Shown here: one piece after another, positions 1 through 64,000 of the stretch | Position numbering within the stretch: position 1 is the first letter of the stretch | How the letters are laid out: the number at the start of each line of letters is the position of its first letter | NCBI GenBank assembly: GCA_041659685.1 | Contig: JBAZXV010000008.1 | Coordinates: 3,332 to 67,331, forward strand | Direction: 5' to 3' | Source of the DNA: Parcubacteria group bacterium | GTDB taxonomy: Bacteria; Patescibacteriota; Minisyncoccia; Moranbacterales; UBA11712 | Length of the DNA: 64,000 bases | Translations under genes and position numbers: made by a program | The notes under the pieces: generated by a model | Database searches by the model: none | What the model was told of the DNA's origin: nothing | What the model saw: the letters and a program-made list of their open reading frames with translations, nothing else

Positions 1-3000
1 GATTCCAATGCTGCCGGTGCTATTCGCGAACAAAGCTTCGGTCGATCCGGCGCGGACGCGCAGAGGCGAAAGAGTCGAAGATGCCCCGGTTTGAAGATTC
101 AGAAGAGAGCCAGTGCCATTGGCTCCGTTGTCGGTCGTGAGCGAGAAAAGATCGCTGGTTCCCGTTCCTGTCGCCCAGTTGAAAGCGGAGGAATAGGTTC
201 CCATGTTGAGAGACAAGCTGGTGCCCGGCGCTGTGAGAGCCGACCAGGTGCTGGATCCGGCGCCACCGAGATTCGTCCAGCTTCCCCCGCTGTTTTTGAA
301 TTGCAACGTTCCATTGTTATCAAAGATTCCGTATCCATTTGTCCCGGTCAAAGAACCGAAATTCAAATAGTTGTTCGATCCGCGCAAAATCGCGCTGCCG
401 GTGAGATCCAGCGCCGCCAGCGGAGAAGTTGTGCCTATGCCGACATTTCCGCTTGTATAATATATATTTGAACCGTTCTGCCCCCAGAGAGAGGAAGCGC
501 CGCTGCCGCTACTAGACGAGCCGAGAACGGTTTCGTTGCCAGAACTGTCTTTGAAGGCCAAAGCTGATGCTCCATAGGCTCTCGTCGGCGGAGTGAAATT
601 TGAAGTCCAGCGGGCTGTGCCTTTGGAAACTCGAACTTCATCCATGTAGCCACTGAAGTAGGTTGGGCCGTAAACCACCCGACCAATTTCTACAGGGGCT
701 GCAAAAGTAGACCAGGTGTTGGTAGAAGCCGTGCCGCTTGCGACGCCATTAATATACTGCGTTACAACTCCTCCCGATCTTACTATAGCAATATGTGTCC
801 ATGTGGTCGCTGGAATAGTTATAGTTGAATGAAAACCAATTACGGTGCTGCCTGATATATTCAGATAAGTGTTTAATTGATTCCCAGTATCAATATATAC
901 AGAGAAATAATTACTTGTATCTACCCACTGATCTATAATTCTATCCAACACACCTGCGTTATTCCTATTTACCCACATATCAATAGTGAAATCTCCTGAC
1001 CCGTAATCCCAATCATCGCTATCAGGCACGGAAACATAGTCTCCGGTCCCGTCAAAATAAGCGCTCTTTCCTCCAAATTCCGATTTGGTCGTACTTTGGG
1101 TGGCATCGCCATTTGCCGTCACGGTTTTTGCGCTTGAAGAACTATCCGTGAAAGTTGCACCCATTCCGTCAGCGTGGAGAAGAAGCTTGGTATATGAATC
1201 ATTTCCGGCCAGTGGAGACATGGCATACAACTTCCCAAACCCGCTCGTCGCGCTCGGAGAGCTCGTTTGTTCCGCAAGACTCATCACACCGTTAACGGTC
1301 AATTTCTCATTCGGGCTGGTTGTTCCGATTCCAATGCTGCCGGTGCTATTCGCGAACAAAGCCTCGGTCGATCCGGCGCGGACTCGGAGAGGCGAAACGG
1401 TTGAGGACGCTCCGGTTTGGAGATTCAAGAGCGAGCCGGTGCCGTTCGCCGAGTTGTCAGTCGTCAAAGAGAAAAGATCGCTGGTTCCCGTTCCTGTCGC
1501 CCAGTTGAAAGCGGTGGAATAAGTTCCCATATTGAGAGACAAAGCGGTGCTCGGCGCGGTGAGGGCCGACCAAGTGCTCGATCCGGCGCCGCCGAAATTC
1601 GTCCAGGCTCCCCCGCTGTTTTTGAATTGGAGGGTTCCGGCGTTGTCGCGGAAACCGTATCCGTTTGTTCCGTCAGCCGTTCCCCAGTTGAAATAGCCGT
1701 TGGCAGCCAAGCCGATGTTGCCGATGACATCAAGCGCGTGATTGGGAGTGGCATTGCCGATACCCACGCTTCCGCCGGTGTGGTAGATGCTGCCGTCGGG
1801 GTTGGCCGTCCAGACGCCGGTTGCCGTGGAAGAAGTGGCATAGTATTTCCAGTCGGAGTTCGAAGCGAGATCCGGACCGTTGTTATAGATCGGAGCGCGG
1901 TAGATTACGCTGTTATAGGACGCGTTGCCTCCGCCGAAAAGATAGACATATCCGCCGACAACAGCTGTTTGAGAAGCATAAAGATTGGCTGGCAAAGTTG
2001 CGCCGGAACTGACCCAGCTGGTCGGGTTCGAGACTGGAGCGCGGTATATTGTGCTTATTGCACCGCTTGTATACCCCCCCAACAAATATACATAGTCTCC
2101 GATAACGGCAACCTGCGACATTCCGATACTTGCCGGCAGAGTGGCACCTGTGTTGACCCAACTGGTCGGGTTTGAAACCGGAGCGCGGTAGATGACGTTG
2201 GTAACTGGTCCGTTGAGAGTTCCGCCGAAAAGATAGACATAACCTCCAATAACCGCGACATGAGAATATGCCAGATTTCCCGGTATGGTTGACCCGGTGT
2301 TTTCCCAGGAAGTCGGGTTCGAAACTGGAGCGCGATAGATGACGTTGGTATAGGCACTGCCGTTGTGTCCGCCGAAAAGATAGACATAGTCGCCGATGAC
2401 GGCTACTTGGGAAGCTTGGAGATTGCCCGGCAAGGTTGATCCGGTGTTTGACCAAGAAGTGGGGTCGGAAACTGGAGCGCGATAGATTACGTTGGTAATT
2501 GCGCTAGCGCTAACTCCGCCAAAGAGATATACATAATCTCCGATGACCGCCACTTGGGATTGCTGGAGATTCCCCGGCAAAGTTGCTCCTGTATTCGTCC
2601 AGGAAGTCGGATTGGAAACAGGCGCTCGGTAGATAACATTCGTTGCCGCGCTTGCATTGGTTCCACCGAAAAGATAGACATAGTCTCCGATGACAGCAGT
2701 TTGGGAATGTGCCAACACACCCGGCAGAGTCGCGCCTGTATCCACCCATTCGTCTTCTTTCATCCCCGTGCTGCCGGTTCCAGAGCTCGAACCCATCGCC
2801 ATCCAAGCGCCGTTTGAGTTTCGAAATTCCATCGTCCCGTTGTTGTCGCGGATGCCGTAGCCGGAATTTCCGGCGGTCGAGCCGAAATTGAGATAGTTAT
2901 TGAGTCCGCTCAAAATGCCGCTGCCGGCAAGGTCAAGTTTCGCGAGAGGCGCGGTCGTGCCGATCCCCACGTTTCCGGAGTTATAATAGAGTGAAGAGCC

Positions 3001-6000
3001 GTTGGTTCCCCATTGAGATGAAGCGCCGCTGCTTCCTCCAGTCAAAGCGGTAATGTTTCCGTCAGAATCCTTGTAGGCAAGATGCTTTCCAACGTCAAAA
3101 GCTTGGTTTGGCGGAGTGAAATTGGATGTCCAGCGGGCAATGCCTTTGGAGACTCGAATTTCGTCTTTATAATTTGCCACATCGTCCTGATACTCGGAAC
3201 CTCTTGAATAAAATCCTCCGATTCTTATGTAATTATTAACAGTAAAACTAAAGGAAGTGGTCGACGTAGATGTTTTCACTCCGTTTATAAACCCAAAAAC
3301 ACTGCTGCCTGACCGCACGTAGGCAACGTGAACCCATTGATTCAAGGGCACGGTGCCTTCGGTTATGGTGGTCCAGGCATAGCCGCTGCCGGTTTCCGCT
3401 CGAAAATCCAGCTGATTGTTCGTGATGCCGCACGTTATTTCTTGTCTTTGGTCCAGGCCCCAGCCTTTATCACCTATACTAAATACTGTTATCCTATGAC
3501 CTACCGTCGAGGCAGTCAGATAAACCCAGGCATCCACAGTGAAATCTCCCGCACCAAAAGCAAAATCGCTGCTGTCCGCCAAGCTGAGGTAATCCCCTGT
3601 CCCGTCGAAATAGGAGCTCTTTCCGCCAAACTCTGATTGAGTCGAACTCTGAGTTGCGTTGCCGTAGGCCGTCACCGTTTTTGGAGTAGCTTCGCTGTCC
3701 GTGAAAGTAGCGCCTGTGCCGTCGGCGTGGAGCAGTAATTTTGTGTAGGAATCATTGCCGCCAATTCCACCCACTGCGTACAACTTGCCAAATCCGCTCG
3801 TGGCATCAGGCGCATTCATGGATTCCGCAATGGAAATATTTCCGTTCACGGTCAATTTCTCGTTCGGGCTGATTGTCCCCACTCCGACATTCCCGGTGTT
3901 GCCCGCGAACAAAGCTTCGGTCGAGCCGGCCCGGATTCGGAGAGGCGAAAGGGTTGAAGAGGCTCCGGTTTGGAGATTAAGAAGCGAGCCGGTGCCGTTG
4001 GCGGAGTTGTCGGTGGTGAGCGAGAAGAGATCGCTCGATCCCGTTCCGGTTGTCCAGTTGAAAGCGGAAGAATAGGTTCCCATATTGAGAGACAAGTTGG
4101 TGGAAGGCGCGGTGAGAGCCGACCAAGAAGAGGAACCGGCGCCGGCGCCAAGATTCGTCCAGATTCCCCCGCTGTTTTTGAATTGCAATGTTCCGGCGTT
4201 ATCTCGGAAACCATATCCGTTCGTTCCGTCAGCCGTTCCCCAGTTGAAATAGCCGTTGGCGGAGAGGCCGAAGTTGCCGGTGATGTCGAGAGCATGATTG
4301 GGAGCATTGTTTCCGATGCCGACGTTCCCGCCGGTGTAGTAGATACTGCCGTTCGTGTTGGCCGTCCAGATTCCTGCCGCAGAAGAAGTTGCATATTTCC
4401 AAGAGGCGTTCGAGGCTAGGGACGGACCGCCATTGAGAATAGGAGTACGGTAAATAGTGCCGATTCCGACACTGCCATTATTTCCTCCAAAAAGATAAGC
4501 GTAATTTCCGACAGCCGCGACTTGAGAAAGATACAAATTGCTCGGCAGAGTTTTGCCTGTATTGGTCCACGTCGTCGGGCTAGAAACAGAGGCGCTATAC
4601 ATGACATTAGTATAGACACTGCTACCAAGATATCCACCCAGTTGATATATTTTATCGCCGACAATCATAGCTTGTGAATAACTGAGAGTGCCCGGTATAC
4701 TTGATCCCGTGCTGGCCCAAGAAGTCGGGTTGGAAACAGGGGCCCGATAGATAGTGGCGGTTCCATAGCCCCCGAACAAATAGACATAATCCCCAATAAC
4801 TGCAAGCTGAGACCAGGTCAGGTTCGTCGGCAAAGTCGAACCCGTGTTTGCCCAAGAAGTCGGATTGGAAAGCGGAGCGCGGTAAATAACATTGGTATTG
4901 CCGCCACCGTTATATCCCCCAAATAAATATATGTAATCTCCGATAATTGCGACTTGCGAACCATCCAAGTTTCCTGGCAAAGTCGAACCCGTGTTTGCCC
5001 AAGAAGTCGGGTTGGAAAGCGGAGCGCGATAGATAACATTGGTTGTTGTGCCAGCAATATTTCCCCCGAACAGATAGACATAATCTCCGATAATTGCGAC
5101 TTGCGAATATCCCAAATTACCCGGCAAAGTCGAACCCGTGTTTGTCCAGGACGTCGGACTGGAAACAGGAGCCCGATAGATGATATTTGAATTATATCCC
5201 CCGAACAGATAGACATAATCGCCAATGACCGCGGTTTGAGAGCCATATAGAGCGGCTGGCAAAGTCGAACCTGAATCCGCCCATCCGTCTTCTTGCATGG
5301 ACATACTAGTCGTTCCGCCGCCGCCTGATCCTATTGCTACCCAAGCGCCGCTTTGGTTTTTGTATTCCATTGTTCCGTTGTTGTCGCGCAGACCGTATCC
5401 GGAAGTTCCGGCGGTCGAGCCGAAGTTCAAATAGTTGTTGAGCCCGCTCAAGATTCCACTGCCGGCAAGGTCAAGTTTCGCGAGCGGTGCGGTCGTGCCA
5501 ATTCCCACGTTGCCGGAGGTATAGTAGGCGCTGGTGCCGTTCTGGCCCCAGAGGGAAGATGCGCCGCTGCCGGATGCTCCGGCCAAAACTGTTTCCGTGC
5601 CTAAACTGTCTTTATACGCCAGAACACCGCCGCTGCCATAAGCTCTCGTTGGAGGAGTGAAAGCGGAGGTCCAGCGGGCGATGCCTTTGGAAATTCGATA
5701 TTCATCCATATAGCCATTGAAGGAAGTGCCGCCGTTCCAATCAGCTCCGATATATAAACCACTCGCCGACATATCAAATGTGGCGCTTGTCGCCCAGTCG
5801 GAACCTTTTTGAGCTCCGTCACGGAAAACTTTCACGACTCCGTTTGTCCTGACGACCGCCGCGTGATACCAAACACCGGTGGAAAGAGAATCGGAAAAAG
5901 CATGATTAGCAGCTCCATCATATAAATTCCAGCCATTGGAAGCATCATACATTATTCTTAGGGAGGGATTCGGCAGGCTGCCGGCTGAGGTAAGGAAAAA

Positions 6001-9000
6001 ATTATTAGTTGTGCTGTTCAGTCTGAACCAAAAATCCACTGTGAAATCCCCGTCCCAAGTCCAATCGGTACTGTCAGTCGTCGACAAATAGCCGCTGCTG
6101 AAGCTGGCGCTTTCTCCTCCGAACTTGTATTGAGTTGTGCTTTGGGTAGCCGTTCCTGCCGCCGATACAGTTTTTCCGCTTGAGGAGCTGTCCGTGAAAG
6201 TCGCGCCCGTCCCGTCAGCATGAAGAAGGAGCTTGGTGTACGAATCGTTTCCCGAAAGCGGAACCGCATAGAGCTTTCCAAATCCGCTCGTCACGTCGGG
6301 GGCGGCCGCAGATTCCGCGAGACTCATTGCGCCGTTCACGGTGAGTTTTTCATTGGGAGCGGTCGTCCCGATGCCGACGTTGCCGGAATTATTTATGTAT
6401 AAAGCCTCCGTGGACCCTGCCCGGACTCGAAGGGGAGAAAGACTTGAAGACGCTCCGGTCTGGACGTTGAGGAGTGAACCGGTGCCGTCGGCCAGATTGT
6501 CGGTGGTGAGCGAGAAGAGATCGCTCGTTCCCGTTCCGGTCGTCCAGTTGAGATTGGTGGAATAATCTCCCATGCCAAGATAGGAGTTGGTGGAGGGATC
6601 GGTGAGGACCGACCAGGAAAGAGTGCTGGTTCCGGATCCGATGTCCTCCCAATTGCCCGAGCTGTTTTTGAATTGCAAAGTTCCGGCGTTGTCGCGCAGG
6701 CCATATCCGGTTCCGCCATCAGTCGCGCCAAAGTTGAGATAGGCGCTCGTCGAAAGTCCCAGGTTGCCGGCGATGTCAAATGTATGGTTTGGAATTGTCG
6801 TTCCGATGCCCACGGAGCCGGTGGTGAAATATATATTGTTCCCGTTGTTTGTCCACTGGCTGGCGCTCGCGGTCGGAATGTTGGTCCAGGACCCGCCGCT
6901 GTTTTTGATCTGGAGCGTTCCGTTGTTGTCAAAGATTCCGTAGCCTGATGATCCGGAGGTTGAGCCGAAGTTGAGATATCTGCTCGATCCGGAGAGAATC
7001 GCGTTGCCAACGACGCTAAGTGCCGCAGCCGGAGAGGTCGTCCCGATTCCCACGTTGCCGCCGGTGTAGTAGAGCGAAGAGCTATTGGTGCCCCAAGGCG
7101 AAGTCAGTCCGCTAGCGCCGCCGGTTGATCCTAAAATAGTTTCCGTGCCCGAACTGTCTTTGAACGCCAAACTGGTTCCACTTCCATAGGCTCTTGTCGG
7201 CGGAGTAAAGGCAGAGGTCCAACGGGCGGTGCCTTTTGAAATGCGCACTTCGTCCATATAGCCGTTCAGATAGTTTCCCGCATAATCACCCAGTTTTCCA
7301 ATCCCTAAATTAGTTGACACGAAATTCTTTAGTGCGCTTGCGCCTATATTTGTAGTGCTTCCTGAACCAACTTCGCTTGTTCCATTTATAAAAAGATATA
7401 ATGTGCTACCCGATCTGACTCCTGAAATATGGTACCAGGTATTGGCCGATACGGTCGTTGTAGATTTTACATAACGGAGTATATTTCCTGTATCTTTTGT
7501 GGAAAAAACTATATTATTTGAAGAATCCAAATAAAAATGCCACTCATGATCATTGCCTGCCGAGTTAAGGTCTCCGATAAAATATTGATATGATCCTACC
7601 ACGCTTACTCTAGCCCAAAAATCAACCGTAAAGTCTCCCGAGCCGAAATTAAAATCGGCTGTGGCAGGTGTCGTCACTCCGCCGGTTCCGTCGAAATAGG
7701 CGCTTTTTCCGCCAAATTCATATTGGGTTGAGGATTGGGTTGAATTTCCACCGGCTGTCATCGCGTGCGCGGAAGCCGAACTGTCAGTGAAAGTGGTTCC
7801 GGATCCATCGGCGTGAAGAAGAAGGGTTGTATAGGAATCATTGCCTGTCATGGCCATGGCATACAATTTCCCATATCCGCTCGTCGCACTTGGAGAACTC
7901 GCTTGCTCCGCGAGACTCATCACGCCGTTGACGGTCAATTTTTCATTGGGAGTGGTCGTCCCGATGCCGACGTTGTCCGAAACGCTGGAGAGATAGACGT
8001 TTGAACCCGCGTCCGTCCAGCCGCCGCCGACCGCGCCGAAAGTCGCCCAATCCCCGCCCGAGTTTTTGTATTCAATCGTTCCTCCGTTGTCCCGCAAGCC
8101 ATATCCATTTGTTCCGGTCAAAGAACCAAAATTCAAATAATTATTCGAGCCGCGCAAAATGAGGCCTCCGGTCATGTCGAGCGCCGCGAGCGGAGAAGTC
8201 GTGCCTATGCCAATATTTCCGCTTGTATAATATAAATTAGTGCCATTCTGGCCCCAGAGATTGGAAAAGCTACTTCCCCCGCCACTTCCGCCCAGTTCAT
8301 ATTCCGTGCCTCCGGCGGTTTTGTAAAAGAGTCCGGTGGTGTTGTAGGCCTGTGTCGGCGGAGTGAAAGCGGAAGTCCAACGAGCGGTGCCTTTCGAGAC
8401 GCGGAGCTCGTCGATATAGCCGGCAAAATAGTAGTGATTACTGCTGTAATCATTCATTCCAATGGTTAAGGGCTGCGCAGCATCGTTTATTGTCGCAGAA
8501 GAAGTTCCACTTCCTCTTTCCACTCCATCCACATACAGCTTGAAAGATGTTCCGTTTCTCACCCATGCAACATGATGCCAATTACTATTGGAAAGAACGT
8601 TGCTCGATGTTATGCCCACTGTTACTGATGTTCCATCTGTCCAAAAATTTGCAAACGCATGTCCTGTCGCATCCGCACCCACGACCCACCTCGTCAATGA
8701 TGCGGAGCCATAGTTGGATTGAGCGACGAATTCTTGTTCGGTTCCTGTCGCGAAATTGCTTGAGTATGCCCAAAAGTCAACGGTGAAATCCCCCGATCCA
8801 AAAGTCCAATCGTTGCTGTCCGCAACGCTCAAGGAGTCTCCGCTACCGTCAAAATAGGCCGACTTACCGCCAAATTCGGACTGAGTTGCGGATTGAATTG
8901 CATCACCGTTGGCGGTAATTGTCTTGGGAGTCGATTCACTATCTGTAAAAGAATTTCCAGTTCCATCGGCATGAAGAAGAAATTTGGTGTATGTATCGTT

Positions 9001-12000
9001 GCCTCCGGATTGTGTTGCATACAATTTCCCAAACCCGCTGGTCGCGCTTGGAGAACTCGCTTGCTCGGCGAGACTCATCACGCCGTTCACTGTCAGTTTC
9101 TCATTGGGGCTGATTGTTCCAATGCCGACGCTGCCGGAAGAATTCACATACAAAGCCTCAGTCGATCCGCCGCGGACGCGGAGGGGCGAAACAGTCGAGG
9201 ACGCTCCGGTTTGGAGATTCAAGAGCGAACCGGTGCCATTGGCTGAATTGTCGGTCGTGAGCGAAAAGAGGTCGCTGGTTCCGGTTCCCGTCGCCCAGTT
9301 GAAGACGGTCGTGAAAGCGCTCATCGGAAGAGACAGATTGGTGGATGGATCGGTGAGAGTCGACCAAGAAGCTGCGGTGCTGCTGGTACTACTTCCGCTG
9401 CCAATGTTGGTCCAGGTTCCGCCGGAAGCTTTGTATTGGAGGATTCCGGCGTTGTCGCGGATGCCATATCCGGAAGAACCGATGGTTGTGCCGAAGTTGA
9501 GATAGGCGCTCGCCGCAAGACCCAGGTTGCCGCTTGAATCAAAAACTATCTCCGGATCCCCTGTGCCGTTCACATTGAAGCCGAGCGTGTTGGCGGTGGT
9601 GTTGTAGCTCAAAGTATATTCGTCGCTTGTCGAAGATCCGATATGGAGCGTAGCCGGTCCAAGAAAGAGATCGCTCCAGCGATGGGTGTCGTCGCCGAGA
9701 TTATAGGTATCGTCAACTGAGGGAAAGATGTCTCCCGCGACGGTAAGTTTGGCGGAAGGACTTGTTGTCCCGATTCCGACGTTGCCGTTCATTGTTACGT
9801 CACCGTTAGACCTGATTGTCATTCTTTCGCTTCCATTGAGCGTCGTGTCATTCGCCGCGGTAAAAAATCCTATCTCCGTCGCCGCATTTTCCATATTAAA
9901 ACTTGCGCCTGCTCCGCCAATCCAAACCTTATTGTTAGTGCCGTCAGAACGCCCCTGAATCAATGCGACTGGCTCCTCTGCGTCGGTTTTATGAGCCATC
10001 GCGATAAAAGCATCTTTTTGCGCATTGCCGCCACTGGCATAATCAGAAAGTTTGAGAGTCACCACATTGTCACTTCCGACAATATCCAGCTTCGCCCCCG
10101 GATTCGTCGTCCCTATCCCGACGTTGCCTTGATTTGTAACGACAAATTTTTCCGACCACAGTCCACTGCCATGATTTGTATAAACCGAAAATCTTCCCGT
10201 ATAAGTGCCTGTCGCGCTTCCCGATGACTGCAATATGATATTAGAACTATCATCCGATAATGTTGGTCTGGCATTGAGGATAATTTGAGCTGTAGTTGGA
10301 TTATATACAGTCAATCCTCCGCCATTTACAAAAGCTGACCCTGCCACTTCTAGCTTCGCTCCCGGGCTCGTCGTCCCGATGCCGACGTTTCCTTGCTTTA
10401 TATACAAACTATTAGCCACCGCTCCTGAACCTGTCATCACCAAAACATCATTGGTTCCGCCTGCCCGAATCACAGTGTCTCCCGAGCTTCTGATTGTCAT
10501 GGCCGCGCTGGTATTGTCTCCGATATACACATTGTTCCCGCTGGAAAAATAAGCCAGCTGTCTTGCTGTCCCGCCGCTATCTTTTGCGGTCAAAGCCTGT
10601 TCATTATCAAGCAATATACTTCCACCCGAAACTGTCAGTTTCGCCCCCGGACTCGTCGTTCCGATGCCGACGTTGCCCGCTTTCAGTACCAGCGTATTTG
10701 CCACGGCCGAAGGTTGATAAATGGTCATGACTTGGGCAGCGTTTACTTTGAAAAGCATATTTCCGTTTGATTTGTCACCGGCTTCCAAAATAAGCGACCC
10801 CACATTAGCATGTTCATTCCCATACAGATAGATCGTCGCGCCTCTCGTGTTTCCGGCCACTCCTCCGCCAGTTATTGTCAAAACATCGCTGTCCGAAGCG
10901 TCAACTGTGGCAGTACTGATGGTCGAATTTGCTCCGAAAGACAATTTGGAAGTCGGATTCGTCGTCCCGATCCCGACGTTGCCCGCTGATGTTATTCTCA
11001 TCCACTCATTTGCTCCTGTGTTTATGCTTCCATTCGTTGCAAAAGTTATTGGATTAGCACTGTTTGTCAAGATGGAAAGTCCCGCTTCGGCTGAAATAAA
11101 ACCGCTATTAGCTCCTGCATAATAAGTATTCGTTGAAGCATACGTTCCGAGTTGGTTGTAATATGAAGAATTGTAAACCGCGATAGAATTTCTAGTATCA
11201 CTACTTGCTACAAATTTTGCCATTGTAGCACTTGTTGGAGCTCCATAAACATGCAATAGCATTCCCGGCGCGGTCGTTCCAATGCCAACGTTGCCGCCGT
11301 CGGCTACCGTCATGTATGATTCCCACACGCCGTTGTTATCTACATGCCCAAACTGAACATTTCGATCTGTCGCAGAACTCGAATTTCCCCTGATGCGGAT
11401 TGCACCGCTGTTTGTATCGCCCATTATGAATCTCTCCGTGAGTTCAGAAGAGAAAACCAAATTTCCTCGCAGACTTTCGTTTCCCACGACAACAAGTTTC
11501 GAACCGGGACTAGTTGTCCCAATCCCGACATTGCCGTTTGTGTCCCAGATTCCCGACCCGGGGAAATATGTGTTCGCCGAGAAAGTCTGCGCGCCGGTCC
11601 AAGTATTGGCGTGTCCGAGATTCAAAGACGCGACCACATCTCCGATCGTCGGCGAGATGGTGAGCGTCCCGTCGGAATTTGTGACCGAAGAAACTCCGAC
11701 GCTCGCTACCGATGTCCAACTGGCGAGTCCATTCGCGTCCGAGGTCAAAACTTTGTTGAGACCCGGAGTTCCGCCGGTGATTTTCACTTGCCCCGCAACT
11801 TCGAGTTTCGAGCCAGGTGTAGTGGTGCCGATTCCAATGTTGTCACTCTTTAAATATAACGTGTTGGCTGCGTTCCCCTGCTCCACAGTCATTACGACTT
11901 TTCCTCCTTGATTATCATAGAGTTTAAAACTTCCATCATTAGCTGTAATGCCTTGTCCAATTGACCAACCGTCTGACCCATCAACTTTGCCAAAAAACAA

Positions 12001-14763
12001 ATTGGCGTTTTGGTCTGCAGCAGCATTAGTAATTGCTATGGTTGCACCAGAAACTTGAAGATTTCTTGTCGGACTTGTCGTTCCGATGCCGACGTTTCCG
12101 GAGCTTATTATTCGCATCGCTTCCGTTGATGAATAACTTGAGTTAGTTCGTCCAGTTCTAAAAGACAAAAAATTATCGGAAGCAGTGGCGGAACCCGCAA
12201 TATCAATATATCCGCCTACTCCACCATCCTGTAAAAATGACATCTCTTGCGGACGCCCCGTGGTATGCAATACAAAACCAGATTGACCGTTTGTTGCTGT
12301 TGCAGTTAAATCTAGTATTTTATCAGCAGATGAATTTATAGACGCATGGGGGCTCGTCGTCCCGATGCCGACGTTGCCAGTTCTCAAAACAGTAAACACG
12401 TCCACCCCATCACCCAAAGCTTGGTTATTTACTGTGAATCTTCCTTCTGTCGCTCCAGAACCAGCGTTTGTGGAAATACCAGCCGTCACCCATCCAGGCT
12501 TAGTTGCGTGTGAATGGGCAAACAAGTTTATTGCTCCGCCATAACCATTGGAACCAACACCAGCTTGCATCACCAATTGACCCGTGCCCGTGTTGGTATC
12601 AGCAGATTCTCCCATTATTATGTACCTTCTGCTCCCGTCTACTTTTGATAATCTGATATTCCCGTTTACGGACAGCGGGCTGTTCGGCGCTGTCGTTCCG
12701 ATGCCGACGTTGCCGTCATTTTTTATATTCAGGATCGGATTCCCCCATGTTCCTATTTGTATTTGGTTTGTATTGTCCAAATTGCCTACATACATATCCG
12801 TTGCAGTTTGCTGATTGAAAAATATCAGTCCGCCAGAACCGCTTGCATTTGAGTTAAATTCAAGAGTGGCTCCGCTACCCGTCCCTAATTTGGCATTTCC
12901 TGCCACATGCAACAGCGAGCTTGGGCTCGTCGTCCCGATGCCAACGTTGCCCGCTATGTATCCGTTTCCGCTAAGCCACAGGTCTGACCATTTAGCGGTT
13001 GAAACTCCTAAACTTATCATGCCAGTACTAGAAACATAGGGTCTGAAGGCGCCATTAGTTAAAACAACATTGCCCCCATCTGCTCCTCCGTTTGCCTTCA
13101 AGTTGAAGTTTCCGCTTGTCCCCGCTAAAAATGTAAAATCCGGACCAGTTCCATTGGTTGTAATGCTCAATTGCCCTACGCTGTTCACAGCGAATTGGGT
13201 GTAATTTGAAGCATCGTATCCCAATCTTAATTGTTCTGTGGTTTTAAATACATGTAATGCCGCTCCCGGCGCGGTCGTCCCGATGCCGACATTGCCACTT
13301 GCTCCGGCATAGAAAGTTCCGGCGCCATATGCCGCGACTCCTCCGAGATATACATTTCCGGAAGTATCAATTCTGAAGCGAGTGGCTGGCGTTGTGCCGT
13401 CTTCAATAATGAAATTGTCATCTCCTCCGTTCTGTCCCACTCCCATATACCAATTTCGGCTGTCAGTTTGAATGGAAGTATAAGTATTGGCGTCGGCTGT
13501 TCCGCCAACCACCAGTTTATATTGTGGATTCGTTGTCCCGATCCCGACGTTGCCGTTATTTAAAATAACCATTTTTGACCCGTTACTTCCAGTCGAACCA
13601 ACCCTAAAGTCATAACCATAAGAATTTAAAACTAGTGCCTGGTCGCCTGCTCCTCCAATATTGGATATGCCCAAAGTAGCACCAGTATATCCGCTCCTTG
13701 AAAGCTGCATTGAATCATTCCATGCCGAGCCATAAACATCCAACTTCGCCCCCGGCGTCGTTGTTCCGATCCCGAGGTTGCCGTTTTGTAAGATTGTCAT
13801 TGCTTCTGTGCTTCCCATCTGAAAACGCAATCTACCTGCTCCACTTTCCATCATAATACGCCCCGACAAATCATTCATTTGTCCGAAACTCATATAATCA
13901 GCACCAACCAAATCTCCGTTAGAAGCATCGAAATACATCAAACTGTCACCCGAACCCGTATTCGCAATGAGAGTAGTAGTTCCTCCTGCAGATGAATCGC
14001 TTATGGTTAACTTTTGCCCCGGAGTCGCGGTTCCAATCCCGACGTTGCCGCCCGTGAAAGTCGCGGCGTATCCCGTTCCTGACTGAGCGACTTTGAGCGC
14101 CGTACCGGTTCCCCCGCCGGAGCCATACACGACGCTCAAAGCACTGTTTGTCCCGCTCGCGGGATTGTAATTTATATTCGCCGCGTCTTGTGCGGCCCCA
14201 GTGTTGTCGATATCGATGAATCCATCCCCGACCACGTTCAGCGAATTGATGGCTTGGGGAACCGCGCCTAGTCTTTTGCGGGGGGACATTTCCGCGTCTG
14301 AGTCGACCGTCACGCCGAGATAATATGTGTCTTGGTCAAAGTTTAGATTCAATGCATTGCCATTTCCGCTTCCGAGCATCACCGAAAAAATTCCCTTGCT
14401 GACTGCTACTGCGTTCCCGTTCACTGCCGTATACGTCCCGGTCCAGAGGAGATTTCCGTTTTCGGCCGCGTCATACAGCTTGAAAACCATGTCATAGTTC
14501 CCATCCGCCACCGCCACGTTCGAAGTGTTCGTGAGTTTTCCCTGATAATTCATCTGCCGGTTGACCGCCGCTTGAGAGAAGTAGGCAAAGCAAAAAAACC
14601 CGACTGAAACAATCAGCCCCGTTCGAACCACCCGTCCGATTCGTATTATTTTTCCCACTTGCCCCTTCAACCCCATTTTTCCCGTTTCACCCTTTTCATC
14701 CATTTTTTCAGTTTTGTTTCTTGTTTTGTTTCTCACTTGAGATTCAGTTCCCTCGATTCCCAT
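1..14763 (-). CDS. giant secreted/cell-surface protein, >4,900 aa within the window (C-terminus beyond window start): signal/TM segment + GNVGIGTT beta-helix repeats + 5 LamG-like domains + 2 Kelch-like propellers
   Basis: The minus-strand frame whose codon first bases fall on coordinates divisible by 3 is open with no stop at every point translated: 1-1380, 1681-1800, 2341-2460, 2976, 4347, 9135, 12714 and 14521-14763. Translation gives GSIGIGTTSPNEKLTVNG...KLLLHADG...GYMDEVRVSKGTARWTSNFTPP and GNVGIGTTSP motifs. In-frame stops at 14766-14768 and 14773-14775 are followed by in-frame ATGs at 14763, 14703 and 14676. A basic-then-hydrophobic N-terminus (KIIRIGRVVRTGLIVSVGFFCFAY) follows. No complete minus ORF in this frame is listed in the track, consistent with an ORF that leaves the window without a stop. 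Confidence 0.8.
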   Translation of the reverse strand, partial: MGIEGTESQVRNKTRNKTEKMDEKGETGKMGLKGQVGKIIRIGRVVRTGLIVSVGFFCFAYFSQAAVNRQMNYQGKLTNTSNVAVADGNYDMVFKLYDAAENGNLLWTGTYTAVNGNAVAVSKGIFSVMLGSGNGNALNLNFDQDTYYLGVTVDSDAEMSPRKRLGAVPQAINSLNVVGDGFIDIDNTGAAQDAANINYNPASGTNSALSVVYGSGGGTGTALKVAQSGTGYAATFTGGNVGIGTATPGQKLTISDSSAGGTTTLIANTGSGDSLMYFDASNGDLVGADYMSFGQMNDLSGRIMMESGAGRLRFQMGSTEAMTILQNGNLGIGTTTPGAKLDVYGSAWNDSMQLSRSGYTGATLGISNIGGAGDQALVLNSYGYDFRVGSTGSNGSKMVILNNGNVGIGTTNPQYKLVVGGTADANTYTSIQTDSRNWYMGVGQNGGDDNFIIEDGTTPATRFRIDTSGNVYLGGVAAYGAGTFYAGASGNVGIGTTAPGAALHVFKTTEQLRLGYDASNYTQFAVNSVGQLSITTNGTGPDFTFLAGTSGNFNLKANGGADGGNVVLTNGAFRPYVSSTGMISLGVSTAKWSDLWLSGNGYIAGNVGIGTTSPSSLLHVAGNAKLGTGSGATLEFNSNASGSGGLIFFNQQTATDMYVGNLDNTNQIQIGTWGNPILNIKNDGNVGIGTTAPNSPLSVNGNIRLSKVDGSRRYIIMGESADTNTGTGQLVMQAGVGSNGYGGAINLFAHSHATKPGWVTAGISTNAGSGATEGRFTVNNQALGDGVDVFTVLRTGNVGIGTTSPHASINSSADKILDLTATATNGQSGFVLHTTGRPQEMSFLQDGGVGGYIDIAGSATASDNFLSFRTGRTNSSYSSTEAMRIISSGNVGIGTTSPTRNLQVSGATIAITNAAADQNANLFFGKVDGSDGWSIGQGITANDGSFKLYDNQGGKVVMTVEQGNAANTLYLKSDNIGIGTTTPGSKLEVAGQVKITGGTPGLNKVLTSDANGLASWTSVASVGVSSVTNSDGTLTISPTIGDVVASLNLGHANTWTGAQTFSANTYFPGSGIWDTNGNVGIGTTSPGSKLVVVGNESLRGNLVFSSELTERFIMGDTNSGAIRIRGNSSSATDRNVQFGHVDNNGVWESYMTVADGGNVGIGTTAPGMLLHVYGAPTSATMAKFVASSDTRNSIAVYNSSYYNQLGTYASTNTYYAGANSGFISAEAGLSILTNSANPITFATNGSINTGANEWMRITSAGNVGIGTTNPTSKLSFGANSTISTATVDASDSDVLTITGGGVAGNTRGATIYLYGNEHANVGSLILEAGDKSNGNMLFKVNAAQVMTIYQPSAVANTLVLKAGNVGIGTTSPGAKLTVSGGSILLDNEQALTAKDSGGTARQLAYFSSGNNVYIGDNTSAAMTIRSSGDTVIRAGGTNDVLVMTGSGAVANSLYIKQGNVGIGTTSPGAKLEVAGSAFVNGGGLTVYNPTTAQIILNARPTLSDDSSNIILQSSGSATGTYTGRFSVYTNHGSGLWSEKFVVTNQGNVGIGTTNPGAKLDIVGSDNVVTLKLSDYASGGNAQKDAFIAMAHKTDAEEPVALIQGRSDGTNNKVWIGGAGASFNMENAATEIGFFTAANDTTLNGSERMTIRSNGDVTMNGNVGIGTTSPSAKLTVAGDIFPSVDDTYNLGDDTHRWSDLFLGPATLHIGSSTSDEYTLSYNTTANTLGFNVNGTGDPEIVFDSSGNLGLAASAYLNFGTTIGSSGYGIRDNAGILQYKASGGTWTNIGSGSSTSSTAASWSTLTDPSTNLSLPMSAFTTVFNWATGTGTSDLFSLTTDNSANGTGSLLNLQTGASSTVSPLRVRGGSTEALYVNSSGSVGIGTISPNEKLTVNGVMSLAEQASSPSATSGFGKLYATQSGGNDTYTKFLLHADGTGNSFTDSESTPKTITANGDAIQSATQSEFGGKSAYFDGSGDSLSVADSNDWTFGSGDFTVDFWAYSSNFATGTEQEFVAQSNYGSASLTRWVVGADATGHAFANFWTDGTSVTVGITSSNVLSNSNWHHVAWVRNGTSFKLYVDGVERGSGTSSATINDAAQPLTIGMNDYSSNHYYFAGYIDELRVSKGTARWTSAFTPPTQAYNTTGLFYKTAGGTEYELGGSGGGSSFSNLWGQNGTNLYYTSGNIGIGTTSPLAALDMTGGLILRGSNNYLNFGSLTGTNGYGLRDNGGTIEYKNSGGDWATFGAVGGGWTDAGSNVYLSSVSDNVGIGTTTPNEKLTVNGVMSLAEQASSPSATSGYGKLYAMAMTGNDSYTTLLLHADGSGTTFTDSSASAHAMTAGGNSTQSSTQYEFGGKSAYFDGTGGVTTPATADFNFGSGDFTVDFWARVSVVGSYQYFIGDLNSAGNDHEWHFYLDSSNNIVFSTKDTGNILRYVKSTTTVSANTWYHISGVRSGSTLYLFINGTSEVGSGSTTNIGASALKNFVSTNLGIGKLGDYAGNYLNGYMDEVRISKGTARWTSAFTPPTRAYGSGTSLAFKDSSGTETILGSTGGASGLTSPWGTNSSSLYYTGGNVGIGTTSPAAALSVVGNAILSGSSRYLNFGSTSGSSGYGIFDNNGTLQIKNSGGSWTNIPTASASQWTNNGNNIYFTTGSVGIGTTIPNHTFDIAGNLGLSTSAYLNFGATDGGTGYGLRDNAGTLQFKNSSGNWEDIGSGTSTLSWSVLTDPSTNSYLGMGDYSTNLNWTTGTGTSDLFSLTTDNLADGTGSLLNVQTGASSSLSPLRVRAGSTEALYINNSGNVGIGTTAPNEKLTVNGAMSLAESAAAPDVTSGFGKLYAVPLSGNDSYTKLLLHADGTGATFTDSSSSGKTVSAAGTATQSTTQYKFGGESASFSSGYLSTTDSTDWTWDGDFTVDFWFRLNSTTNNFFLTSAGSLPNPSLRIMYDASNGWNLYDGAANHAFSDSLSTGVWYHAAVVRTNGVVKVFRDGAQKGSDWATSATFDMSASGLYIGADWNGGTSFNGYMDEYRISKGIARWTSAFTPPTRAYGSGGVLAYKDSLGTETVLAGASGSGASSLWGQNGTSAYYTSGNVGIGTTAPLAKLDLAGSGILSGLNNYLNFGSTAGTSGYGLRDNNGTMEYKNQSGAWVAIGSGGGGTTSMSMQEDGWADSGSTLPAALYGSQTAVIGDYVYLFGGYNSNIIYRAPVSSPTSWTNTGSTLPGNLGYSQVAIIGDYVYLFGGNIAGTTTNVIYRAPLSNPTSWANTGSTLPGNLDGSQVAIIGDYIYLFGGYNGGGNTNVIYRAPLSNPTSWANTGSTLPTNLTWSQLAVIGDYVYLFGGYGTATIYRAPVSNPTSWASTGSSIPGTLSYSQAMIVGDKIYQLGGYLGSSVYTNVMYSASVSSPTTWTNTGKTLPSNLYLSQVAAVGNYAYLFGGNNGSVGIGTIYRTPILNGGPSLASNASWKYATSSAAGIWTANTNGSIYYTGGNVGIGNNAPNHALDITGNFGLSANGYFNWGTADGTNGYGFRDNAGTLQFKNSGGIWTNLGAGAGSSSWSALTAPSTNLSLNMGTYSSAFNWTTGTGSSDLFSLTTDNSANGTGSLLNLQTGASSTLSPLRIRAGSTEALFAGNTGNVGVGTISPNEKLTVNGNISIAESMNAPDATSGFGKLYAVGGIGGNDSYTKLLLHADGTGATFTDSEATPKTVTAYGNATQSSTQSEFGGKSSYFDGTGDYLSLADSSDFAFGAGDFTVDAWVYLTASTVGHRITVFSIGDKGWGLDQRQEITCGITNNQLDFRAETGSGYAWTTITEGTVPLNQWVHVAYVRSGSSVFGFINGVKTSTSTTSFSFTVNNYIRIGGFYSRGSEYQDDVANYKDEIRVSKGIARWTSNFTPPNQAFDVGKHLAYKDSDGNITALTGGSSGASSQWGTNGSSLYYNSGNVGIGTTAPLAKLDLAGSGILSGLNNYLNFGSTAGNSGYGIRDNNGTMEFRNSNGAWMAMGSSSGTGSTGMKEDEWVDTGATLPGVLAHSQTAVIGDYVYLFGGTNASAATNVIYRAPVSNPTSWTNTGATLPGNLQQSQVAVIGDYVYLFGGVSASAITNVIYRAPVSDPTSWSNTGSTLPGNLQASQVAVIGDYVYLFGGHNGSAYTNVIYRAPVSNPTSWENTGSTIPGNLAYSHVAVIGGYVYLFGGTLNGPVTNVIYRAPVSNPTSWVNTGATLPASIGMSQVAVIGDYVYLLGGYTSGAISTIYRAPVSNPTSWVSSGATLPANLYASQTAVVGGYVYLFGGGNASYNSVIYRAPIYNNGPDLASNSDWKYYATSSTATGVWTANPDGSIYHTGGSVGIGNATPNHALDVIGNIGLAANGYFNWGTADGTNGYGFRDNAGTLQFKNSGGAWTNFGGAGSSTWSALTAPSTALSLNMGTYSTAFNWATGTGTSDLFSLTTDNSANGTGSLLNLQTGASSTVSPLRVRAGSTEALFANSTGSIGIGTTSPNEKLTVNGVMSLAEQTSSPSATSGFGKLYAMSPLAGNDSYTKLLLHADGMGATFTDSSSSAKTVTANGDATQSTTKSEFGGKSAYFDGTGDYVSVPDSDDWDYGSGDFTIDMWVNRNNAGVLDRIIDQWVDTSNYFSVYIDTGNQLNTYLNISGSTVIGFHSTITIPATTWTHIAIVRSGGVVTQYINGVASGTASTNTWSTFAAPVEIGRVVYGPTYFSGYMDEVRVSKGTARWTSNFTPPTRAYGASALAFKDSSGNETVLGSSSSGSGASSLWGQNGSNIYYTSGNVGIGTTSPLAALDLTGSAILRGSNNYLNFGSLTGTNGYGIFDNNGTLQFKNSGGSWTNLGGAGSSTWSALTAPGTSLSLNMGTYSSAFNWATGTGTSDLFSLTTDNGANGTGSLLNLQTGASSTLSPLRVRAGSTEALFANSTGSIGI
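560..1190 (-). other. LamG-like domain 5
   Basis: Directly translated: KLLLHADGMGATFTDSSSSAKTVTANGDATQSTTKSEFGGKSAYFDGTGDYVSVPDSDDWDYGSGDFTIDMWV...GYMDEVRVSKGTARWTSNFTPPTRAY. Confidence 0.7.
2000..2760 (-). repeat. Kelch-like beta-propeller, 5-6 blades
   Basis: Translated blade: TSWSNTGSTLPGNLQASQVAVIGDYVYLFGGHNGSAYTNVIYRAPVSNP. The unit recurs every ~144 nt at about 2021, 2161, 2301, 2445 and 2585. Confidence 0.6.
3085..3745 (-). other. LamG-like domain 4
   Basis: Translation gives KLLLHADGTGATFTDSEATPKTVTAYGNATQ...KDEIRVSKGIARWTSNFTPP. Anchor motifs lie at 3720-3745 and 3111-3135. Confidence 0.6.
4440..5290 (-). repeat. Kelch-like beta-propeller, about 6 blades of about 48 aa
   Basis: A 144-nt periodic DNA repeat is seen at about 4550, 4725, 4855, 5000 and 5145, with the same repeat unit as the 2000-2760 propeller. 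Confidence 0.55.
5630..6235 (-). other. LamG-like domain 3
   Basis: The plus strand reads cgtcagcatgaagaaggagctt (HADG) at about 6205-6235 and ggaggagtgaaagcggaggtccagcg (RWTS.FTPP) at about 5651-5680. Confidence 0.55.
7180..7830 (-). other. LamG-like domain 2
   Basis: The KLLLHADG-encoding segment is at 7801-7830 and the RWTSxFTPP-encoding segment at 7201-7230. Confidence 0.55.
8330..8990 (-). other. LamG/Concanavalin-A-like jelly-roll domain 1 of the giant protein
   Basis: A KFLLHADG-type start sits near 8950-8990 and a DE(V/I)R(V/I)SKG.ARWTSNFTPP end near 8351-8380 (plus-strand ggcggagtgaaagcggaagtccaacg). Confidence 0.6.
9560..14100 (-). repeat. about 16 tandem beta-helix-type repeats (77-117 aa each), each carrying a GNVGIGTT(S/A)P...KL.V.G motif; N-terminal half of the giant protein
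   Basis: The plus-strand motif ccgat(g/c/t)ccgac(g/a)ttgcc (reverse complement GNVGIG) recurs at about 9768, 10120, 10375, 10662, 10965, 11278, 11516, 11828, 12082, 12362, 12698, 12930, 13280, 13535, 13765 and 14030. All copies are in the same frame. Confidence 0.7.
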
Positions 14764-14786
14764 TTTTTATTTCTAAATATTTTTGA

Positions 14787-14814
14787 ATTTTACACTGTCA
14801 TTTTTCGCTTTGAA
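14787..14814 (-). promoter_or_regulatory. candidate sigma70-like promoter for the giant gene (TTCAAA-N16-TAAAAT on the minus strand)
   Basis: The minus strand reads ttcaaagcgaaaaatgacagtgtaaaat in the 52-nt spacer between the HTH-gene stop (14816) and the first in-frame ATG (14763). Confidence 0.3.
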
Positions 14815-14815
14815 C

Positions 14816-15238
14816 TTATTTCGGAACCACTGTCACTGATCCCACTTCCTCCGGATTATCCGCGTGAATTATGAGGTTATTATTTGCATCTTTCTCAACT
14901 TTAATATCGCTTTCCGAATTGATTCCCCGATAATTCCAGGAAATTATCACAAGTATGAAAATTGCAACCAGCACAACAGCCCATTTGAGATTGAGAACGG
15001 CTTTTTTTTGCTCAAAGGCCGGGATATTTGCGTTTAGTGATTCCTGCCGGCGATAGTTCGCCTCCGCTACCCGATCGGTGTATTTTTCAACCGTTTCTTT
15101 CGTCGTAAACCACTTGCCGTCTTTTTTAAATCCCTCCAATTTTCCTTTTCTCACCAAAAGACTCAGATAGTCCGCGCTATAAGGAGAATTTTTACTGGCT
15201 TCTTGCAGTGTAATTAGATTTTTTTCTTCAGCTCCCAT
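14816..15238 (-). CDS. membrane-tethered DNA-binding protein: N-terminal excisionase/MerR-like HTH, one TM helix, short extracytoplasmic tail
   Basis: LITLQEASKNSPYSADYLSLLVRKGKLEGFKKDGKWFTTKETVEKY resembles an HTH_17-type motif, followed by a hydrophobic WAVVLVAIFILVIISW segment. The gene is co-oriented with and 52 nt upstream of the giant gene. Confidence 0.55.
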   Translation of the reverse strand: MGAEEKNLITLQEASKNSPYSADYLSLLVRKGKLEGFKKDGKWFTTKETVEKYTDRVAEANYRRQESLNANIPAFEQKKAVLNLKWAVVLVAIFILVIISWNYRGINSESDIKVEKDANNNLIIHADNPEEVGSVTVVPK

Positions 15239-15258
15239 TTTTTTGATATTTAAGGTAA

Positions 15259-15300
15259 CTCGATATCATATCCGATACTGTATCGACACCAGAATTATAG
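15259..15300 (-). promoter_or_regulatory. candidate promoter/operator of the HTH gene: extended -10 (TGcTATAAT) followed by two adjacent palindromes (CGATACAGTATCG, GATATGATATC)
   Basis: The minus strand reads gtgcTATAATtctggtgtCGATACAGTATCGGATATGATATCgag immediately upstream of the ATG at 15238. Confidence 0.35.
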
Positions 15301-15303
15301 CAC

Positions 15304-15332
15304 AAAAAAAGGCCTGCCAACAGCCTTTTTTA
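15304..15332. terminator. rho-independent terminator hairpin, A-tract/stem/T-tract and symmetric
   Basis: The sequence aaaaaaaGGCcTGccaaCAGCCtttttt lies downstream of the RAYT gene on the minus strand. Confidence 0.55.
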
Positions 15333-15348
15333 ACCAAGTTATCCACAC

Positions 15349-15376
15349 CCCACTTAGACACTCAGTGTCTAAGTGG
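15349..15376. repeat. REP-like palindrome type 1 (ccaCTTAGAcactcagtgTCTAAGtgg); overlaps the RAYT stop codon
   Basis: A perfect 27-nt palindrome. Its reverse complement recurs at 15817-15841. Confidence 0.7.
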
Positions 15377-16019
15377 ATTCATCTGATTTTTCCATAAATT
15401 CAACATCCCCTTTTCGCCTCAAGATGGCCTCAAGAGACATTTTTGAAAACTCTTCATATTCCTTGAAATTTGGAAATTGATCGCAAATTATACTTTTCTC
15501 GCAAAAGCCGGTTTTTCGCCACTTTTCGTATTCGGACCAGCTACTCAGGAAAATCCCACCAACATCTTCCATTTTATGCACTTTATAGTTCAAATTGACA
15601 TAAGTTGAGGCGTAAAGCAACTGTTTATTGGTTTTAATATGGACTGACTGGAAAGGGCCCTGAAAAAGCACTCCATTCCTCTTATGCCTGTGATTGAAAT
15701 ATTTCGTATACCCGTTTCCGATTTTGTGCATAAATTTTTCAATTCCTTTATCTGAAACTTGCTCAAGAATCAGATGATAATGGTTCGGATTGAGACAAAA
15801 ACACACTATATTTACCCACTTAGACACTGAGTGTCTAAGTGACTTATTCTTGTGAAAAGAGCTGACATAGATACCGCCATATGATTCAACCCGATTGAAT
15901 TCAGACATACTCTGCAAAAATCGGGAAATGTCTTTTTTATCGAGAAAAACAGGTCTTTTCTCAACACCTCGGTTATAGACATGATAGTACTCTCCGTTTA
16001 CTAATTGCACTTTTCTCAT
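15369..16019 (-). CDS. HUH (Y1) tyrosine transposase, IS200/RAYT-like
   Basis: 216 aa. GEYYHVYNRG N-terminus, HUH motif NPNHYHLIL and a Tyr region GNGYTKYFNHRH. A paralog lies at 22688-23347. Confidence 0.7.
   Translation of the reverse strand: MRKVQLVNGEYYHVYNRGVEKRPVFLDKKDISRFLQSMSEFNRVESYGGIYVSSFHKNKSLRHSVSKWVNIVCFCLNPNHYHLILEQVSDKGIEKFMHKIGNGYTKYFNHRHKRNGVLFQGPFQSVHIKTNKQLLYASTYVNLNYKVHKMEDVGGIFLSSWSEYEKWRKTGFCEKSIICDQFPNFKEYEEFSKMSLEAILRRKGDVEFMEKSDEST
15817..15841. repeat. REP-like palindrome type 1, inverted copy, lying inside the RAYT coding sequence (encodes SLRHSVSKW)
   Basis: cacttagacactGagtgtctaagtg is the exact reverse complement of the 15349 copy. The paralog at 22688 lacks this segment. 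Confidence 0.65.
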
Positions 16020-16029
16020 AGAGTCTTTG

Positions 16030-16995
16030 CTACTTAGAAGCTCCGCTTCTAAGTGAAATTTTGTAGCGCCTCAAAAACCACCACCAGATTCCGGCAAGTG
16101 CCAGGACTGCGAGAAGCTCTTTCCACGGAACCAAAAAAATGAATTTTTGAAATTTCATATTTCGTCCCTCCCCGTCCTTGATGTTTCCAGATATTTTATA
16201 GAGCCCGAGAAAGTCCTTCCTCTGAATATCCTCTGAAAAAACACGACTGGTTGTCGGAAGAATTGTCCGGTCTTTTATTTCCAGTCTGCCAATTTCCCGC
16301 CCAAAAATGTTTTTCACTGACACTTCCCCCTCCGGCTTAAAATGAGAATTTCCTTCGTTTGCAATTTCAATTTCCAAATTTGATTTATCGGTAAAAGAAA
16401 TTCTGGGCAATTCTACTTTTTTCAGAATGCCTTTTTTCACCGCGTTTCCGCCGGCTTGCACCAGAAACAGCACTCCCGCCCGGCCAGACACGCAAACACT
16501 TGATTTATCCGTCCAAACTACATTTTTATCTTCTTCAATATTGCATCGGGTCCGAAAGAAAATTACCCCGTAATGTCCGCCGAGATTAGCATCCTCTGGC
16601 GCCCTGATCTTATAATCAACAACCTTATTTTTTCCCTTTTCTAAGCTAAAATTATCCTCGTCAACCGAAAGCCATTTGCTCATGAGATAAGGCCTTAATT
16701 CATCGTTCGCAATGTCCCTGCCGCCGGTAAAAATATATTTTCCGGCATCGTCCATAAAAAAATCGGAAAACTCGACCGCAATATCAAGATTTTGATCAGA
16801 ATTGTTTCCGACATAAATTTTTCCTGTTTTTTCTTCCCCTGGATTGATTTCGAGATCAAAATAGAGCGGCGACACCGTGAGTGAAACCGGCCCTTCGGCA
16901 TGAGAAAAAGAAACTGGAAAAAAGAGACTGACCAAAACAATCAGCCCCAACGCCGCTATTCTTCCTGCCTGCCATATTTTTCTCATCCGCCTCAT
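16030..16995 (-). CDS. secreted protein with C-terminal TM anchor plus basic tail; DUF916/DUF3324-like (CscA-like) architecture
   Basis: 321 aa. Signal peptide (IAALGLIVLVSLFFPVSFSHA), GGHYGVIFF motif and a C-terminal LAVLALAGIWWWFLRRYK segment. Paralog of the 17000-17995 gene. Confidence 0.5.
   Translation of the reverse strand: MRRMRKIWQAGRIAALGLIVLVSLFFPVSFSHAEGPVSLTVSPLYFDLEINPGEEKTGKIYVGNNSDQNLDIAVEFSDFFMDDAGKYIFTGGRDIANDELRPYLMSKWLSVDEDNFSLEKGKNKVVDYKIRAPEDANLGGHYGVIFFRTRCNIEEDKNVVWTDKSSVCVSGRAGVLFLVQAGGNAVKKGILKKVELPRISFTDKSNLEIEIANEGNSHFKPEGEVSVKNIFGREIGRLEIKDRTILPTTSRVFSEDIQRKDFLGLYKISGNIKDGEGRNMKFQKFIFLVPWKELLAVLALAGIWWWFLRRYKISLRSGASK
16031..16056. repeat. REP-like palindrome type 2 (tACTTAGAAGCtccgCTTCTAAGTg); supplies the last codons and stop of the DUF916-like gene
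   Basis: The minus strand reads ...SLRSGASK* from this palindrome. Its inverted copy is at 58065-58089. Confidence 0.65.
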
Positions 16996-16999
16996 TATA

Positions 17000-17995
17000 C
17001 TATTCTTTTTTCTTTATCTCAAACTTCGAGAAGAAATATTTAAACAAGTAGTATATGATAATAAATATCAGGATAACCAGGATTGCAACGTGCCACGGAA
17101 AAGCATAAAAAACCAGACTCTCCTGGTCCTTAAGGTTTCCGCCAAAGCCATAAAAAACGGTGAGGTCGGCTGTATAGCGCCCGACCAGCCACTTTTTCGC
17201 CCATTCAGTCTCCTGTCTGCGGGATGAATCCGAAAGCACCACCCACTCCTTTATTGGCAAATGTGCTACTTCCGCCCCAAAGATATTTTTTATAGCCACT
17301 TCTCCTTTTACTCTCTGATAAACATTTCCGGTATTTCTGAAAACCGTGCTGAAATCCACCGGACCGTTGCGATAGAAAATTTTACCGGCTTTGAATTCCG
17401 TGATCTCCCCAGACTCAACATTGTTTCCGGCCACATTGATGAGAACCAAAAGCCCCACGCGGCTCACAAGCCTCACCTTATCTTTTCCGCCCGAAGAATT
17501 ATCGCTTGAAACAGAGACAAATATAGCGGCATAGTGACTCCCCGTCCTTGCCCCCTCGGGAACTTTGACTTCAAAAGGCAGAGACAAGCGGTCTCCGTGA
17601 TTAAGATTCACCTCGTTGATTTCCGGAGTTATCCAGTCTCTTGCCGAAGTGGCAGCCGCATAATCTCCTCCTAAAAAAACGGTTGCCTTTTCCGGGTCTT
17701 GCGAACCCACAAAGTCTTCTTTATCGATTTTAAAATCGGCTGTCCTTCCAAGGCGATTTACCACCACCATTCGCTGGCTGGACGATTCTCCCGGCGCAAG
17801 CGTGAGCTCAAGATTAACAGGAGAAATAACAAACCGGTCTTCAACATTTTCCTGATAATTTTCAATAGTATAGGCTTTTGCTGATCCGGCAATTCCAAAC
17901 ATCAAAAAAAAGCCACAAAATAAGAGTAGCCATGAAAATATCGTCTTTCCCGTGAAACAACCTTTAATAATTGGTTTAATAATTCCGGAGATCAT
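17000..17995 (-). CDS. secreted protein with C-terminal TM anchor; DUF916/DUF3324-like paralog
   Basis: 331 aa. Signal/TM segment, TGSHYAAIFV motif (compare GGHYGVIFF in the paralog) and a C-terminal HVAILVILIFIIIYYLFKYFFSKFEIKKKE. Confidence 0.5.
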   Translation of the reverse strand: MISGIIKPIIKGCFTGKTIFSWLLLFCGFFLMFGIAGSAKAYTIENYQENVEDRFVISPVNLELTLAPGESSSQRMVVVNRLGRTADFKIDKEDFVGSQDPEKATVFLGGDYAAATSARDWITPEINEVNLNHGDRLSLPFEVKVPEGARTGSHYAAIFVSVSSDNSSGGKDKVRLVSRVGLLVLINVAGNNVESGEITEFKAGKIFYRNGPVDFSTVFRNTGNVYQRVKGEVAIKNIFGAEVAHLPIKEWVVLSDSSRRQETEWAKKWLVGRYTADLTVFYGFGGNLKDQESLVFYAFPWHVAILVILIFIIIYYLFKYFFSKFEIKKKE

Positions 17996-18066
17996 TAATT
18001 TTCAAGTATCAATTTCCCGATAAATTTTCAACGCAATAATTTTCAAAATTTAAAAAATTGAAAATC

Positions 18067-18690
18067 CTATAATGTTGTTGCCGTCGCTGTGACAGTTGAT
18101 GCGTAAGCGCCGGTCGGCTGGAGCTTTGAAGATCCGACCTCAGCCTTGAAAGTTACCGTCGTGCTGTCACCGGCGGTTTCGGCGGAATTGTGAGACACCT
18201 GCTCTTTTGTTGTGCTGTTAAAACCCATATATTTATCCACTCCAAATTTCGTTTCGACATAGCTTCCGGTCGCGCCAAAGCCGAATTCCGCGGCGCTGGG
18301 CGCGACTAGCCAGGCTTCCGGAGTGCCATCCGCCGTTTCGCTGTAATCGGCAAAAACATCGCTTCCGCTATGCATTGTACTGGCCTGGTCCGTGTTCACC
18401 TCTAATTTCCACCCGGCAGAGTTGTTTGTTGTCACCGTCCAGGTGGTTGAACCCGTCGAAGAGCCCGTGCCGGTAATATCCGGCGCCATTGTCACATCAG
18501 ACGGCGTGTTGAGACTAATGGTAGCCAGGACATTCAAGTTAACAACAACGCTATCCGTAGTTTGAGCGGCATCCGATACCGCAGGCTCAAGAGCTGAAAA
18601 TCCCATTATCAGCACAAAAAGACCGGCCAGCGAAAAAGCTGCCGCCCTTAAAAAGTTTTTTCCAAATTTATTTTTATTTTCCTCTGTCAC
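18067..18690 (-). CDS. small secreted beta-rich surface protein, WxL-domain-like
   Basis: 207 aa. N-terminal hydrophobic segment. ITGTGSSTGSTTWTVTTNNSAGWKLEV resembles the D.RGTG.GW.V motif of WxL domains. C-terminus is TGAYASTVTATATTL. Confidence 0.45.
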   Translation of the reverse strand: MTEENKNKFGKNFLRAAAFSLAGLFVLIMGFSALEPAVSDAAQTTDSVVVNLNVLATISLNTPSDVTMAPDITGTGSSTGSTTWTVTTNNSAGWKLEVNTDQASTMHSGSDVFADYSETADGTPEAWLVAPSAAEFGFGATGSYVETKFGVDKYMGFNSTTKEQVSHNSAETAGDSTTVTFKAEVGSSKLQPTGAYASTVTATATTL

Positions 18691-18732
18691 TAAAATTATT
18701 TTACTTGGTGCAATTATTATATATCAAACGTT

Positions 18733-18832
18733 TTTTCCTGCAAAGGAAAAGTTATCCACAGAATTGAATAAATTTATTATATAATAAATATTTTTTTCCT
18801 GCAAAGGAAGAATTATCCACAATTCCTTTTAG
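18733..18832. repeat. about 38-bp direct repeat x2 (ttttttcctgcaaaggaa.a.TTATCCACA.aatt), each containing a perfect DnaA-box 9-mer; lies upstream of the 18067-18690 gene
   Basis: Copies are at about 18733-18770 and 18794-18832. A third TTATCCACA is at 15339-15347. Confidence 0.4.
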
Positions 18833-18842
18833 CTAAGCCGCC

Positions 18843-19550
18843 TTAAAGATTCGTGGCCGTTGCCGTGATTGTCGCCGTGTACGTGCCCAACGGCTGACTG
18901 TGGCCGGATCCGGATTCGGCCTTAAAATTTATCGTCGTGTCGTCTCCGGTACCCTCGCTGGGGGCATTCCGGTGCGCCGCTTGAATCCGATTCGCTCCGT
19001 TAAATCCCAGATATTTATCACCCGAAAAACCGGCTTCGGCATATGTCCCGGAAGAATTGAAACCAAATTCACTGTCAGCCGCCGCCACAGACCACTCTTC
19101 AGGCGTTCCGGACACCGCTTCATCGTAGTCCGCAAATGAATTTCCTCCGCTTGTCAGCGCCGGCGAGGCACTCGCATTCACTTCAAGTTTCCATCCGTCC
19201 GGGTCATTCGTTTCCACGTTCCAGGTAACGCTTCCGGAAGTCGATCCCGCTTCCTCGATTTCCGGAGATAGGGAGACATCGGCGGGCGAATTGAGACTCA
19301 CTGCCGAAACAACCGTAACGCTGACGGTCACCGAGTCCGATGAGTCTCCCGCCACGAGACCATCGATGCTTTCAAGATAGCTAAAAAATAAAATCGAAGA
19401 AAGCGCCAAGAGAACAATTCCGAGCATCGAAAAAAACTCTATTTCAAAAAGAAAAATCCGCCGTTTATTTTTCGGCAAATGGCTGTAGTATAAACCGAAT
19501 TTCTCAATCAGACTTTTGGGTCTTCTTTTTTTTGTTTTTCTTTTCATCAA
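18843..19550 (-). CDS. small secreted beta-rich surface protein, WxL-domain-like paralog
   Basis: 235 aa. VTWNVETNDPDGWKLEVN motif and C-terminal GTYTATITATATNL. The real start is probably internal, near MLGIVLLALSS. Confidence 0.45.
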   Translation of the reverse strand: MMKRKTKKRRPKSLIEKFGLYYSHLPKNKRRIFLFEIEFFSMLGIVLLALSSILFFSYLESIDGLVAGDSSDSVTVSVTVVSAVSLNSPADVSLSPEIEEAGSTSGSVTWNVETNDPDGWKLEVNASASPALTSGGNSFADYDEAVSGTPEEWSVAAADSEFGFNSSGTYAEAGFSGDKYLGFNGANRIQAAHRNAPSEGTGDDTTINFKAESGSGHSQPLGTYTATITATATNL

Positions 19551-19594
19551 ATCATGTTATTCCTATTGCCTTAGCGGCTTTATTTTGCTCCGCG

Positions 19595-20299
19595 TCAGAT
19601 CGTTCCCACCGCAGTATATGTAATCGTGCAGGAATAAGCGCCTGATTTCTGATCCGAAGGAACATCCGCCTTATATCCGATCACCGTTTCGTCAGCTTCG
19701 CTCTTGTAACCTCTCTTTGCATGTGCAGTCTCGGCCACATCCGGAAAAGCGGCGTATTTATAGTTCGGATTTTCTCCCCATTTCGCGTCCACGCCGGTTC
19801 CGGAAATAACGGTGAAGCCGAAACCCAGATTGTTCGGCGCTGACCAAAGGAGCGGCGTCGCGATTGTTCCACTATGGTCGTCAATAGTCGTCACCCCGTC
19901 CGTGTGGCGCATTTTGTGATCCTTGGAAACATTGAGCGAATAGCCGTCCCATGAGTCGGTTGTCACGGTAACCGTACTTTGCCCCGTCACCGGACTTCCC
20001 GCGAGCAGAGACCCTAAATCTTTAGTGTGGCTGTCAACCGTTAAAGTGAGATAGGTGTTTACCATATACCAAAATCCGGCATTCATCTTGTATGTTCCGC
20101 TCGCGCTTTCTCCGGTCGCAATTTCGCCCAAGGTATCATTCAGTTTATATGTTTCGGAACTGCTTGCCGCTCCCCCGAAGTTAATCGAATCAGCATTGAT
20201 CTTATAGCTTCCGCTTGACATTTGGGAGAGACAACCGCCGGCTGACAAAAAGAAAAATACGGCTAGGGAAAATATTTTAAAGACAACAAGTTTACTCAT
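19595..20299 (-). CDS. small secreted, possibly lipid-anchored, beta-rich surface protein; third paralog
   Basis: 234 aa. Signal segment with a lipobox-like LSAGGC. C-terminus GAYSCTITYTAVGTI parallels the other two paralogs. Confidence 0.45.
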   Translation of the reverse strand: MSKLVVFKIFSLAVFFFLSAGGCLSQMSSGSYKINADSINFGGAASSSETYKLNDTLGEIATGESASGTYKMNAGFWYMVNTYLTLTVDSHTKDLGSLLAGSPVTGQSTVTVTTDSWDGYSLNVSKDHKMRHTDGVTTIDDHSGTIATPLLWSAPNNLGFGFTVISGTGVDAKWGENPNYKYAAFPDVAETAHAKRGYKSEADETVIGYKADVPSDQKSGAYSCTITYTAVGTI

Positions 20300-20387
20300 T
20301 CCCTTGAGATGTTTTCAAAATTATTTATAATTTCTTTTATATTATAACCAACCCGCGCAGAATCGCCAAATTTAAATTATACAAAGC

Positions 20388-21215
20388 TTATCCGCGAGCG
20401 AAATATACAGCTAAAATTACCGCCGCCAGCGCCAGCCGGTACCAGAAAAAAATAGCGTAACTTGTTTTTTCCACGAATTTCAAAAGATATTTTATAGCGG
20501 CATATCCGCTTACCGCCGCCGCCAGCATTCCGACGAGCAGATAAATGTCAAATCCGGATTTCAAAAAATGCGGAAGTTTGAAAACGGCGGCGCCGAAGAT
20601 TATCGGCGTCGAAAGAAGGAAAGAAAATCGGGCCGCCGACTCGCGGCTTAGTCCCATCGCAAGCCCGGCCGTAATCGTTGCACCCGAACGTGAAACTCCC
20701 GGAACGATGGCAATCGCCTGCGACAAACCGACCGCCAAGCTGTCCAGCCAGGACATCTGGCTTATTTTTTTCCTGTGCTGATGATATTTGTCGACCAGAT
20801 ACAAAATCAATCCGACAGCGCTCAGAGTGAACGCGATCAGAATCGGCGAACGGAAAGTCGATTCGGCATAGCTTTCCAGGAAATATCCCGCCAAAACTCC
20901 AGGAATCGTGGCGAGGATAAGAAAATAAAGGATATTTTTTGAATAGCTGTTCTTTTTATCATTATTGGAAATTGATTTGTCAGATATTGATTGAAAATTT
21001 GAAAGCGCTAGCTTGATTATCTCCACCCAGTCCCGGAAAAAATATAAAATTACCGCAAGAAGCGTTCCGAAATGAAGCGCTACATCAAAAGAAAGGCCCG
21101 GATCGGAAAAACTAAAAAGCCACGGCGCCAAAACAAGATGAGCCGAACTGGAAATCGGCAGAAATTCTCCGGCGCCTTGAATGATTCCAAGAAAAATTGA
21201 TTGAAAAATAGTCAT
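20388..21215 (-). CDS. uppP: undecaprenyl-diphosphatase
   Basis: The GIIQGAGEFLPISSSAHL signature and multi-TM character. Confidence 0.9.
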   Translation of the reverse strand: MTIFQSIFLGIIQGAGEFLPISSSAHLVLAPWLFSFSDPGLSFDVALHFGTLLAVILYFFRDWVEIIKLALSNFQSISDKSISNNDKKNSYSKNILYFLILATIPGVLAGYFLESYAESTFRSPILIAFTLSAVGLILYLVDKYHQHRKKISQMSWLDSLAVGLSQAIAIVPGVSRSGATITAGLAMGLSRESAARFSFLLSTPIIFGAAVFKLPHFLKSGFDIYLLVGMLAAAVSGYAAIKYLLKFVEKTSYAIFFWYRLALAAVILAVYFARG

Positions 21216-21233
21216 TGTTTGAAAGAGTTAAAA

Positions 21234-22710
21234 TTATCGGCTAAAGAGCAAAAATAAAGAAACAATAATCGCAAACGCCATAAATCCCACTGCCAGCCAT
21301 CCGAAAAATTTTACCCAAAAAGGATGCGTTTCCTTCCCCATCACGCGCTTGTCATTTCCAATTATCATTATGACAGCAAGAAGCGGCAAGGCAATAATTC
21401 CGTTTAAATAAGCTGAATAGTAGAGAGCTTTAATGGGATTAATATGGAGGAAATTGAGTCCCAACCCCACCAAAATCGAAAGAGCGATAACCATATAAAA
21501 ATCCTTTTGCCCGGGAAAACTTAAGTTCAAGCCCTTCGTGCCATTTCATCACTTCGGAAAGCGCATAAGCGCCGGATCCGGCAAGAATGGGAATAGCCAG
21601 AAGGCCGGTCCCGATGATGCCGATAGCGAAAAGAAGGTAGGAGGCTTCGCCCGCAAGAGGCCGGAGAGCCAGGGCCGCCTGATCGGCTGAATCAATGGTT
21701 GTTATTCCGTTCTTGAAAAGTACCTGGGCGGTAGTAAGGACGATAAAAAAGAAAACCACATTGGCAAGAATCATTCCCGTTCCCACATCGGTCCGCATAT
21801 GCGAAATCCGGCAGTGCATGGAGGATCTTCTTTCCTGTTCGCTCAAAAGCTTATTTTCTTCCACTTCTTCCGACGTCTGCCAGAAAAAAAGATAGGGCGT
21901 GACAGTCGTTCCGAAAACGGCAATCATGGCAAAAATATAATTTTCGCTGAATCTGATATTTGGAATGAAAGCGTTCTCAAAAACTTCCCGCCAGTCAGGA
22001 TGAATCAAAAATCCGGTGACAATATAGGCGAAAACGGCAATCGTAAGCCACTTCAGAAATTTGACATAGGTCCGATAGCGAAAGAATATTTCAAGAAAAA
22101 CGATAAGAAGAGCGAAAAAAAGAGATGCCGCGCTGATATTGGCGCCCGTCACCAAATTCAGCGACGCCGCCATCGCCCCGAGGTCCGCCCCGATATTCAC
22201 GACATTGGCAACAATGAGAAGAAGCACGATAGCCCCCATGGTTTTCTTGTTGAATCTTCCGCCCAGAACCTTGGTCAAACCTTTATTTGTCACAATTCCT
22301 ATCCGGGCGCAAACTTCCTGAACCGCAAGCATGACCGGAAGAAGCCAAACCGCCATCCAAAGAATCGAAAAACCGAACATGGCGCCGACCGCCGAATAAG
22401 TTCCGATGCCGGAGGGGTCATCATCGGAAGCTCCCGTAATGAGCCCGGGGCCCAGAGCTTTTACATACAACGCAAATTTTTTTCTGGGGTTTCGGACCAG
22501 ATTCTTTACTTTAACAACGTCCGCCTCGGTTATTCGCAATGTCCCGTCGACCAGTTTTACCGCCTCTACCTCGCCCCACACAATCATTTTTTTTGCAATC
22601 ACAAGAGGAATTCCGGCTTCGCGGCGAAATTCGGAAACTGTATGCAGCTTGCCTTTCTTGACCCTAGAGTTCGACTCTAGGGTTGCGTTATTCGAGTAAA
22701 TATTTTTCAT
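21234..22710 (-). pseudogene. mntH: Nramp-family divalent metal transporter (MntH) with an apparent +1 frameshift near 21440-21530; N-terminal HTH-like extension
   Basis: ORF 21439-22710 carries GASDDDPSGIGTYSAVGAMFGFSILW and ends ...VMKWHEGLELKFSRAKGF. ORF 21234-21530 in the +1 frame continues with the Nramp C-terminal TMs (FYMVIALSILVGLGL...FGWLAVGFMAFAIIV). The 92-nt overlap contains runs tttt/ccc/ggg/aaaa/ttttt. Confidence 0.6.
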
Positions 22711-23405
22711 CCTCTTTTTTATTTTTCATGTAAACAGCGTTTTCAAAAATAAATTTTTTAAAATCAGTATAATCTTTGAACTGATTCATTATGACTTTCT
22801 TGTTGCAAAGCCCCTTTTTTCTTTTTCCAAGATAATCCGGAAAACTTGAGTACTTCCATTCTTTCTCTTTATATCCATGAATATAATGATTCAAATTCAC
22901 GTAAGCCGCAAGATAAAGCAATTTAGAATTTGATTTTATATGAACTCTCTTAAATTTCCCCTGAAACAGAGCGCCCGACCTGCTATTTCTTGTATTAAAA
23001 TAATTAGTATGACTCGTTCCGATTTTGTGCATTAATTTTTCTATTCCATTATTGACTAATTGCTTTACGATCAAATGATAATGATTTGGATTTAGACAAT
23101 AACATATAAACTCGACTAGTTTTTTTCGTTTTTTTTTCAATAATGGAAAATCAGAAAGCTCAGCCTCAGGATTGTTGTCTTTATAATCCCTCCAGGCGAT
23201 CATGAGTCCGTCATCTTGATTATTCAGCAGGTTCATCGACAGCTTAAACCTTTCAAAATCCCGCTTGTCCTGAAAAATTTTTCTCTTGTCCACTCCTCTG
23301 TTATACAGGTGGTAATATTCACCGTTTGTAAATTCAATTTTTCTCATTTTATTTTACCCTAGTACCCTAGAGTCTAGAGTCGAACTCTAGGGTTGCGTTA
23401 TTCGA
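22662..23405 (-). mobile_element. IS200-like (TnpA-only) element: Y1 transposase gene bracketed by a direct repeat TCGAATAACGCAACCCTAGAG-loop-CTCTAG(GG) containing hairpins
   Basis: Left copy is at 22662-22695 (ccctagagTTCGActctaggg + ttgcgttattcga). Right copy is at 23365-23405 (ctagagTCGAActctaggg + ttgcgttattcga). The repeat supplies TCGAATAA stop codons for both glmS (VTVE*) and the transposase (YLLE*). Confidence 0.6.
22688..23347 (-). CDS. HUH (Y1) tyrosine transposase, IS200/RAYT-like paralog
   Basis: 219 aa. GEYYHLYNRG, NPNHYHLIV and HTNYFNTRN motifs. Its last 7 codons overlap the first 7 codons of the mntH ORF as called. Confidence 0.7.
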   Translation of the reverse strand: MRKIEFTNGEYYHLYNRGVDKRKIFQDKRDFERFKLSMNLLNNQDDGLMIAWRDYKDNNPEAELSDFPLLKKKRKKLVEFICYCLNPNHYHLIVKQLVNNGIEKLMHKIGTSHTNYFNTRNSRSGALFQGKFKRVHIKSNSKLLYLAAYVNLNHYIHGYKEKEWKYSSFPDYLGKRKKGLCNKKVIMNQFKDYTDFKKFIFENAVYMKNKKEDEKYLLE

Positions 23406-25227
23406 CGGTGACGCTCTTTGCCAGATTGCGCGGCTTGTCTACATCAAGGCCTTTCAGAGCCGCGAAGTGATAGGCAAAAAGCTGAAGAGGGACTACCGAT
23501 AAAATCGGAGTCAGCATCTCAAGAGTTTTGGGTATATAAATAACATCGTCCGCGATTTTTTTCACTTCTTTGTCGCCCTGAGTGGTAATGGCTATCACTT
23601 TTCCGTTTCGGGCCTTTATTTCCTGCATGCCCGAAAAATTCTTTTCATAAACGCTGTCCTGCGGCATAACAAATATTGAAGGGAAATTTTTATCGATCAT
23701 GGCAATGGGACCATGTTTCATTTCACCGCTCGCAAACCCTTCGGCATGAACATAGCTCAATTCCTTGATCTTGATTGCGCCTTCAAGAGCTATCGGATAA
23801 TTATATTTTCTGCCAAGCAGAGAAAAATTATTCGCTTTGATATATTTTTTGGCTATTTTATTTATCTCTTCGCTTTGAGAAATAATTTTCTTTATTTTGG
23901 AAGGAATTTCGAGAAGCTCTTTGAGGATACGCTGGCCGGTAACCAAAGACATGCCCCTCTGGCGGCCCAAAAGGACCGTCATCAGGGCCATTATTGCAAG
24001 TTGTGAAGTAAATGCCTTCGTGGAAGCGACCGCTATTTCAGGACCGCTGTGATTGTATATTCCCGCGTCCGTTTCCCGGGCGATTGTCGATCCCACGGCG
24101 TTTACGATCCCCAGGGTCAAAGCTCCTTTTTCTTTTGCTTCTCTCACAGCCGCCAGAGTATCAGCTGTCTCTCCGGACTGGGAAACGGCGATAACTGCCG
24201 TATTCTTGTCAATAATCGGCTTTCGATAGCGGAATTCATGGGCGTAATCGACTTCCGTCGGGATCCCCGCATATTCCTCAAGCATGTATTCGCCGGTCAA
24301 AGCCGCCAGCCGCGCCGTTCCGCAAGCCACAATAACGAGCCGGTCAATTTCCCTCAGCCTGTCCTTCACAGATTCCAGGCCTCCCAGCTTGGCATTCCCC
24401 TTTTCCAAAATATACCTTCCTCTCACGCTGTTCATAAGAGACTCGGGCTGTTCCATGATTTCTTTCAGCATGAAATGGTCGTATCCTTTTTTCTCTGCCT
24501 CTTCAAGAGTCCAGTCGATCTTGGAAATTTTTTTATCAACTTTTTTCCGTTTAAAGTTCGTAACCTTGAAGTTGCCTTTCGTCACTTCGGCCATTTCCCC
24601 GTCTTCAAGATATATCACCTGGTCAGTATATCTCACAATCGGGGCCACGTCGGAAGCGATGATATATCCGTCGCTTGCCACCCCCAGAACCAACGGGCTT
24701 CCATTCCTTGCCAAAAAAATCCTCTCCGGTTCATTGCGGTCGATAATAGCCAGGCCGTAGGTTCCGTCGATATGCGCCAAAGTTCTCCAGATCGCTTCTT
24801 CGATCGGCACCTTTTTTTTGTATTCTTCGATAAGATGGGCCAAGACCTCCGTATCTGTTTCCGACAAAAACTTGTGTCCCATTTTTTCAAGATCCGTCTT
24901 CAGCTCCTTATAATTTTCAATTATCCCGTTATGGACAAGAAAAATATTTTTTCCGCAATCGCAGTGCGGATGAGCGTTTTTTTCGGAAGGTTTTCCGTGC
25001 GTTGCCCAACGGGTGTGGGCAATCCCGACGTGGCCCCTGATGTCCAGGCCGTTAATTTTATTTTCAAGTTCCACCACTTTCCCCACTGCCTTTTCCGTAA
25101 TAACCTTGTTCCCGTCAAGAACCGACAATCCGGCGCTGTCATAGCCCCGGTATTCCAACCTTTTAAGACCATCCATGAGAATTGGCATAGCCTCCTTTTT
25201 CCCAATATAACCGACAATTCCGCACAT
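23398..25227 (-). CDS. glmS: glutamine--fructose-6-phosphate aminotransferase
   Basis: MCGIVGY N-terminus, 609 aa, canonical C-terminus LAKSVTVE. Confidence 0.95.
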   Translation of the reverse strand: MCGIVGYIGKKEAMPILMDGLKRLEYRGYDSAGLSVLDGNKVITEKAVGKVVELENKINGLDIRGHVGIAHTRWATHGKPSEKNAHPHCDCGKNIFLVHNGIIENYKELKTDLEKMGHKFLSETDTEVLAHLIEEYKKKVPIEEAIWRTLAHIDGTYGLAIIDRNEPERIFLARNGSPLVLGVASDGYIIASDVAPIVRYTDQVIYLEDGEMAEVTKGNFKVTNFKRKKVDKKISKIDWTLEEAEKKGYDHFMLKEIMEQPESLMNSVRGRYILEKGNAKLGGLESVKDRLREIDRLVIVACGTARLAALTGEYMLEEYAGIPTEVDYAHEFRYRKPIIDKNTAVIAVSQSGETADTLAAVREAKEKGALTLGIVNAVGSTIARETDAGIYNHSGPEIAVASTKAFTSQLAIMALMTVLLGRQRGMSLVTGQRILKELLEIPSKIKKIISQSEEINKIAKKYIKANNFSLLGRKYNYPIALEGAIKIKELSYVHAEGFASGEMKHGPIAMIDKNFPSIFVMPQDSVYEKNFSGMQEIKARNGKVIAITTQGDKEVKKIADDVIYIPKTLEMLTPILSVVPLQLFAYHFAALKGLDVDKPRNLAKSVTVE

Positions 25228-25287
25228 GAATTTTTGATTTAAGAATTATGAACTATGATCTAAAAAAGTAATATCTTACGGCCATTC

Positions 25288-25974
25288 TTAAACCGTTAAG
25301 CTTTTTAATATTTTTTCGATTTCCTTGAAATTTTTGACTTCGTAATCAACATATTTTGTTTTTTTGTCTTTGTAGCGCCCTTCTTTCCGCTTGATGAAAA
25401 AGGTGATGCATTTCTTAAACTTTTTCTTTACGGCGTCAATCTGCTCGATGCGGTCGTCAATAAAAACAAAAACGTCACCGTTTGATGAAAAGCGGCTGAT
25501 CACTTCGGACTTTATTTTGTCTGTTACCACTATTCTTTTAAAATATCTTTTTAGGTTGCATCCGTCTATTTTTTTGGCCTGAAATTTTGCATGCCCGAAC
25601 GTGATAATATGCAGATTGTTTTTGCTGAAATTTTTTAAAAACGGGTTTATGTCCTTAAAGATATACTTCCGGCTGTTTTTCAAAAACCTGTCGAGATCGC
25701 TCTTCGTTTTTTTTCCGTCAATCCCCAGTTCTTTTTCCAAAAATCTTATCTGATTATAGGGATCGCGCTTGGCAATTCCGGATTTGTTTTTCTTGGATAA
25801 TTCCCTGTATGTTCGGGAGAAATCTTCTTCCGAAACTCCATTTTTCTCGAACACGCCTATCAGCCCTTCTTTAAAAGCTTTCGTATAGAAAATCGCATCA
25901 TCAAAATCGATGAATATCTTCAGCTCCTTAGGTATTTCTTTTTTCATAATTAAGTGGAAGTCCCGTGTCTTCAA
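25288..25974 (-). CDS. HAD-superfamily hydrolase-like protein
   Basis: FIDFDDAIF (DxD motif I) and VFIDDRIEQ (motif IV-like). Confidence 0.45.
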   Translation of the reverse strand: MKTRDFHLIMKKEIPKELKIFIDFDDAIFYTKAFKEGLIGVFEKNGVSEEDFSRTYRELSKKNKSGIAKRDPYNQIRFLEKELGIDGKKTKSDLDRFLKNSRKYIFKDINPFLKNFSKNNLHIITFGHAKFQAKKIDGCNLKRYFKRIVVTDKIKSEVISRFSSNGDVFVFIDDRIEQIDAVKKKFKKCITFFIKRKEGRYKDKKTKYVDYEVKNFKEIEKILKSLTV

Positions 25975-26006
25975 AGTATTGAATTCGTGGCAGACTTCAT
26001 GAATTG

Positions 26007-27020
26007 TTAATATTTTCCGTTAATTATTTTCATCAATACTTTTGCCAATTTATCACTGTCGTGGCGGATCAGCGCCCGCGTGCCTGAAATGGCGTCCGAT
26101 TTCGAATATTTCACTGCTTCGGAGCTGAGAAGATCGGATCTAACGACCCGAAAGCCCCGCTTCCCCTCCTCAGCCTCGTAAAATTCAACCATCGCCCCCT
26201 TGCCTTCTTTCCTTTCGTATCTGTCCATTAGTTTTTTCGGCGGTTTCTTCGAATTGAAAGTGACAAAATTTATTCTTCCAGCCCCCAAGTATTTCTCCAA
26301 ATGTCTGACATATCTCTCCAGGTCATATCCGTCTGTTTGGCCTTTCCGATTGGTCAAATTGCAATTAAAAATCAACCTGGCTTTCGATTTTTGAATCGCC
26401 CGCCTGATTTCATCAACCAAGAAATTAGGAATCAGGGATCCGTAAAGATCTCCCGGACCGATAATGATAAAATCAGCTTTTCTTATCCGGTCAAGAGCCT
26501 GCCTGCACGCCCTCACTTTTTTCACAAGCCTGACTTCTTTTATTCCAATTTTTCTGATTTCTTCGCTATGATCAAGCTCCGTTTCCCCTTTCAGAACTTT
26601 TCCGTTGTTAAGCCGGATGAGAAGCCGCATATCTCCCTCGGAAACAGGCATCACCTCTCCAACGATATTCAATATTTTCCCGACTTCCTCTGTTGCCTTC
26701 ACGAAGCTTCCAGCCGTCTTTTCAAGCGCCGAAATGAAAATATTTCCGAAACTGTGGCCCTTCAGCCCGCCGTTTTCAAAACGGTAGCCCATCAGGTTCC
26801 GCATGAGGCTCGACGATTCAGAAAGAGCCACCAGGCACTGCCGAACATCTCCCGGAGGAAGCACTCCGAGCTCGTCGCGAAGAAGCCCGGTCGATCCGCC
26901 GTCGTCCGCCATCGATAAAATCGCCGTTATGTTCACCGAATATTTTTTGAGCCCCGAAAGCAAAACAAAGCTTCCTGTCCCTCCGCCGATTGTAACCACA
27001 TTCTTTTTTTTCATCATCAA
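26007..27020 (-). CDS. YvcK/CofD-family (UPF0052, gluconeogenesis factor-like) protein
   Basis: VVTIGGGTGSFVLLSGLK...ITAILSMADDGGSTGLLRDELGVLPPGDVRQCL. Confidence 0.8.
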   Translation of the reverse strand: MMMKKKNVVTIGGGTGSFVLLSGLKKYSVNITAILSMADDGGSTGLLRDELGVLPPGDVRQCLVALSESSSLMRNLMGYRFENGGLKGHSFGNIFISALEKTAGSFVKATEEVGKILNIVGEVMPVSEGDMRLLIRLNNGKVLKGETELDHSEEIRKIGIKEVRLVKKVRACRQALDRIRKADFIIIGPGDLYGSLIPNFLVDEIRRAIQKSKARLIFNCNLTNRKGQTDGYDLERYVRHLEKYLGAGRINFVTFNSKKPPKKLMDRYERKEGKGAMVEFYEAEEGKRGFRVVRSDLLSSEAVKYSKSDAISGTRALIRHDSDKLAKVLMKIINGKY

Positions 27021-27973
27021 TTTAGATCGTAATTATAATCTCCGTCGTCATTATTCCTGATCGTGTTTTTTGAGAGTTTTACGTTTTTCTTTATGAATGT
27101 GACGAATTTATCCCGAAGCGAAGATGCAAAACGGATAAATTTTATGCCGTATTTTCCGTTTCCCGTGATGGTGTTTTTCTTTATATTCACTTTTCCTTTC
27201 TTCGAGGAATAAACCTGCACCCCGATTCCCTGCGCGTCGTTATTTTTTATGTCATTGCTTTGGATTGTCAAATTCGTCCCGGCGAGAATAAGCTCGATTC
27301 CGCTCTCGCCGTTGTCTTCAATCCTGTTATTCCTTATGGTTCCCTTGATCCCGTCATGGAGATCGACTCCCTCTTCGCCGTTTTTGTGAATGTAATTCCC
27401 TTTGAGGCTTATCCGGCGCGCTGAGGCGTAAATTCCATATTTTTTGCCTCCATTCACACTACTGTTCGTCATCGTGAAGACATAACTCTTCCGGTTTGAT
27501 CCCTTCTTGATTTCAATTCCCACAATTGCCGAGTCCTTCATCTCGCAATTTTCAACCGTCACTTTTGATTTTCTGTCGACAATAAGATTATTATTGGCGT
27601 TTCTTACCGTTATGTCTTTTATGGTGCTTTTTGTCGATTCAAAATAGATGCCCGCGCTTTTCCCGCCCGCGTCGATAATCGTGTTTTCCTTGTTCTCACC
27701 ATATAATCTCGTGTGGTTTCGCAAGGTTATCGATTCATTATAGGTTCCTCTCGAAATATACACCCTTTCCTTTTTCAGCCCGTGTTCCCTGATATAATCC
27801 GTCGCCTGCGTGATCGTCTTCCAGGGATAGTTCTGGGTTCCGTCCTGGACCTCCTGGCTTGAGTTGGCATCGACATAAAAATTATATTCTGCCGCTCTCG
27901 CCTGATTCGCCGCAAACAGCAACAATGATGCCAAAATGATTTTTATTACTTTTATTTTCATAAATTTTTCCAC
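27017..27973 (-). CDS. secreted right-handed parallel beta-helix repeat protein
   Basis: Signal peptide (ILASLLLFAANQARA). Repeated segments of N..I.NN / G.GI. periodicity typical of pectate-lyase-like beta-helices. Confidence 0.55.
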   Translation of the reverse strand: MEKFMKIKVIKIILASLLLFAANQARAAEYNFYVDANSSQEVQDGTQNYPWKTITQATDYIREHGLKKERVYISRGTYNESITLRNHTRLYGENKENTIIDAGGKSAGIYFESTKSTIKDITVRNANNNLIVDRKSKVTVENCEMKDSAIVGIEIKKGSNRKSYVFTMTNSSVNGGKKYGIYASARRISLKGNYIHKNGEEGVDLHDGIKGTIRNNRIEDNGESGIELILAGTNLTIQSNDIKNNDAQGIGVQVYSSKKGKVNIKKNTITGNGKYGIKFIRFASSLRDKFVTFIKKNVKLSKNTIRNNDDGDYNYDLN

Positions 27974-28024
27974 TGTCAGTCCAAAATCAATTCCAAGGCT
28001 AATTAGGCTGGATCAGGCTGACAA

Positions 28025-28705
28025 TTATTTGAATTTTTCTATCTCCGTCTGGGCTTTCTCGAGGTCTTGAGGATTTCCAATCGCCATCCAGCGCGTCGTT
28101 TTCATTACTTTCACCGGATAGTCCTTCGCCATCACTGCCAAGGTTTGAGGGAGTCCGAATTCTTTTCCCGTTATCCTAACCAACTCATAATCAAAAAATT
28201 TATCATTAAGCATGAAAGCGTTCGTGCTGACAAAGGCATCCCCTTCCATCTTTGGTTTTTCGACTATTTCAACAAGCTTCCCCTCCTCATCCGTCTTAAG
28301 GACTCCGAACCTTGACGGATCATCGACTTCCTGAGCGAGAACCGCCAAGCTTTCTTTTATCATATCTTTCAAATCTTTTTTGTAGTAAAGGTCATCTCCC
28401 ATAACAACCAAGAATTTTCCTTTCGCCAGATTTTTACACGCGTGAAGCGCCCCGCCCGTTCCATTCAGTTCTTTTTGGACGACATATTTTATTTTCCGGC
28501 CCTTCCAAACGCCCCCGAAATAATTTTTTATTTGGTCGGAAAGATAATTGACAACGATTATGACTTCGTCGATCTCGTCCGGCAAAAAGGAAAGTGTCCA
28601 TTCCAAAATTGGCTTTCCTTTGATGAAAAGCATTGGCTTTGGCGTTTTATATGTGAGCGGTCGCATTCTTGTCCCTTCTCCCGCGGCCATGATGACTGCT
28701 TGCAT
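28025..28705 (-). CDS. sugar-phosphate nucleotidyltransferase (RmlA/GlmU-N-like)
   Basis: MQAVIMAAGEGTRMRPLTYKTPKPML. The called ORF extends to 28750, but its first 15 codons are encoded by the intergenic cagatt-repeat palindrome, so the start is probably at 28705. Confidence 0.7.
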   Translation of the reverse strand: MQAVIMAAGEGTRMRPLTYKTPKPMLFIKGKPILEWTLSFLPDEIDEVIIVVNYLSDQIKNYFGGVWKGRKIKYVVQKELNGTGGALHACKNLAKGKFLVVMGDDLYYKKDLKDMIKESLAVLAQEVDDPSRFGVLKTDEEGKLVEIVEKPKMEGDAFVSTNAFMLNDKFFDYELVRITGKEFGLPQTLAVMAKDYPVKVMKTTRWMAIGNPQDLEKAQTEIEKFK

Positions 28706-28791
28706 ATGGAATACAGATTGTGAACAGATTTGACACAGATTAATTTGCAATGATCTGTATTATCCGCGTGTAATCTGTCAAAAATTTGCGT

Positions 28792-31695
28792 TTAATGTGT
28801 GATTACGAAGTTTATCAATCTGTCTTTCACAAAAATAATTTTCCGTATATCTTTTCCTTCCGTGTATTTTATAATCTTTTGGCTCTCGAGCGCCAGCTTC
28901 TTCGCTTCCTCTTCCTTGACACCGGACGGGACCTTAATCTGGTCGCGAACCTTACCGTTCACTTGAATAATCAGCATTATTTCTTCGTCTTGGACGAGTT
29001 TCGGGTCATACTCCGGCCATTTTTCAAAAAATATAGATTCTTTGCGGCCGAGTTTTTCTTGCCATATCTCCTCCGCCATATGCGGTGCGAATGGGCTTAG
29101 TATAGTATTTAGCAGTTGGTAGCTGATAATCGGTAACTCTTTTTCTTTCTCCATTTCATTCACTAAAATCATCATCGCCGAAATCGCCGTATTGAACCGC
29201 AGATTATCGATATCTTCGGTAACTTTTTTTATAGTCTTATGCAATAATGAATTTATTTTCGTGTTTTGTGTTTTGGGGCCTGGGTTTTGTTTGGTATTTT
29301 GTGTGTTCGTGCTTTGTGTTTTTTCTTCCAATCGCCAGACCCGCTCCAAAAATCTTCTCAATCCTATAATACTGGATGTGTTCCATCTTTTCATATCCTC
29401 AAGCGGACCCATGAACATTTCATAAAGCCGAAGGACATCCGCGCCGTACTCTTTCACTATTTCATCCGGATTAATGACGTTTCCCAAAGACTTCGACATT
29501 TTCCGCCCGTCCTCGGCAATAACAATCCCTTGATGGCGAAGTTTTTTGAACGGCTCGTCGAAATCGATGCGGCCGTGCCTGTGAAGCGCTTTCGTGAAAA
29601 ATCGGGAATACAGCAAATGAAGAACCGTGTGTTCGGCGCCACCGATATAGAGGTCAACCGGCAGCCATTTTTCTATTTTTTCTTTTCCGGCAAATTCTTT
29701 TTCGTTCTTCGGATCAGAAAATCTGAAAAAATACCAGGATGAGCAGACGAATGTGTCCATCGTGTCGAGCTCCCGTTTTGCGGCGGCGCCGCATTTCGGA
29801 CAAACCGTATTCACAAAATCAGAATTTGTTCCAAGCGGCGATGTTCCTTTCGGGCGATAATCCTTCACCTCCGGAAGAAGAACGGGAAGATCTTTCTCGG
29901 AAACCGGCTGCCATCCGCACTTTTCGCAATAAATCATCGGTATCGGGCTTCCCCAATATCTTTGCCGCGAAATGAGCCAGTCGCGGATCTTATAGGTTGT
30001 TTTTCTTCCGCCAAAATTATTTTTTTCAAGCCAAACGGCCATTTCTTCGCGGGCTTTTTCCGATGAAAGACCGGAATATTTTCCCGAATTCACCAAAAAT
30101 CCCTTTTCGGTTAGCACTTTTCCTTCGAGATAAGAAAGATCGATCTTGTCCTTCTCTTCGCTCCTGTTTTTTATGAAATAATTTTTCAAATTTATGAGAA
30201 ATTTCCGGCTCAAAACAAGTGACTGATAATCGCCAAATGTTTTGATCTCTTCTTCGAAATCACAATCTTTTAATCCGTATTCCCAGGCGCAAGGGCCGAT
30301 ATCCACTTCGATTCCGTTTGAATTTTTGAAAATAAAGTTAGTCAATTTTTCGGTTAACTTTTTCTCTTTTATCTTTTCGAAGCCAAGCTTCTCGAGAACG
30401 GCTATCATCTTTTCCTGCGAAGCCGGATCTCTGGCGATCAGATCCAGATCGTCGTGCTCGCGATATACGATTCCCGCATAAAATGCATTGGCCAGGCCGC
30501 CAAGAAGCCAGAACTTTACATTTTCTTTTTGCGCTTCATTATATATTTCCTTCAGGGCCTCCAGAACCTTTATTGTCTTTTCATAAGATTCGAAATCAAG
30601 AGTGATGGATTGGCTTATCGGCAGATTGTATTTTTTTGCAAACTCAAAATCCCGCTCGTCGTGAGCCGGAACAGCCATTACTGCGCCGGTGCCGTAGGTT
30701 GAAAGAACATAATCGGCAACGAATATGGGAACTTCCTTGTCCGTGAAGGGATTAATTACCCTAAGGCCTTTGATTTCGACTCCCGTTTTTTCTTTCTGGA
30801 GTTCCGTTCGCTCGAGATCCGTTTTCCTTTTCGCTTCGTTAATATATTTTTCAACTTCCTTGTAATTTTCAATCCCATCTTTTATTTTTTCTATAATCGG
30901 ATGTTCTGGAGAGACAACTGCATAGGTCATGCCATATACAGTATCCAAACGAGTTGTATAGACCCTAATTCCTGATTCGTAATTCGTAATTCGTAATTCA
31001 AATTCCGCGCCGACGGACTTTCCAATCCAATTTTTTTGCGCGATTTTTGTCGATTGCGGCCAGTCAATCTTGTCGAGCCCCTCAATGAGTTCTTCCGCAA
31101 AATCGGTTATCTTGAAAAACCACTGCTCAAGATCTTTCTGGATCACTTCGTTCTTGCAGCGTTCGCAAATTCCGCCTTCCGCCTGCTCGTTGGCGAGAAC
31201 CGTCTGGCAGGATCCGCACCAGTTTACCTTCGCCTTTTTGCGGTAAGCAAGGCCGTTTTTATATAAAAACAAAAAGAACCATTGGGTCCATTTGTAATAT
31301 CCGGGATTCGAAGTGTCGATTTCCCGCTTCCAGTCATAAGACAGCCCAAGGCTCTTGATTTGTCCCGTAAAATTTTTGATATTTTGATGCGTACTCTTGT
31401 CGGGATGAACTCCGGTCTTGATGGCATAGTTTTCCGCCGGAAGGCCGAACGCGTCCCACCCCATCGGATGCAGAACATTTTTTCCTTTCATTCGCTGATA
31501 ACGGGAATATATGTCTGAGGCAGTGTATCCTTCCACGTGCCCGACATGGAGCCCGTCGCCCGAAGGATACGGAAACATATCAAGGCAATAGAATTTTTCC
31601 TTTTCCGACTTCTCGTCCGCCTCAAAAAGTTCCGGATGCTCCGCCCAGTATTTTTGCCACTTTCTCTCAATTTTCTTAGGATTATACTTAGGCAT
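28792..31695 (-). CDS. leuS: leucine--tRNA ligase
   Basis: 967 aa. PYPSGDGLHVGHVEGY (HIGH) and KMSKSLGNVI (KMSKS) motifs. Confidence 0.95.
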   Translation of the reverse strand: MPKYNPKKIERKWQKYWAEHPELFEADEKSEKEKFYCLDMFPYPSGDGLHVGHVEGYTASDIYSRYQRMKGKNVLHPMGWDAFGLPAENYAIKTGVHPDKSTHQNIKNFTGQIKSLGLSYDWKREIDTSNPGYYKWTQWFFLFLYKNGLAYRKKAKVNWCGSCQTVLANEQAEGGICERCKNEVIQKDLEQWFFKITDFAEELIEGLDKIDWPQSTKIAQKNWIGKSVGAEFELRITNYESGIRVYTTRLDTVYGMTYAVVSPEHPIIEKIKDGIENYKEVEKYINEAKRKTDLERTELQKEKTGVEIKGLRVINPFTDKEVPIFVADYVLSTYGTGAVMAVPAHDERDFEFAKKYNLPISQSITLDFESYEKTIKVLEALKEIYNEAQKENVKFWLLGGLANAFYAGIVYREHDDLDLIARDPASQEKMIAVLEKLGFEKIKEKKLTEKLTNFIFKNSNGIEVDIGPCAWEYGLKDCDFEEEIKTFGDYQSLVLSRKFLINLKNYFIKNRSEEKDKIDLSYLEGKVLTEKGFLVNSGKYSGLSSEKAREEMAVWLEKNNFGGRKTTYKIRDWLISRQRYWGSPIPMIYCEKCGWQPVSEKDLPVLLPEVKDYRPKGTSPLGTNSDFVNTVCPKCGAAAKRELDTMDTFVCSSWYFFRFSDPKNEKEFAGKEKIEKWLPVDLYIGGAEHTVLHLLYSRFFTKALHRHGRIDFDEPFKKLRHQGIVIAEDGRKMSKSLGNVINPDEIVKEYGADVLRLYEMFMGPLEDMKRWNTSSIIGLRRFLERVWRLEEKTQSTNTQNTKQNPGPKTQNTKINSLLHKTIKKVTEDIDNLRFNTAISAMMILVNEMEKEKELPIISYQLLNTILSPFAPHMAEEIWQEKLGRKESIFFEKWPEYDPKLVQDEEIMLIIQVNGKVRDQIKVPSGVKEEEAKKLALESQKIIKYTEGKDIRKIIFVKDRLINFVITH

Positions 31696-31841
31696 AATTT
31701 AAATGTTTTGCCCCTTAACTCTATCCCATTTGGGGATTTTTTTCAACTTATAATTTGATTTTTATATTATTGACAACCAATAAAAAAAGTGTTAGCGTTC
31801 TTCGACAGATCTTTGTCAAAAAATTTTTGCCGGAGGGGCAG

Positions 31842-32972
31842 ATGAAACTTCATATAACATTGAATCCCGCTGATGATTGCGACCGGGGATGCGCCCATTG
31901 CTTCCTGGAATCTACTCCCAATAAGGGAACAAGAATGGTGCCGGAAACGATGGAAATTCTCATTGAAGAAGTCAAGAAAATCAACCCCGAACAACTGTTT
32001 TGGGCGTACACTGGCGGCGGAGAACCTTTTCGAAATCCAATGATTACCGAACTCATAGAGAGTCCTCTTAGACCGCTCGGAGGAAAAATGGCAAAACTTC
32101 GGATCGTAACATCCGGATTTTTGCCAAAAAATGAGGACGAAATCGAACGCTTTATTCGGCTTATCGAAAAACCCTTCTCCGGATTCCTGCAAATTCTCCT
32201 AAGTTTCAATCTTTTTAACCCGCAATTTCCCAGAAGGCTGAAAAACACCCTGGCTTTGATTATGAACCACCGCAGCAGAGCCGGATTCACCTTCATCAGG
32301 CTTTGCCTGAGCTGCGAAGGCTTTGGACGTTCATACCGGTCTCTCGAAAAAGTATTGAACGATTTTTGCTCCGATACCCATTCCGAAATTCTCCCTATGT
32401 TTGCGGAAATACCAAAAAGCCAGATGGATTCTGCAATCAGCTTCTTTCTGCCGGAAAGGCAATTGATAGCAAAGAAAAATTTTCCGGGCGAAGAGGACGG
32501 GGAGCAATGGGAATGGATAAAAGAGCGATGGTCCGAAGATCGGGAAGGAAAAATGATTGACGAAGCGCACCTCTATGACCTTTTCTGCTGGGCAAGCAAT
32601 CCGATGCGCGGCGTATTTCCTCTCATCATCCAGCCCATTCCTCTCCTGAAAATCGGACGGGCAAAAAAAATTCGCCAGACTCCCCTCCGCTATTTTTACT
32701 GCGATTCCATTATGGGGCGCCCCGATAATGGCTCGGAAAGAATTATCGTGGGAGCGGATGGAAGCCTTTACCCGCAAATGCAATGCTGCGGATCCCAGAG
32801 GATGTCGCTCGGGAAACTCGGAAAAGATTCTCTCCGGGAAGCATTGGATCGCAAAAGAGAATTTTCTTCAGTTGCTCTCAAGGAAATCTTGGCGGACGGA
32901 AGAATGTTCGATGAGGAAAGCAACGGCATATGTGAAGTGTGCAAAAGCATCAAATCCAGGCTGAAACTTTAG
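31842..32972 (+). CDS. radical SAM protein with C-terminal Cys-rich (SPASM-like) region
   Basis: CDRGCAHCF (CxxxCxxC) near the N-terminus. C-terminal QCCGSQRMSLGKL...NGICEVCKS. The ORF track starts at 31755, and the start at the MKLHITL methionine is more likely. This is the only sizeable plus-strand gene in the window. Confidence 0.65.
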   Translation: MKLHITLNPADDCDRGCAHCFLESTPNKGTRMVPETMEILIEEVKKINPEQLFWAYTGGGEPFRNPMITELIESPLRPLGGKMAKLRIVTSGFLPKNEDEIERFIRLIEKPFSGFLQILLSFNLFNPQFPRRLKNTLALIMNHRSRAGFTFIRLCLSCEGFGRSYRSLEKVLNDFCSDTHSEILPMFAEIPKSQMDSAISFFLPERQLIAKKNFPGEEDGEQWEWIKERWSEDREGKMIDEAHLYDLFCWASNPMRGVFPLIIQPIPLLKIGRAKKIRQTPLRYFYCDSIMGRPDNGSERIIVGADGSLYPQMQCCGSQRMSLGKLGKDSLREALDRKREFSSVALKEILADGRMFDEESNGICEVCKSIKSRLKL

Positions 32973-33118
32973 CCTGGATAAAATAAAGGGCGGACCTCAC
33001 GGACCGCCCTTTTGATATTCTTGAAATATAAATTATGCAAAAGGAATTTTATCGGAATATAAAATGATTGGGATCCGCAACCTTCTGCGGATCCCGTGTC
33101 TTCCATGCAGCCTTCCTT

Positions 33119-33400
33119 TCAGGCGTAGAAGACATTGTAGGGTGATATGACCCCCGCGGCCTGTTGGAAAAGATTCTCTCCGCCGGGCAAAGATTGGTTA
33201 GTATAGAGGCGCACATCCGGCCTCGATACTTTGCTTGAGCGCACTTCCTGAAGAGCTCTTTTGGTGTCTCCTCCACAGAGGATATACTCGGCGCTTTTGC
33301 GGAATTCAGGATATCCCTGCAGCTTTTTTCGGAGCTCCTCTTCTCCGCACCCCATGCAAATGACCACTGTAACATGCGGCACAACCCCTTTTAGACTCAT
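33119..33400 (-). CDS. hypothetical small Cys-containing protein (CMGCG / LCGG)
   Basis: 93-aa ORF convergent with the rSAM gene. No family recognised. Confidence 0.3.
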   Translation of the reverse strand: MSLKGVVPHVTVVICMGCGEEELRKKLQGYPEFRKSAEYILCGGDTKRALQEVRSSKVSRPDVRLYTNQSLPGGENLFQQAAGVISPYNVFYA

Positions 33401-33726
33401 CTTCCGGGACCTCCTTCCCTTGAAAGATAGATTTGCTATTAATAAACGCTGGCGGTACTAGTTAATAAGAAACTAGCAAAAAAGAAGGAAATATTCAAGT
33501 AAACAAAAAGATGCGATCAGCGCCATACTTTTTTTGCTGTATACAACTCTAAAAGATATCGTGATCTTATGATATCAGCATTCTTTCCGTCGGCAAGTTA
33601 TTTTTTCCGATTTTCCGGTTTACTTCTTTTGGGTTTTTTCAAGAAGCTCGGCCAATTTTCTTTTTTTTGAAAATCCGCCCGCTGGAACTCAAGGCCCAAA
33701 TATATTATAATTAAGAATAGGACGAT

Positions 33727-33951
33727 ATGGAAAAAACAAAATCAAAACTCGAGCAAGAATCCCTGAGAGTGATTTCTTCCTATTTCGGGGAAAAAACAGG
33801 AAAACTTTATGAAGACAAATTTATCGGCAAAAGCGATGCCATTGTTTTGGTAATGGTGCGGGAGCTTTTGGGGGAATATTTGGGCCAAATAGAGACCGAG
33901 GCGCAAATGAGGTCTCTTTATAAATTAATAGACAATAATTTACCCCGTTAG
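33727..33951 (+). CDS. hypothetical small protein
   Basis: 74-aa ORF that reads as a real protein and sits upstream of the membrane protein at 33994. Confidence 0.4.
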   Translation: MEKTKSKLEQESLRVISSYFGEKTGKLYEDKFIGKSDAIVLVMVRELLGEYLGQIETEAQMRSLYKLIDNNLPR

Positions 33952-33993
33952 AAATCATAACCGCTTTGTATGATTTCCGACTGAAAAAATAAC

Positions 33994-34815
33994 ATGAAAA
34001 TTAACAAAAAAAATCCTAACGGGGTGAAGACAAATAAATTTCTGATCGCGGTTCTTGGAATTTTATTCATTTTTCTGGCTGCCGCCTATATTTTTGAAAA
34101 ACCGGCGGCTCTCCTTACTGAAACATTATTTCTTTTTCCGGTTTTTCTTTCAACGGCGGCCGGCTTCTCGGCTGCCGGGATCTACGGGCTCAAAAGCCAC
34201 AACGGAAAAGCCTTGCTCCTCATCGCTTTCGGTTTGTCTTTTTGGTCGGCAGGTGAACTGGTCTGGTATATTTTCAAAAATTTCATGGGTATCGACCCTT
34301 TTCCCTCGATAGCTGACCTCTTTTTCCTGCTTGCTTATCCCCTGCTTCTCACCGGCATATTGTATGGAACCAGATTGACTCAAATTAAGTGGAGTCAGAT
34401 GGATAAGAAAACAACCGCGGCCGGATTAGCGACGGTGATAATTCTTACCGCGGCCGTATCTTACTGGGGAATATATGAAGCTTACGATCCCCAAACCGGA
34501 TTTCTTGAAAACGTTGTTGTTATGAGCTACGGAGTGGCCGACCTAATTCTCATCGGATCCCTTATTTTTTCCCTTGGAATAGCCCGCGTGTTCAGGGGCG
34601 GCCGGTTCGGGACTTTTTGGACCTTAGTCACTGTTGGATTTTTCTTTAATCTTGCGGCGGATATTTTGTTCGCGATCTATCGCTCGTCCTATTCCGAAGA
34701 CTTGAAACCCTATATGTATATCGACCTTATCTGGATGGCCGGATATCTGCTGGTCGCCTACAGCCTTCTGGACAACGCGCTTTCTTTGCGGGCTATTCAC
34801 AAGAAATTGAAATAA
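33994..34815 (+). CDS. polytopic membrane protein (about 7 TM), unknown function
   Basis: Repeated hydrophobic helices throughout 273 aa. Confidence 0.6.
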   Translation: MKINKKNPNGVKTNKFLIAVLGILFIFLAAAYIFEKPAALLTETLFLFPVFLSTAAGFSAAGIYGLKSHNGKALLLIAFGLSFWSAGELVWYIFKNFMGIDPFPSIADLFFLLAYPLLLTGILYGTRLTQIKWSQMDKKTTAAGLATVIILTAAVSYWGIYEAYDPQTGFLENVVVMSYGVADLILIGSLIFSLGIARVFRGGRFGTFWTLVTVGFFFNLAADILFAIYRSSYSEDLKPYMYIDLIWMAGYLLVAYSLLDNALSLRAIHKKLK

Positions 34816-35023
34816 TCTTACTGATTTATCTTGCATCCGGCCCCAAAATTTTCGCCAGTCATATTTCATTGAATATTTCCAAAAAGAACGCGCTGATAAA
34901 TTTTGAACTGGATCGATTTCCAAACTTTTTAAACTATTGGAAAAGGGCAGTGTCCGCGGACACTGCCCTTTATTTTCTGGAAAAATAACAATTTTTTTTC
35001 CGACTTTCTTAAGCCAGGCGTGT

Positions 35024-35542
35024 TTATTCAGCCGATTTCCGCCCCAGTTCGTAGAAAACCTGGGAAGTCACTCCCCGCTCCGTCGATTTGATATGAAGAA
35101 ACGGGAAAATTCCTTTGAACAACCCGGAGTGCTTGATTGCTCCAGGCAGTTCTTTGAACATCTGATAGGTGTCCAACAGGTTCTGCTCTAAATGGCAAAT
35201 TACGGCGCAGGGATAGTGGAGAACTGCCACAATATTATCGATGGGCATTTCTTCCACAGGAACTCGAATATTTTTCAGAAGGCAATCTGCCAGCCACATG
35301 TCGAATCCCTTGAACGAGGGAGTCAAGAACACGGGGCCGCCGAAGATTGCAAAGTGATTGAAGGGCTCAAATACTTCTTGCAAAGTGCTGGCAATATTTG
35401 TTCGCCCATCCCCGCAATACGTCGATGCGGTCCTGGTTGGATCCAAATGCCCCAGAACATCCGCCAAAACAACCGGCCTAATCAACTCTTGAGAGACCAA
35501 CTCTGTTTGAAGCGCCAAGTCCTCTGGTTTCATTACCGCCAT
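35024..35542 (-). CDS. hypothetical protein, locally GC-richer
   Basis: 172-aa ORF with no recognisable motifs. Composition differs from its neighbours. Confidence 0.45.
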   Translation of the reverse strand: MAVMKPEDLALQTELVSQELIRPVVLADVLGHLDPTRTASTYCGDGRTNIASTLQEVFEPFNHFAIFGGPVFLTPSFKGFDMWLADCLLKNIRVPVEEMPIDNIVAVLHYPCAVICHLEQNLLDTYQMFKELPGAIKHSGLFKGIFPFLHIKSTERGVTSQVFYELGRKSAE

Positions 35543-35793
35543 GTCCCCCTCCTAAAAAAATGAAAGATGTATTACAACAAAAAAAGCGCCGTACGCTCTT
35601 TTGTTATCCTGATTGTTGCATATTTTTCCCTTTTCGTCAATACGTATTTTACGCTTATATAGCAATAAATGATTATAATTAGCTACTATTTCCGAAAGCA
35701 GTCTTAATATATTGCATTTCAGGCGTTTAATTTCAATGTTTATCACTCATTTTTCAAGCGCTTGAGAACCAAAAAGGAGGATAAAAAATCTTT

Positions 35794-35818
35794 AAAAGCG
35801 GCTCCATCGGCCGCTTTT
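35794..35818 (-). terminator. intrinsic terminator
   Basis: AAAAGCGGCtccatcgGCCGCTTTT, followed on the minus strand by a U-rich tract. Lies downstream of the 35849-36322 gene. Confidence 0.6.
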
Positions 35819-35848
35819 GTCTTTATTCTGAAAAGTTTTTACAAAAAA

Positions 35849-36322
35849 TTATTCAATTTTCATAAAATCAATACTCTCACTGTCGTCTATAAGCTTCGCG
35901 TAAACGAGAATTATTTCTTTTTCAGGATAATACTTTAAAATTTTTTCTTTCGCTTTTCGGAGTTCGCTTTCGTGGAATTTCTGCTCGGCTTCAAGGTCGC
36001 CCTTGAACTCTGCGCTTCCGCCGTAAGCTCCGCAGTCGGCATGATTCACGATAACGATTTTTTTGACGTGATGCAGATCGCACGGAACGCCAATGCACAT
36101 CATCGGGACATCGACTTCGTTCTGACAGTCGTTTATTGCTTTCGCGGATCCGGGCATTTTAGGAAAATCATACGATTTAATCCCGAGATCCTCATCGATA
36201 AACTTCATCGTCTCTTTCCAAAATCGGAAGTCTATGCAGGCAAGGACAACCGCGTCGCAACTGTGAATGTTTTTATAGTTGAATGGGGTTTTCATAAAAT
36301 ATCTTTTTTGTTCGAAGCGCAA
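35849..36322 (-). CDS. beta-carbonic-anhydrase-like protein (divergent)
   Basis: ACIDFRF (compare CxDxR) and NHADCGAYGG (compare HxxCG), the two zinc-ligand motifs of beta-carbonic anhydrases, with Phe replacing the usual Ser. Confidence 0.4.
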   Translation of the reverse strand: MRFEQKRYFMKTPFNYKNIHSCDAVVLACIDFRFWKETMKFIDEDLGIKSYDFPKMPGSAKAINDCQNEVDVPMMCIGVPCDLHHVKKIVIVNHADCGAYGGSAEFKGDLEAEQKFHESELRKAKEKILKYYPEKEIILVYAKLIDDSESIDFMKIE

Positions 36323-36425
36323 AGCTCAAATCTCAAAACCACAGAGAAAAACTTAAAACTTTTTATAATTTTTAATTTTAAGTTGTGGTTTTGAACTTTG
36401 CGTTTTGAATTTTGAGCTTAATTAC
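36310..36425. repeat. about 110-bp palindromic intergenic element, copy 1
   Basis: About 90% identical to 38800-38925 (aaaaccacag.g.aaaacttaaaacttttt ... gttgtggttttgaactttgcgttttga.ttttgag). Confidence 0.7.
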
Positions 36426-36853
36426 TCGATTTTCATTCCTCTTCTCGTCAGATGTTTTTTTGCCACTCGGATTCGCGCCAGATTTTTTTCAAGAATCGCC
36501 GCCGCGGTCGCGTATTCTGTTTCATCCATTCTTATCTTTTCCTCTTTTATTTTTTCCGCCCGCGCTTTCGCTTCTTCCGCCCGCTTCACATCGATCTCCT
36601 CCGCCCTTTCGGCTGTGTCGGCGAGAACCGTAATCTCATTTTTTTGCACTTCGATCATGCCGCCTGAGGCCGCTATCGCCACTTCTTCGTTTTCTCTTTT
36701 AGCGACAATTTCTCCGGCGCGAAGAACTGAAATCAGAGGAATATGATTCGGAAGCACGGTAATCTCCCCTTCTGATGTCGGAAGAGTAACTTGATCAACT
36801 TCAGACTCATAAACAGTACGTTCGGGAGTTACGATCTTAAATTTTATTTTCAT
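36422..36853 (-). CDS. atpC: ATP synthase F1 epsilon subunit
   Basis: IVTPERTVYESEVDQVTLPTSEGEITVLPNHIPLISVLRAGEI. Confidence 0.85.
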   Translation of the reverse strand: MKIKFKIVTPERTVYESEVDQVTLPTSEGEITVLPNHIPLISVLRAGEIVAKRENEEVAIAASGGMIEVQKNEITVLADTAERAEEIDVKRAEEAKARAEKIKEEKIRMDETEYATAAAILEKNLARIRVAKKHLTRRGMKIE

Positions 36854-36894
36854 GTGACAGATTTTACGCGGATTATAAACCGATTAGACACGGA

Positions 36895-37335
36895 TTACAC
36901 GGATTGTTTTTGCTTTATCTTTGCAAAAAATGGCTTGTTATCGTTTGTACAAATTATTCTTCTGAAATACAACGACGGCAATCCGAAATTAAAAACATAG
37001 CCTATCTCATATTCCGACGCTTTTAAATATTCTGACAACTGGATTTCATGCTTTCTGAAGACTTGCGGCACGGCTTTCAACTCCAGAACAATTTTATTTT
37101 CTATAACCAAATCAGGCTCATAATATCCAATTTCGTTTCCGGTATCTCTTGAACGGATAGCTATTTTGGGCTTTGAAAGAAATTTCAACTTGTCTAAATT
37201 CAATCTTTCTTCCAGAGCTTTGTGGTAAATTCGTTCATTATGAACAGATTTATAATCCCTGTGAATTGCCATGCAAATCCCCACGAGCCTGTAGCTCAAT
37301 TCCTTATGCAAAAATTTTTCCTCCTTCATATCCAT
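36895..37335 (-). CDS. GxxExxY-family protein (PD-(D/E)XK-like), inserted between atpD and atpC
   Basis: LSYRLVGICMAIHRDYKSVHNERIYHKALEERL...GYYEPDLVIENKIVLELKAV...EYEIGYVFNFG matches the family pattern (G..E..Y; DL.VE..I..E.KAV; G.L.NF). Confidence 0.8.
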   Translation of the reverse strand: MDMKEEKFLHKELSYRLVGICMAIHRDYKSVHNERIYHKALEERLNLDKLKFLSKPKIAIRSRDTGNEIGYYEPDLVIENKIVLELKAVPQVFRKHEIQLSEYLKASEYEIGYVFNFGLPSLYFRRIICTNDNKPFFAKIKQKQSV

Positions 37336-37401
37336 TGATTTGCGCTAAACTAATCCGCGTAATCCGCAAAAATCTGCAAAAAATCCGTGTTTAATCTATG
37401 C

Positions 37402-38796
<1,395 letters not shown>

Positions 38797-38799
38797 TTA

Positions 38800-38925
38800 G
38801 CTCAAAGCGTAAAGCTTAAATTTCAAAACCACAGCGCAAAACTTAAAACTTTTTGAAATAATTTTGAGCTTTTAGTTGTGGTTTTGAACTTTGCGTTTTG
38901 AGTTTTGAGTTTAACTTAAATTATT
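38800..38925. repeat. about 110-bp palindromic intergenic element, copy 2
   Basis: See 36310-36425. The two copies bracket atpD-GxxExxY-atpC in direct orientation. Confidence 0.7.
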
Positions 38926-38955
38926 AAAAAATTCAATATAATTGGTAAAATAAAA

Positions 38956-39918
38956 CTAATTTTCCAAGGCAGCACGACCGGCGCTGATTTCCGCAATTTC
39001 CTGCGTGATGCCGGCTTGGCGAATTTGGTTATATATAAGCGTTAGGTTGTCCGCCATATCCCTGGCTGCATCCGTGGCGTTTCGCATCGCCACCATCCGC
39101 GCCGATTCCTTTGAAGCGTTTGACTCCAAAATGGCATGATATATCTGCATCTCAACAAGCCGCGGCAAAATTTCCGTGAGCACTGTTTTTGCATCCGGTT
39201 CAACCTTATATTCCATCGGCGGTTCATTGAGGCCGTATTCTTTCGCCAAAACATCCATATCAGCCAGCTGTTTTTCGATATCCACTTTCGATATCGGAAG
39301 AAGCTGGCGAAACTTCGGCTGTTGGACAACAGCTGAAATATAATCCATATAAGCAATCACGACTTTGTCATACTTTTTGGCCCGATACTCGTCCATAATG
39401 AGCCTGGCAAGCCCTCGCACATCTTCAGTTTGCGGAAGATAAGTCAGCTCATCAAATGTGGCAATGATGTTCTTGCCGATTTTCCGAATAAAGTTGGCGC
39501 CTTTTTTTCCGACAGTCACAAAATCAATCTCGATCTTATCATCCGGAATGCTTGATTCAATTCTTTTTGATCCAGTTCTGTTCACCTTGAGCTGGCCCGG
39601 ATTATTCACCTGCTCAGCGACTCTTCTGAGAAGCTGGGAGTTAAATCCGCCGCAAAGTCCCCGGTTCGAAGTAATGACAACCATAAGAATCTTTTTCACT
39701 TCGCGCGCTTCAAGGAGATCGATTGGATAATTTTCAAAAGCGCGGGCCATATTCGTCAGCACGCCCCAGGCGCTGTGGGCATACGGGCGGATTGCAAGAA
39801 CACTGGCCACTGTCCGCCGCATCTTCGAAGCCGCCACCATTTCCATGGCGCGTGTGATTTTTTTCGTATTGTTCACCGATTTTATTCGGCGGCGTATTTC
39901 TCGAGATCCTTGAGCCAT
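38956..39918 (-). CDS. atpG: ATP synthase F1 gamma subunit
   Basis: 320 aa. RRRIKSVNNTKKITRAMEMVAASKMR N-terminus. Confidence 0.9.
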   Translation of the reverse strand: MAQGSREIRRRIKSVNNTKKITRAMEMVAASKMRRTVASVLAIRPYAHSAWGVLTNMARAFENYPIDLLEAREVKKILMVVITSNRGLCGGFNSQLLRRVAEQVNNPGQLKVNRTGSKRIESSIPDDKIEIDFVTVGKKGANFIRKIGKNIIATFDELTYLPQTEDVRGLARLIMDEYRAKKYDKVVIAYMDYISAVVQQPKFRQLLPISKVDIEKQLADMDVLAKEYGLNEPPMEYKVEPDAKTVLTEILPRLVEMQIYHAILESNASKESARMVAMRNATDAARDMADNLTLIYNQIRQAGITQEIAEISAGRAALEN

Positions 39919-39964
39919 ATTTTTTTACAACATTCAATGTTGGGGTTCTCCCTAACATTGAATG

Positions 39965-41482
39965 TTAGGCATTCCCATACACTTCCTTATATTCCTCAAT
40001 CGCCTTTTTAAGCGATTTTTCAACGTCTTCCGTCAATTCTTTCTTCTCCTTTACGAGCGCCAGCACATCACTTTTCATTTCTTTCATGTATTTATGAAAT
40101 TCTTCTTCCCATTTTTGAACATTCGCTACCGGAGTATCATCCAAATATCCGTTCGTAAGGGCATAGAGAATCGCCACTTGATTTTCAACCGGCATCGGAA
40201 CATATTGGTCCTGCTTTAAGACTTCAACTGTCCGCTGTCCTCTCTCTATTTGCTTTCGGGTTGATTCGTCGAGGTCAGATCCGAACTGGGCAAAGGCTTC
40301 GAGTTCGCGGAACTGAGCAAGATCGAGACGCAACTTTCCGGCTACCTTTTTCATCGCCTTGATCTGCGCGGCCGACCCCACGCGGGAAACAGAGAGACCG
40401 ACATTGAGAGCCGGGCGGATACCCTTATAAAACAAGTCTGATTCAAGATAAATCTGCCCGTCAGTGATGGATATTACGTTCGTTGGAATGTAGGCCGAAA
40501 CATCGCCCGCCTGCGTTTCAATGATCGGAAGGGCGGTAATGGATCCTCCGCCGAAATCTTTTGAGAGCTTGGCGCTTCGTTCAAGAAGCCTTGAATGAAG
40601 ATAGAAAATATCTCCCGGATAAGCTTCGCGTCCCGGCGGACGTTTGAGAAGAAGCGAAACCTGCCGATAAGCCCAGGCGTGTTTTGAAAGATCGTCATAA
40701 ATGACCAGCACGTCTTTTCCCTGGTCCATGAAATATTCTCCAATCGCGCAACCGGAATAAGGCGCGATATAAGAGAGTGATGCCGGATCCGACGCTCCCG
40801 CAACCACCACAATCGTATGCTCCATGGCTTCATTTTTTTCAAGCTCGGAAACAATGCGCGCCACTTTCGATTCCTTCTGTCCGATTGCGACGTATATGCA
40901 GATTACATTCTCGCCCTTTTGGTTAATTATCGCATCAATCGCAACTGCCGTTTTTCCCGTTTGACGGTCGCCGATAATAAGCTCTCGCTGGCCCCGTCCG
41001 ATCGGAATTGCCGAATCAATGGCTTTTATTCCGGTTTGGAGCGGCTGTTTTACGGATTCACGAGCGATTACACCCGGCGCGATTTTTTCAATCGGGTAAA
41101 ATTTTTCGGTTTTTATCTCTCCTTTTCCGTCAATGGCCTGGCCGAGCGGATCCACCACTCTTCCAATCATTTTCTCTCCGGCCGGCACGGACAAAATTTT
41201 TCCGGTTGAACGCACGGTGTCGCCTTCCTTTATTTTTTCATATTCTCCAAGAATCATGGCGCCGACTTGGTCTTCTTCAAGATTAAGAGCCACGCCCAGG
41301 ATCGACCCTTGAGGAGAAGGAAATTCCAGCATTTCACTCGCCATGACGTCCGAAAGGCCTGAAATGCGGGCAATTCCGTCGCCGACTTCGATCACCTGGC
41401 CGACTTTTTCAGATTTGGCTTCCGCCTTGAAGCCGGAGATTTGTTTTTTAAGAGTCTCTACTATTAAGTCTTTTTGGTTCAT
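39965..41482 (-). CDS. atpA: ATP synthase F1 alpha subunit
   Basis: [10 protein letters not shown]-loop, 505 aa. Confidence 0.97.
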
Positions 41483-41634
41483 AATGATTTGTAAAAATTA
41501 ATTTTCAATTACCAATTTCCAATTATCAATCAATTCTCAATTCATCAATGATCAATTTTCAAACGGCATAATAGTTATAATTGAAAATTGAGTCATTGAA
41601 AATTCATTGTAAATTGATCATTGATTATTGAAAA

Positions 41635-42036
41635 TTATTTCGCCAAAATTTTCTTCAACTCCCCCAGCCGCCCCGCGATGCTCCCGTCAATCACTTCATC
41701 CCCGACTTTCATTATGATTCCGCCCTTAATGTTCACGTCGATTATGTTTCTTAAAACCACTTCCTTTGCTGAATATTTATTTTTCAAAAAAATTTTTGCC
41801 TTATGCTCCAGGGACTCGTCAGCTTTCTCACGGGTTATAATTTCGGCCTCGATAATCCCGTTTTTTTTGTTATATATATCATTAAACTGATTGATTATTT
41901 TTTCCGCCAATTTTATCTTTCTTGATTTGTTCAGATAACGCGCGAAATCAGCCACGGATTTTTCAATTTCCGTTTTTGGCTTTCCTTCCGTCATCGCATA
42001 CAGCGTTTCGGCATATTGTTTTGAAGTGATGCGCAT
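41635..42036 (-). CDS. atpH: ATP synthase delta (OSCP) subunit, short form
   Basis: 133 aa in the delta position of the operon. C-terminus VIDGSIAGRLGELKKIL. Confidence 0.7.
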   Translation of the reverse strand: MRITSKQYAETLYAMTEGKPKTEIEKSVADFARYLNKSRKIKLAEKIINQFNDIYNKKNGIIEAEIITREKADESLEHKAKIFLKNKYSAKEVVLRNIIDVNIKGGIIMKVGDEVIDGSIAGRLGELKKILAK

Positions 42037-42045
42037 CCTAAAATA

Positions 42046-42534
42046 TTAACTGATTATTTTTTCCGCCAGTTCCTTATCCGCCTTCTTGTTTATTTTTTCC
42101 CCGAGCACTTTTTCCGTCGCCAAGACAACCAGGGAGCCGATTTCCGACTTTATCTCCGCAATCGTTTTATCTTTTTCCCTGCCAATTTGATCCTTTGCCT
42201 CGGCGATTATTTTTTCCGCCTGGACTTTGGCTTCGGCGGCCAGCTCAGACTTGCTTTTTTCCGCTTGTTCATGAGCCTTTTCGACAATAATTTTTGCCTC
42301 AATCCGCGCTTTTTTGAGAATTTCTCCCTCTTTTTTCCCCGCCTCTTCCAGTTTCTTCCGGGATTCCTCGGCATCTCTCATGCCTTTCTCTATCTTCCTG
42401 GTGCGGTTTTCAAGCATTTTAAGAATCGGACCATAAGCAAACTTATACAGCACAAACAAGAGAACCAAAAAATTTATGATTTGGGCAATCAATAATTTCC
42501 AGTCTATTCCCAGTTTTGTTAATAGCTCTGACAT
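42046..42534 (-). CDS. atpF: ATP synthase F0 b subunit
   Basis: N-terminal TM followed by a long charged coiled-coil (EA.K/AEAK-rich). Confidence 0.8.
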   Translation of the reverse strand: MSELLTKLGIDWKLLIAQIINFLVLLFVLYKFAYGPILKMLENRTRKIEKGMRDAEESRKKLEEAGKKEGEILKKARIEAKIIVEKAHEQAEKSKSELAAEAKVQAEKIIAEAKDQIGREKDKTIAEIKSEIGSLVVLATEKVLGEKINKKADKELAEKIIS

Positions 42535-42641
42535 AGTATCACAAATTTTACGCTGATTATTTACAGATTAGCACAGATTACACAGATTTAATCTGCGTAA
42601 TCTGCGTTCAATCTGCCAAAAATATGTGTTCAATCTGCGCG

Positions 42642-43007
<366 letters not shown>

Positions 43008-43049
43008 TCACTAAATATTAATCATTGATTAATGTTCAATGTTCAGTGA

Positions 43050-43832
43050 TTAATGACTTTCTGTTGCCGCCATTTTAAGAAACACGAGAGTCAGCATTGA
43101 AAATACCAGAGCCTGCACGAATCCGACGAACAATTCCAAAAACAAGAACGGGAGCGGGACGAAATACGGCACAAGGAACAACATCACCATAAGGAGAATT
43201 TCTCCGGCAAAAATATTTCCAAAAAGCCGGAAGGAAAAGGAAATAATTTTAGCAACTTCGGAAACAAGCTCCAGGGCTCCAACGAAAGTTCCGACAAAAT
43301 ACGGCTTGTGCAGGGGGCTCACAAAGAATTTCCCGGCATATTTGGCAAATCCGATGGCCGCTATCCCGATAATCTGCGACCCGACAACACTCACGATTGC
43401 AAGTGCAAGGGTCATATTAAGATCAGCTGATCCGCTTCGGATAAAGGGAACGAGTTCGTTTTCTCCGTGAATCTTTTTAAAAATTCCAATTGTTCCGAGA
43501 CCCGGCAAAACTTCCACCCAATTTGAAAGTATGACAAAAATGAATATGGTCGCGACGAGCGGAAAAAATATTTTTGACTGCTTGCGATCCTGCGTAACGC
43601 TGTCAATCATATCCAGAAGAGCCTCCAATACGGCTTCCGCTGCATTTTGAAATCCCCTTGGCACCAAGCGAATGCGCGATTTGAGCAAAAACGACGCCAC
43701 AATAACCAGCAAGCTGATGCAAAGAGTCACCAAAATAGTGTTCGTCACTGGAAATGATCCTATATGGAAAATGGGTTCTGCAGCAATTGAAATATTCATA
43801 TCTAAACAGGCATCGGCTGCCCTTTTAGCCAA
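43050..43832 (-). CDS. atpB: ATP synthase F0 a subunit
   Basis: RLFGNIFAGEILL contains the conserved Arg. Confidence 0.9.
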   Translation of the reverse strand: MAKRAADACLDMNISIAAEPIFHIGSFPVTNTILVTLCISLLVIVASFLLKSRIRLVPRGFQNAAEAVLEALLDMIDSVTQDRKQSKIFFPLVATIFIFVILSNWVEVLPGLGTIGIFKKIHGENELVPFIRSGSADLNMTLALAIVSVVGSQIIGIAAIGFAKYAGKFFVSPLHKPYFVGTFVGALELVSEVAKIISFSFRLFGNIFAGEILLMVMLFLVPYFVPLPFLFLELFVGFVQALVFSMLTLVFLKMAATESH

Positions 43833-43852
43833 TACTTATGCTTAATTATCCC

Positions 43853-44080
43853 CTATTTATCGATAATATCCTTCGATTTTTTGTATACGGTGTAGCTTGT
43901 AATCAGGATTGCCAGGATTATTCCGAGGAGAAAAAACCAGGGTTCCGTATGATATTTCCTGTCGATAAATCTTCCCAGCAAAGCGAGAACTACCAGCGGA
44001 ATCGCAATAAGATATCCAAGCTCCCAGGCGAGGGACGCGGCAGACCACGATTCCTGGTCGTCTTTTTTCTCGTCGGCCAT
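43853..44080 (-). CDS. small two-TM protein in the AtpI/AtpZ position upstream of atpB
   Basis: 75 aa with two hydrophobic helices, immediately 5' of atpB. Confidence 0.45.
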   Translation of the reverse strand: MADEKKDDQESWSAASLAWELGYLIAIPLVVLALLGRFIDRKYHTEPWFFLLGIILAILITSYTVYKKSKDIIDK

Positions 44081-44160
44081 AAATTCAGAATTTAACCGAT
44101 AAATTTTTCAGGATTGTTTTCTTGCTTTCCTTTCTATTATTTTCCAATTTTGAAAAAAAG

Positions 44161-44998
44161 TCAATCCCTGTTTTTTTCCATTTTGAAAAATTCCAACGCG
44201 TTTTTGTCCGTTATCTTTTCCACCTCTCCGGCATCCATCCCCCTAATTTCCGCTATCTTTTCGGCAATACAGCTGACATAAACCGGCTCATTCCTTTTTC
44301 CGCGGAATTTCTGCGGAGCAAGAAGGGGCGAATCGCTGTCGAGCATCATCCGGGAAAGCGGAACCATCCGCACTGCCCCTGCCATTTTTTCCGCCCGTTC
44401 GACTGGCTTTGGATAGGTAATGTTTGCGGAAAATGAGAAGAATACATTTGGAAGCTTCAGAAATTTTTCGGTGTCTTTTTTCTCTCCGCTATAGCAGTGA
44501 AGGACAAAATTAGTAGCTGGTATCTCGCACCCAGTATTTTGTGCTTTTATGATTTCATAGAGATTGCTCCACGCCTCCCGGCAATGCACAATCACCGGAA
44601 GACTCAGTTCTTTTGCAATTTCAATCTGCGCCAAAAATCCTTTTTTTTGGTTTTCTTTTTGCGCGGCAGTGACGATTTCATCCGTATGGCTGAAATAGTC
44701 GAGGCCAATTTCCCCGATTGCAACCACTTTCTCGTGCTGCGCTAAACTTTTCAAATTTTTAATTTCTTTCTCATAATTCACAATTCCTAATTCGTAATTC
44801 CTAAAAAATTCCGGGTGTATTCCCGCGCTCGCGAAAACATTATCATATTTTTCCGCGATCTCGATCGATTTCCGGCTCCGCTCCAAATCGACGCCGACAT
44901 TCACAATGGCTTTTCCGCCGCTTTCAAAAAACCGCGCAATCACTTCCTCGCGGTCTTCGTTAAATTCCGGAAAATCCAGATGGGCGTGAGTGTCGATC
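44161..44998 (-). CDS. tatD: TatD-family metal-dependent hydrolase
   Basis: MIDTHAHLDF start motif. The called ORF extends to 45048, and the start at MIDTHAHL is more likely. Confidence 0.85.
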
Positions 44999-45087
44999 AT
45001 TTGTGATGCGATACACGAATAAAACGAATATTTAAACGAACACAACAAAAAAATAATTCGTTAAACTTCGTGTCTATATTCGTTATT

Positions 45088-46554
45088 TTAGTGTTTAATT
45101 CTTGGGAAAAGTATTTCTGATTTCTTAGTTTCGAGAGCTTCTTTGATTTTTTCGGAAGTTTCCGGCATAAAAAAACACATATCGTCGGCGATAACCGTAA
45201 GCGCATGGACAAGATGCTCCATAACGCTCTCAAATTTGCCAGTGTCTTTTTTCGCAAGCTCCCAAGGCTTATATTCTTCAATATATTTGTCGAGTACGCG
45301 AATAAAGGTCCAGCTGTCTTTCAGGGCAAAATCCAATCTCATTTCTTTCATGTGTCTTGCCAATATCTCATCTTCGCCTCCAAACTCATTGAAATGACTC
45401 AGCTCGAAGGATTTATCTATTTTTTCATATAACTTTACTATGCGGCTCACCAGATTCCCCAAACCGTTTGCCAAGTCCGCGTTGTATTTTTCAACCATAC
45501 GCCCCATTGTCATATCCACATCCTCGCCGAAAGTTCCGGCGCTCATAAGAAGATATCTCGTTCCATCCGTTCCGAATTTTTCGAGCATCTCATCTATGGT
45601 TATTCCATTGCCGAGCGTTTTGCTCATTTTTCTTCCGCCCGAAAGGATGTGCCCGTGGACATAAAGCATTTTTGGGAGCTCTATTCCAAGATGCATAAGC
45701 ATCGCCGGCCAGATTGTGGCATGCACCCGCAAAATATCTTTTCCAATCAGCTGCACGTCCGCCGGCCAAAACCTGAGATTCGACCTTGAGGAATCCGCCG
45801 ATGAGGCGGAGAGAAAGGTCGAACCTTGGATAGATCCGCCCCACCCCAAGCCCGTCAGATAATACAAAAAAGCGTCCGCCCAGACATAGGTCGTGTACTG
45901 CGGATCAAAAGGCAAAGGTATTCCCCATGAGACGTTTTTTCTGGATATGGAAACGTCCTTCAGCGGCTGGTTCCTGAGAAATGATAGTATTTCTTTTTTG
46001 TATTTTTCCGGATTGATTTTGAGTTCGTCTTTTTCTATTTTATCAATAAGCTCTTCCTGAAAAACGCCCAACTTAAGAAGATAGCATTCTTCTTTTATCT
46101 TTTCCAAAACCGTGTCGTGATCCGGACAACGTCCGTTTACCAACTCGTTTTCACTGCGAAATTGCTCGCACCCGACGCAATACATTCCTTCATATTCGCC
46201 TTTATATATCGCGCCCCGCTCAAAAAGAGCCTGCAGGACTTTTTGGACGGCGGATTTATGTTTTTCGTCGGTCGTCCGGATAAAATTATTGTATTTGATA
46301 TTAAGTTTTTCCCAATAGCCTTTGAACTCTTGAGAAACTTCGTCCACGAATTTTTGCGGATCTTCGCCGGCTTCTTCGGCTTTTTTCTGAATTTTGAGGC
46401 CGTGTTCGTCCGTTCCGGTCAGGAAAAAAACGTCATCTCCCCGCTCGCGATGGAACCGCGCCAAAACGTCGGCCGCAATGGTCGTGTACGCGTGGCCAAT
46501 ATGCGGCTTCGCGTTAACGTAATATATCGGGGTAGTGACAAAAAATTTCTTCAT
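45088..46554 (-). CDS. metG: methionine--tRNA ligase, short form
   Basis: PIYYVNAKPHIGHAYT (HIGH) and KMSKTLGNGI (KMSKS) motifs. Confidence 0.95.
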   Translation of the reverse strand: MKKFFVTTPIYYVNAKPHIGHAYTTIAADVLARFHRERGDDVFFLTGTDEHGLKIQKKAEEAGEDPQKFVDEVSQEFKGYWEKLNIKYNNFIRTTDEKHKSAVQKVLQALFERGAIYKGEYEGMYCVGCEQFRSENELVNGRCPDHDTVLEKIKEECYLLKLGVFQEELIDKIEKDELKINPEKYKKEILSFLRNQPLKDVSISRKNVSWGIPLPFDPQYTTYVWADAFLYYLTGLGWGGSIQGSTFLSASSADSSRSNLRFWPADVQLIGKDILRVHATIWPAMLMHLGIELPKMLYVHGHILSGGRKMSKTLGNGITIDEMLEKFGTDGTRYLLMSAGTFGEDVDMTMGRMVEKYNADLANGLGNLVSRIVKLYEKIDKSFELSHFNEFGGEDEILARHMKEMRLDFALKDSWTFIRVLDKYIEEYKPWELAKKDTGKFESVMEHLVHALTVIADDMCFFMPETSEKIKEALETKKSEILFPRIKH

Positions 46555-46625
46555 AATACACTAAGTTTAACGAGTATATACACTAAAATTAACAAATATA
46601 ACTATCTCAGTTCGTGTCTATATTC

Positions 46626-47043
46626 GTTAAATTTCGTGTCTCTCTAGGAATGGCTTCCTATCATTTGTATATATAATTCTTTTGATATATAGTTTTGAAC
46701 TTTTGAAATTTACAAAATAACCTAACTCATACTTGCTTTTTTTAAGATAGCTGTATATCTGATCAATAAAATTCTTAGGAATTATATCAACGGCCTTTAT
46801 TTCGACAATAACTTTTCCGTCTATTAAAAAATCTACTCTATAATTTCCGACTGAATTTCCAGTTTTTGGCGAATATATTTTAATATTCCTCTCCTTTTCA
46901 AAGAGAATGCTCTTTGCCTTCAGTTATTCTATGACTGCATTTTGATAAACCATCTCTTTATGTCCCGGACCAAAATTTCGCCTGACTTCCATGAAAATTC
47001 CCTGTAGTTTATAACTTAATTCTTTATACAATAAATCTGCCAT
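46626..47043 (-). pseudogene. GxxExxY-family gene with an in-frame TAA at 46925-46927
   Basis: The minus strand reads MADLLYKELSYKLQGIFMEVRRNFGPGHKEMVYQNAVIE*LKAKSILFEKERNIKIYSPKTGNSVGNYRVDFLIDGKVIVEIKAV...LGYFVNF...YTND, the same frame on both sides of the TAA. Confidence 0.6.
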
Positions 47044-47125
47044 CTTAAGCCTTCGTTTCCTTAGTGTTTATATTCGTTTCTTATCTGTGTTTTCCTTCTC
47101 CGTTGGATTCGTGTGTATTTTCGTT

Positions 47126-47827
47126 CTATTCGTGTTTAATAATCACGAATTCCCCCCTGATCTTATCACTGTTTTCTGCATAATATTCCAAAATTTCACT
47201 GACACTTCCTCTTTTGACCTCTTCAAACATCTTCGTCAGTTCCCGACCCACAATCAGTTTAGCATTTGGATTGAATTTGGAAAGCAGTTCAATATTTTTA
47301 AGAAACCGGTGCGGAGATTCGAAATATATGGACGGGTATTTGCTTTCTGCTACTCCGCGAAAAAATGTTTCTCTCCCTTTTTTGTGCGGAGGAAAACCGA
47401 GGAAAGTGAACTTGCTCATGTTGATTCCCGCCACACTCGCCAGAGTTGTCACCGCCGAAGCCCCGGGAATCGGTATTATAGACATCTGATGTCCCCAACT
47501 ATTTTGGACATCGGATGTCCAAATACGCTCGATGAGCTCGTTTCCCGGATCCGAGATTCCCGGCGTTCCCGCGTCCGAAACCAGCGCCAGATTTTTTCCG
47601 TTTTCAAGATGTTCGATGATTTTTTCCACTCTGGAAATCTTCGAATGATGGTGGTATGACAGAAGAGGTTTTTGGATTTCATACCGGTCCAAAAGTTTTT
47701 TCGTCACCCGCGTGTCTTCGCACAAAATCAAATCAGCTTCTTTCAGGATGCGCAAAGCCCGAAGAGTGATGTCCTCTAAGTTTCCGATAGGAGTGGCGAC
47801 AATATGCAGTTTGCCTTTTTCGCTCAT
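47126..47827 (-). CDS. rsmI: 16S rRNA (cytidine1402-2'-O)-methyltransferase
   Basis: LHIVATPIGNLEDITLRALRILKEADLILCEDTR. Confidence 0.9.
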   Translation of the reverse strand: MSEKGKLHIVATPIGNLEDITLRALRILKEADLILCEDTRVTKKLLDRYEIQKPLLSYHHHSKISRVEKIIEHLENGKNLALVSDAGTPGISDPGNELIERIWTSDVQNSWGHQMSIIPIPGASAVTTLASVAGINMSKFTFLGFPPHKKGRETFFRGVAESKYPSIYFESPHRFLKNIELLSKFNPNAKLIVGRELTKMFEEVKRGSVSEILEYYAENSDKIRGEFVIIKHE

Positions 47828-48537
47828 TATTTGCCTATTAATTCTTTTTTCACTTCCAAAGCAACATCCAATTTATCCGTAATAATCCCTTCTACCCGAC
47901 TGTCTTCGAGCATTTTTTTCATCATCCGCCTGCCGTTCACTCCCCAGACCATGAAACGCTTTCCATATTTTTTCGCCCTCTCCCGAAAACCCAGCCGCAT
48001 CAGGGACGAGCTGGAAACAAAAAAGTCAGCGGCATTCAGGCTGCGCCTTCTGCCGGTCAGCAGTTCCGAAAATTTTCCTTTTGATTTTCTTATACTGAAA
48101 ATCAGCCCTGCTGTTGCTTTAGGATATCTCTCTTTCAGTTTCTTAATAGAAGGATCATTGAATGATGTCACGACGAAATCTTTATAATCAACATGCCGCA
48201 AAACCATTTCCATAATTTCTGCTTCATGCCCGCTTTCTTTTATTTCAATATCAAGCCTCACCCTTCCCCTGGCCATTCTCAAAACTTCCTCAAGTTTCGG
48301 CACCGCAGCGCTTCGACGCTTATTTATTTTCTCTATTTCCTCCCACCCGATTGTTCTTATAAGTTTGCGGCAAATTTTTTGGCTGTGATGCACGATGAAA
48401 ACTCCGTCTTTTGTTCGCCGAACATCGAATTCAATCATGTCGGCGCCTTTTCGGATGGCATTTTCGAAGGATTCAATGGTATTTTCGATGGACGAAGAGG
48501 TGTCTCCGCGGTGCGCGATAATCAATTTTTCTTTCAT
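47827..48537 (-). CDS. ugpQ: glycerophosphodiester phosphodiesterase
   Basis: IIAHRGD...ENTIESFENAIRKGADMIEFDVRRTKDGVFIVHH. Confidence 0.85.
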   Translation of the reverse strand: MKEKLIIAHRGDTSSSIENTIESFENAIRKGADMIEFDVRRTKDGVFIVHHSQKICRKLIRTIGWEEIEKINKRRSAAVPKLEEVLRMARGRVRLDIEIKESGHEAEIMEMVLRHVDYKDFVVTSFNDPSIKKLKERYPKATAGLIFSIRKSKGKFSELLTGRRRSLNAADFFVSSSSLMRLGFRERAKKYGKRFMVWGVNGRRMMKKMLEDSRVEGIITDKLDVALEVKKELIGK

Positions 48538-49562
48538 GTGGGTATTTCTTCCTTCTTTGTTGTCAGATCATTCACCACTTCTCCGATTACCGTCGCAAGA
48601 GGAACAGCAATAATCACTCCCAAAACGCCGCCTAATTTTGCGCCGATAAGGAGAGCCAGAATCACAATTATGGGGTTCAGCCCGACGGCTTTTTTCATAA
48701 TAAGCGGGGTCAGGACATAACCTTCAAGCTGCTGAACGGCCGCAAACAGACCGAGAACCAGAACGCCTGTCAGAGGGCCATGGAGAAAACTGATAAGCGT
48801 TGCGATAATCGCCGAGATTATCGGTCCGACATAAGGAATAATTTCCAGTATCCCGGCAATAAGCGCTAAAATCAAAGCGTAAGGAGCTTTAATCGCCAGC
48901 AATCCCAGATAATCAAGTAAAAATACCAGAAGCATAAGAAGCAGCTGTCCCTGGAGCCAGCGGCCCATTTTATGCTGGATTCTTTCAACCAGGCCGGCTA
49001 CATATTCCTGATGGTCCTTTGGAAAAACCGATTTGAAAAATTTCTTGCTTCCCGCTTCCTGAACGCTCATGTAAAAAGCAATGGAAAGGACGATGATAAA
49101 ATCAAAAATTCCGCCAAGAAAGGATATTGTTCCGCTGAAAAGATTGGTTCCCGCATCGGAAATCCTTCCGGCGGCGTTTGAGAAGAAATTATTGATGTTT
49201 TGCTCCAAACTATGAGTGGCGGCAAAATCCTGGACAACTTTGAAATATCCCGAGAGCTGTTCGATCAATTTCGGAAGGCTTTTTCCCAGGCTTTCCGTTT
49301 CCGCCGTGATAGGGGGAATCAAAAGAGAAACCGCAAGAACAAACAAGGATAAAAAAATGACATACACAAAGAAAACAGTAAGGGAACGGGGAACGTTCTT
49401 TTTTTGAAACCAGTCCACCACAGGGTCGATGGCGCTTACTATAATGATCGCCACAAAAACCAGCGCTAAAACATCGCGGACAAGAAAGAGAAACCAGAGG
49501 AGGAGCAGGATAAATATAGTTCTTAGAATTGTTCCGGATGAAATTTCGATGGTTCGATTCAT
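48534..49562 (-). CDS. AI-2E/PerM-like (UPF0118) family membrane transporter
   Basis: 342-aa polytopic membrane protein with the topology and length of that family. Confidence 0.5.
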   Translation of the reverse strand: MNRTIEISSGTILRTIFILLLLWFLFLVRDVLALVFVAIIIVSAIDPVVDWFQKKNVPRSLTVFFVYVIFLSLFVLAVSLLIPPITAETESLGKSLPKLIEQLSGYFKVVQDFAATHSLEQNINNFFSNAAGRISDAGTNLFSGTISFLGGIFDFIIVLSIAFYMSVQEAGSKKFFKSVFPKDHQEYVAGLVERIQHKMGRWLQGQLLLMLLVFLLDYLGLLAIKAPYALILALIAGILEIIPYVGPIISAIIATLISFLHGPLTGVLVLGLFAAVQQLEGYVLTPLIMKKAVGLNPIIVILALLIGAKLGGVLGVIIAVPLATVIGEVVNDLTTKKEEIPT

Positions 49563-49638
49563 GACTGTGATTTATGAATTATGATTTACGATTTATGAAT
49601 GTTTTGAAAAATAATATTCCTGAATCTTAATTCATAAA

Positions 49639-50913
49639 TCAAATAGCTAATGTTTTTTTCAAAAATTTATCGTCTTTTATCGGCCCTATCACCGCCAAAT
49701 TGAGTCCGCCGTCAATAAAAATATTCTTAGCCACTCTTATAATATCATCTGCCGAAACTTTATCAACCCTCGCAAGAATTTCTTCCGGCCTTTCAATTTT
49801 CTTTTTCATCAGTTCCTGGCCGGCTAAAAATCCGGCAATGTCGTCTGAAGACTCGAGCGAAAGAGCCGTTTTCCCCCGAAAATTATCTTTGGCTTTCTGA
49901 AGTTCCTTCGGGCTGACTTTTTCGTCTCGGATTTTTCTTATTTCATTCATTATTGTCCTGACTGTCATTTCAACTTTGGATTGATCAGTGTCCACACCCG
50001 CCCGGACAGCCAGATATCCGCTGCCGGTATAACTTTCGTATCCGGAGTTGATATAATAAGCCAGACCCAGCCGTTCGCGGACGGAAAGGAACAGCCGGCT
50101 GCTCATCGTTCCGCCGAGAATGTTGGAAAGAATAGAGAGGGCGAACCTGTCCGGATGAAACATATTATAAGCCCGAACGCCGATCACCAGATGGACCTGA
50201 TCAGTCTTCTTCGCCTTTATTTTTATCTGCGGCTTCGATTGTTTTTCGATGGTTTTCGGCTTTTCCCCGGATTTCTTTCCCCTCATCCCCAAAAATTTCT
50301 TTTCAATTTCGCGAATCGTGCGTTTTTCGTCAATATTTCCGGCAACGCACACGACTGTGTTCGGCGCGGTATAATTTTCCCGGAGATATCTCAAAAAATC
50401 GGCGCGTCTGAAACGCCTGATATTTTCTTTCGTTCCGATAGTATCCCATCCGGCCGGCTGGTCGCCGTACATAAGCCCTTCAAAAACTTCCATTGCCTGG
50501 ATCGTCGGAGTGTCTTCGTACATATTGATCTCCTGAAGTATTACCCCTCTCTCTTTCTCTATCTCTTTCTCATCAATCTTTGAATTGAGATATATGTCAG
50601 AAATAACATCGAGCGCCAAATCAAAATGCTTCGCGTCAACTTTCGCAAAATAAGCCGTCTGTTCCTTTCCTGTGAAAGCGTTATATTCGCCGCCGACTGC
50701 ATCGAGAGCTCCTGAAATGTCTTCTGTCCTCGGCCGCTTCTTCGTCCCCTTGAAAAACATGTGCTCAAGAAAATGCGAAATGCCGTTCATTTCTTTGGTC
50801 TCGCATATGGATCCCACGCCGGCAGTGATAATCACTGTCACCGTGTTCGTGTCCTTCATCGGCGCCGTCACCACCCGTAATCCATTCTTCAAGATTGTTT
50901 TTTTGAAATTCAT
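49639..50913 (-). CDS. M16-family zinc peptidase (pitrilysin-like)
   Basis: Inverted zinc motif HFLEHM (HxxEH) near the N-terminus. Confidence 0.85.
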   Translation of the reverse strand: MNFKKTILKNGLRVVTAPMKDTNTVTVIITAGVGSICETKEMNGISHFLEHMFFKGTKKRPRTEDISGALDAVGGEYNAFTGKEQTAYFAKVDAKHFDLALDVISDIYLNSKIDEKEIEKERGVILQEINMYEDTPTIQAMEVFEGLMYGDQPAGWDTIGTKENIRRFRRADFLRYLRENYTAPNTVVCVAGNIDEKRTIREIEKKFLGMRGKKSGEKPKTIEKQSKPQIKIKAKKTDQVHLVIGVRAYNMFHPDRFALSILSNILGGTMSSRLFLSVRERLGLAYYINSGYESYTGSGYLAVRAGVDTDQSKVEMTVRTIMNEIRKIRDEKVSPKELQKAKDNFRGKTALSLESSDDIAGFLAGQELMKKKIERPEEILARVDKVSADDIIRVAKNIFIDGGLNLAVIGPIKDDKFLKKTLAI

Positions 50914-50917
50914 CTAA

Positions 50918-50957
50918 GGTTCAACCTTAGCAGCTGCTAAGGTTGAACCTTAGAAAC
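50918..50957. repeat. 40-bp perfect palindrome CTAAGGTTCAACCTTAG-CAGCTG-CTAAGGTTGAACCTTAG
   Basis: An exact inverted repeat. Each 17-mer arm is itself hairpin-forming. Lies between the M16 start and the pepA stop. Confidence 0.8.
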
Positions 50958-51056
50958 TGCAATGATTTTAATACGTATTTAAATACTCACCGCGGTAAGT
51001 ATTTTTTTGGTTCCGGCATATAAGCAATACCAATAATTGCAAATATTGCTCAAAAA

Positions 51057-52457
51057 CTAGAGTTCTTCGATTATCTTCGTCAGCAGCCTTACCGGCGCAC
51101 CGGCTGCTCCTTTCGCCAGAAATTCATCAAAAACGGCAACATCCCGTGAACCGATATCGAGATGCGCCCAAAGCGGAAACTTTTCCGCGAATTCGGAGAG
51201 GAATACCGCTCCGCGAATTGCATCACCGTATCTCGGTTCGCCAGCAGAACTTAAGTTATTCAAATCTCCAAAATTTCCAATTATTTCACTTCTATATTCT
51301 TCCCAGAGCGGCATCGGCCAGACATAGTCACCTGATTCTTCCGCTAAATTAAAAATTTTATCGCTCAAATTTTTGTCTTTGCAAAAAAGACCCGCAGCCC
51401 TTTTACCCAGCGCTACAGCCACCGCTCCCGTCAGTGTGGCGACATTCATAACCAGCCTCGGATCATATTTTTCGGCGTATCCATGCGCGTCTGCCAAAAT
51501 TATTCTTCCTTCAGCGTCAGTATTCCCGACTTCGATAGTTTTCCCGGAGATAGTTTTCAGGATGTCGCCCGGGCGAAAACTTTGACCCGAAGGCATGTTT
51601 TCGACGGCCGGAATAAGGCCAATAATCTTTTTCTTGATTCCCAGTTTCGCCGCCGCCACTATCGCATGAAATACTGCCGCTCCGCCGGACATGTCCAAAT
51701 GCATATCATTCATAAAATTTCCCGGCTTAACATTCAGTCCGCCCGTGTCGAAAGTTATTCCTTTTCCAATCAAGACAATTGGTTTCTCTTTTCGCGAAGC
51801 CAGATATTCAAGGACAATAAATTTGGGCTTTTCCGCCGAACCCCTGGAAACTCCCAAAATTCCACCCATTTCTAATTTTTTCATTTCTGCCTCTTCCAGC
51901 ACTTTCATCTTGATCGGCAAATTTCCAATGGATTTTTCTATTTCTTTGACCAAAAGTTGCGGCGTCATGTCTCCCCCGGGCATATTAGCAATTTCGCGGC
52001 ATGCGTTTGTTTCTTCGCCAATTATTTTTCCTTCCCTGATTCCTTTCTCAATGCTTTTTATATCCTTTTTCTCGGCAATTATTTTTATTTCCTCCATAAA
52101 ATCCCAACCTTCTTTCGGCATCGTTTTATATTTCACAAATTCATAATCCGCCATTTCGAAATTCGTCGCCAATAATTCAGCCAATTCATCGGTTTTTTTG
52201 CTCACTTTCGGAAAACGGAAATCATTGAATTCAATTTCTATTTTTCTTACCCGGTGCTTTTTTGCCTCCCGGATAACTTTACGGGAGAGCAATATAAATT
52301 TTCGGCGATTGATTTCCTTTTTCTCAGGCGATTTTACGATGAGTGTTTTTTCTCCGTCTTTCCCGACCACAAAACGGCTTTCCGAAATTTTAGGATCAAA
52401 AGAAATTTTCACAAAATCTTTTTTAAATTCTTTCTTATCGCTGACTTCTATTTTCAT
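51057..52457 (-). CDS. pepA: leucyl aminopeptidase (M17)
   Basis: NTDAEGRIILADA signature. Confidence 0.9.
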   Translation of the reverse strand: MKIEVSDKKEFKKDFVKISFDPKISESRFVVGKDGEKTLIVKSPEKKEINRRKFILLSRKVIREAKKHRVRKIEIEFNDFRFPKVSKKTDELAELLATNFEMADYEFVKYKTMPKEGWDFMEEIKIIAEKKDIKSIEKGIREGKIIGEETNACREIANMPGGDMTPQLLVKEIEKSIGNLPIKMKVLEEAEMKKLEMGGILGVSRGSAEKPKFIVLEYLASRKEKPIVLIGKGITFDTGGLNVKPGNFMNDMHLDMSGGAAVFHAIVAAAKLGIKKKIIGLIPAVENMPSGQSFRPGDILKTISGKTIEVGNTDAEGRIILADAHGYAEKYDPRLVMNVATLTGAVAVALGKRAAGLFCKDKNLSDKIFNLAEESGDYVWPMPLWEEYRSEIIGNFGDLNNLSSAGEPRYGDAIRGAVFLSEFAEKFPLWAHLDIGSRDVAVFDEFLAKGAAGAPVRLLTKIIEEL

Positions 52458-52485
52458 AGCTATTTATGTAATTTATTAAACTTTT

Positions 52486-52516
52486 CCCATTCCTAAAGCT
52501 CGGCTTTAGGAATGGG
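52486..52516. terminator. perfect 14-bp-stem hairpin CCCATTCCTAAAGCtcgGCTTTAGGAATGGG followed by T-rich sequence
   Basis: Between the 52583 gene and pepA. A second hairpin is at 52539-52566 (cgagggaaggccgttaggctttccctcg). Confidence 0.55.
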
Positions 52517-52582
52517 TTTTCGAGCGCTTTTAGGGGGGCGAGGGAAGGCCGTTAGGCTTTCCCTCGGAAAATGTTGGTATCA

Positions 52583-52864
52583 TCAGAAAAACCTCTCGAT
52601 AATAGGCTGGATGTTGACGGCCGGGACAGCTTCTGAGTAAATTTCCTCATCAGCTCTGATAAATTTTACCAAGGGGAAAGCTGGGCTTATGAAGTAGTCG
52701 ATAACCACTTCATCCTCTTTTTCGACCCGGCAGGCATCTTTTTCCGGATTAAGAGTTACTTTTTTCCCGGTTGAAATATGGACAACGACAAAATCGCCTT
52801 CCATGGCAATCCTGTCGACTATACCGCCCTCGCGTCCTCCTCTCCTAAACGGCGCTTTTGCCAT
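52583..52864 (-). CDS. hypothetical small protein
   Basis: 93-aa ORF with plausible protein composition. Confidence 0.4.
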   Translation of the reverse strand: MAKAPFRRGGREGGIVDRIAMEGDFVVVHISTGKKVTLNPEKDACRVEKEDEVVIDYFISPAFPLVKFIRADEEIYSEAVPAVNIQPIIERFF

Positions 52865-52923
52865 CTTATATTACCATCCTTTTTGAATTTTACTCCCTAA
52901 AAACTCTCGATTTTCAAAGAATG

Positions 52924-52941
52924 GGGCCAGGGGGCTGGCCC
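52924..52941. terminator. GC hairpin GGGCCAGggggCTGGCCC
   Basis: Downstream, on the minus strand, of the 52955 gene. Confidence 0.45.
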
Positions 52942-52954
52942 GAAAGATTATCGG

Positions 52955-53155
52955 TTAGAGGATATTGGTCACGTGTTGGCCGTTGAAGAATACGGGTTCT
53001 CCTTGACCATCCATCGGACCCAATATCACTTCCACCCCCTGGGTTAACCTGCATTGATCAATACCCTCTCTTGAGAGAGGAAAAGTTCTTCCATCTTCAA
53101 GAGAAACTTTTGCCTGGCATCCGTCCGGCTCCCAGTCAATATTTGTCACTTTCAC
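52955..53155 (-). CDS. hypothetical small protein
   Basis: 66-aa ORF. Confidence 0.35.
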   Translation of the reverse strand: MKVTNIDWEPDGCQAKVSLEDGRTFPLSREGIDQCRLTQGVEVILGPMDGQGEPVFFNGQHVTNIL

Positions 53156-53178
53156 CGCCTGGCACCTCCTTATATTTT

Positions 53179-54552
53179 TTATTCTTCAAAATTTTTCTTT
53201 AGATACTCCGCCAGGTCTTCAATTTTCACTCGTTCCTGTTCCATCGTGTCCCGGTTGCGGACGGTGACCGCCTGGTCGTTCAATGTTTCAAAATCCACCG
53301 TCACGCAAAAGGGCGTTCCGATTTCATCCTGCCGGCGGTATCTTTTCCCGATCGACTGCGTTTCGTCATATTCGCACATGAATCTCGTCTTAAGATCGTC
53401 AAATATCTTCTTTGCCGGACCGGCTAATTCTTCTTTTTTCGAAAGCGGCAGGACGGCCACGTGGACCGGCGCGATTTTTTTCGGAAATTTCATCACCACT
53501 CTTGTCTCCCCCTTTACTTCCTCTTCGCTATAAGCCGAAAGGAGCGCCGCCAAGACACTTCTTTCCACCCCGAACGTCGGCTCAAGAACATGCGGAACAT
53601 AGCGCTTGTTTTTTTCCGCGTCGAAATATTCAAGCTTTTGCCCCGACATTTTACCGTGCTGGCTGAGATCGAAATCCCCCCGATGAGCGATTCCGTAAAG
53701 TTCTTTTACGCCGAAAGGAAAATTATACATCGTGTCAATGGTTTTTTTCGAATAGTGGGAGAGCTTTTCTTTCGGATGCTCATAGCGGCTGATATTTTCT
53801 TTTTTAAGCCCGATTTCAAGCGCGAATTCTTCCTGAAGATCAAGCCACTTTTCAAAAAGCGTTTGCCAGTCGGCATCGGGTTCGATAAAATACTCAATTT
53901 CCATCTGCTCAAATTCGCGGAGCCGGAAAATGAAATTACCGGCCACAATTTCATTGCGGAAAGCTTTCCCGATTTGCGCGATTCCGAAAGGGACCTTGAC
54001 GCGCATCGAATCAAGGATATTTTTAAAATCAACAAAAATGGCTCCCGCGGTTTCCGGACGAAGATATACCGTCCCTTCGAAGCCGTTCATTTCCGTTTGA
54101 AACATCATATTGAAATTCCGGGCATCGGTCCAGTCTGACTTTCCACATTCCGGACATTTGGCCTTGAGAGAGCGCAAAGTTTTTGTCATGTCTTCAAGCC
54201 GGCCCTCCATATCTTCTCCGGTCAGCTCTTCAACCAGGTGATCGGCCCGGAATCTTTTCTTGCAATTCTTACAATCCACCATGGCGTCGTTGAACCCGGC
54301 GACATGGCCTGAGGCCTCCCAAAGCCTGGGGTGAAGAAGTATCGGACCGTCGATTCCGACAATATCTTCGCGAGCGTGCACAAATTTTTTCCACCAGAGC
54401 CTTTTTATATTATTTTTCAGTTCCGCGCCGTACGGCCCGAAGGAATAGGAATTGGCAAATCCTCCGTAAATTTCAGAGCCGGGAAAAATAAATCCGCGCC
54501 TTTTCGAGAGGGAAACAATTTTGTCCATCAGTTTTTCATTTTTTTCCGCCAT
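53179..54552 (-). CDS. glyQS: glycine--tRNA ligase (alpha2-type GlyQS)
   Basis: RRGFIFPGSEIYGGFANSYSFGPYGAELKNNIKRLWW N-terminus, 457 aa. Confidence 0.95.
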   Translation of the reverse strand: MAEKNEKLMDKIVSLSKRRGFIFPGSEIYGGFANSYSFGPYGAELKNNIKRLWWKKFVHAREDIVGIDGPILLHPRLWEASGHVAGFNDAMVDCKNCKKRFRADHLVEELTGEDMEGRLEDMTKTLRSLKAKCPECGKSDWTDARNFNMMFQTEMNGFEGTVYLRPETAGAIFVDFKNILDSMRVKVPFGIAQIGKAFRNEIVAGNFIFRLREFEQMEIEYFIEPDADWQTLFEKWLDLQEEFALEIGLKKENISRYEHPKEKLSHYSKKTIDTMYNFPFGVKELYGIAHRGDFDLSQHGKMSGQKLEYFDAEKNKRYVPHVLEPTFGVERSVLAALLSAYSEEEVKGETRVVMKFPKKIAPVHVAVLPLSKKEELAGPAKKIFDDLKTRFMCEYDETQSIGKRYRRQDEIGTPFCVTVDFETLNDQAVTVRNRDTMEQERVKIEDLAEYLKKNFEE

Positions 54553-54635
54553 ATATTTATTTAGAAAAATTATTAAATAAAACCGCGACCCCCGGCAGTA
54601 ATGCCTTAATTTTTCACTTTATCTTTTAGTTTAAT

Positions 54636-54688
54636 AAAAAAGCCCGTCCTAAACGCCTAACGAAAAACATTAGACATTCGGGACGAGC
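54636..54688 (-). terminator. intrinsic terminator in the glyQS leader (GCUCGUCC...GGACGGGC + U6)
   Basis: Read 5'-3' on the minus strand, ggctcgtcc precedes ggacgggcttttttatt. It lies 84 nt upstream of the glyQS ATG. Confidence 0.5.
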
Positions 54689-55017
54689 CATATCAAGTTA
54701 AAAATGAAAAGTTCAAAACTAAAAATGACAATTTAAACTTCTAAAATTTTTAATGTCAAAATGATTTTTGATTCAATTAATTTTGACATTTTACATTGTC
54801 ACTTTGCATTTTGATTTTTCAATCTTGCATTTCCTATGGTCCGCGGTTCCACCCGAGTTCTCCCGGAAATTATTGGCCGGTGCCAAAAAAATCCAACGAG
54901 CGCCTCTTTATTCATTTTTCATTATTTCCGTTAAAAACAGCTTCTTTATCTATTTTTTCCGGATTAAGGCTGCCAAACCTTATTTATTATAGTAACGGGT
55001 ATCACGTTTATTGTCAA
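54640..55017 (-). promoter_or_regulatory. candidate T-box riboswitch leader of glyQS with a promoter (TTGACA-N17-TACTAT at 54986-55017)
   Basis: The minus strand at 54833-54860 reads aacucGGGUGGAACCGCGGacc, a 14-nt match to the T-box consensus GGGUGGNACCGCGG. N is A, complementary to the U73 discriminator of tRNA-Gly. GGCA (Gly codon plus purine) occurs upstream. Confidence 0.35.
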
Positions 55018-55049
55018 TATGGGATTTTTCTCAAATCCGCGAAATAATT

Positions 55050-55796
55050 CTAGCGGCGATTGCCGCGAAGTTCAAATAAATTATGGATGATTTCGCATTG
55101 ATTGACCGCCGCATTCAAGAAACCCAAAATATCTTTGTCGACTTTTTCTTTTTCAAGAAAAATCATGAACGCCCTGCGGTTCGAAGTGCTCGAGCTCTCC
55201 GAAGAGAGAACGCAGTACCCTTTGTCGTTGCAAAGTTTTTTGTCCGCTGCCAGTTCTGTGATTTCTCGGTTTCCTATCTTAAAATCATGAGTCCTTACCG
55301 AAGGCGATGCCTTGGCCCAGTATTCCGAAATGGTCTGAAGGCCTTCTGTGTTCATAATGCGGATCGCCATCCAGTCTTTCTTGCTGATAGTCATCGCCAT
55401 CCGGAGTATTTCATCGACATATTCTTTCATTTCCCGCTTGCTGGCCGGCGCTTTTAGTTTTTGAAGGAATGATTTTATGAGAGACATTTGCACGTTTATC
55501 TTTCCCAAATAGGCAAAAGTTTCAAGGAGCTCCTTCTCTCTTTTCCGGTATTCTGTCTCCAATTTTTTTATTTCCCCTTCCCGCATGCTGACCGTTCTTT
55601 CATAAAGCCTGAATATTTTCCAGGCGAGCGAGACTTGAATAAAAAGCAGGACCGCTTCAAACAATTCCTCCGATAAAAAAGAAAACCCGCTTTTGATAAT
55701 AAGGGGCGTAAAGATTATCGTGACCACTAAAATAAGAAAGACCAAGAGAAATGTATTCCTAAGCCTTTCAACTTTAGGGCGATTTATAAGAGCCAT
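55050..55796 (-). CDS. hypothetical membrane protein (2 N-terminal TM plus cytoplasmic domain)
   Basis: 248-aa ORF. Confidence 0.5.
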   Translation of the reverse strand: MALINRPKVERLRNTFLLVFLILVVTIIFTPLIIKSGFSFLSEELFEAVLLFIQVSLAWKIFRLYERTVSMREGEIKKLETEYRKREKELLETFAYLGKINVQMSLIKSFLQKLKAPASKREMKEYVDEILRMAMTISKKDWMAIRIMNTEGLQTISEYWAKASPSVRTHDFKIGNREITELAADKKLCNDKGYCVLSSESSSTSNRRAFMIFLEKEKVDKDILGFLNAAVNQCEIIHNLFELRGNRR

Positions 55797-55832
55797 ATAA
55801 CTCTGTTTTAATTAGTTTCAAGAATACCGTGA

Positions 55833-56534
55833 TTATTTGAATTTGAAGCTGCCCACGATTTTATCGGCTAAAACGCACCTGGCATCCTTTTTTTGCCCGG
55901 AGCAATCATCTGTCTTTGTATACGCGTATACCGACTCGTCTTTTTCAGTAATTTTTTCTCCGGCCGCCTCGCAAAGCGTCTCATTGCCCTTTTGGCATCC
56001 GTTTTCCATCTCTTCCCACTCCTCAGAGCTGAATTTCCGGATAGTGAGAAAGGTCTTGTTTATTTTGTCCAAATCACGCGATTTTTTCTCTCCTCCGTCC
56101 GAAAGATAAAGCTGGAGATACTGGTTGGAAAGCGCGTCATCCACCGGACTCTTTACAAAGCCCGCTTTGTATTTCCAGTCCCCGATTTGAGACGGAATTC
56201 GAAGCGTAAAATCAAAACTCGGGTCGTTCAGATCCTGATTCGCGCCAGCAGAAGTTTTGTTGTTTCCGTTGGCGGACGCGACATAAAATGCGCTGTTGTC
56301 CCTGATTATTATATTTTGAGAGCTGATGAGAGAAATTAAAAAAATGAAGATGGCCAATTCCAAAACGGCAGTCAGAATAATAAGAGAAACACTGAACCTT
56401 AAGTTCGCTCTTTCTTTTCCCGATTTTTTGGAATTAAAAGATTCGGCGATAGCGCTCTTTGAAGCGCTTTTTTTCGCCGCTTTGAAATTTTTTCCAAGCA
56501 GGGATTTTTTTTCTTTTTTTGTCCTCCTGGTCAT
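55833..56534 (-). CDS. hypothetical membrane-anchored protein with Cys-containing extracytoplasmic domain
   Basis: 233 aa. Lys-rich N-terminus, one TM segment, four Cys in the C-terminal half. Confidence 0.5.
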   Translation of the reverse strand: MTRRTKKEKKSLLGKNFKAAKKSASKSAIAESFNSKKSGKERANLRFSVSLIILTAVLELAIFIFLISLISSQNIIIRDNSAFYVASANGNNKTSAGANQDLNDPSFDFTLRIPSQIGDWKYKAGFVKSPVDDALSNQYLQLYLSDGGEKKSRDLDKINKTFLTIRKFSSEEWEEMENGCQKGNETLCEAAGEKITEKDESVYAYTKTDDCSGQKKDARCVLADKIVGSFKFK

Positions 56535-56660
56535 TTTTGTTTTTTAAGATTTATTTTTATCATTTTACCATAAAGCCATATTTCCGGCAACGAATGTTTT
56601 TTTTGGCCGCAATGGAATTATTTTCGGGAAAGGAGCGGGATCAAGTCGATTAATACCGGC

Positions 56661-58055
56661 CTATTTCCCGGAATTCACTTTTCTTATTAATGATTTTTCC
56701 GGGTAATAATCTTTCAGTCTGATGAAATAGACATTTTTGCTTCCGCCGTGGGCAGATTTCACTTTTTCGCCATCCTCTTTTCTTATCTCTTCCACCCTAT
56801 CGGAAATAACTCCGGACGGAGTGACGATCTCGACTTTCTCTTTCTCGCTGAGAACGTTGTGAATCTTTACCTGCTTAAACCCCGCGAAGCAAGCGCGGCT
56901 TTCCCCCGAGTCAAGACTCGCCCTGGTATTTTCTTTATTATTTATCCCCTTCCGCAGAAAACTGCGACCACAAGCTCGCCTTATGAATGCTTCCTTCTCT
57001 GCTTCGAGGAATTTCGCTCCCCCGAAGGAGCGGACGGATATCCCGTACGCAAAATTGGGGGGCTTCATAACTTCCCCGACAAACTGCCAACGATTTTTTT
57101 CATGTGAAAGGTCAAAATTATTTTCCCACTTGTCTTTTCCGAATAAAAACCCGGTCGTGTATCCGCGATTATTAAGTTTCAGAAGCTCTCCCTTGGCGCT
57201 CTTTACCGTTTTCTTCAGCTCCTTTAAACCCTTCTTGTTCTTTATCGCATCCAACACCATCCGATAGTTTCTTACGACCGTTGAAACATAATAGACGCTC
57301 TTTGTTCGTCCCTCAATTTTGAATGAATCTATCCCGGCTTTTGCCAGATCATCCAAATGCTCAATGAGACAAAGGTCTTTGGAATTGAATATATATGTCC
57401 CCTGCTCGTCTTCTTGTATTTCAATAATGTCCTTTTCTTTTTTCGTTACTCTGTACGGCCAGCGGCACGGCTGGACGCAATCCCCGAGATTCGCGCTCCG
57501 CCCGCGCATCCAGCTCGACAGAAGACACCGCCCGGAAAGACTCATACACATCGCCCCGTGAACAAAGTATTCAAGCTCGATCCTGGGACACGCTTTCCTT
57601 ATCTTCTTTATTTCTTCGAGCGTTACTTCCCTTGCCAGAATTATCCGTTTTACGCCCTGCTTTTCCCAAAATCTTACCGCTTCGGAATTAGTCGTGTTGG
57701 CCTGGGTGGAAAGGTGGATCCTTATTTTCGGGGAGATTTTTTTGGCCAAACTGACAATTCCCGGATCACTGATAATAAGCGCGTCCGGTTTGATTTTCGC
57801 GATGAACTTCAAATGCTTTTCGAGAATCCCGAGATGACGCTCGTGGGCAAAAATATTCAAAGTAAAATATATTTTCTTCTTCCGGCTGCGCGCTATCCCT
57901 GCCGCTTTTTCAAGTTTCTTCTCCGTAAAATCATTTATTCTTGCGCGTAAAGAAAAATTCGGATGGCCGACATAGGCGGCATCCGCGCCGAAGTGATAGG
58001 CATATTCTATTTTTTCGAGGCTCCCGCCGGGAGCAACGAGTTCAAGTTTTCGCAT
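56661..58055 (-). CDS. peptidase U32 family protein
   Basis: LELVAPGGSLEKIEYAYHFGADAAYVG...EYFVHGAMCMSLSGRCLLSSW. Confidence 0.85.
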   Translation of the reverse strand: MRKLELVAPGGSLEKIEYAYHFGADAAYVGHPNFSLRARINDFTEKKLEKAAGIARSRKKKIYFTLNIFAHERHLGILEKHLKFIAKIKPDALIISDPGIVSLAKKISPKIRIHLSTQANTTNSEAVRFWEKQGVKRIILAREVTLEEIKKIRKACPRIELEYFVHGAMCMSLSGRCLLSSWMRGRSANLGDCVQPCRWPYRVTKKEKDIIEIQEDEQGTYIFNSKDLCLIEHLDDLAKAGIDSFKIEGRTKSVYYVSTVVRNYRMVLDAIKNKKGLKELKKTVKSAKGELLKLNNRGYTTGFLFGKDKWENNFDLSHEKNRWQFVGEVMKPPNFAYGISVRSFGGAKFLEAEKEAFIRRACGRSFLRKGINNKENTRASLDSGESRACFAGFKQVKIHNVLSEKEKVEIVTPSGVISDRVEEIRKEDGEKVKSAHGGSKNVYFIRLKDYYPEKSLIRKVNSGK

Positions 58056-58064
58056 CAGTTGATA

Positions 58065-58089
58065 AAAATAATCCCACTTAGAAGCGGAG
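58065..58089. repeat. solo REP-like palindrome type 2 (CACTTAGAAGCggagCTTCTAAGTG), inverted relative to 16031
   Basis: The same stems as the 16031 copy with a reverse-complemented loop. Intergenic between the U32 gene and the 58155 gene. Confidence 0.65.
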
Positions 58090-58154
58090 CTTCTAAGTGA
58101 ATGCGGATAACTTTATTCACGTAACAAATATTGAAGAAATTTTTGATTATTTTT

Positions 58155-58973
58155 TTATTTTTCTCCCCTGATTCTCTTGTTGTTTTCGAGCACAGCTTTC
58201 ACAAATTTCGGGTCATAGCCGGCTTTCTCGCTGGCTTTCGCAATCGCGTTCACATCTTTCGGCAGGCACTTGCCGGCAAATCCCCGTCTGTCCGGATATA
58301 CAGCGGAATACATTCTCCCTACCCGTTTGTCGAGAAGCCACAGTTCTCTGAGTTCCTTATACTCAACTCCGAAAGCCTCGGCCATACCGAAAAATTCATT
58401 GCAAAAAGTCACTTTGGTCGCGATGAAAGCGTTTTCCATATATTTCACAAGTTCAGCTGTCGTGGAATCGGTGATAAAAAACTTCGCGTCCGCTCCCATA
58501 ACTGCGATGAAAAAATCCAAAATAGCCGAGGCGCTTCTTTTGTCTCCTCCAACAATTTGAAAATTATGAAATTTCATGTCGGTCGGATGGGGATATTTCC
58601 AAAAAGGGACGAAATAGGGAACCCCGGCGCCTTCTCCCATATATTCAGGAGAGAAGCAGATTTTTTTGCCGGTTTTCTCGACCAACATTTCCGTTGTGCG
58701 GGGCGGAATGGTGCTTTTCACAAGAATGAGCGGAGTTTCAAGCCACCCCAAAGTTTCTTCGATGATGGAAAGGTCGCAAGAGCCATCCTCCCCCATCGGG
58801 GTCGGAACTGAGACCACTCCCAGGTCGCACTGGTTTATTTCTTCCTGCGAGGCCGAACCCTCGACATGCGGGTCGAAATAAATCGTTTCAAAATTGTCCT
58901 TGAAAAAATTATAGACTCCTTTTCCGACGTAGCCATAACCGATCACGGCCACTTTTTTCTTTGCTTTTTCCAT
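58155..58973 (-). CDS. UDP-glucose/GDP-mannose dehydrogenase family protein, short (lacks the usual C-terminal domain)
   Basis: VAVIGYGYVGKG NAD-binding motif and catalytic-Cys motif GFAGKCLPKD. Only 272 aa. Confidence 0.65.
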   Translation of the reverse strand: MEKAKKKVAVIGYGYVGKGVYNFFKDNFETIYFDPHVEGSASQEEINQCDLGVVSVPTPMGEDGSCDLSIIEETLGWLETPLILVKSTIPPRTTEMLVEKTGKKICFSPEYMGEGAGVPYFVPFWKYPHPTDMKFHNFQIVGGDKRSASAILDFFIAVMGADAKFFITDSTTAELVKYMENAFIATKVTFCNEFFGMAEAFGVEYKELRELWLLDKRVGRMYSAVYPDRRGFAGKCLPKDVNAIAKASEKAGYDPKFVKAVLENNKRIRGEK

Positions 58974-59071
58974 AAATATGAATTAAATCTTAATTAAAAA
59001 AATAATGCCTCCTACAATGCTATCAGCTTAATTTCTATTTTGCAATATTCGCATGAGATCCTGATAAAATT

Positions 59072-60211
<1,140 letters not shown>

Positions 60212-60352
60212 CTAAATTCTAAACAAATTCAAATTTTCCAAATTCAAATGCTGAAAAATTTTTGAATTTTGGTTATTTGAATTTTTCAGCCAGAGACTGA
60301 TCCGCCTTTGGCAGAGATATCGTTCAGGATTTAGAAATTAGTATTTAGGATT

Positions 60353-62323
60353 TTAATTTACAATTTCCCCCAAATCGCCCACGCCCATATCTTCCATTAA
60401 ATTGGTATTTTTCCCTCCGGAAGAAATTTCGAGTTTTTGTTTCGTGAAAGTATCATTGGCCGAAAAAACAGTTTTGGCAAGGAGGGACGCATAATCGCCG
60501 ACTTGGTTCTGACTCGGAACGAGGCCGACTTGAAATACCAACTCGCGCGGGTCGGTGAGCACGCCGATGCCGGCCGGCATAGAGCCTATATCCCAAGTCA
60601 ATTCATTGGTTCGATCATTGAAAATCACATCGGCGCTCTGCGGCAGAAAAGAATTTTTCCATTTCACGCCCGAAGCAAGAACCGCAGTCACTTTCGCATC
60701 GGTGACGTCGTTTGAGACATTTAGAAGCTTAAGGTGAAGAGTGAATGTGGTTTCCCCTCCGACTTTCGGCGGAATAGGCCCGGAATTGGAAATTTCCGCG
60801 TCATTATAATATCCTTCCGTCGCGATTCCCAGTTTGGAATTGAGCTTAACCCCGACAGTGTTTCCGGAAATAATTTTATTCGAGCCCTCCGGCGTTGGAA
60901 TATCAGGACTGTCTGCCCTGACTACGGCGCTAAAAGTAAAGTTTTTGTCGCCTGACCCCGAAACAGGAATGACTTCCTTTATGGGAATGGAAAAAACAAT
61001 TTCACCTCCGTCTCCCGGATTAAGGCTTTTGAGCTTTGGAATATCCGAGGCCTTCCAGGTTATTATCCCGTTTTGAGAATCCAGCCCGCCCTCGCCCGAG
61101 GGCATGTTTATCTGAGTGTAATCCAGCACGGGACTCTTTATTTCTTCCGATATGATGACATCCCTGAGTCCGACTGTCCCCGTATTTTGATATTTTACCT
61201 TAAAACTAAGCATTTCTCCGGCGTTTACATTAATGGAGTCTTTTGAATTATTAATGGTTTGTTCGATCTTAACAGGGGAAGCGAGTATCTTTACGCCGCT
61301 TGCCGCCTCGTTATAGGGAATAAATTCTCCATCGCTCCCGAACTGTCCGATGGCGGCCTTAAAATTTTTTGTTTCCCCGTTAAGGCCATTGAGCGTACCG
61401 TTGAATTTGACTTCTCCGCTTTGCCCCGCCCCAAGATTCCCTGCGTACCATACGTTATTATCGCTGGGAGGCAATGGCTCGGAAGAAATATAGGAAAATT
61501 CCCTGGGATAGTCCACTTTTATTTTAAGATCTTTCATTTCTTCCTGGCCGGTGTTTTGGTATTTCACAACATAGGAAACGGCGTTCCCTGCTACGACGCT
61601 CTGCGGGCCATTCATCTCCAGTGAGAGCGGGCTCGAAGAGATGAAAACTGCAGCTTTGTTTTTTGTTGTGAAAGTCGAACTAAAATTCGAGGAACTGTAA
61701 TCCAGGGAAACATCGACATAAACCAGAAGATCTTTCGGACCGAAAAATTTCCCTTTAAGAATAACTTTCCCGCTGCCGCGCCCATCGATTGTTCCGACAT
61801 TCTGTTTTCGCGAATTCGGGCCGTCAGATTCAAAATTCAGGTCTCCTTCGGGTTTGAAGTTTTCCGGATAATTGATATGGAGAACAGCATCCCTGAGACC
61901 GGCTCGGTTAAGATTCTGGTAATCAATATCGAATGAAACCAAATCACCGCTTTGGACTTTTTCGGGACCGGAAACCGAGACCTTGACTTGGTCTTCCGAA
62001 AAGGCGCTTTTTCGATAATAAATCACTCCCCAAACTAAACCGGCGAGAACCAGGGCGGCGGCGGCCGATATTAAGCTTATTTTTTTGATCTTCTTGTTTC
62101 GCTGCCACTTTTTTTCTTCGATTTCTTTTATGAATATTGCGTTCGACTCATTTTTTTTCGCCTCAAAAGACGCTGCGGAAAACGGATTTTCCTCGGCTTC
62201 GCGCGGGTTTATCTGGCTGTAGCTAAAGGGCCGCCCCTCCTCGTCGTCCCGCTGATAGATATTTTTCTCAACATCCCGAAGAGACATTGCCTGTATTTTA
62301 CAATAATTCGAGGGAAGCCACAA
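60353..62323 (-). CDS. N-terminally anchored surface protein with three DUF11-type repeats
   Basis: TM LISAAAALVLAGLVWGVIYY. Repeats GDLVSFDIDYQNLNRAGLRDAVLHINYPENF, GNAVSYVVKYQNTGQEEMKDLKIKVDYPREF and GEMLSFKVKYQNTGTVGLRDVIISEEI. Confidence 0.6.
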   Translation of the reverse strand: MWLPSNYCKIQAMSLRDVEKNIYQRDDEEGRPFSYSQINPREAEENPFSAASFEAKKNESNAIFIKEIEEKKWQRNKKIKKISLISAAAALVLAGLVWGVIYYRKSAFSEDQVKVSVSGPEKVQSGDLVSFDIDYQNLNRAGLRDAVLHINYPENFKPEGDLNFESDGPNSRKQNVGTIDGRGSGKVILKGKFFGPKDLLVYVDVSLDYSSSNFSSTFTTKNKAAVFISSSPLSLEMNGPQSVVAGNAVSYVVKYQNTGQEEMKDLKIKVDYPREFSYISSEPLPPSDNNVWYAGNLGAGQSGEVKFNGTLNGLNGETKNFKAAIGQFGSDGEFIPYNEAASGVKILASPVKIEQTINNSKDSINVNAGEMLSFKVKYQNTGTVGLRDVIISEEIKSPVLDYTQINMPSGEGGLDSQNGIITWKASDIPKLKSLNPGDGGEIVFSIPIKEVIPVSGSGDKNFTFSAVVRADSPDIPTPEGSNKIISGNTVGVKLNSKLGIATEGYYNDAEISNSGPIPPKVGGETTFTLHLKLLNVSNDVTDAKVTAVLASGVKWKNSFLPQSADVIFNDRTNELTWDIGSMPAGIGVLTDPRELVFQVGLVPSQNQVGDYASLLAKTVFSANDTFTKQKLEISSGGKNTNLMEDMGVGDLGEIVN

Positions 62324-62340
62324 ATCAAATCCTCTCGGGA

Positions 62341-63057
62341 TCAGGCAAAATAGAATTTGCGGAAAACTTTAGTAAGAACCATCAGTCTTTCCAGTTCTTC
62401 TTTCGGAATTTTTATTTTTACCGCATTCTCAAGAGAGTTTGAAAGGAAGAGGCGCAAAAGCTTGATCTGATTGTCTGAGATTGGAAAAATATTTTTTTCT
62501 TTCGGGCCGCAAACCGAACAGGCAATGCCTCCTTTTTCAAGGCTGAAAAAATTTTGCCCGCTTTTCGGCTTTTTTTTGCAGACAACGCATTTGGCCACTT
62601 CCGGCTTTTGCCCCATTTGGTCAAACAGCTTCCACCAGAAAGCGAGGATCGCAAGTTCGTCTCTTCCTTTTTTGCCCCGGCCCGCATTGCAATCCAGCGT
62701 TTTCAGAAAATTAAGAAGGAGATCGAATATTTTTTTATCAGCTTCCCCCTCGCTGAAAAATCTTGAGAAAAATCTGGAAGCGCCGATAAAAGCCTGAAGT
62801 TTTTCAAGACTGCTTTTTATTTTCTTGAAGTTCATGGCCGCGATCGCACCCGTGATTTGCCCCCGTCCGCGCGAACGGGCCACATAAACTTCAGAAAGCG
62901 TTGCCGGCTCGAGATGTCCGGCCAGTTTCGCGGCCGGTTTCCGCACTCCTTTTGCCGCCACCTTAAGAAGGCCCTGCTCAAGAGTATACATTGTATAAAG
63001 ACGGTCAAATTCTCCGATTTCTCTCGAAGTCAAAATAATGGCTGTGTATTTTTGCAT
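62341..63057 (-). CDS. recO: DNA repair protein RecO
   Basis: N-terminal OB-like region MQKYTAIILTSREIGEFDRL and a C-terminal C4 zinc finger (CVVCKKK...CSVCG). The called ORF extends to 63084. Confidence 0.75.
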   Translation of the reverse strand: MQKYTAIILTSREIGEFDRLYTMYTLEQGLLKVAAKGVRKPAAKLAGHLEPATLSEVYVARSRGRGQITGAIAAMNFKKIKSSLEKLQAFIGASRFFSRFFSEGEADKKIFDLLLNFLKTLDCNAGRGKKGRDELAILAFWWKLFDQMGQKPEVAKCVVCKKKPKSGQNFFSLEKGGIACSVCGPKEKNIFPISDNQIKLLRLFLSNSLENAVKIKIPKEELERLMVLTKVFRKFYFA

Positions 63058-63163
63058 AAATTTTATTCTATAGCATTCGGGCAAAATATGAAAATCCGCA
63101 AATTTAAAAGCGCCGCGGGAGTCCCCCTCTCCTCACGGCGCCTGGTTTTCGTTTGGGATGTGA

Positions 63164-63718
63164 TTAGAGCACCCCGTATTTCCTAAGCTCGGCCAGTTCG
63201 GCTTTCCAAACTCCCCAGCCAGTCCAAAGGCCGAACGCAATTCCCCCGGCAATTCCCCAGCGGCTCTGGTGAAAGGCATAGCCGAGACACGCTCCCAGAT
63301 AAGAGAGGATCATCAGGGAGAGCAATAGACCGAAATTCGTCTTTAGGGAGGGTTGGGATAATTTCTCAATGAATTCCCCGGTCCCATAGACCGCTTCCCC
63401 CGAAAGATCGGCGATCTCGTCCGGGAAATAATAAACGAGCAGGACAAAAGCCGACACAATGGCTCCGATTTCCGGAGATTCCATCCACCATTCAAACAGA
63501 AAAATAAAGATGGTGGAAACTATAAAAACGAAAGATCCCATCTTCACTGCCATTGCCAGACCGGGCTTGGAAGGAGGTTTGGGGTCAACCGGCACCTCAA
63601 CGCACCAGTAGCCATTCTCCTCCTTACTATAGATATAAATCACATAGACAAAAATGAATACAGCAAAACAGTAAGTCATTACGGCCAGGATGTTCCAAAT
63701 TCCAATCAGATAAGCCAT
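63164..63718 (-). CDS. hypothetical polytopic membrane protein
   Basis: 184 aa with 4-5 hydrophobic helices. Confidence 0.5.
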   Translation of the reverse strand: MAYLIGIWNILAVMTYCFAVFIFVYVIYIYSKEENGYWCVEVPVDPKPPSKPGLAMAVKMGSFVFIVSTIFIFLFEWWMESPEIGAIVSAFVLLVYYFPDEIADLSGEAVYGTGEFIEKLSQPSLKTNFGLLLSLMILSYLGACLGYAFHQSRWGIAGGIAFGLWTGWGVWKAELAELRKYGVL

Positions 63719-63751
63719 ACCCTGCCACCTCCCTGAAAAATTTGATGGTTA

Positions 63752-63964
63752 TTATTTGTTACTTTTCCTTCTTCGGCTATCAAGTATTTCCGCCAACTCC
63801 TGCGGAAAATCCCTGAACATAAAGAGGGTTAGCAATCCGACGCACAAAACAACTACCGATAAATTCTTCGACAGAAAATACATGAAATCATCAAGCATGG
63901 CCGCCTCCTGACTTTGCCAAAAAATTGTTAAAAGAGCCTTATTATTAAAATTAATAATTTTCAA
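63752..63964 (-). CDS. hypothetical small membrane protein
   Basis: 70 aa with one hydrophobic helix. Confidence 0.3.
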   Translation of the reverse strand: MKIINFNNKALLTIFWQSQEAAMLDDFMYFLSKNLSVVVLCVGLLTLFMFRDFPQELAEILDSRRRKSNK

Positions 63965-64000
63965 AAATTTTGCTTATACTTTTTTCAGCCAGATCTTTAT

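Follow-up and report, generated by a model that had tools for sequence, protein, structure and literature searches.

In E. coli RAYT (TnpA-REP; PDB 4ER8), HUH and tyrosine chemistry goes together with flanking hairpins and with one or few gene copies per genome; the REPs themselves are imperfect, carry a GTAG tag and number in the hundreds (PMC3333891, PMC3479197). IS200/IS605 elements such as IS608 and ISDra2 have the Y1 transposase fold, are delimited by subterminal hairpins at both ends, extend beyond these hairpins and occur in varied genomic contexts, in multiple near-identical copies per genome and often with tnpB. In 2018, REPs lying in frame inside their own tnpA gene were described as exclusive to subclass 2.4 (Quentin, Siguier, Chandler, Fichant; PMC6006769). 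This subclass, found mainly in Cyanobacteria and Bacteroidetes, has the motifs NH[IFV]H, WQ and YIxNNP, REPs that are GT[AG]G-footed or have a 'double foot', and in-gene insertions of variable length and sequence between the HuH motif and the catalytic tyrosine. Subclass 2.1 (TIRYT) comprises proteins of >200 aa with the motifs NH[YF]H, FQ and Y[IV]HLNP and a C-terminal extension with an HTH-like domain; it is reported to have no REP-like hairpins and, in some members, terminal inverted repeats (PMC6006769). Palindromes in frame in other host genes are represented by the intragenic REPs, which are GTAG- or CGTC-tagged, and the longer Rickettsia palindromic elements (RPEs) in Proteobacteria (PMC3733652).

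We analysed a 64-kb stretch of DNA from a Patescibacteria genome (the window) in which a Y1/HUH gene is accompanied by palindromes. The region is probably a compact unit of REPtron type, from a clade of class-2 Y1/HUH single-stranded DNA enzymes in Patescibacteria. In its full form the unit would carry the same hairpin four times, at fixed sites here termed H1 to H4.

As in subclass 2.4, a class-2 Y1/HUH gene with cognate flanking hairpins carries extra in-frame copies inside the gene, and a low copy number per genome goes together with divergent paralogs. The clade differs from subclass 2.4 in its family motifs (NH[YF]H, FQ and YVNLN[YF]), in its hosts, in its hairpins, which are perfect palindromes without GTAG, and in the placement of the in-gene copies outside the HuH–Y interval at a fixed position and in a fixed frame; two distant relatives (L139 and L140) have a hairpin between HuH and Y. 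The HUH and tyrosine chemistry, the flanking hairpins and the single or low copy number recall E. coli RAYT, whereas the hairpins are unlike E. coli REPs, the two proteins are ~13% identical, and E. coli rayT has no long palindrome in its coding sequence. The likeness to IS200/IS605 elements covers the fold, the hairpins at both ends and the varied contexts. Unlike those elements, the Patescibacteria units end at the hairpin feet, have extra hairpins inside the gene, have YVNLN instead of Y---Q and lack tnpB, and no identical multicopy elements were seen per genome. By the motifs, length and C-terminal extension listed in Table 1 of PMC6006769, the nearest published subclass is 2.1, from which the present clade differs in that hairpins are the rule, no HTH domain is found by Pfam and the Pro of Y---NP is missing. 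As with intragenic REPs and RPEs, some palindromes are read in frame within host genes, here as part of the WxLIP tail and an rsmI loop (described below), and they come from another hairpin family.

An earlier reading of this DNA, made from the sequence alone (the sequence-only reading), called in-frame REPs unusual. Precedents in tnpA-REP genes and in other genes have been published (PMC6006769, PMC3733652); the different clade, the non-GTAG hairpins and the fixed positions set the present case apart. An arrangement described for subclass 2.4 alone also occurs widely in another clade that is very different from it.

A Y1/HUH gene and its hairpins

The features of the locus are listed below.

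Features of the Y1 locus and related palindromes in the window
Feature	Position	Strand	Sequence	Description
Hairpin with T run	15303-15331	(-)		Terminator-like, G+C; directly outside H4; read in the sequence
Hairpin H4	15350-15376		CCACTTAGACACTCAGTGTCTAAGTGG	13-bp stem, 1-nt loop; AGACAC class; 3' boundary of the unit
Y1/HUH (TnpA-Y1, RAYT-like) gene	15369-16019	(-)		216 aa; ORF from the window
Hairpin H2	15817-15841		CACTTAGACACTGAGTGTCTAAGTG	AGACAC class; inside the Y1 reading frame
WxLIP/DUF916 gene	16030-16995	(-)		Pfam PF06030; upstream of the Y1 gene
Hairpin H1	16032-16054		ACTTAGAAGCTCCGCTTCTAAGT	AGAAGC class; 5' boundary of the unit
Hairpins of the paralog	22661-22683; about 23366-23394		CCCTAGAGT..ACTCTAGGG	Differ from the hairpins of the first gene
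Second Y1 paralog	22688-23347	(-)		219 aa; 44% identical to the first Y1 protein
Related palindrome	47503-47523			Within the rsmI gene
Double palindrome	50913-50954			Related to the window hairpins
Solo hairpin	58075-58099			Intergenic, between genes 58155-58973 (-) and 56661-58055 (-)

The 216-aa Y1 protein has the HuH motif NHYH at residues 79-82 and its catalytic tyrosine at Y140, within YVNLNYKVH, and both motifs are invariant across the family alignment. In the family the tyrosine motif reads Y-V-N-L-N followed by Y, F or N; the Asn of Y---NP is kept and the Pro is absent. The protein scores 23.1 bits against Pfam PF01797 (Y1_Tnp; cutoff 23), and the NCBIfam RAYT equivalog model NF047646 (cutoff 80) gives 26 bits for it and 29.8 bits for the other Y1 protein of the window. 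Its AlphaFold model (pLDDT 79.8) has 4er8_A, E. coli RAYT bound to REP, as the closest PDB fold by Foldseek (E 2.7e-6), followed by IS608 and ISDra2 TnpA; the top matches 4er8, 2vjv, 2a6m and 2xm3 each have a probability of 1.00, at 10-14% sequence identity to the solved enzymes. On its motifs and predicted fold, the protein is assigned to the Y1/HUH single-strand DNA endonuclease superfamily (TnpA-Y1). The domain match at the Pfam cutoff and the best fold agree with the REPtron-like arrangement of a Y1 gene with cognate flanking hairpins that the sequence-only reading had proposed, and such palindromes, H1 and H4, lie on both sides of the gene in the window.

Pfam finds no HTH domain in the protein, and the window ORF list has no tnpB adjoining the gene. 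A protein from an NCBI Parcubacteria group bacterium MAG is 100% identical, the nearest two relatives, at 79-80% identity, come from JGI sample 3300075153 and are known from gene tables alone, and in a metagenome scan with the single Y1 protein as query no relative exceeded 55% identity. Relatives of the unit were absent from phage records (blastn) and from viral contigs (protein-pattern scan), which gives no sign of a phage origin.

The pattern CTTAGA-N(5-15)-TCTAAG occurs four times in the 64-kb window, against 0.01 expected from shuffles. All palindromes with such stems that had been described around the Y1 gene were found, including the copy at the stop codon (TAG, 15369-15371, within H4) and the in-gene reverse-complement copy. 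The latter, H2, encodes SLRHSVSKW (residues 60-68) in the loop preceding the strand that leads to HuH, and a low-confidence loop of the AlphaFold model (residues 58-63) takes in this peptide. H2 and H4 are reverse complements and in practice differ only in the central base, G vs C, the loop being inverted. H1 ends 10 nt upstream of the Y1 ATG and belongs to a different class from H2 and H4. H3 is missing, and the window copy of the unit has lost it. A solo inverted copy some 42 kb away does exist; it had been placed at 58065-58089 and lies at 58075-58099, and it is an inverted-loop, reverse-complement copy of the H1 class rather than of the AGACAC one. H1, H2, H4 and the solo copy form stable single-stranded DNA folds (-8 to -12 kcal/mol, z -4 to -7). 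The rsmI palindrome and the double palindrome had escaped the earlier reading.

The second Y1 paralog is flanked by a hairpin of its own and has none inside the gene; a 21-nt direct repeat adjoins it. It had been described as lacking SLRHSVSKW. The palindrome is indeed missing; its loop at the H2 position is longer in the alignment, and a plain insertion of nine residues therefore does not account for the difference. Divergent same-genome paralogs with their own hairpins were also found at L004/L015 and L068/L071. RAYT/TnpA-REP systems likewise have few, divergent paralogs per genome, each with a palindrome of its own.

Four fixed sites across the gene family

We compared 72 related Patescibacteria genes. 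Perfect hairpins, with stems of 8 bp or more, recur at four sites: before the start codon (H1, 54/72), inside the gene before the HuH motif (H2, 40/72), inside the gene after the catalytic-tyrosine helix (H3, 35/72) and at the stop codon (H4, 53/72). An in-gene hairpin is also present in 52 of the 66 loci with flanking hairpins, and L007 and L066 are examples in which all four sites are occupied. The hairpin base in the family is (C)(C)ACTT[AG]G..C[CT]AAGT(G)(G), forming perfect palindromes; the canonical 5' GT[AG]G is absent from the hairpin foot, and GTGG is found only at the 3' end, where it is base-paired. Of the in-gene sites, H2 precedes HuH by 14-22 residues and H3 follows the Tyr motif by 13, both outside the interval between the two motifs. 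Their reading frame is constant (39/39 for H2, 35/35 for H3, 74/74 together), and no frame preference was found at H1 and H4. Segments homologous to the H2 peptide (PLRHRVSKL, PLRSEASKL, QLGHSVSKL and QLGGEASKL) stand at the identical alignment position in most orthologs, and this position is constant across 31-58% identity.

The sequence-only reading had taken in-gene H2 for a recent REP insertion recruited into coding sequence, which the homologous segments and the constant position and frame in most orthologs contradict. Its own test, the presence of SLRHSVSKW in orthologs without nearby REPs, is only partly applicable: the segment is present in most orthologs, and those bearing it have nearby REPs too. 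The coding sequence of E. coli rayT contains no palindrome >10 nt, a control that the imperfection of E. coli REPs makes weak. As far as gene comparison reaches, H2 and H3 are shown to be inherited features of a large gene family, not recent insertions, and in-frame hairpins can evidently be inherited and maintained, not just arise as sporadic insertions. Many intact family genes have lost H2, H3 or both, and the in-gene copies are thus dispensable for the protein.

These losses would also fit recurrent independent insertion of REPs into permissive surface loops of their own and other genes, where they would remain as neutral passengers. This is the view of the earlier reading and, for the cases of subclass 2.4, that of PMC6006769, and it gains from family hairpins found in coding sequence beyond the Y1 gene, at the WxLIP tail and in the rsmI loop, and from the position of the H2 peptide in a low-confidence loop. 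We nevertheless regard recurrent insertion as unlikely. All 74 in-gene hairpins use a single frame, although the other frames of the TTGG hairpin variants are free of stop codons, and the alignment position does not shift with divergence. Orthologs without the H2 hairpin have a loop of 11-14 residues, as against 12 with it, which leaves no insertion-sized gap. Dispersed copies are rare (0.06/kb), making repeated strikes on two 30-nt targets improbable.

Hairpins of one locus change together

Within loci, 159 of 182 hairpin pairs (87%) share an identical 5-nt variable core, as against 6.3% of pairs between loci; no permutation gave as high a contrast (0/2000), kinship of the sequences being ignored. 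In-gene hairpins match a flanking hairpin of their own locus in 67 of 74 cases, and in relatives at 31-48% identity, with the very dissimilar hairpins TCCTAAAAC, TGTAGCGGT, GACGGGAGC, GTGGACAC and TCCAGAAGC, the in-gene copy still matches the flanks. Stems covary, with changes on both sides in 10 of 12 stem pairs (85 cells vs 24 in shuffles; 0/500 shuffles as high); the alignment held only rows preselected for perfect stems, which inflates the percentage paired and leaves the within/between-locus contrast unaffected. Class switching occurs over short evolutionary distances: H1 encodes LRSGASK in the window and LRHGVSK in a syntenic relative, and the H2 peptide is LRHSVSK in the window, LRHRVSK in P0003 and LRSEASK in P0002.

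The residues encoded by H2 and H3 vary freely, and codon usage inside these hairpins departs from that in the rest of the same genes (Lys AAG, 93% vs 27%; Leu CTT, 60% vs 21%; Ser TCC, 45% vs 6%). Codon choice here is, on these frequencies, set by the nucleotide sequence, with the constraint acting at the nucleotide level. The comparisons within and between loci show that the hairpins of a locus are kept alike as DNA while their sequence drifts from locus to locus.

We propose that the hairpins are putative cognate binding and cleavage sites of the encoded enzyme, by analogy with E. coli TnpA-REP and IS608 TnpA; binding, cleavage and exchange by the Y1 enzyme are here deduced from homology, at 10-14% identity to the solved enzymes. 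The hairpins may be kept alike through exchange between sites, either by enzyme-mediated cut-and-rejoin at the hairpin feet or by gene conversion via the palindromic arms. Same and inverted loop orientations are found in roughly equal numbers for every site pair, and either process, working in both orientations, would explain the flipped loops. The in-gene copies would occupy two surface loops tolerant of any peptide, and occasional copies would land elsewhere, giving the solo hairpin, the WxLIP tail and the rsmI loop.

A further reading, to which we give a low probability, is that H2 and H3 function in cis in a system that refers to itself. The enzyme would have the gene that encodes it among its substrates, exchange between flank and frame would rewrite two surface loops in step with the DNA target, and the embedded copies would be protected masters that reseed the flanking and dispersed hairpins. 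If so, co-evolution of the DNA target with part of the protein would be built in. The clade is a regular natural experiment, with four target copies within 700 bp, two of them translated, co-changing across hundreds of Patescibacteria genomes, and specificity co-evolution and hairpin exchange are directly testable in it with short oligonucleotides and recoded genes. The questions touched are how REP-associated Y1 enzymes are matched to palindromes and what role domesticated transposases have.

Unit boundaries and dispersed copies

Units 80-90% identical were found in unrelated flanks, where homology begins at the foot of H1 and runs into H4, in which it ends (L019/L029 and L002/L012); in L010/L031 it stops just before H4, where the H4 class differs. 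Between the window and the empty site L146, homology stops at ATTTCAC directly before H1 and resumes at ~15347, directly outside H4. The Y1 gene is absent from the empty sites L146 and L147, and tblastn found no decayed remnant there. By these alignments the unit is shown to be delimited exactly by H1 and H4 and to be found in unrelated genomic contexts. The terminator-like hairpin directly outside H4 is host sequence beyond the unit and is also present at both empty sites (blastn homology).

Family hairpins number 3.05/kb in the gene plus 100 nt on each side and 0.061/kb elsewhere, a concentration of ~50-fold. Dispersed copies amount to one clear solo and two related palindromes in the 64-kb window, and to 32 in 522 kb of related flanks, where about 3 are expected from whole-locus shuffles, which is above chance and still low-copy. 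With so few of them, REP mobilisation is weakly evidenced, and the ongoing REP proliferation suggested by the sequence-only reading is not borne out by one clear solo in 64 kb and 0.06/kb in the flanks. No near-identical copies of the unit were seen within a genome, with the reservation that repeats may be collapsed in MAG assemblies; identity between paralogs reaches at most 80%.

The boundaries and the local concentration also bear on whether the hairpins are ordinary host palindromic operators or terminators, alike by chance and unrelated to the Y1 enzyme. H1 overlaps the promoter in many loci, and a simple terminator scan flags two window hairpins as terminator-like on the + strand. H4 was rejected as a terminator because a T run is absent from the strand of the Y1 gene. 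Host elements of this kind would account poorly for copies within coding sequence, for the 50-fold concentration on the gene and for H1 and H4 being the unit boundaries, and the hairpin sequence follows the individual Y1 gene, so that same-genome paralogs differ. The contrast within and between loci has already largely refuted this explanation, which we consider very improbable.

Promoter context and a role in RNA

An extended -10 element (TGnTAnnnT) lies downstream of H1 in 33 of 54 loci, and the ATG follows the hairpin by 13-19 nt. H1, being upstream of the element, is thus outside the Y1 gene's own transcript. Since H1 abuts the extended -10 in most orthologs, it could also double as an operator for self-regulation. 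The window unit has no H1-linked promoter, and its Y1 gene is probably co-transcribed with the WxLIP gene.

H2, H3 and H4 are all on the mRNA, their stems are stable, and H4 starts 0-6 nt past the stop codon in most loci. REPs that follow genes are known to influence how mRNA decays (PMC3733652). H4 might thus be a 3' stabiliser and H2 and H3 RNase III, pause or own-mRNA protein-binding sites, and one shared RNA-binding partner would account for their similarity. Yet H1, outside the transcript in most loci, matches H2-H4, and either loop orientation is found, which alters the RNA loop. G:T (G-U) mismatches are not enriched over A:C mismatches on the sense strand of imperfect stems, where counts are small and many mismatches fall at the outermost pair. 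An Rfam scan of 14800-16400 (E up to 1) matched no family, giving two sub-threshold chance matches, to mir-299 and an Enterococcus sRNA. A function in RNA seems unlikely on this balance.

A hairpin-encoded tail in the neighbouring gene

Through hairpins of this family, unrelated genes (WxLIP and RsmI) gain peptide tails and loop inserts that are specific to a lineage, with consequences for annotating small candidate-phyla genomes. H1 supplies the last 7-8 codons (SLRSGASK) and the stop of the WxLIP gene. We compared the C-termini of 34 WxLIP orthologs and read the neighbourhoods of P0122, P0125, P0123 and P0126. Orthologs with a Y1 gene downstream end in SLRSGASK*, SLRHGVSK* or SLRRGASK*, whereas those without one have lysine-rich tails such as ISRKKR*. 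This comparison bears out the REP-derived C-terminus that had been suggested for the DUF916-like gene, and the hairpin-encoded WxLIP tail is, by the distribution of these C-termini, a derived feature.

Hairpins at fixed positions in a Y1/HUH unit

The window contains a Y1/HUH (RAYT-like) gene bounded by hairpins, and its family has two conserved hairpin sites within the gene; all sites of a locus match one another at the DNA level, and the unit occurs in different genomic contexts. The palindromes in and around the gene, first noted in a sequence-only reading, were confirmed: CTTAGA-N(5-15)-TCTAAG matches four times in 64 kb (0.01 expected from shuffles), and three of the four copies lie in or beside the Y1 ORF. 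All four window hairpins are stable folds as single-stranded DNA. H2 and H4 are one palindrome with the central base complemented, and H1 provides the final codons (SLRSGASK) and stop of the upstream WxLIP/DUF916 gene. The solo copy proposed by that reading exists, ten bases from the position assigned to it, and is of the H1 class.

Positions of hairpins and associated features in the window, with the occurrence of the four hairpin sites among relatives
Feature	Position (strand)	Genes with hairpin (of 72)	Description
H1	16032-16054	54	Just 5' of start codon; related palindrome, stem top AGAAGC, not AGACAC; 10 nt from Y1 ATG
H2	15817-15841	40	14-22 residues before HuH; in Y1 reading frame, codes SLRHSVSKW
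H3		35	13 residues past Tyr motif
H4	15350-15376	53	At or just past stop codon; perfect palindrome (13+1+13 nt) with TAG stop of Y1 gene within
Solo copy	58075-58099		Intergenic; matches H1, rather than H2 or H4, in reverse complement
Y1 gene	15369-16019 (-)		216 aa
WxLIP/DUF916 gene	16030-16995 (-)		Strong promoter at 17022-16994; annotated start ~16986
140-aa gene	14816-15238 (-)		
Inverted repeat	15260-15286		TCGATATCATATCCGATACTGTATCGA, upstream of 140-aa gene
Second Y1 paralog	22688-23347 (-)		
Paralog hairpins with adjoining 13 nt	22660-22697; 23366-23405		Hairpins CCCTAGAGT..ACTCTAGGG, loops inverted
rsmI	47126-47827 (-)		16S rRNA methyltransferase
rsmI palindrome	47503-47523		ATTTGGACATCCGATGTCCAAAT, in frame, codes IWTSDVQN
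Double palindrome	50913-50954		TCTAAGGTTCAACCTTAG-CAGCTG-CTAAGGTTGAACCTTAGA, perfect, 42 nt; begins at start codon of gene 49639-50913 (-)

The window Y1 protein has a 100% identical counterpart in the MAG of a Parcubacteria group bacterium. It barely reaches the Pfam Y1_Tnp threshold (23.1 bits, cutoff 23) and falls short of the curated NCBIfam model for RAYTs (26 bits versus 80). The best solved fold for its AlphaFold model (pLDDT 79.8) is 4er8, the E. coli REP-associated tyrosine transposase with a bound REP hairpin, followed by IS608 TnpA and ISDra2 TnpA. The HuH motif (NHYH) and the Tyr of YVNLN are invariant among aligned relatives. The protein is a class-2-like Y1/HUH enzyme; judged from the published motif table rather than by formal classification, its nearest subclass appears to be 2.1 rather than any of the canonical REP-associated ones (PMC6006769).

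Inheritance of the in-gene hairpins

The search for perfect palindromes covered 80 loci of Patescibacteria genomes plus 64 metagenomic loci of greater divergence. All four sites occur together in 17 loci; H3 has been lost from the window gene, which retains the other three. In-gene hairpins (H2 and H3) are read in a single frame in 74 of 74 cases, and neither H1 nor H4 shows a frame preference.

The sequence-only reading had taken the in-gene copy for a REP insertion, with SLRHSVSKW a 9-aa segment missing from the second Y1 paralog. In an alignment of 17 relatives, this peptide is matched by homologous segments such as PLRHRVSKL, PLRSEASKL, ELGHGVSKL and SLGGEASKL, and the shared pattern L-[RG]-x-x-x'-S-K is a translated palindrome with CTT/AAG, AGA/TCT, GGA/TCC, CAC/GTG and AGC/GCT pairs. 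Where orthologs lack H2, a lysine-rich loop of roughly equal length takes its place, leaving no insertion-sized gap, and the loop of the paralog is longer, not shorter. Recurrent independent insertion, by which each in-gene copy would have arrived separately, fits poorly with a frame and position that stay fixed and with the similar loop lengths. Thus, these comparisons indicate that the in-gene hairpin is inherited, not inserted. The H2 peptide falls in a low-confidence loop of the AlphaFold model. In two relatives of 31% identity (L139 and L140), the cognate in-gene hairpin, CTCCAGAAGCAAGGCTTCTGGAG, separates the HuH and Tyr motifs instead of preceding HuH, a position like that described for subclass 2.4.

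Concerted change of hairpins at the nucleotide level

The stem base ACTT[AG]G..C[CT]AAGT is common to the close family, and the stem top is variable (GGAAGC, GGAGGC, GGACAC, GGAAAC, AGACGT and others). Two hairpins of one locus share their 5-nt variable core in 87% of pairs, versus 6.3% for hairpins of different loci, with the observed value reached in 0 of 2000 permutations, and 67 of 74 in-gene hairpins have the core of a flanking hairpin at their own locus. Relatives of 31-48% identity carry entirely different hairpins (TCCTAAAAC.., TGTAGCGGT.., GACGGGAGC.., GTGGACAC.., TCCAGAAGC..), and the in-gene copy still matches the flanks.

Across 38 H2 sites in an ungapped alignment, 10 of 12 stem pairs have changed on both sides (85 cells versus 24 in shuffles, 0/500 as high), the percentage paired being inflated by preselection of these rows for perfect stems. 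Codon use inside H2/H3 differs from that elsewhere in the same genes (Lys AAG, 93% versus 27%; Leu CTT, 60% versus 21%; Ser TCC, 45% versus 6%), and residues encoded at the stem top vary freely. The constraint on H2/H3 acts on nucleotides.

Loops of any two sites are identical or reverse-complemented in about equal numbers. Such a distribution is what copying or conversion between palindromes would give, as these can pair up in either orientation, and it accounts for H4 being H2 in exact reverse complement. The opposite loop orientation in H2 would, as read from the sequence, give an in-frame TGA. Chimeric hairpins with arms of different classes (ACTTGGAGGTTGAGCTTCCAAGT; GGAGGT against GGAAGC) occur at H1 and H4 of L014 and L045, the mismatched form being present at both locus ends and in two genomes.

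Position of H1 at the promoter

At 33 of the 54 loci, an extended -10 box, TGnTAnnnT, directly abuts the H1 3' foot (..CCAAGTG), and the ATG follows 13-19 nt past the hairpin, a distance suggestive of a leaderless transcript. H1 at about -12 to -38 is thus outside the Y1 gene's own mRNA, yet matches H2-H4, which a purely RNA-level function of the hairpins fails to explain; on the sense strand, moreover, mismatches in imperfect stems are no more often G:T than A:C. Both the H1 position and the mismatch spectrum disfavor that alternative.

The window copy is without the -10 box (AAGTAGCAAAGACTCTATG), and its Y1 gene probably shares a transcript with the WxLIP gene. In several loci (L004, L009, L010, L020, L031, L075 and others), the H1 foot CCAAGTG gives the TG of the extended -10 (TGnTAtAAT), and the box ends 6-9 nt before the Y1 ATG, a short spacing that suggests leaderless transcripts. 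The window WxLIP gene has the same geometry, its -10 box ending at 16994.

Unit boundaries and dispersal

Units 80-90% identical lie in unrelated flanks in three pairs of loci (L019/L029, L002/L012 and L010/L031). Homology starts at the 5' foot of H1 in all three and stops inside H4 in the first two; in L010/L031, it stops just before H4, where the H4 class differs. Two orthologous neighborhoods (L146 and L147) have no Y1 gene, nor any remnant of one, between the WxLIP and 140-aa genes; their homology to the window stops at ATTTCAC just before H1 and resumes just outside H4. The inverted repeat upstream of the 140-aa gene is kept at the equivalent place in both; it is therefore independent of the Y1 unit and may act as an operator for the 140-aa gene.

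As the sequence-only reading proposed, the C-terminus of the WxLIP protein is hairpin-derived: orthologs with a Y1 gene downstream have tails SLRSGASK*, SLRHGVSK* or SLRRGASK*, and the remaining ones have lysine-rich tails. The varying tails indicate that the H1 class switches between close relatives. The same reading's ongoing proliferation was not demonstrated, dispersed copies being rare (0.061 hairpins per kb outside the gene versus 3.05 on it). No relatives were found in phage or viral collections. In two Giovannonibacteria genomes (L057 and L060), identity is 92% over the Y1 unit and 68-76% over the syntenic flanks, a difference that may reflect either stronger constraint than on the neighbors or recent exchange.

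The hairpins would be the cognate sites of the enzyme, given what is known biochemically about TnpA-REP of E. coli and TnpA of IS608. The four copies could be kept alike by cut-and-rejoin at the hairpin feet or by gene conversion via the palindromic arms, a process that would now and then seed copies elsewhere; H1 may additionally be the operator for the promoter of the unit.

Relation to known systems and other palindromes in the window

The kind of arrangement is already known: in-frame REPs within the tnpA-REP gene were described as "a unique feature of subclass 2.4" (Quentin et al. 2018, PMC6006769), and REPs within other genes were catalogued by Di Nocera et al. 2013 (PMC3733652). Subclass 2.4 is found in Cyanobacteria and Bacteroidetes and has GT[AG]G-footed REPs and insertions of variable length between HuH and Y; subclass 2.1 was reported as REP-less (PMC6006769). 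In contrast to subclass 2.4, the present clade is patescibacterial with subclass 2.1-like motifs, and its hairpins are perfect palindromes with no GTAG. New features are the fixed location of both in-gene sites outside the stretch between HuH and Y, the fusion of a promoter with H1, and evidence for inheritance of the embedded hairpins and for their continued match to the flanking ones. E. coli rayT has no comparable in-gene palindrome.

The family-type palindrome in rsmI is followed by a degenerate second copy, TTGGGGACATCAGATGTC. The RsmI loop between GISDPG and IPIPG ranges from 13 to 50 residues among orthologs (22 in the window, commonly 16-17), a variation suggesting a hot spot for palindrome inserts. 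In the double palindrome, a small hairpin occurs as two inverted copies, an arrangement resembling a REPIN doublet.

The second Y1 paralog is flanked by a different hairpin. An identical 13-nt sequence, TCGAATAACGCAA, adjoins each copy and contains the glmS stop on one side and the paralog stop on the other, and a 21-nt repeat, CTCTAGGGTTGCGTTATTCGA, is present twice nearby. On the contig of the closest relative, glmS is followed by an Nramp gene after a 42-nt gap, and this junction is an empty site.

Follow-up and report, generated by a model that had tools for sequence, protein, structure and literature searches.

[quoted passage not shown] The genes occupy positions 16030-20299 of the minus strand in the window, by which the whole stretch of 64,000 nucleotides analysed is meant, and they code for two paralogue sets of secreted proteins. 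Two products of about 325 aa belong to the DUF916/WxLIP family. The three smaller ones are most likely relatives of the subunits of the Pam pilus of CPR bacteria, and their identity as WxL proteins is not supported. The features of the region, named after the roles proposed for them, are:

1-14766, minus strand: giant secreted protein, an open frame of at least 4921 aa with its C-terminus beyond the window edge
14816-15238 and 15369-16019: two small genes between the giant frame and the cluster
16030-16995, minus strand: open reading frame, 321-aa WxLIP-family paralogue, putative chaperone
17000-17995, minus strand: open reading frame, 331-aa putative core chaperone
18067-18690, minus strand: open reading frame with a GTG start, 207-aa single-domain pilin
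18691-18842, minus strand: intergenic region 5' of the gene for the 207-aa pilin; two promoter-like elements in tandem
18843-19550, minus strand: open reading frame with a TTG start (the true start may be further in), 235-aa single-domain pilin paralogue
19595-20299, minus strand: open reading frame, 234-aa PamT-like subunit

Gene layout and paralogy

The existence of five consecutive secreted proteins in two paralogue sets, suggested by an earlier note on this DNA, is borne out by the reading frames and by BLASTP. An N-terminal hydrophobic segment is present in all five proteins, and only the two proteins of about 325 aa have, at the C-terminus, a hydrophobic helix and then a basic tail. These two are 26% identical over 276 aa (E 3e-29), and the motif, the C-terminal helix and the basic tail that the note had attributed to them are all found, the motif reading LGGHYGVIFF in one protein and TGSHYAAIFV in the other. 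The 207- and 235-aa proteins are 45% identical over 209 aa (E 3e-61), and the 235- and 234-aa proteins 27% over 229 aa (E 1e-10). The match between the 207- and 234-aa proteins (34% over 130 aa, E 6e-15) covers the C-terminal half only. Treating the three small proteins as one set is correct for the common C-terminal domain but not for the N-terminal half of the 234-aa protein, which differs. Similarly, GWKLEV and the C-terminal G.Y..T.TATAT are clear in the 207- and 235-aa proteins, but the 234-aa protein has weaker versions of both.

Two promoter-like elements precede the 207-aa pilin gene, TTTGCA-18-TATAAT at 18805-18776 and TTTGCA-17-TATAAT at 18744-18716. Because promoter-like sites are no more numerous in the region than expected from shuffling, these tandem elements are a hint only.

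The giant protein contains five Laminin_G_3 domains together with Kelch and Laminin_G_1/2 domains, and in the closest relative a 5157-aa protein is found at the position of its frame. The cluster had been described as lying next to this adhesin. The two are neighbours, but because two small genes intervene they are not directly adjacent. The pilin domain was not detected in the 4921 aa of the giant protein within the window. The LamG/Kelch protein is a neighbour of the cluster and at most a putative component.

A chaperone gene adjoins the pilin gene or genes in 37 of the 40 metagenomic loci with enough flanking DNA; in the remaining three, the sequence stops shortly downstream of the pilin genes. 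Pilin - chaperone - PamT-like is the most frequent gene order, and most related loci consist of these three genes only. The five proteins could alternatively be unrelated secreted paralogues, for instance antigenically variable surface proteins, whose likeness to pili stems from a generic Ig-like fold. Ig-like β-sandwiches do yield many weak fold matches, and the fold scores of the pilins are moderate. This explanation is very improbable, however, given the conservation of gene order across 40 or more loci, the significant sequence links to WxLIP and PamT, and an N-terminal strand whose presence or absence is class-specific.

The membrane proteins and the small subunits

The 321-aa protein consists of a DUF916 domain, a second β-domain, a transmembrane (TM) helix (residues 294-308) and a basic tail. 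Its NCBI name is already 'DUF916 domain-containing protein'. The 331-aa protein has a signal peptide, two β-sandwich domains, a TM helix (residues 303-318) and a basic tail. In the common pilin - chaperone - PamT-like clusters the single chaperone is its orthologue, with an identity of 32-37% versus 24-29% for the 321-aa protein; the latter may be a second chaperone or a terminator/anchor.

The 321-aa protein matches Pfam PF06030 (DUF916 / WxLIP_PGBD) with 41.9 bits against a cutoff of 27.3, and the 331-aa paralogue alone has no Pfam match. PF06030 also matches 14 of 34 CPR homologues at E<=0.01, and PF11797 (DUF3324) matches neither the window pair nor any of these 34. Of the profile families named in the earlier note, DUF916 was recovered, on the 321-aa protein, but DUF3324 and WxL (PF13731) were not. 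A profile built from the 321-aa orthologues and the 331-aa paralogue matches EfmWxLIP1 of the PDB (E 1e-6). An alignment of diverse CPR homologues, which includes the 331-aa protein, matches nine Firmicute WxLIPs with an hhalign probability of 98.3% (E 2.5e-14) over 269 columns, collinear over both β-domains and the TM helix.

The AF2 model of the 321-aa protein (pLDDT 86.4; residues 159-163 below 50) contains the second β-domain and a helix at residues 291-310. Its best PDB matches in Foldseek are the E. faecium WxLIPs 9i25_C and 9i1y (E 4e-12), followed by RbmA and then by the chaperones CfaA, Caf1M, CsuC and FimC. PDB entry 9i25 is a WxLIP bound to a long WxL protein. Together with the PF06030 and hhalign matches, these results support the DUF916/DUF3324/TM (CscA or WxLIP) architecture proposed for the pair, the second domain being a putative DUF3324. 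A low-confidence hairpin loop (about residues 150-171) lies between the near-invariant Cys151 and Cys168 of the 321-aa protein (residues 150-179 correspond to 16459-16548).

Conceivably, the subunits self-assemble outside the cell through donor strands and without chaperones, into matrix fibres like those of TasA, archaeal bundling pili or cannulae, but this is improbable. Equally improbable is what would go with it, namely that the membrane proteins have another role, such as anchoring or adhesion. The adjacency of a chaperone-fold gene in nearly all loci argues for a dedicated partner. The membrane protein matches the fold of subunit-binding proteins (WxLIP with WxL; CfaA, Caf1M, FimC), and the chaperone-usher pilins score at least equal to the TasA-like proteins in comparison with the subunits.

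The two pilins of the window are single-domain proteins of about 165 aa in the mature form. In the 207-aa protein, the candidate major subunit, a signal peptide is followed by DSVVVNLNVLATISL (residues 46-60; 18511-18555), predicted to be the N-terminal donor strand, and by an Ig-like body that closes, exactly at the C-terminus, with GAYASTVTATATTL (18070-18111). In the 235-aa protein, which matches the pilin HMM at positions 8-205, the candidate donor strand is DSVTVSVTVVSAVSL (residues 72-86; 19293-19337) and the conserved C-terminal strand is GTYTATITATATNL (18846-18887). Across 107 small pilins, a segment a few residues past the predicted signal-peptidase site has four alternating positions that are strongly hydrophobic (0.90, 1.0, 0.76, 0.97); of the three positions in between, two are polar. 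The AF2 monomer of the pilin has no strand at residues 39-57, which is not proof of a free donor strand.

At 50% identity, the pilin-type subunit domain counts about 1,378 representatives. It ends at most three residues from the protein C-terminus in all 134 cases with a complete profile end, and likewise in 33 of the 34 large proteins (300-2461 aa) among the 150 representatives listed. The family includes large proteins that join LamG, Kelch or cadherin-like adhesive modules to a pilin domain at the C-terminus, and some large members combine N-terminal domains, a strand region and the C-terminal domain (profile match start 22-37).

The 234-aa protein is the proposed tip or initiator. Its signal peptide is followed by a conserved N-terminal module of about 52 aa (residues 28-79), made of three S.(S/T)YK.N-type repeats, and by the C-terminal pilin domain. 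The pilin HMM covers positions 67-203 only, and the PamT-like class as a whole has no N-terminal donor strand; this class and the small pilins are related over the domain only (hhalign probability 100%, E 1.6e-46). The protein matches NCBIfam NF058579 (PamT) with an E of 3.8e-15 and 55.9 bits (cutoff 240) over model positions 9-130 of 241, and NF058581 (Pam_pilin_C) with an E of 3e-4. PamT is likewise matched by all ten syntenic homologues tested (E 2e-8 to 2e-18), at 34-67 bits and thus far below the equivalog cutoff. In three of these 11 proteins Pam_pilin_C is matched end to end (about 1-147 of 148), with 20.8 bits in the window protein, 27.4 in L014 and 18.9 in L010 (cutoff 55); it has no match in the 207- or 235-aa proteins. 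At the level of sequence, the PamT match points to significant homology, yet the curated cutoffs are not reached.

The proposal that the three small proteins are WxL domains is not supported. PF13731 has no match in them at E<=1, nor any at E<=0.01 among 59 family members. Compared with 15 genuine WxL domains by hhalign, they give probabilities of 2.3%, 1.7% and 0.4%; the two CPR subunit classes, compared with each other as a positive control, give 100%. The solved WxL chain 9i25_A is not among their best fold matches. WxL domains are marked by two Trp-x-Leu motifs on neighbouring strands, the second within a C-terminal Y...(L/I/V)TW.L...P. In the small proteins the first motif reads G-W-K-L-E-V in two of the three and G-Y-S-L in the third; at the place of the second, the C-terminal strand reads Y..T.TATATTL, without Trp and without WxL. 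By a published definition (PMC10599100), a WxL gene cluster has one or more WxLIPs and two or more WxL proteins, all within four genes. The window has two WxLIP-family genes, and because their partner genes fail the WxL tests, this definition does not extend to it.

A true Csc/WxL-type complex would be a static platform of non-polymerising, peptidoglycan-binding proteins held on the wall by the DUF916/DUF3324 proteins. It would agree with the bona fide WxLIP-family membership of the chaperone-like proteins, and with a layout of small subunit, WxLIP-like protein and N-terminally extended subunit with the common C-terminal domain, which mirrors the Firmicute order small WxL - WxLIP - large WxL (L003, L004, L006, L007, L009). 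In a forced hhalign alignment, which is collinear, the first WxL motif falls opposite G(W/Y).L.V and the second opposite Y.(T)T.T. Nevertheless, the profile and fold comparisons with WxL domains and the PamT match make such a complex unlikely, as does the N-terminal strand, present in two subunits and absent in the third, which is needed by a polymerising system and not by a static complex.

Proposed assembly and its meaning

By homology with known systems, it is possible to outline how the proposed donor-strand fibre would be built; this basis applies to every step, including donor-strand exchange, the order of the subunits and the anchoring. All five proteins would be exported by Sec. The two proteins of about 325 aa would be held in the membrane by the C-terminal helix, with their two Ig-like domains outside the cell. 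These chaperones would supply a β-strand to the open groove of subunits just exported, in the manner of WxLIP and of PapD/FimC-type chaperones, and the strand used would probably be in the hairpin after the GGHYG.IF strand. As the PamT-like protein carries no donor strand, it could only accept one and would start the fibre at its distal tip. The N-terminal strand (D.V.V.L.V) of each 235- or 207-aa pilin would then enter the groove of the subunit before it, beside that subunit's conserved C-terminal strand, thereby displacing the chaperone and elongating the fibre. A chaperone paralogue would keep the base of the fibre at the membrane, and the 321-aa protein is the candidate for this anchor or terminator.

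The fibre probably serves in attachment to a host or a surface, and in general terms the dedicated module for attachment or surface assembly suggested earlier is reasonable. CPR bacteria live attached to other microbes. The window would provide a much smaller, Pam-like version with single-domain pilins in Parcubacteria, encoded by genes of a kind presently annotated as 'hypothetical' or 'DUF916'. Since the chaperones fall into the WxLIP family, the CPR pilus is tied to the WxL/Csc clusters of lactobacilli, enterococci and Listeria, which have long been puzzling, and chaperone-type strand complementation becomes a testable hypothesis for the working of these clusters.

More tentatively, WxL/Csc clusters, Pam pili and the Parcubacteria module might possibly be branches of one ancient usher-less chaperone-subunit system of single-membrane envelopes. 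If so, the WxLIP/PamC-D-like protein would represent the conserved chaperone, and its fast-evolving client would be the C-terminal subunit domain. WxL proteins would then also be donor-strand-complemented and perhaps polymerising, the chaperone-usher pathway of Gram-negative bacteria would have elaborated this principle in diderms, and the three-gene unit of pilin, chaperone and PamT-like subunit would be the simplest living form of the ancient system.

Comparison with known systems

Sortase-assembled pili were considered and rejected: the subunits end in TATATTL or TAVGTI, without LPXTG or a TM tail, and no sortase was seen among the syntenic neighbours. Type IV pili, which have a class III signal peptide (G|F/M...E5) and the PilB/PilC machinery, were rejected as well, the N-termini here having long h-regions with small residues at -3/-1 (SDA↓A, VAG↓D) and no G-F-x-x-x-E motif. 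TasA/TapA, archaeal bundling pili, the Tat-fimbriae TafA/C/E, cannulae and the pond fibril TLP-1 are donor-strand fibres. Such monoderm and archaeal fibres are mostly without a dedicated two-domain chaperone, whereas here a chaperone gene is almost always adjacent.

Among the long-studied systems, the chaperone-usher pili of Gram-negative bacteria (Pap/Fim, CFA/I, the archaic Csu/CupE) have the closest subunit and chaperone folds. Subunits of both kinds have an N-terminal extension with alternating hydrophobic residues and a strictly C-terminal pilin domain, a position also taken by WxL domains, and in both the tip subunit is without a donor strand. Here, however, there is no outer membrane and no usher, and the chaperones are membrane-anchored instead of soluble. 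There are no PapD or fimbrial Pfam matches, i.e. no sequence similarity to chaperone-usher systems.

The likeness to WxL/Csc clusters lies in the membrane protein, which is homologous over its full length and has WxLIP as its best fold match, in the cluster layout, in a common subunit domain that is always C-terminal, and in the occurrence of 'small' and 'large' family members, the latter with adhesive N-terminal domains. WxLIP consists of DUF916, DUF3324 and a TM helix and is found alongside small and large WxL proteins, which are described as peptidoglycan-bound and not as fibres (PMC10599100, PMC9772566); a WxLIP strand is predicted by AF2 to complete the WxL β-sandwich (PMC10599100). In contrast, neither Pfam nor hhalign nor fold search identifies the subunit domain of the window as WxL. 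The subunits combine GWKLEV with a C-terminal T-A-T-A in place of T-W-x-L, and the window has no direct PF11797 match and no small LPXTG partner.

The Pam pilus, described in 2026 from one cultivated Saccharimonadia species, Ca. Mycosynbacter amalyticus, is the first non-type-IV pilus to be described in CPR; its chaperones PamC/D are held by a TM anchor, its tip subunit PamT has no donor strand, and an usher is absent, and DUF916, WxLIP and WxL are unmentioned in the preprint (bioRxiv 10.64898/2026.03.03.709456). The earlier statement that such a module had not been described for the lineage is therefore right only in part, a CPR pilus now being published. In Pam, the major pilins consist of a nine-strand sandwich at the N-terminus, a donor strand in the linker, and a C-terminal domain. 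Unlike PamA/B/E, the window pilins are without the N-terminal β-sandwich domain, and their candidate donor strand is at the very N-terminus. Scores remain far below the NCBIfam cutoffs (at most 66.6 of 240 bits for PamT and 27.4 of 55 for Pam_pilin_C), the NCBIfam Pam chaperone models match neither the two chaperones nor their homologues, and no PamR-like tether or ATP-synthase neighbourhood was seen. Both systems are nonetheless found in CPR hosts, with all parts exported by Sec, as predicted for the window. By architecture and fold, each has a pair of paralogous chaperones, two-domain proteins with a TM helix at the C-terminus, and lacks an usher; no usher-like gene was found among the neighbours of the window cluster. 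They further share a tip-type subunit of about 235 aa without donor strand, a pilin domain that is a truncated Ig-like domain at the C-terminus, and large 'tail-fibre-like' proteins near some loci.

The gene cluster and its neighbourhood

The reading that best suits the gene cluster at 16030-20299 is a compact, single-domain variant of the Pam pilus of CPR bacteria, known from Ca. Mycosynbacter amalyticus. An earlier note had described five consecutive minus-strand genes for secreted proteins, forming two paralogue sets. The five open reading frames are indeed present, the two sets are confirmed by BLASTP, and the motifs quoted for the proteins are found in them.

Genes of the cluster (window positions) and their proposed products
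16030-16995, minus strand: chaperone, 321 aa
17000-17995, minus strand: chaperone, 331 aa
18067-18690, minus strand: small pilin, 207 aa
18843-19550, minus strand: small pilin, 235 aa
19595-20299, minus strand: PamT-like subunit, 234 aa

The intergenic gaps, from the 234-aa to the 321-aa gene, are 44, 152, 71 and 4 nt. In BLASTP, the 321-aa and 331-aa proteins share 26% identity (276 aa, E 3e-29) and the 207-aa and 235-aa proteins 45% across 209 aa. Only its C-terminal domain links the 234-aa protein to the latter pair; with the 207-aa protein it has 34% identity across 130 aa. Each of the five proteins starts with a signal-type hydrophobic segment, and a C-terminal TM helix with a basic tail is present only in the 321-aa and 331-aa proteins. 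Sortase pili and type IV pili were considered for the cluster and ruled out on sequence, as was lipoprotein anchoring; the cysteine of the 234-aa signal peptide is not conserved.

The 152-nt gap 5' of the 207-aa pilin gene (18691-18842, minus strand) contains two tandem copies of an element of about 60 nt, each with a promoter-like TTTGCA-17/18-TATAAT sequence (18805-18776 and 18744-18716, minus strand). The major subunit could have a strong promoter of its own here. A scan of the region for promoters and terminators gave a count not above shuffle expectation.

In the closest relative, a 138-kb JGI contig, the genes follow the same order: GlmS - Nramp - BacA - 233 - 234 - 207 - 207 - 324 - 328 (PF06030) - 216 - 140 - giant (5157 aa). 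The Nramp-BacA-pilus block of the window lies between two minus-strand paralogues that resemble IS200/Y1 transposases, one of 216 aa at 15369-16019 and one of 219 aa at 22688-23347 (Y1_Tnp E 8e-5). As 216-aa frames occupy the corresponding places in the relative, these genes look like resident, possibly domesticated genes and not like active insertion sequences. The Nramp gene (21234-22710, minus strand) seems split into a 423-aa frame and an overlapping 98-aa frame, where the relative has one 477-aa Nramp; the gene is frameshifted or a pseudogene, or the assembly is in error.

A further 49 loci were scanned with local HMMs. A chaperone gene adjoins the pilin gene or genes in 37 of the 40 metagenomic loci that have room for it, and the other three loci end just downstream of the pilin genes.

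Gene order in related loci
Pilin - chaperone - PamT-like: 15 loci as called, and truncated versions
Two pilins - chaperone - PamT-like: 5 loci
PamT-like - pilins - two chaperones (window type): close relatives L010, L014 and L015, with L011 as a variant

The orthologue of the sole chaperone in the common arrangement is the 331-aa protein, not the DUF916-positive 321-aa protein. A more divergent Dojkabacteria locus (L012, 598-kb contig, 5538-11116) has two chaperone-like genes on opposite strands and encodes two unassigned proteins, of 419 and 178 aa, as well as one of 401 aa, the N-terminus of which weakly matches PamT (E 4e-6). It was considered as a bridge to the canonical Pam operons, and this weak similarity was all that was found. 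At 6001-8095 of L059, a 167-aa pilin is encoded together with a 437-aa chaperone that is of the 331-aa type and has a long cytoplasmic tail. L059 is part of a 291-kb contig from an NCBI MAG that bears the name Thermoleophilia bacterium, and over the 12.5 kb read its G+C is 54%. If the binning is right, the system extends beyond CPR.

Chaperones of the WxLIP family and the WxL question

The 321-aa protein, named 'DUF916 domain-containing' by NCBI, matches Pfam PF06030 (DUF916, now WxLIP_PGBD) with 41.9 bits, the gathering score being 27.3. The profile of its orthologues and the 331-aa paralogue (alignment A2) finds the E. faecium WxLIP chains 9i25_C and 9i1y_A in the PDB at E 1e-6. When 34 diverse CPR chaperone homologues were compared by hhalign with the nine WxLIPs of nine genuine Firmicute WxL clusters from plasmids, the probability was 98.3% (E 2.5e-14), and the 269 aligned columns covered both β-domains and the TM helix. 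The AF2 model of the 321-aa protein (pLDDT 86.4) consists of two β-sandwich domains and a C-terminal helix. Its best PDB fold matches are 'WxLIP from E. faecium locus A bound to long WxL' and the free WxLIP (E 4e-12), followed by RbmA and then by CfaA, Caf1M, CsuC, FimC, DraB, SafB and FaeE, which are chaperones of chaperone-usher systems. A low-confidence loop of the model (residues ~150-171) coincides in place with the WxLIP hairpin, which has no order in the free protein and, by prediction, forms a strand that completes the WxL β-sandwich (PMC10599100). The window chaperones are demonstrably WxLIP-family proteins. The CscA-like character proposed for them earlier is borne out by PF06030, hhalign and fold, with the caveat that Pfam gives no direct match to PF11797 (DUF3324) in the cluster proteins or the CPR chaperone homologues. 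No NCBIfam model matches the two window chaperones or their homologues.

The three small proteins had been likened to WxL domains. No Pfam family covers any of them. A profile search of 1.84 billion representatives finds 1,378 relatives of their domain at E<=0.001, and the WxL family PF13731 matches none of 59 sampled family members. Against 15 genuine WxL domains, the small pilins reach an hhalign probability of 2.3%, with the last strand alone aligning, and the PamT-like class reaches 0.4%. A larger alignment in the greedy setting is collinear over 178 columns at a probability of only 1.7%; in it the first WxL motif falls opposite G(W/Y).L.V and the second opposite Y.T.T. The positive control, the two CPR subunit classes against each other, gives 100% (E 1.6e-46). 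In the fold searches, the solved WxL chain 9i25_A is absent among the matches listed, although it is present in the PDB copy searched; the matches include CupE, CfaB, CS20, the PapG pilin domain, FimG and AggA, and further cannulae subunits, TasA and an archaeal bundling pilin. Neither the pilin profile nor the PamT-like profile had a match among the PDB sequences. WxL membership of the small proteins was therefore rejected, the tests being Pfam, hhalign in three runs and fold search in two, and any kinship with WxL would be very remote. Five of the 59 members in alignment A3 match NCBIfam TafC (best E-value 9e-15), a subunit of haloarchaeal Tat-dependent fimbriae (NCBIfam).

The main rival to a pilus is a static WxL-type wall complex. 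The family of the chaperones speaks for such a complex and the results on the small proteins speak against it, and we consider it rather unlikely.

Predicted donor-strand anatomy and large proteins

A Pam-like pilus, the preferred reading, is consistent with the anatomy of the subunits. A few residues past the predicted signal-peptidase site (A-A), 107 small pilins have a segment x-D-x-V-x-V-x-L-x-V, in which profile positions 39, 41, 43 and 45 are strongly hydrophobic in fractions of 0.90, 1.0, 0.76 and 0.97, with polar residues at positions 42 and 44 and a mixture at position 40. The N-terminal extensions of chaperone-usher subunits alternate in the same way. In the pilin monomer model this segment of the small pilins (residues 39-57) lies outside any sheet. 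The PamT-like class is without the alternating segment: its match to the pilin profile begins at positions 46-67, and a conserved module of ~55 aa takes the place of the segment. The last strand is the most conserved part across all subunit classes, and the pilin domain ends no more than three residues from the C-terminus of the protein in 134 of 134 cases. A Glu-Pro pair is also kept in the small pilins where the hydrophobic region of the signal peptide ends (18067-18690 and homologues, alignment A1), ~5-6 residues ahead of the predicted A-A site; a particular signal peptidase may recognise it.

Among the best 150 of the 1,378 representatives, 33 of the 34 large proteins (300-2461 aa) have the same C-terminal ending. 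In these large proteins the pilin domain is preceded by Laminin_G_3, DUF2341, Kelch, cadherin-like and other domains, so adhesive modules are often fused directly to it. Some of these proteins, with the strand region, resemble the linker and C-terminal domain of PamA; others, without it, resemble two-domain tip adhesins.

The giant adhesin placed beside the cluster by the earlier note is a frame that runs from 14766 past the end of the window and codes for at least 4921 aa, with five Laminin_G_3 domains and Kelch, but two small genes lie between it and the cluster. By comparison with the 5157-aa homologue, its last ~240 residues are missing from the window; searching metagenome contigs for its exact DNA gave no match. 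A homologue search with its last 500 window residues matched exclusively LamG proteins of <900 aa. Large frames (1,100 to over 2,100 aa) lie a few kb downstream of the cluster in ~10 related loci, and the link between large protein and cluster is a recurrent co-location.

Large neighbours in related loci
L014: 2176 aa, LamG and H-lectin
L043: 2002 aa, surface Ig-like domain
L030 and L041: 1625 aa and 1612 aa, YadA-head and/or Peptidase_S74 'tail-fibre-like' domains

As the pilin domain is undetected in these four neighbours, which are complete, a fused pilin domain is not expected on the window giant. The distal part of the giant gene (window 1-10000) has 52% G+C, most of the window having 41-46%, which could be either a composition effect of the repeats or a sign of foreign origin.

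Comparison with the Pam pili

Among the models that NCBIfam (June 2026) offers for a 'CPR-type pilus', the 234-aa protein matches PamT (NF058579) at E 3.8e-15 and Pam_pilin_C (NF058581) at E 3e-4, each below its cutoff, and ten of ten PamT-like neighbours tested in related loci match PamT (E 2e-8 to 2e-18). Cryo-EM structures of the PamA and PamB filaments show assembly by donor-strand exchange; PamT is the tip subunit and consists of one truncated Ig domain that has no donor strand; PamC and PamD are FimC/PapD-like chaperones with a C-terminal TM helix; and the system has a tether, PamR, and is without a trans-envelope machine (bioRxiv 10.64898/2026.03.03.709456).

In three loci the gene directly 3' of the PamT-like gene codes for a membrane protein that resembles Wzy_C/O-antigen ligases and has TPR repeats (Pfam on the L037 copy only), which may point to O-glycosylation of the pilins; glycan-like density has been seen on PamA Ser356 (bioRxiv 10.64898/2026.03.03.709456).

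Wzy_C-like genes
L037: 3751-6069
L038: 10512-12830
L058: 2834-5029

The product of the window cluster would be an usher-less, Sec-dependent donor-strand fibre served by membrane-anchored chaperones, each step of its assembly being predicted. WxL, DUF916 and DUF3324 are unmentioned in the Pam preprint (bioRxiv 10.64898/2026.03.03.709456), and the WxL/WxLIP and Pam literatures do not cite each other. The window cluster matches the Pam parts list with two exceptions: its pilins consist of one domain each, and a PamR-like gene is not recognised in it. With a chaperone of the DUF916/WxLIP family encoded beside a PamT-like gene, the cluster connects the two literatures.

Follow-up and report, generated by a model that had tools for sequence, protein, structure and literature searches.

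The atp operon and its insert

The window, by which we mean the whole 64-kb stretch of DNA analyzed here, belongs to a low G+C (45%) member of the Patescibacteria whose nearest relatives among public genomes are Candidatus Moranbacteria MAGs. Its minus strand carries an ATP synthase operon, identified with Pfam, in the order atpB (43050-43832), atpE (42642-42926), atpF (42046-42534), atpH (41635-42036), atpA (39965-41482), atpG (38956-39918) and atpD, coding for the F1 beta subunit (37402-38790; ATP-synt_ab, E 1.6e-73). These are followed by a gene of the GxxExxY / PDDEXK_3 type (36895-37335) and by an intact atpC, coding for the F1 epsilon subunit (36422-36853; ATP-synt_DE_N, E 2.3e-28). The initial annotation had described an atp gene order interrupted between atpD and atpC by a 146-aa GxxExxY gene, and the profile searches bear this out: the ORF matched over its full length both PF13366 PDDEXK_3 in Pfam (E 1.4e-24, 87.1 bits for a cut-off of 22) and TIGR04256 GxxExxY in NCBIfam (E 2.5e-24, 85.9 bits for a cut-off of 35). 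The gene is co-directional with the operon and is placed exactly between the stop codon of atpD and the start codon of atpC, where the spacer of 548 nt is made up of the gene and two arms of ~50 nt.

The length of 146 aa is counted from the ATG at 37335. A TTG at 37311-37309 is a possible true start, with the sequence AAGGAGG (37326-37320) located 8 nt before it, and a similar GGAGG-N7-11-TTG arrangement is present in the cassettes of the relatives L001 and L003. This pattern, repeated in the three sequences, suggests that the cassette gene initiates its translation independently. When the cassette flanks were scanned for promoters and terminators no signal of note was found, and a search of positions 36200-39000 against Rfam (E <= 1) gave only sub-threshold matches to miRNA-like hairpins, with no intron or known RNA family. 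Within Pfam and NCBIfam the 146-aa ORF matched only PDDEXK_3 and GxxExxY, with no HUH/Y1 (IS200-like) or other transposase domain. Besides, no recombinase, integrase or partner gene was found among the genes adjoining the cassette at the loci examined.

A small predicted nuclease under purifying selection

We compared the protein with its homologues (25 sequences) and found that E34, Y37, D75, E85, K87, Q99 and Y103 were invariant in 25/25. The catalytic motifs, E34, D75, E85-x-K87 and Q99-xxx-Y103, correspond to the E / D / ExK / QxxxY set of nucleases of the RecB/Cas4 type. The eponymous G position is occupied by V31 in the window protein and is variable in its subfamily, and the distant members P0024-P0029 keep the G. 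An AlphaFold (AF2) model with a pLDDT of 87.5 was compared to the PDB with Foldseek, and the matches obtained, all of them weak (E 3e-3, TM 0.54), were Cas4 SSO0001 (4ic1), RecE (3h4r), alkaline exonuclease, ACE1, MGME1 and the nuclease domains of AddAB/AdnAB; a sequence search of the PDB with the 146-aa protein gave no match. Judging by its conserved residues and its model, the protein is a small predicted PD-(D/E)XK nuclease of the RecB/Cas4 type with an intact active site. The pN values of the cassette gene were between 0.14 and 0.21 vs pS values of 0.70-0.76, with synonymous sites saturated in every pair. Since pN is far below pS, the gene is maintained by purifying selection, and since pS is saturated between all copies, the divergences are old and no recent transfer is visible.

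Inverted arms at both ends of the cassette

Read along the minus strand, the upstream arm (37351-37400) is an array of five units, CATAGATTA (37400-37392), ACACGGATT (37390-37382), TTGCAGATT (37379-37371), TTGCGGATT (37369-37361) and ACGCGGATT(A) (37360-37351). The downstream arm (36854-36905, same strand and also delimited by sequence reading) is the inverted series AATCCGTGT / AATCCGTGT / CTAATCGGT / TTATAATCCGCGT / AAAATCTGTCAC, with its first two units at 36905-36897 and 36896-36888. Each arm is thus a set of 4-5 degenerate, A+T-rich units of 9-11 nt with a core of 6-7 nt, ACRCRRATT in the upstream and AATYYGYGT in the downstream array. The arms had been annotated initially as heptamer repeats; the inverted unit arrays and a heptamer-like core stand, and the units themselves are 9-11 nt long and not strict heptamers. 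The fit to the neighbouring genes is very tight, with the atpD stop codon (37402-37404) 1 nt away from the first upstream unit and the last base of the downstream arm immediately preceding the atpC ATG. The stop codon of the ORF (TAA, 36897-36895) lies inside the second downstream unit, and the last pair of units extends over this stop and the four codons before it. The repeats were found in the flanks where they had been reported: the motif ACRCGGATT has five exact matches in the 64-kb window and all of them are located in the cassette flanks (plus strand 36866, 36888 and 36897; minus strand 37352 and 37382). The bare heptamer CGGATTA showed no enrichment over the window as a whole, with 15 occurrences found vs 11.4 expected, 4 of the 15 in the cassette flanks.

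The two arms are predicted to form an imperfect duplex of 43 bp with a free energy of -47.5 kcal/mol, vs -17.8 +/- 4.0 for shuffled arms, and the stem is kept when the complete 581-nt stretch is folded, in the minimum-energy structure as well as in the centroid. When the 32 stem pairs were examined across seven sequences, 92.6% of the positions were paired vs 47% at most in shifted registers, so that the register of the stem in the arm alignment is clearly the correct one for these sequences. We considered covariation as proof of a structure and set it aside; the double changes were just modestly above the shuffles, with 6 double-change pairs vs 3.9 expected (58/500 shuffles reach 6) and a covariation score of 0.190 vs 0.162 for the shuffles (38/500 reach the observed score). 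A stem selected in the mRNA was also considered and dropped. Wobble-type (G-U) mismatches were 30 in the sense and 37 in the antisense orientation (p 0.46), and the energies of sense and antisense duplexes were mixed across loci. Because the wobble mismatches are so evenly divided, the complementarity of the arms is strand-symmetric, and a role of the stem at the RNA level therefore has no support in the sequence data. Strand-symmetric complementarity fits terminal inverted repeats, that is, a feature of the DNA. The stem will still form in the transcript on the thermodynamic prediction. We inspected the junctions of the window, L001 and L003 by eye for a target-site duplication and saw no consistent one.

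The same junction in other genomes

We retrieved 80 genome loci with AtpC as query and measured the gap between atpD and atpC in each of them. The eight closest relatives (L005-L012, with AtpD 87-92% and AtpC 79-81% identical to the window) had no GxxExxY gene, and their gaps were of 12-182 nt. In one of them (L012) the two genes meet in an overlapping TAATG stop/start, and the empty junctions of the others hold unrelated hairpins with no footprint of the cassette. The AtpC of L003, which is filled, and that of L005, which is empty, are 89% identical. On the other hand, the cassette was present at this very junction in ten lineages (the window, L001, L003, P0015, L085, L086, L088, L089, L092 and L125), with orthologues of the GxxExxY protein that are 63-83% identical, and in several of the filled hosts the AtpC had just 42-56% identity to that of the window. 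The identity of the cassette proteins was 62-76% whether that of the host AtpC was 42% or 80% (Mantel r = -0.02). A NJ bootstrap tree of the cassette proteins was star-like and placed L003 apart from the window and L001 with a bootstrap of 59%; because this tree is unresolved, the argument for incongruence rests on the distance matrices.

The left boundary varies between groups. In the Moranbacteria the upstream arm begins after the atpD stop codon, and in L085, L086 and L089 it replaces the last codons of AtpD (..GKITDLTQINTN*). This sporadic presence at a single site, with ten filled lineages and with intact empty sites in eight nearest relatives, indicates that, by comparison of sequences, the GxxExxY gene at the atpD-atpC junction is an insertion and not a fixed member of the operon. 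The spacing of the two genes and the presence of the gene in all relatives without inverted repeats had been proposed as the points on which the insertion would stand or fall, and neither refutes it: L005-L012 are empty, and the orthologues examined at the DNA level have arms.

Other copies of the gene and arms without a gene

All the orthologues whose DNA was examined had an (A)ACRCRRATT array upstream and an AATYYGYGT array downstream, and these could be aligned across loci. In the downstream arm, ~25 nt (..TTATAAATTTGTGTAAAAT) were nearly identical between hosts with AtpC only 43-55% identical. Related copies of the gene (52-64% identical) appeared in quite different contexts. They were located between the genes of T4SS-like clusters with arms of the cassette type (L090, L095 and L096, the last with an internal deletion), and in a similar cluster in L093 the copy was frameshifted. 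Another copy with cassette-type arms was found at the tsf-rseP junction. A truncated copy, found at the atpF-atpH junction, is known as a gene only and stands outside the comparison of arms. The picture initially drawn of a cassette with inverted ends set in the atp operon, without breaking it, agrees with the empty close relatives and with arms that accompany the gene into unrelated contexts.

The search for other copies that had been suggested gave a positive result within the window itself. A second GxxExxY gene, 41% identical to the first, is located on the minus strand at 46627-47043, between a gene for an rsmI-like methylase and metG (tblastn E 2.7e-29; hmmsearch 4.5e-32). It is co-directional with its surroundings, has an in-frame TAA at codon 40 (46924-46926) and possesses its own arms, composed of ACGAAT/ACACTAAG units at 47044-47125 and 46555-46640, with an arm duplex of -24.1 vs -14.7 +/- 3.4.

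The flanking repeats also recur as hairpins without a gene, two of them within the 64-kb window, both on the minus strand. The one at the atpE-atpF junction (42535-42641; -40.9 kcal/mol, z -6.4) is collinear with a head-to-head fusion of the two cassette arms, and is identical to the upstream arm at 40/51 and to the downstream arm at 42/52 positions (78-81%). The other (28705-28795; -22.4 kcal/mol, z -3.5) is formed by ACAGATT / AATCTGT units and located between leuS and an NTP-transferase gene. Long hairpins are present in every atp junction of the window (z -4 to -6.7), those of the other junctions belonging to other families. Because unrelated hairpins fill all the other atp junctions, hairpins as such are not specific to the cassette. 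Another element is represented by two of these atp-junction hairpins, as copies with 88% identity. Besides, one of the hairpins found in the empty junctions of the relatives recurs in the window at 50914-50960.

The junction as a putative landing site and the wider family

The atpD-atpC junction carries other small genes as well. In L027, L035 and L058 it holds genes of the 23S_rRNA_IVP family (PF05635; E 1e-26 to 1e-38) with inverted arrays of short units of their own (for instance CGTAAGC / GCTTACG), in L016 and L036 NYN-domain genes, and in L019 and L045 cyclophilin genes. In an HMM search that covered all the ORFs of 84 loci, the genes of the GxxExxY and PF05635 families were confined to this junction with one exception, a PF05635 gene of L083 located ~1.3 kb upstream of atpD.

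Arrays of related units also flank distant GxxExxY genes of other phyla (L097, L098 and L100-L102), among them those of cultured Bernardetia (CACAGAG / CTCTGTG) and Fusobacteria. For 12 distant members, the motif CACNGA/TCNGTG showed a 5.7-fold enrichment in flanks of 100 nt (33 in 2.5 kb vs 122 in 53 kb), a value that has to be read knowing that the motif was picked after some of the sequences had been viewed and that hits within one array are non-independent. The gene was co-directional with both neighbours in 12/12 further loci. The flanking repeats of the plasmid examples L120 and L123 are direct, not inverted, and no obvious ones were found in L121. No arms were found around the low-G+C, possibly viral homologues L106-L119, and because of them the association with arms fails for the family as a whole.

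A probable inserted selfish cassette and the alternatives

The reading that we favour, to which we would give a probability of roughly 0.6, is that the 548 nt between atpD and atpC are a selfish cassette of compact build that was inserted there, with a nuclease gene devoid of a promoter enclosed between multi-unit inverted ends. The gene could instead be a resident accessory gene that entered the atp operon once, in an ancestor of these Patescibacteria, that serves the host (for example as an enzyme for the processing of nucleic acids, co-regulated with ATP synthase) and that has been lost repeatedly. In that case the arms would be a structured regulatory RNA by which the expression of the gene is adjusted to that of atpD and atpC. 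Its identical position in ten lineages, the strong purifying selection with invariant catalytic residues and the ancient character of all the divergences, with a star-like and poorly resolved tree (the 59% node), would be natural in such a case. However, repeated loss would have to explain eight closest relatives with neither gene nor footprint, whose junctions hold unrelated hairpins, and a cassette divergence uncorrelated with that of the host. Nor would a gene resident in the operon be expected together with its arms in T4SS-like clusters, as a truncated copy at the atpF-atpH junction or in disrupted forms (the premature stop at 46627-47043 in the window, the frameshift in L093, the deletion in L096), and the unrelated PF05635 family occupies the same junction elsewhere. 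We consider this explanation improbable.

Palindromes of the REP/MITE type, or palindromes that stabilize mRNA, could also fill nearly every junction of this genome, and a small ORF would lie inside one of them by chance, the arms being a feature of the host or of the hairpin elements. The abundance of such structures speaks for it, with a long hairpin in every atp junction of the window, one element present there in two similar copies, and further hairpins in the empty junctions of the relatives, one of which the window shares. But a chance association is hard to reconcile with arms of like unit type and order around all orthologues whose DNA was examined, in any context, with the ~25 nt of downstream arm kept almost unchanged between distant hosts, and with related units flanking distant family members in other phyla, so that it too has a low probability. 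Finally, a stand-alone anti-phage or toxin-like nuclease, acting in defence or addiction and parked in a highly expressed operon, would be in keeping with the Cas4/RecB-type fold and with a weak match to a PADLOC Cas4 model. This match is marginal (E 0.0094), at every site the gene is surrounded by housekeeping genes, with no partner gene or defence-island context, and the inverted unit arrays are left without a reason; we regard a defence role as very improbable.

If the insert is a selfish cassette, it would be transcribed by read-through from the atp operon, and its gene would use a ribosome-binding site of its own for translation. As the insert interrupts nothing and brings no terminator with it, the operon would remain whole. 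The inverted arms would pair in the transcript and loop out the ORF, which would bring the stop codon of atpD close to the start codon of atpC and help the operon to tolerate the cassette, and the stem may offer a site for RNase III, as in rRNA intervening sequences (IVS). The iterated units of the arms could be binding or cleavage sites of the encoded nuclease. Spread would then proceed by copying, triggered by the nuclease and dependent on recombination, with stop-start junctions or hairpins already present as the targets, similarly to homing or to the REPIN/RAYT elements. We know of no 146-aa PD-(D/E)XK protein that mobilises DNA alone, and this specific mechanism of nuclease-assisted, recombination-dependent copying, although it is the one that we favour, we hold to be less likely than not. 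The initial annotation had the cassette homing into the operon, and for this mechanism we found no direct support; with synonymous sites saturated, no recent movement can be seen. The analogy with RAYT/REPIN (PMC3116915) suggests that the solo hairpins may be either derivatives lacking the gene or targets that are empty.

A wider proposal, which we put forward tentatively and hold to be somewhat short of an even chance, is that GxxExxY nucleases and their inverted arrays of the CAC-N-GAT type make up a class of miniature mobile elements, undescribed and spanning phyla, that colonise the stop-start junctions of co-directional housekeeping operons and leave gene-less hairpins behind. They would be a PD-(D/E)XK counterpart of RAYT/REPIN and, in protein-coding operons, a counterpart of the rRNA IVS, sharing landing sites with the PF05635 cassettes, and their units would be the recognition sites of the nuclease. 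If the arms are indeed the substrate of the enzyme, the cassette would represent a new type of minimal mobile element, would account for some of the hairpins in which the intergenic DNA of Patescibacteria is rich, and could be a source of small nucleases specific for sequence or structure. The locus gives a concrete anatomy for the GxxExxY family, which can be compared with sites that are naturally empty, with arms without a gene and with disrupted copies, and it would show how an essential operon can bear a parasite without obvious cost.

Comparison with known systems

In the literature searched (on GxxExxY, on PDDEXK_3/PF13366, on IVS proteins and on CPR hairpins and selfish elements) we did not find this cassette architecture, nor descriptions of its junction specificity, of solo arms or of a site shared with PF05635; an assigned function for GxxExxY (PF13366) or PF05635 was not found in the sources searched either. 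GxxExxY genes had been considered in the initial annotation as known passengers of IVS, a statement for which we found no support in the literature, the documented IVS passenger being PF05635. Intervening sequences of the 23S rRNA with an ORF of this family (S23p / PF05635) are found for example in Coxiella burnetii, where the ORF is reported as decaying (PMC4990558), and the insertions in the rRNA genes of CPR bacteria include 23S_rRNA_IVP (PF05635) ORFs and genes of the LAGLIDADG/GIY-YIG types, PDDEXK_3 not being listed (PMC11270868). The resemblance to IVS is considerable: a selfish insert of ~0.4-0.5 kb in an essential and highly transcribed unit, a small ORF closed off by a long stem formed by its flanks (predicted in our case), a sporadic distribution by horizontal acquisition (probable in our case) and, in other Patescibacteria, PF05635 genes with inverted arrays at the same atpD-atpC junction. 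However, the cassette is located between protein-coding genes and not in a helix of the 23S or 16S rRNA, its ORF belongs to a PD-(D/E)XK nuclease family whereas PF05635 is a four-helix bundle, and it is under purifying selection whereas the Coxiella ORF is decaying (PMC4990558).

The likeness to RAYT/REPIN lies in a gene of nuclease/transposase type flanked by palindromic repeats that are also found as gene-less hairpin doublets. RAYTs are described as single-copy and congruent with the species trees at the species level (PMC3116915), whereas the cassette is patchy and, judging by the distance matrices, probably incongruent. The enzymes differ as well, HUH/Y1 (IS200-like) in RAYTs and of RecB/Cas4 type in the cassette, and REPs are short G+C-rich palindromes whereas the cassette arms are A+T-rich arrays of 9-11-nt units. 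Homing enzymes of the PD-(D/E)XK fold exist, such as I-Ssp6803I. Like homing endonuclease genes, the cassette occupies one site in divergent hosts and is missing from that site in close relatives, and its nuclease ORF is kept by selection, but it has neither intron nor intein (no intron match in Rfam), and homing endonuclease genes are not known to have inverted arms of several units at their ends. The insertion sequences and MITEs share the inverted arms, but here there is no transposase domain and no target-site duplication was seen by eye. Integron cassettes are similarly promoterless, co-directional ORFs with imperfect hairpin-forming palindromes. The attC site, however, is present on one side only and needs the IntI integrase and an attI platform, whereas the GxxExxY cassette has arms on both sides and its sites are ordinary operon junctions. 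As for the enzyme, the catalytic set E ... D ... ExK ... QxxxY and the best fold matches relate it to nucleases of the Cas4, RecB, RecE and lambda-exonuclease type, but it lacks the cysteines of an Fe-S cluster and falls ~60 residues short of the length of Cas4. By analogy, then, the cassette could be described as a variant of the ORF-bearing IVS elements, the homing endonuclease genes and RAYT/REPIN, built around a protein family that was already annotated.

Palindromic elements in the atp operon

The cassette, a GxxExxY gene between two inverted repeat-unit arms at the atpD-atpC junction, is not the only structured element of this operon. We have found a palindromic element of about 120 nt that is present twice in the window (38795-38918 and 36304-36424), the two copies being identical at 106 of 120 positions. 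One is located at the atpG-atpD junction and the other immediately 3' of atpC, and the atpD-cassette-atpC segment is flanked by it on both sides. This family is distinct from that of the cassette-arm hairpins. A hairpin of about 150 nt was also detected at the atpA-atpH junction (41483-41634), gene-less and made up of inverted CAATTNC / AATTGAA heptamer arrays, with a z of -4.7 on the mRNA strand.

The atpD-atpC junction itself is occupied by other elements in some relatives. In L007, a close relative that lacks the GxxExxY gene there, the otherwise empty junction contains an element (458-527 of that locus) nearly identical to the palindrome ctaaggttcaaccttag...ctaaggttgaaccttag found at 50914-50960 of the window. 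Small palindromic elements appear to move from junction to junction in this clade. At the same junction of a MAG (L017, 3691-4001), G+C-rich palindromic units of a further hairpin family (ccccctctaactccccctacaagg.. / ..aggggaggttaggtgggg) recur over about 310 nt, filling the space between the two genes.

Tandem repeat arrays

Heptamer tandem arrays were also found within the LeuRS coding sequence (leuS, 28792-31695, minus strand). TAATTCG is repeated 4.9 times at 30966-30999, encoding ..ELRITNYE.., and TTTTGTG 9.6 times at 29257-29322, encoding a QNTK-rich C-terminal stretch. They seem to be arrays of the intergenic type taken up into the coding region. Two tandem arrays with a period of 147 nt, at 2165-2694 (3.6 copies) and 4765-5181 (2.8 copies), with 75-80% matches, probably correspond to a repeated protein module of 49 amino acids.

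The GxxExxY gene and its homologues

Within the N-terminus of the annotated GxxExxY ORF there is an in-frame TTG 8 nt 3' of AAGGAGG (37309-37326). The layout is comparable (GGAGG-N7-11-TTG) in L001 and L003, two loci with the cassette at atpD-atpC, and the true protein may be 138 aa long.

A truncated homologue of 92 aa (P0023, 64% identical), on a contig of JGI 3300075153, lies at another junction of the atp operon, between atpF and atpH; the same sample also holds an atpD-atpC copy (P0015). At the homologue locus L093, a GxxExxY gene with a frameshift and a gene for a four-helix bundle resembling PF05635 (2962-3424 and 3791-4186) are interspersed among the genes of a single T4SS-like cluster. 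GxxExxY and PF05635, both 'IVS-type' families, have neighbourhoods in common.

Follow-up and report, generated by a model that had tools for sequence, protein, structure and literature searches.

A probable glycine T-box attenuator without Stem I platform or Stem II, enlarged by an AT-rich palindromic block, ahead of glyS in a Parcubacteria-group bacterium

The stretch of DNA analysed here (the window, 64,000 nucleotides) belongs to a bacterium of the Parcubacteria group (CPR/Patescibacteria). The gene of interest, glyS, is read from the minus strand after a spacer of 497 nt, which runs on that strand from an ORF at 55796-55050 to the GlyRS gene and contains a promoter-like site, an exact T-box core and an intrinsic terminator. 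The glyS leader proper occupies about 54983-54636. The features, in the order of transcription, are the following:

54989-55017, minus strand: sigma-70-type promoter, with -35 box TTGACA (55017-55012), a 17-nt spacer and -10 box TACTAT (54994-54989)
54965-54982, minus strand: P1, the putative specifier hairpin, UAAGG[UUUGGCAG]CCUUA, with GGC at 54974-54972 and the following purine, A, at 54971
54928-54962, minus strand: P2, a predicted linker hairpin, CCG-G-AAAAA ... UUUUU-AA-CGG, with an A-rich 16-nt loop
54860-54905, minus strand: purine box AGGCG (RRRNG, 54905-54901) and elongated Stem III (54900-54860), followed by AA (54859-54858); fold of -16.0 kcal/mol
54841-54856, minus strand: T-box core, made of the A1 5' strand UCGGG (54856-54852), the 7-nt bulge UGGAACC (54851-54845) and the A2 5' strand GCGG (54844-54841)
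54689-54840, minus strand: AT-rich palindromic block of 152 nt (21.7% GC) in the A2 apical loop
54678-54686, minus strand: antiterminator 3' strands, A2 UCGU (54686-54683) and A1 CCCGA (54682-54678), which double as the terminator 5' strand
54636-54689, minus strand: intrinsic terminator, a long hairpin of -30.2 kcal/mol with its 5' strand from 54689, its 3' strand GGACGGGC at 54649-54642 and a U tract at 54641-54636
53179-54552, minus strand: glyS, glycine–tRNA ligase of the dimeric glyQS type (NF003211, 642 bits, cut-off 312)

The two ORFs upstream of the leader, at 55050-55796 (248 aa, hence ORF248) and 55833-56534 (233 aa, ORF233), both on the minus strand, are conserved hypotheticals without a match in Pfam or NCBIfam. 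They are syntenic with the leader throughout the clade. For ORF248 there are 87 homologs, each about 245-253 aa long, in MAGs labelled Parcubacteria or Moranbacteria and in unlabelled metagenome contigs. The sequence-only reading had thought it worthwhile to look for further T-boxes ahead of aminoacyl-tRNA synthetase genes; within the window this led nowhere, as no T-box core lies upstream of the genes for LeuRS, MetRS or GlmS (28792-31695, 45088-46554 and 23398-25227, all on the minus strand), and Rfam models applied to the whole window at gathering score returned no glmS ribozyme and no RNA family of any kind.

The promoter proposed at first sight, TTGACA-N17-TACTAT, is indeed present, 135 nt upstream of the T-box motif. 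The pattern TTGACA-17-TAnnnT is kept in 8 of the 10 members of the family described below, with 5-8 nt between the end of the -10 box and P1, the first hairpin. A promoter-like site was searched for between the terminator and the start codon of glyS and none was seen, so that expression of glyS appears to need read-through. As for the T-box core, GGGTGGAACCGCG occurs as a single exact copy in the 64-kb window, on the minus strand at 54854-54842 (54854-54841 for the 14-mer that includes the next G); the motif had been recognized correctly and placed 3 nt away, at 54838-54851. In the form (A)GGGUGGNACCGCG the T-box sequence is exact at 54854-54842 and invariant in the 10 family members, and its variable base is A, giving the UGGA bulge as predicted. 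Taken alone such a motif is weakly significant, being matched in 13 of 100 shuffles of 64 kb when one mismatch is allowed. Chance is ruled out by the position and strand of the core, by the presence of a complementary 3' strand, and by the match to a family covariance model whose training left the window out.

That 3' strand, CUCGUCCCGA at 54687-54678, matches the 5' strand of the T-box exactly (A2 GCGG/UCGU, A1 UCGGG/CCCGA). It serves in addition as 5' strand for the terminator, an arrangement which is conserved and covaries in 10/10 members. The terminator noticed about 150 nt from the T-box is real, a stable stem followed by a U tract, and it seems displaced because the 152-nt block in the A2 apical loop parts the two antiterminator strands. 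When the terminator 3' strand is left out, the unconstrained fold is the canonical antiterminator, with the block as A2 arm (-45.0 kcal/mol); once the leader is complete, the terminator is favoured, at -64.7 kcal/mol versus -55.0 kcal/mol when A1 is forced. Upstream of the core, the RRRNG-Stem III-AA arrangement, a motif defined in PMC7778990, is found in all family members. P2 is predicted in the window and in the leaders L201 and L202, which together form a sub-clade, with differing sequences, and is absent from L103, L135, L193, L003 and L099.

The family comprises the window and nine relatives (L003, L099, L103, L135, L136, L193, L084, L201 and L202), recovered by a GlyRS-based genome scan, a DNA-pattern scan of metagenomes and look-ups via the lineage-specific ORF248. 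When the window GlyRS was looked up for exact matches in the contig index there were none; the look-up by ORF248 succeeded. All nine are leaders upstream of glyQS-type GlyRS genes with the architecture of the window, L003, which carries no insert, being collinear with it apart from the block. All ten members fold to the same antiterminator, with 6, 6, 8, 9, 10, 10, 23, 47, 91 and 153 nt between the A2 strands, a range that makes the A2 tip an expansion hot spot. In the short members an A-rich linker of 20-28 nt follows P1; in the window, L201 and L202 this linker is longer (up to 55 nt) and furnished with P2. The distal platform of Stem I (AG bulge plus distal loop) is absent, the linkers of 20-55 nt holding no such motifs; absent too is any Stem II or pseudoknot, as the linkers of the short members have no helices. 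In these short members the distance from aptamer to antiterminator is about 110 nt. The order U32-ORF233-ORF248-leader-glyS is preserved while flanking proteins are 42-53% identical, which argues for vertical inheritance. Most CPR GlyRS loci lack the element. Relatives at 63-69% ORF248 identity (L203-L205, L208 and L209) have no T-box before glyS, and in L203-L205 (3247-4687) a FBPase_3 gene is inserted between ORF248 and glyS. These relatives point to repeated loss of the T-box within the clade; the element is hence dispensable there, which counts against the main reading given below.

A few observations made along the way concern the surroundings of such leaders. In L003 the interval from the U32 peptidase gene to the leader holds a tRNA-Arg(CCG) gene (1986-2059), which immediately precedes the glyS T-box promoter. 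In a Falkowbacteria MAG, a DUF3800-II RNA (RF02961, 68.9 bits) is found near the GlyRS locus (L002 329-398, minus strand). Metagenome matches to AACTCRGGTGGAACCGCG (L081-L200, e.g. L082, L086, L087, L115, L116 and L156) are mostly thrS leaders of GC-rich soil or gut organisms; a UGGA-type core with the same A1 strand is therefore common to Gly and Thr T-boxes of distant lineages.

The Rfam model of the T-box leader, RF00230, has a gathering score of 93 bits. The window has no match at that score and the leader alone has none at E<=10. The relatives offer a natural insert series. Six leaders without an A2 insert (L136, L103, L003, L193, L135 and L099) score 36-45 bits, with E values of 1e-4 to 1e-6, and L201, likewise without insert, scores 40.2 bits; L084, with an insert of 90 nt, falls to 25.1 bits; L202, with 46 nt, and L206, which is the window over again with its 152 nt, give no match. 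The series shows that the A2 insert is what hides the element from RF00230. All relatives stay below 93 bits, with Stem I unpaired in the RF00230 alignments, and even a canonical-looking thrS leader from the gut reaches only 82 bits. The missing Rfam match in the window and the scores of its relatives below the gathering score nevertheless count against the T-box reading. A missing RF00230 score had been named at the outset as one ground for refutation; discarding the element for that would have been wrong. A dedicated covariance model (R1), trained on the six uninserted members from metagenomes and genomes with the window left out, finds the window at 54986-54839 with 30.4 bits (E=4e-5 in 396 kb), in an alignment that ends at the block, and finds L084 at 51.9 bits; among about 38 other CPR GlyRS loci it has no match.

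Covariation was assessed on two alignments. In the model-fitted one, 91% of cells are paired (38-56% with slid partners), ten pairs are changed on both sides (5.6+-1.6 in shuffles) and the covariation score is 0.337 (0.203+-0.027 in shuffles, 0/500 of which reach the score). MAFFT alignments scrambled the variable hairpins and the model-fitted alignment cuts the window row at the insert, so that helices were also tabulated by hand. In that table 265 of 267 cells are paired, a fraction inflated by the choice of helices sequence by sequence, and 25 columns are changed on both sides versus 15.4+-1.9 (0/2000 shuffles). Covariation supports all helices; Stem III covaries strongly and the terminator does so in all members. 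The cleanest compensatory event changes A1 from UCGGG/CCCGA to UCAGG/CCUGA in L003 and L099. These figures are those of a family of 10 members only, several of them close kin, with helices in part defined by hand.

We give a probability of roughly 0.78 to the reading of the glyS leader as a glycine-specific T-box riboswitch acting by transcription attenuation. The anatomy of the leader, its alternative folds, its homology to nine leaders, the covariation, the synteny and the origin of the block, set out below, are matters of observation. The initial suggestion of a glycine T-box ahead of glyS is thereby upheld, with the sub-threshold RF00230 matches and the match to the family model on the same side.

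The block deserves a closer look. Nowhere is the window richer in AT (21.7% GC in the block versus 45.3% in the whole), and the block folds into a long imperfect hairpin (z -2.5) whose ends, CCAUA/UAUGG, pair and lengthen A2 by five pairs. It is no assembly artefact, since L206, a second and independent assembly of this organism, shows 100% identity over 3.4 kb, block included. It is recent: L201, the closest relative for which DNA was at hand (77%), has the loop AAA in its place, and a relative at 81% has a spacer 170 nt shorter than that of the window, as judged from gene spacing, the sole basis on which the three closest relatives (P0002-P0004) were compared. Independent hairpin inserts at the same site (46 nt in L202, at about 3520-3565 of the locus; 90 nt in L084; 152 nt in the window) are mutually unrelated in sequence. 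That of L084 (locus region 1684-1891) opens with AUUUCGUCC, a degenerate repetition of the antiterminator 3' strand, which hints at local duplication.

Used as a query in blastn and nhmmer, the block gave E values of about 0.05 and looked single-copy by first impression. A comparison of AT-rich islands with one another revealed a dispersed AT-rich palindromic repeat of intergenic DNA. Two of its palindromic copies, of about 134 nt, at 36288-36447 and 38762-38991, are 84% identical over 134 nt (E 1e-37) and lie on either side of atpD; half of a further copy is found at 14774-14817, and TGTCATTTTTMGYTTTGAACTT is the core common to them. Terminator-like hairpins and a MITE/REP-like element are candidate natures of the repeat. 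Further AT-rich intergenic islands with strong self-complementarity, at 41425-41667, 42954-43085 and 49535-49694, are unlike the repeat in sequence. Both arms of the block match the repeat motif and the copy at 14774-14817, with scores of 46 and 53 versus 22+-3 in dinucleotide shuffles (0/1000); the matched span of about 134 nt covers block positions of about 13-146 (about 54828-54695), and the relationship is partial. Neither a target-site duplication nor terminal inverted repeats could be defined at the block. The A2 tip had probably been extended already when a copy of the palindromic repeat inserted into its loop, the host A2 helix surviving because the block folds on itself.

Such an event may also be read as the end of a regulator: the repeat would have disabled the antiterminator of a T-box now decaying, with termination constitutive or bypassed and glyS expressed otherwise. 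The block is unique to this host, the 77% relative having its 3-nt loop and the 81% relative its shorter spacer; the T-box is wholly lost in the relatives at 63-69%; and stem Sa, 42 nt long, lowered read-through when grafted into A2 of the G. kaustophilus element (PMC9177973). We nonetheless consider decay unlikely. Helices, bulge, purine box and terminator are all intact, and the ends of the block extend A2 by their pairing; L202 and L084 tolerate inserts there too, of 46 and 90 nt; the reading frame of GlyRS is intact and no promoter-like site separates the terminator from the ATG. A dead antiterminator before a strong terminator should be harmful, if glyS is the sole GlyRS gene.

The attenuator reading also asks how the identity of the tRNA is recognized. 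In the family P1 is a stem of 4-6 bp with a loop of 7-9 nt in which U-GGC is always present, usually with A next. The GGC is invariant in 10/10 members, the only invariant loop triplet across the ten leaders, on stems that vary by G-C/A-U exchanges, e.g. UGAGGA[UUGGCAG]UCCUCA in L135 and GUGAAG[CUUUGGCAA]CUUUGC in L136. Loops of 7 nt read N-U-GGC-A-R, the pattern of an anticodon loop. In L003 and L099 a K-turn-like GA motif sits beneath P1. The GGCA noticed at the outset in the presumed Stem I region is present, at 54974-54971 and again at 54881-54878. There is no conventional Stem I: GGC and its A lie in the terminal loop of a hairpin of 4-6 bp at the 5' end of the transcript, and no internal loop with an S-turn is found. 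An alignment of the GGCAGC of the window with the GGCAGC at the 5' end of L003, considered as a specifier, was rejected, the L003 copy being part of the K-turn stem and unconserved in the family. No tRNA-Gly gene by which a GCC anticodon and U73 could be confirmed was found in the window or in the 45 loci searched, a point against the main reading.

The thrS leader L092 is built after the same minimal design, with AAACAG[CUACCAA]CUGUUU right after the promoter: in an equivalent 7-nt loop it displays the Thr codon ACC followed by A. Its T-box core is at 2862-2879 on the minus strand of the locus, a second small hairpin follows the first, and about 400 nt separate its terminator from the ThrRS start.

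We infer from this family pattern that GGC and its A in the P1 loop act as the glycine specifier. One may argue instead that only the discriminator (Stem III and antiterminator) is a true T-box and that P1 specifies nothing, with identity read elsewhere or nowhere and GGC a mere lineage signature. The canonical internal Specifier Loop with its S-turn is indeed missing; some registers in the MFE folds of P1 bury part of the GGC, which counts against the main reading as well; a second GGC lies close by in the window and in L003; and the case for codon switching rests on one non-glycine example, L092. We hold this view to be improbable, since GGC stays the one invariant loop triplet on ten differing stems, usually with its purine, in loops resembling anticodon loops, the short leaders contain no further conserved GGC, and ACC-A occupies the same place in the thrS leader.

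Downstream of the terminator the window has about 58 additional nt before the glyS start codon (within 54553-54635), missing from L201 and L202. They contain a small GC hairpin, GGCAUUACUGCC (region 54600-54582), and a segment, GGUCGCGGUU at 54591-54582, whose complement is found in the T-box core, AACCGCG(G)ACC, the two being paired in the MFE fold of the whole leader. This segment and the raw 150-nt distance from T-box to terminator are what could be said for the translational or otherwise atypical control first envisaged, with a distal hairpin unrelated to the T-box, which we regard as very improbable because the canonical antiterminator/terminator pair is intact with its strands merely set apart by the block, the shared strand is conserved and covarying in 10/10 members as in canonical T-boxes, a U tract follows the stem, and the relatives have only about 25 nt from terminator to ATG with a core-complementary segment in none.

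The attenuator reading invites comparison with known systems. As in the canonical glyQS T-box of Bacillales (RF00230; B. subtilis, G. kaustophilus, O. iheyensis), the T-box sequence has UGGA in its bulge, the helices A1 and A2 are there, purines and AA border Stem III, an intrinsic terminator overlaps, the putative specifier GGC has A after it, Stem II is missing and the leader precedes GlyRS; the K-turn-like GA motif of L003 and L099 adds to the likeness. Glycyl T-boxes without Stem II are documented (PMC11404447). Unlike the Bacillales element, the family has no distal half of Stem I, the AG bulge and distal loop forming the platform which stacks on the tRNA elbow; its codon is in a terminal hairpin loop instead of an internal Specifier Loop; and its short members, with about 110 nt from aptamer to antiterminator, score 36-45 bits where the gathering score is 93. 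Naturally shortened Stem I without the elbow-binding motif is also the mark of the ileS T-boxes of Actinobacteria whose Stem I is intermediate or 'ultrashort' (Sherwood, Grundy and Henkin 2015, summarised in the review PMC7583486); those T-boxes are translational, sequester the SD sequence and depend on a Stem II with S-turn and a IIA/B pseudoknot, whereas the present family has an intrinsic terminator and no Stem II.

The closest likeness to the A2 block is stem Sa of the staphylococcal glyS T-box, a lineage-specific hairpin in A2 of a glycyl T-box which had also escaped bioinformatic detection (PMC9177973, PMC4574755). Stem Sa has 42 nt, is conserved in all staphylococci and has a demonstrated role in tRNA isoacceptor selectivity (PMC9177973, PMC4574755). 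The block differs, having 152 nt and 22% GC, deriving from a dispersed repeat, and facing unrelated inserts or none in close relatives.

Two published observations count against the main reading. Transcriptional T-boxes 'generally require' the motif that binds the elbow, and forms in which Stem I is truncated are translational and dependent on Stem II (PMC7583486). In B. subtilis glyQS, removal of the distal motif cripples co-transcriptional capture of the tRNA, where timing is critical (PMC13001445). Translational T-boxes, too, lack the Stem I platform (PMC7583486), so that the platform defines a class and not the T-box family. T-boxes are known mainly from Firmicutes, Actinobacteria, Chloroflexi and Deinococcus-Thermus, with few in Proteobacteria (PMC2494555, TBDB preprint). 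In the literature searched, no paper pairs a T-box with CPR or Patescibacteria, nor are these mentioned in the TBDB text or supplements, and the combination of a terminator with neither platform nor Stem II was not found. Judged by its sequence, this T-box-type attenuator of glyS, having neither, is a new architectural variant.

How would such a leader work? We infer binding of the tRNA, the regulatory outcome and the working state of the inserted version by analogy with characterised T-boxes. Transcription would start about 6 nt past the -10 box and P1 would be made first, its loop GGC and A pairing with the GCC anticodon of tRNA-Gly. Complementary anticodon loops bind strongly to each other, as in tRNA-tRNA anticodon complexes. 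The linker, Stem III (between purine box and AA) and the T-box sequence would come next. Once CUCGUCCCGA emerges, the antiterminator (A1, the UGGAACC bulge and A2) becomes possible, a fold that the energy calculations recover. Bacterial tRNA-Gly carries U73, and the free 3' end of the uncharged tRNA, UCCA, would be bound by UGGA in the bulge, a contact holding the antiterminator and letting the polymerase proceed into glyS. Where uncharged tRNA is wanting, the same 3' strand would join the terminator, which the energies show to be the more stable, and transcription would stop. As there is neither Stem I platform nor Stem II, the tRNA would be gripped by its anticodon and 3' end only.

In the window the block would fold into an arm on A2, leaving the antiterminator closable, while adding about 150 nt of transcription between its strands. 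This gap of 152 nt could impair timely folding, a point against the main reading. In all, about 200 extra nt are present in the window, distributed among linker, Stem III and A2. We offer the hypothesis, which draws on the timing data from B. subtilis glyQS (PMC13001445), that a T-box without the platform may gain time for recruiting its tRNA when more sequence is transcribed between P1 and the decision point.

A broader proposal, which we advance tentatively and at somewhat short of even odds, is that a natural minimal class of transcriptional T-boxes exists in Parcubacteria (CPR). With about 110 nt from aptamer to antiterminator, it would present its codon in an N-U-GGC-A-R hairpin for a loop-loop contact with the anticodon and would need neither elbow contact nor Stem II. 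The tips of Stem III and A2 would absorb large hairpin expansions, repeats included, maybe lengthening tRNA recruitment before the termination decision.

The leader described here would extend T-box regulation to the Candidate Phyla Radiation, where it is undocumented in the literature searched. It further illustrates that one hairpin insertion in the A2 loop is enough to hide a genuine T-box from RF00230, so that surveys under-count such elements, and a palindromic genomic repeat in the tip of a riboswitch hairpin suggests a route by which expansion segments of regulatory RNAs can arise. If functional, a family without platform or Stem II would set a lower limit for a tRNA-sensing attenuator, and would provide a compact scaffold for structural and engineering work.
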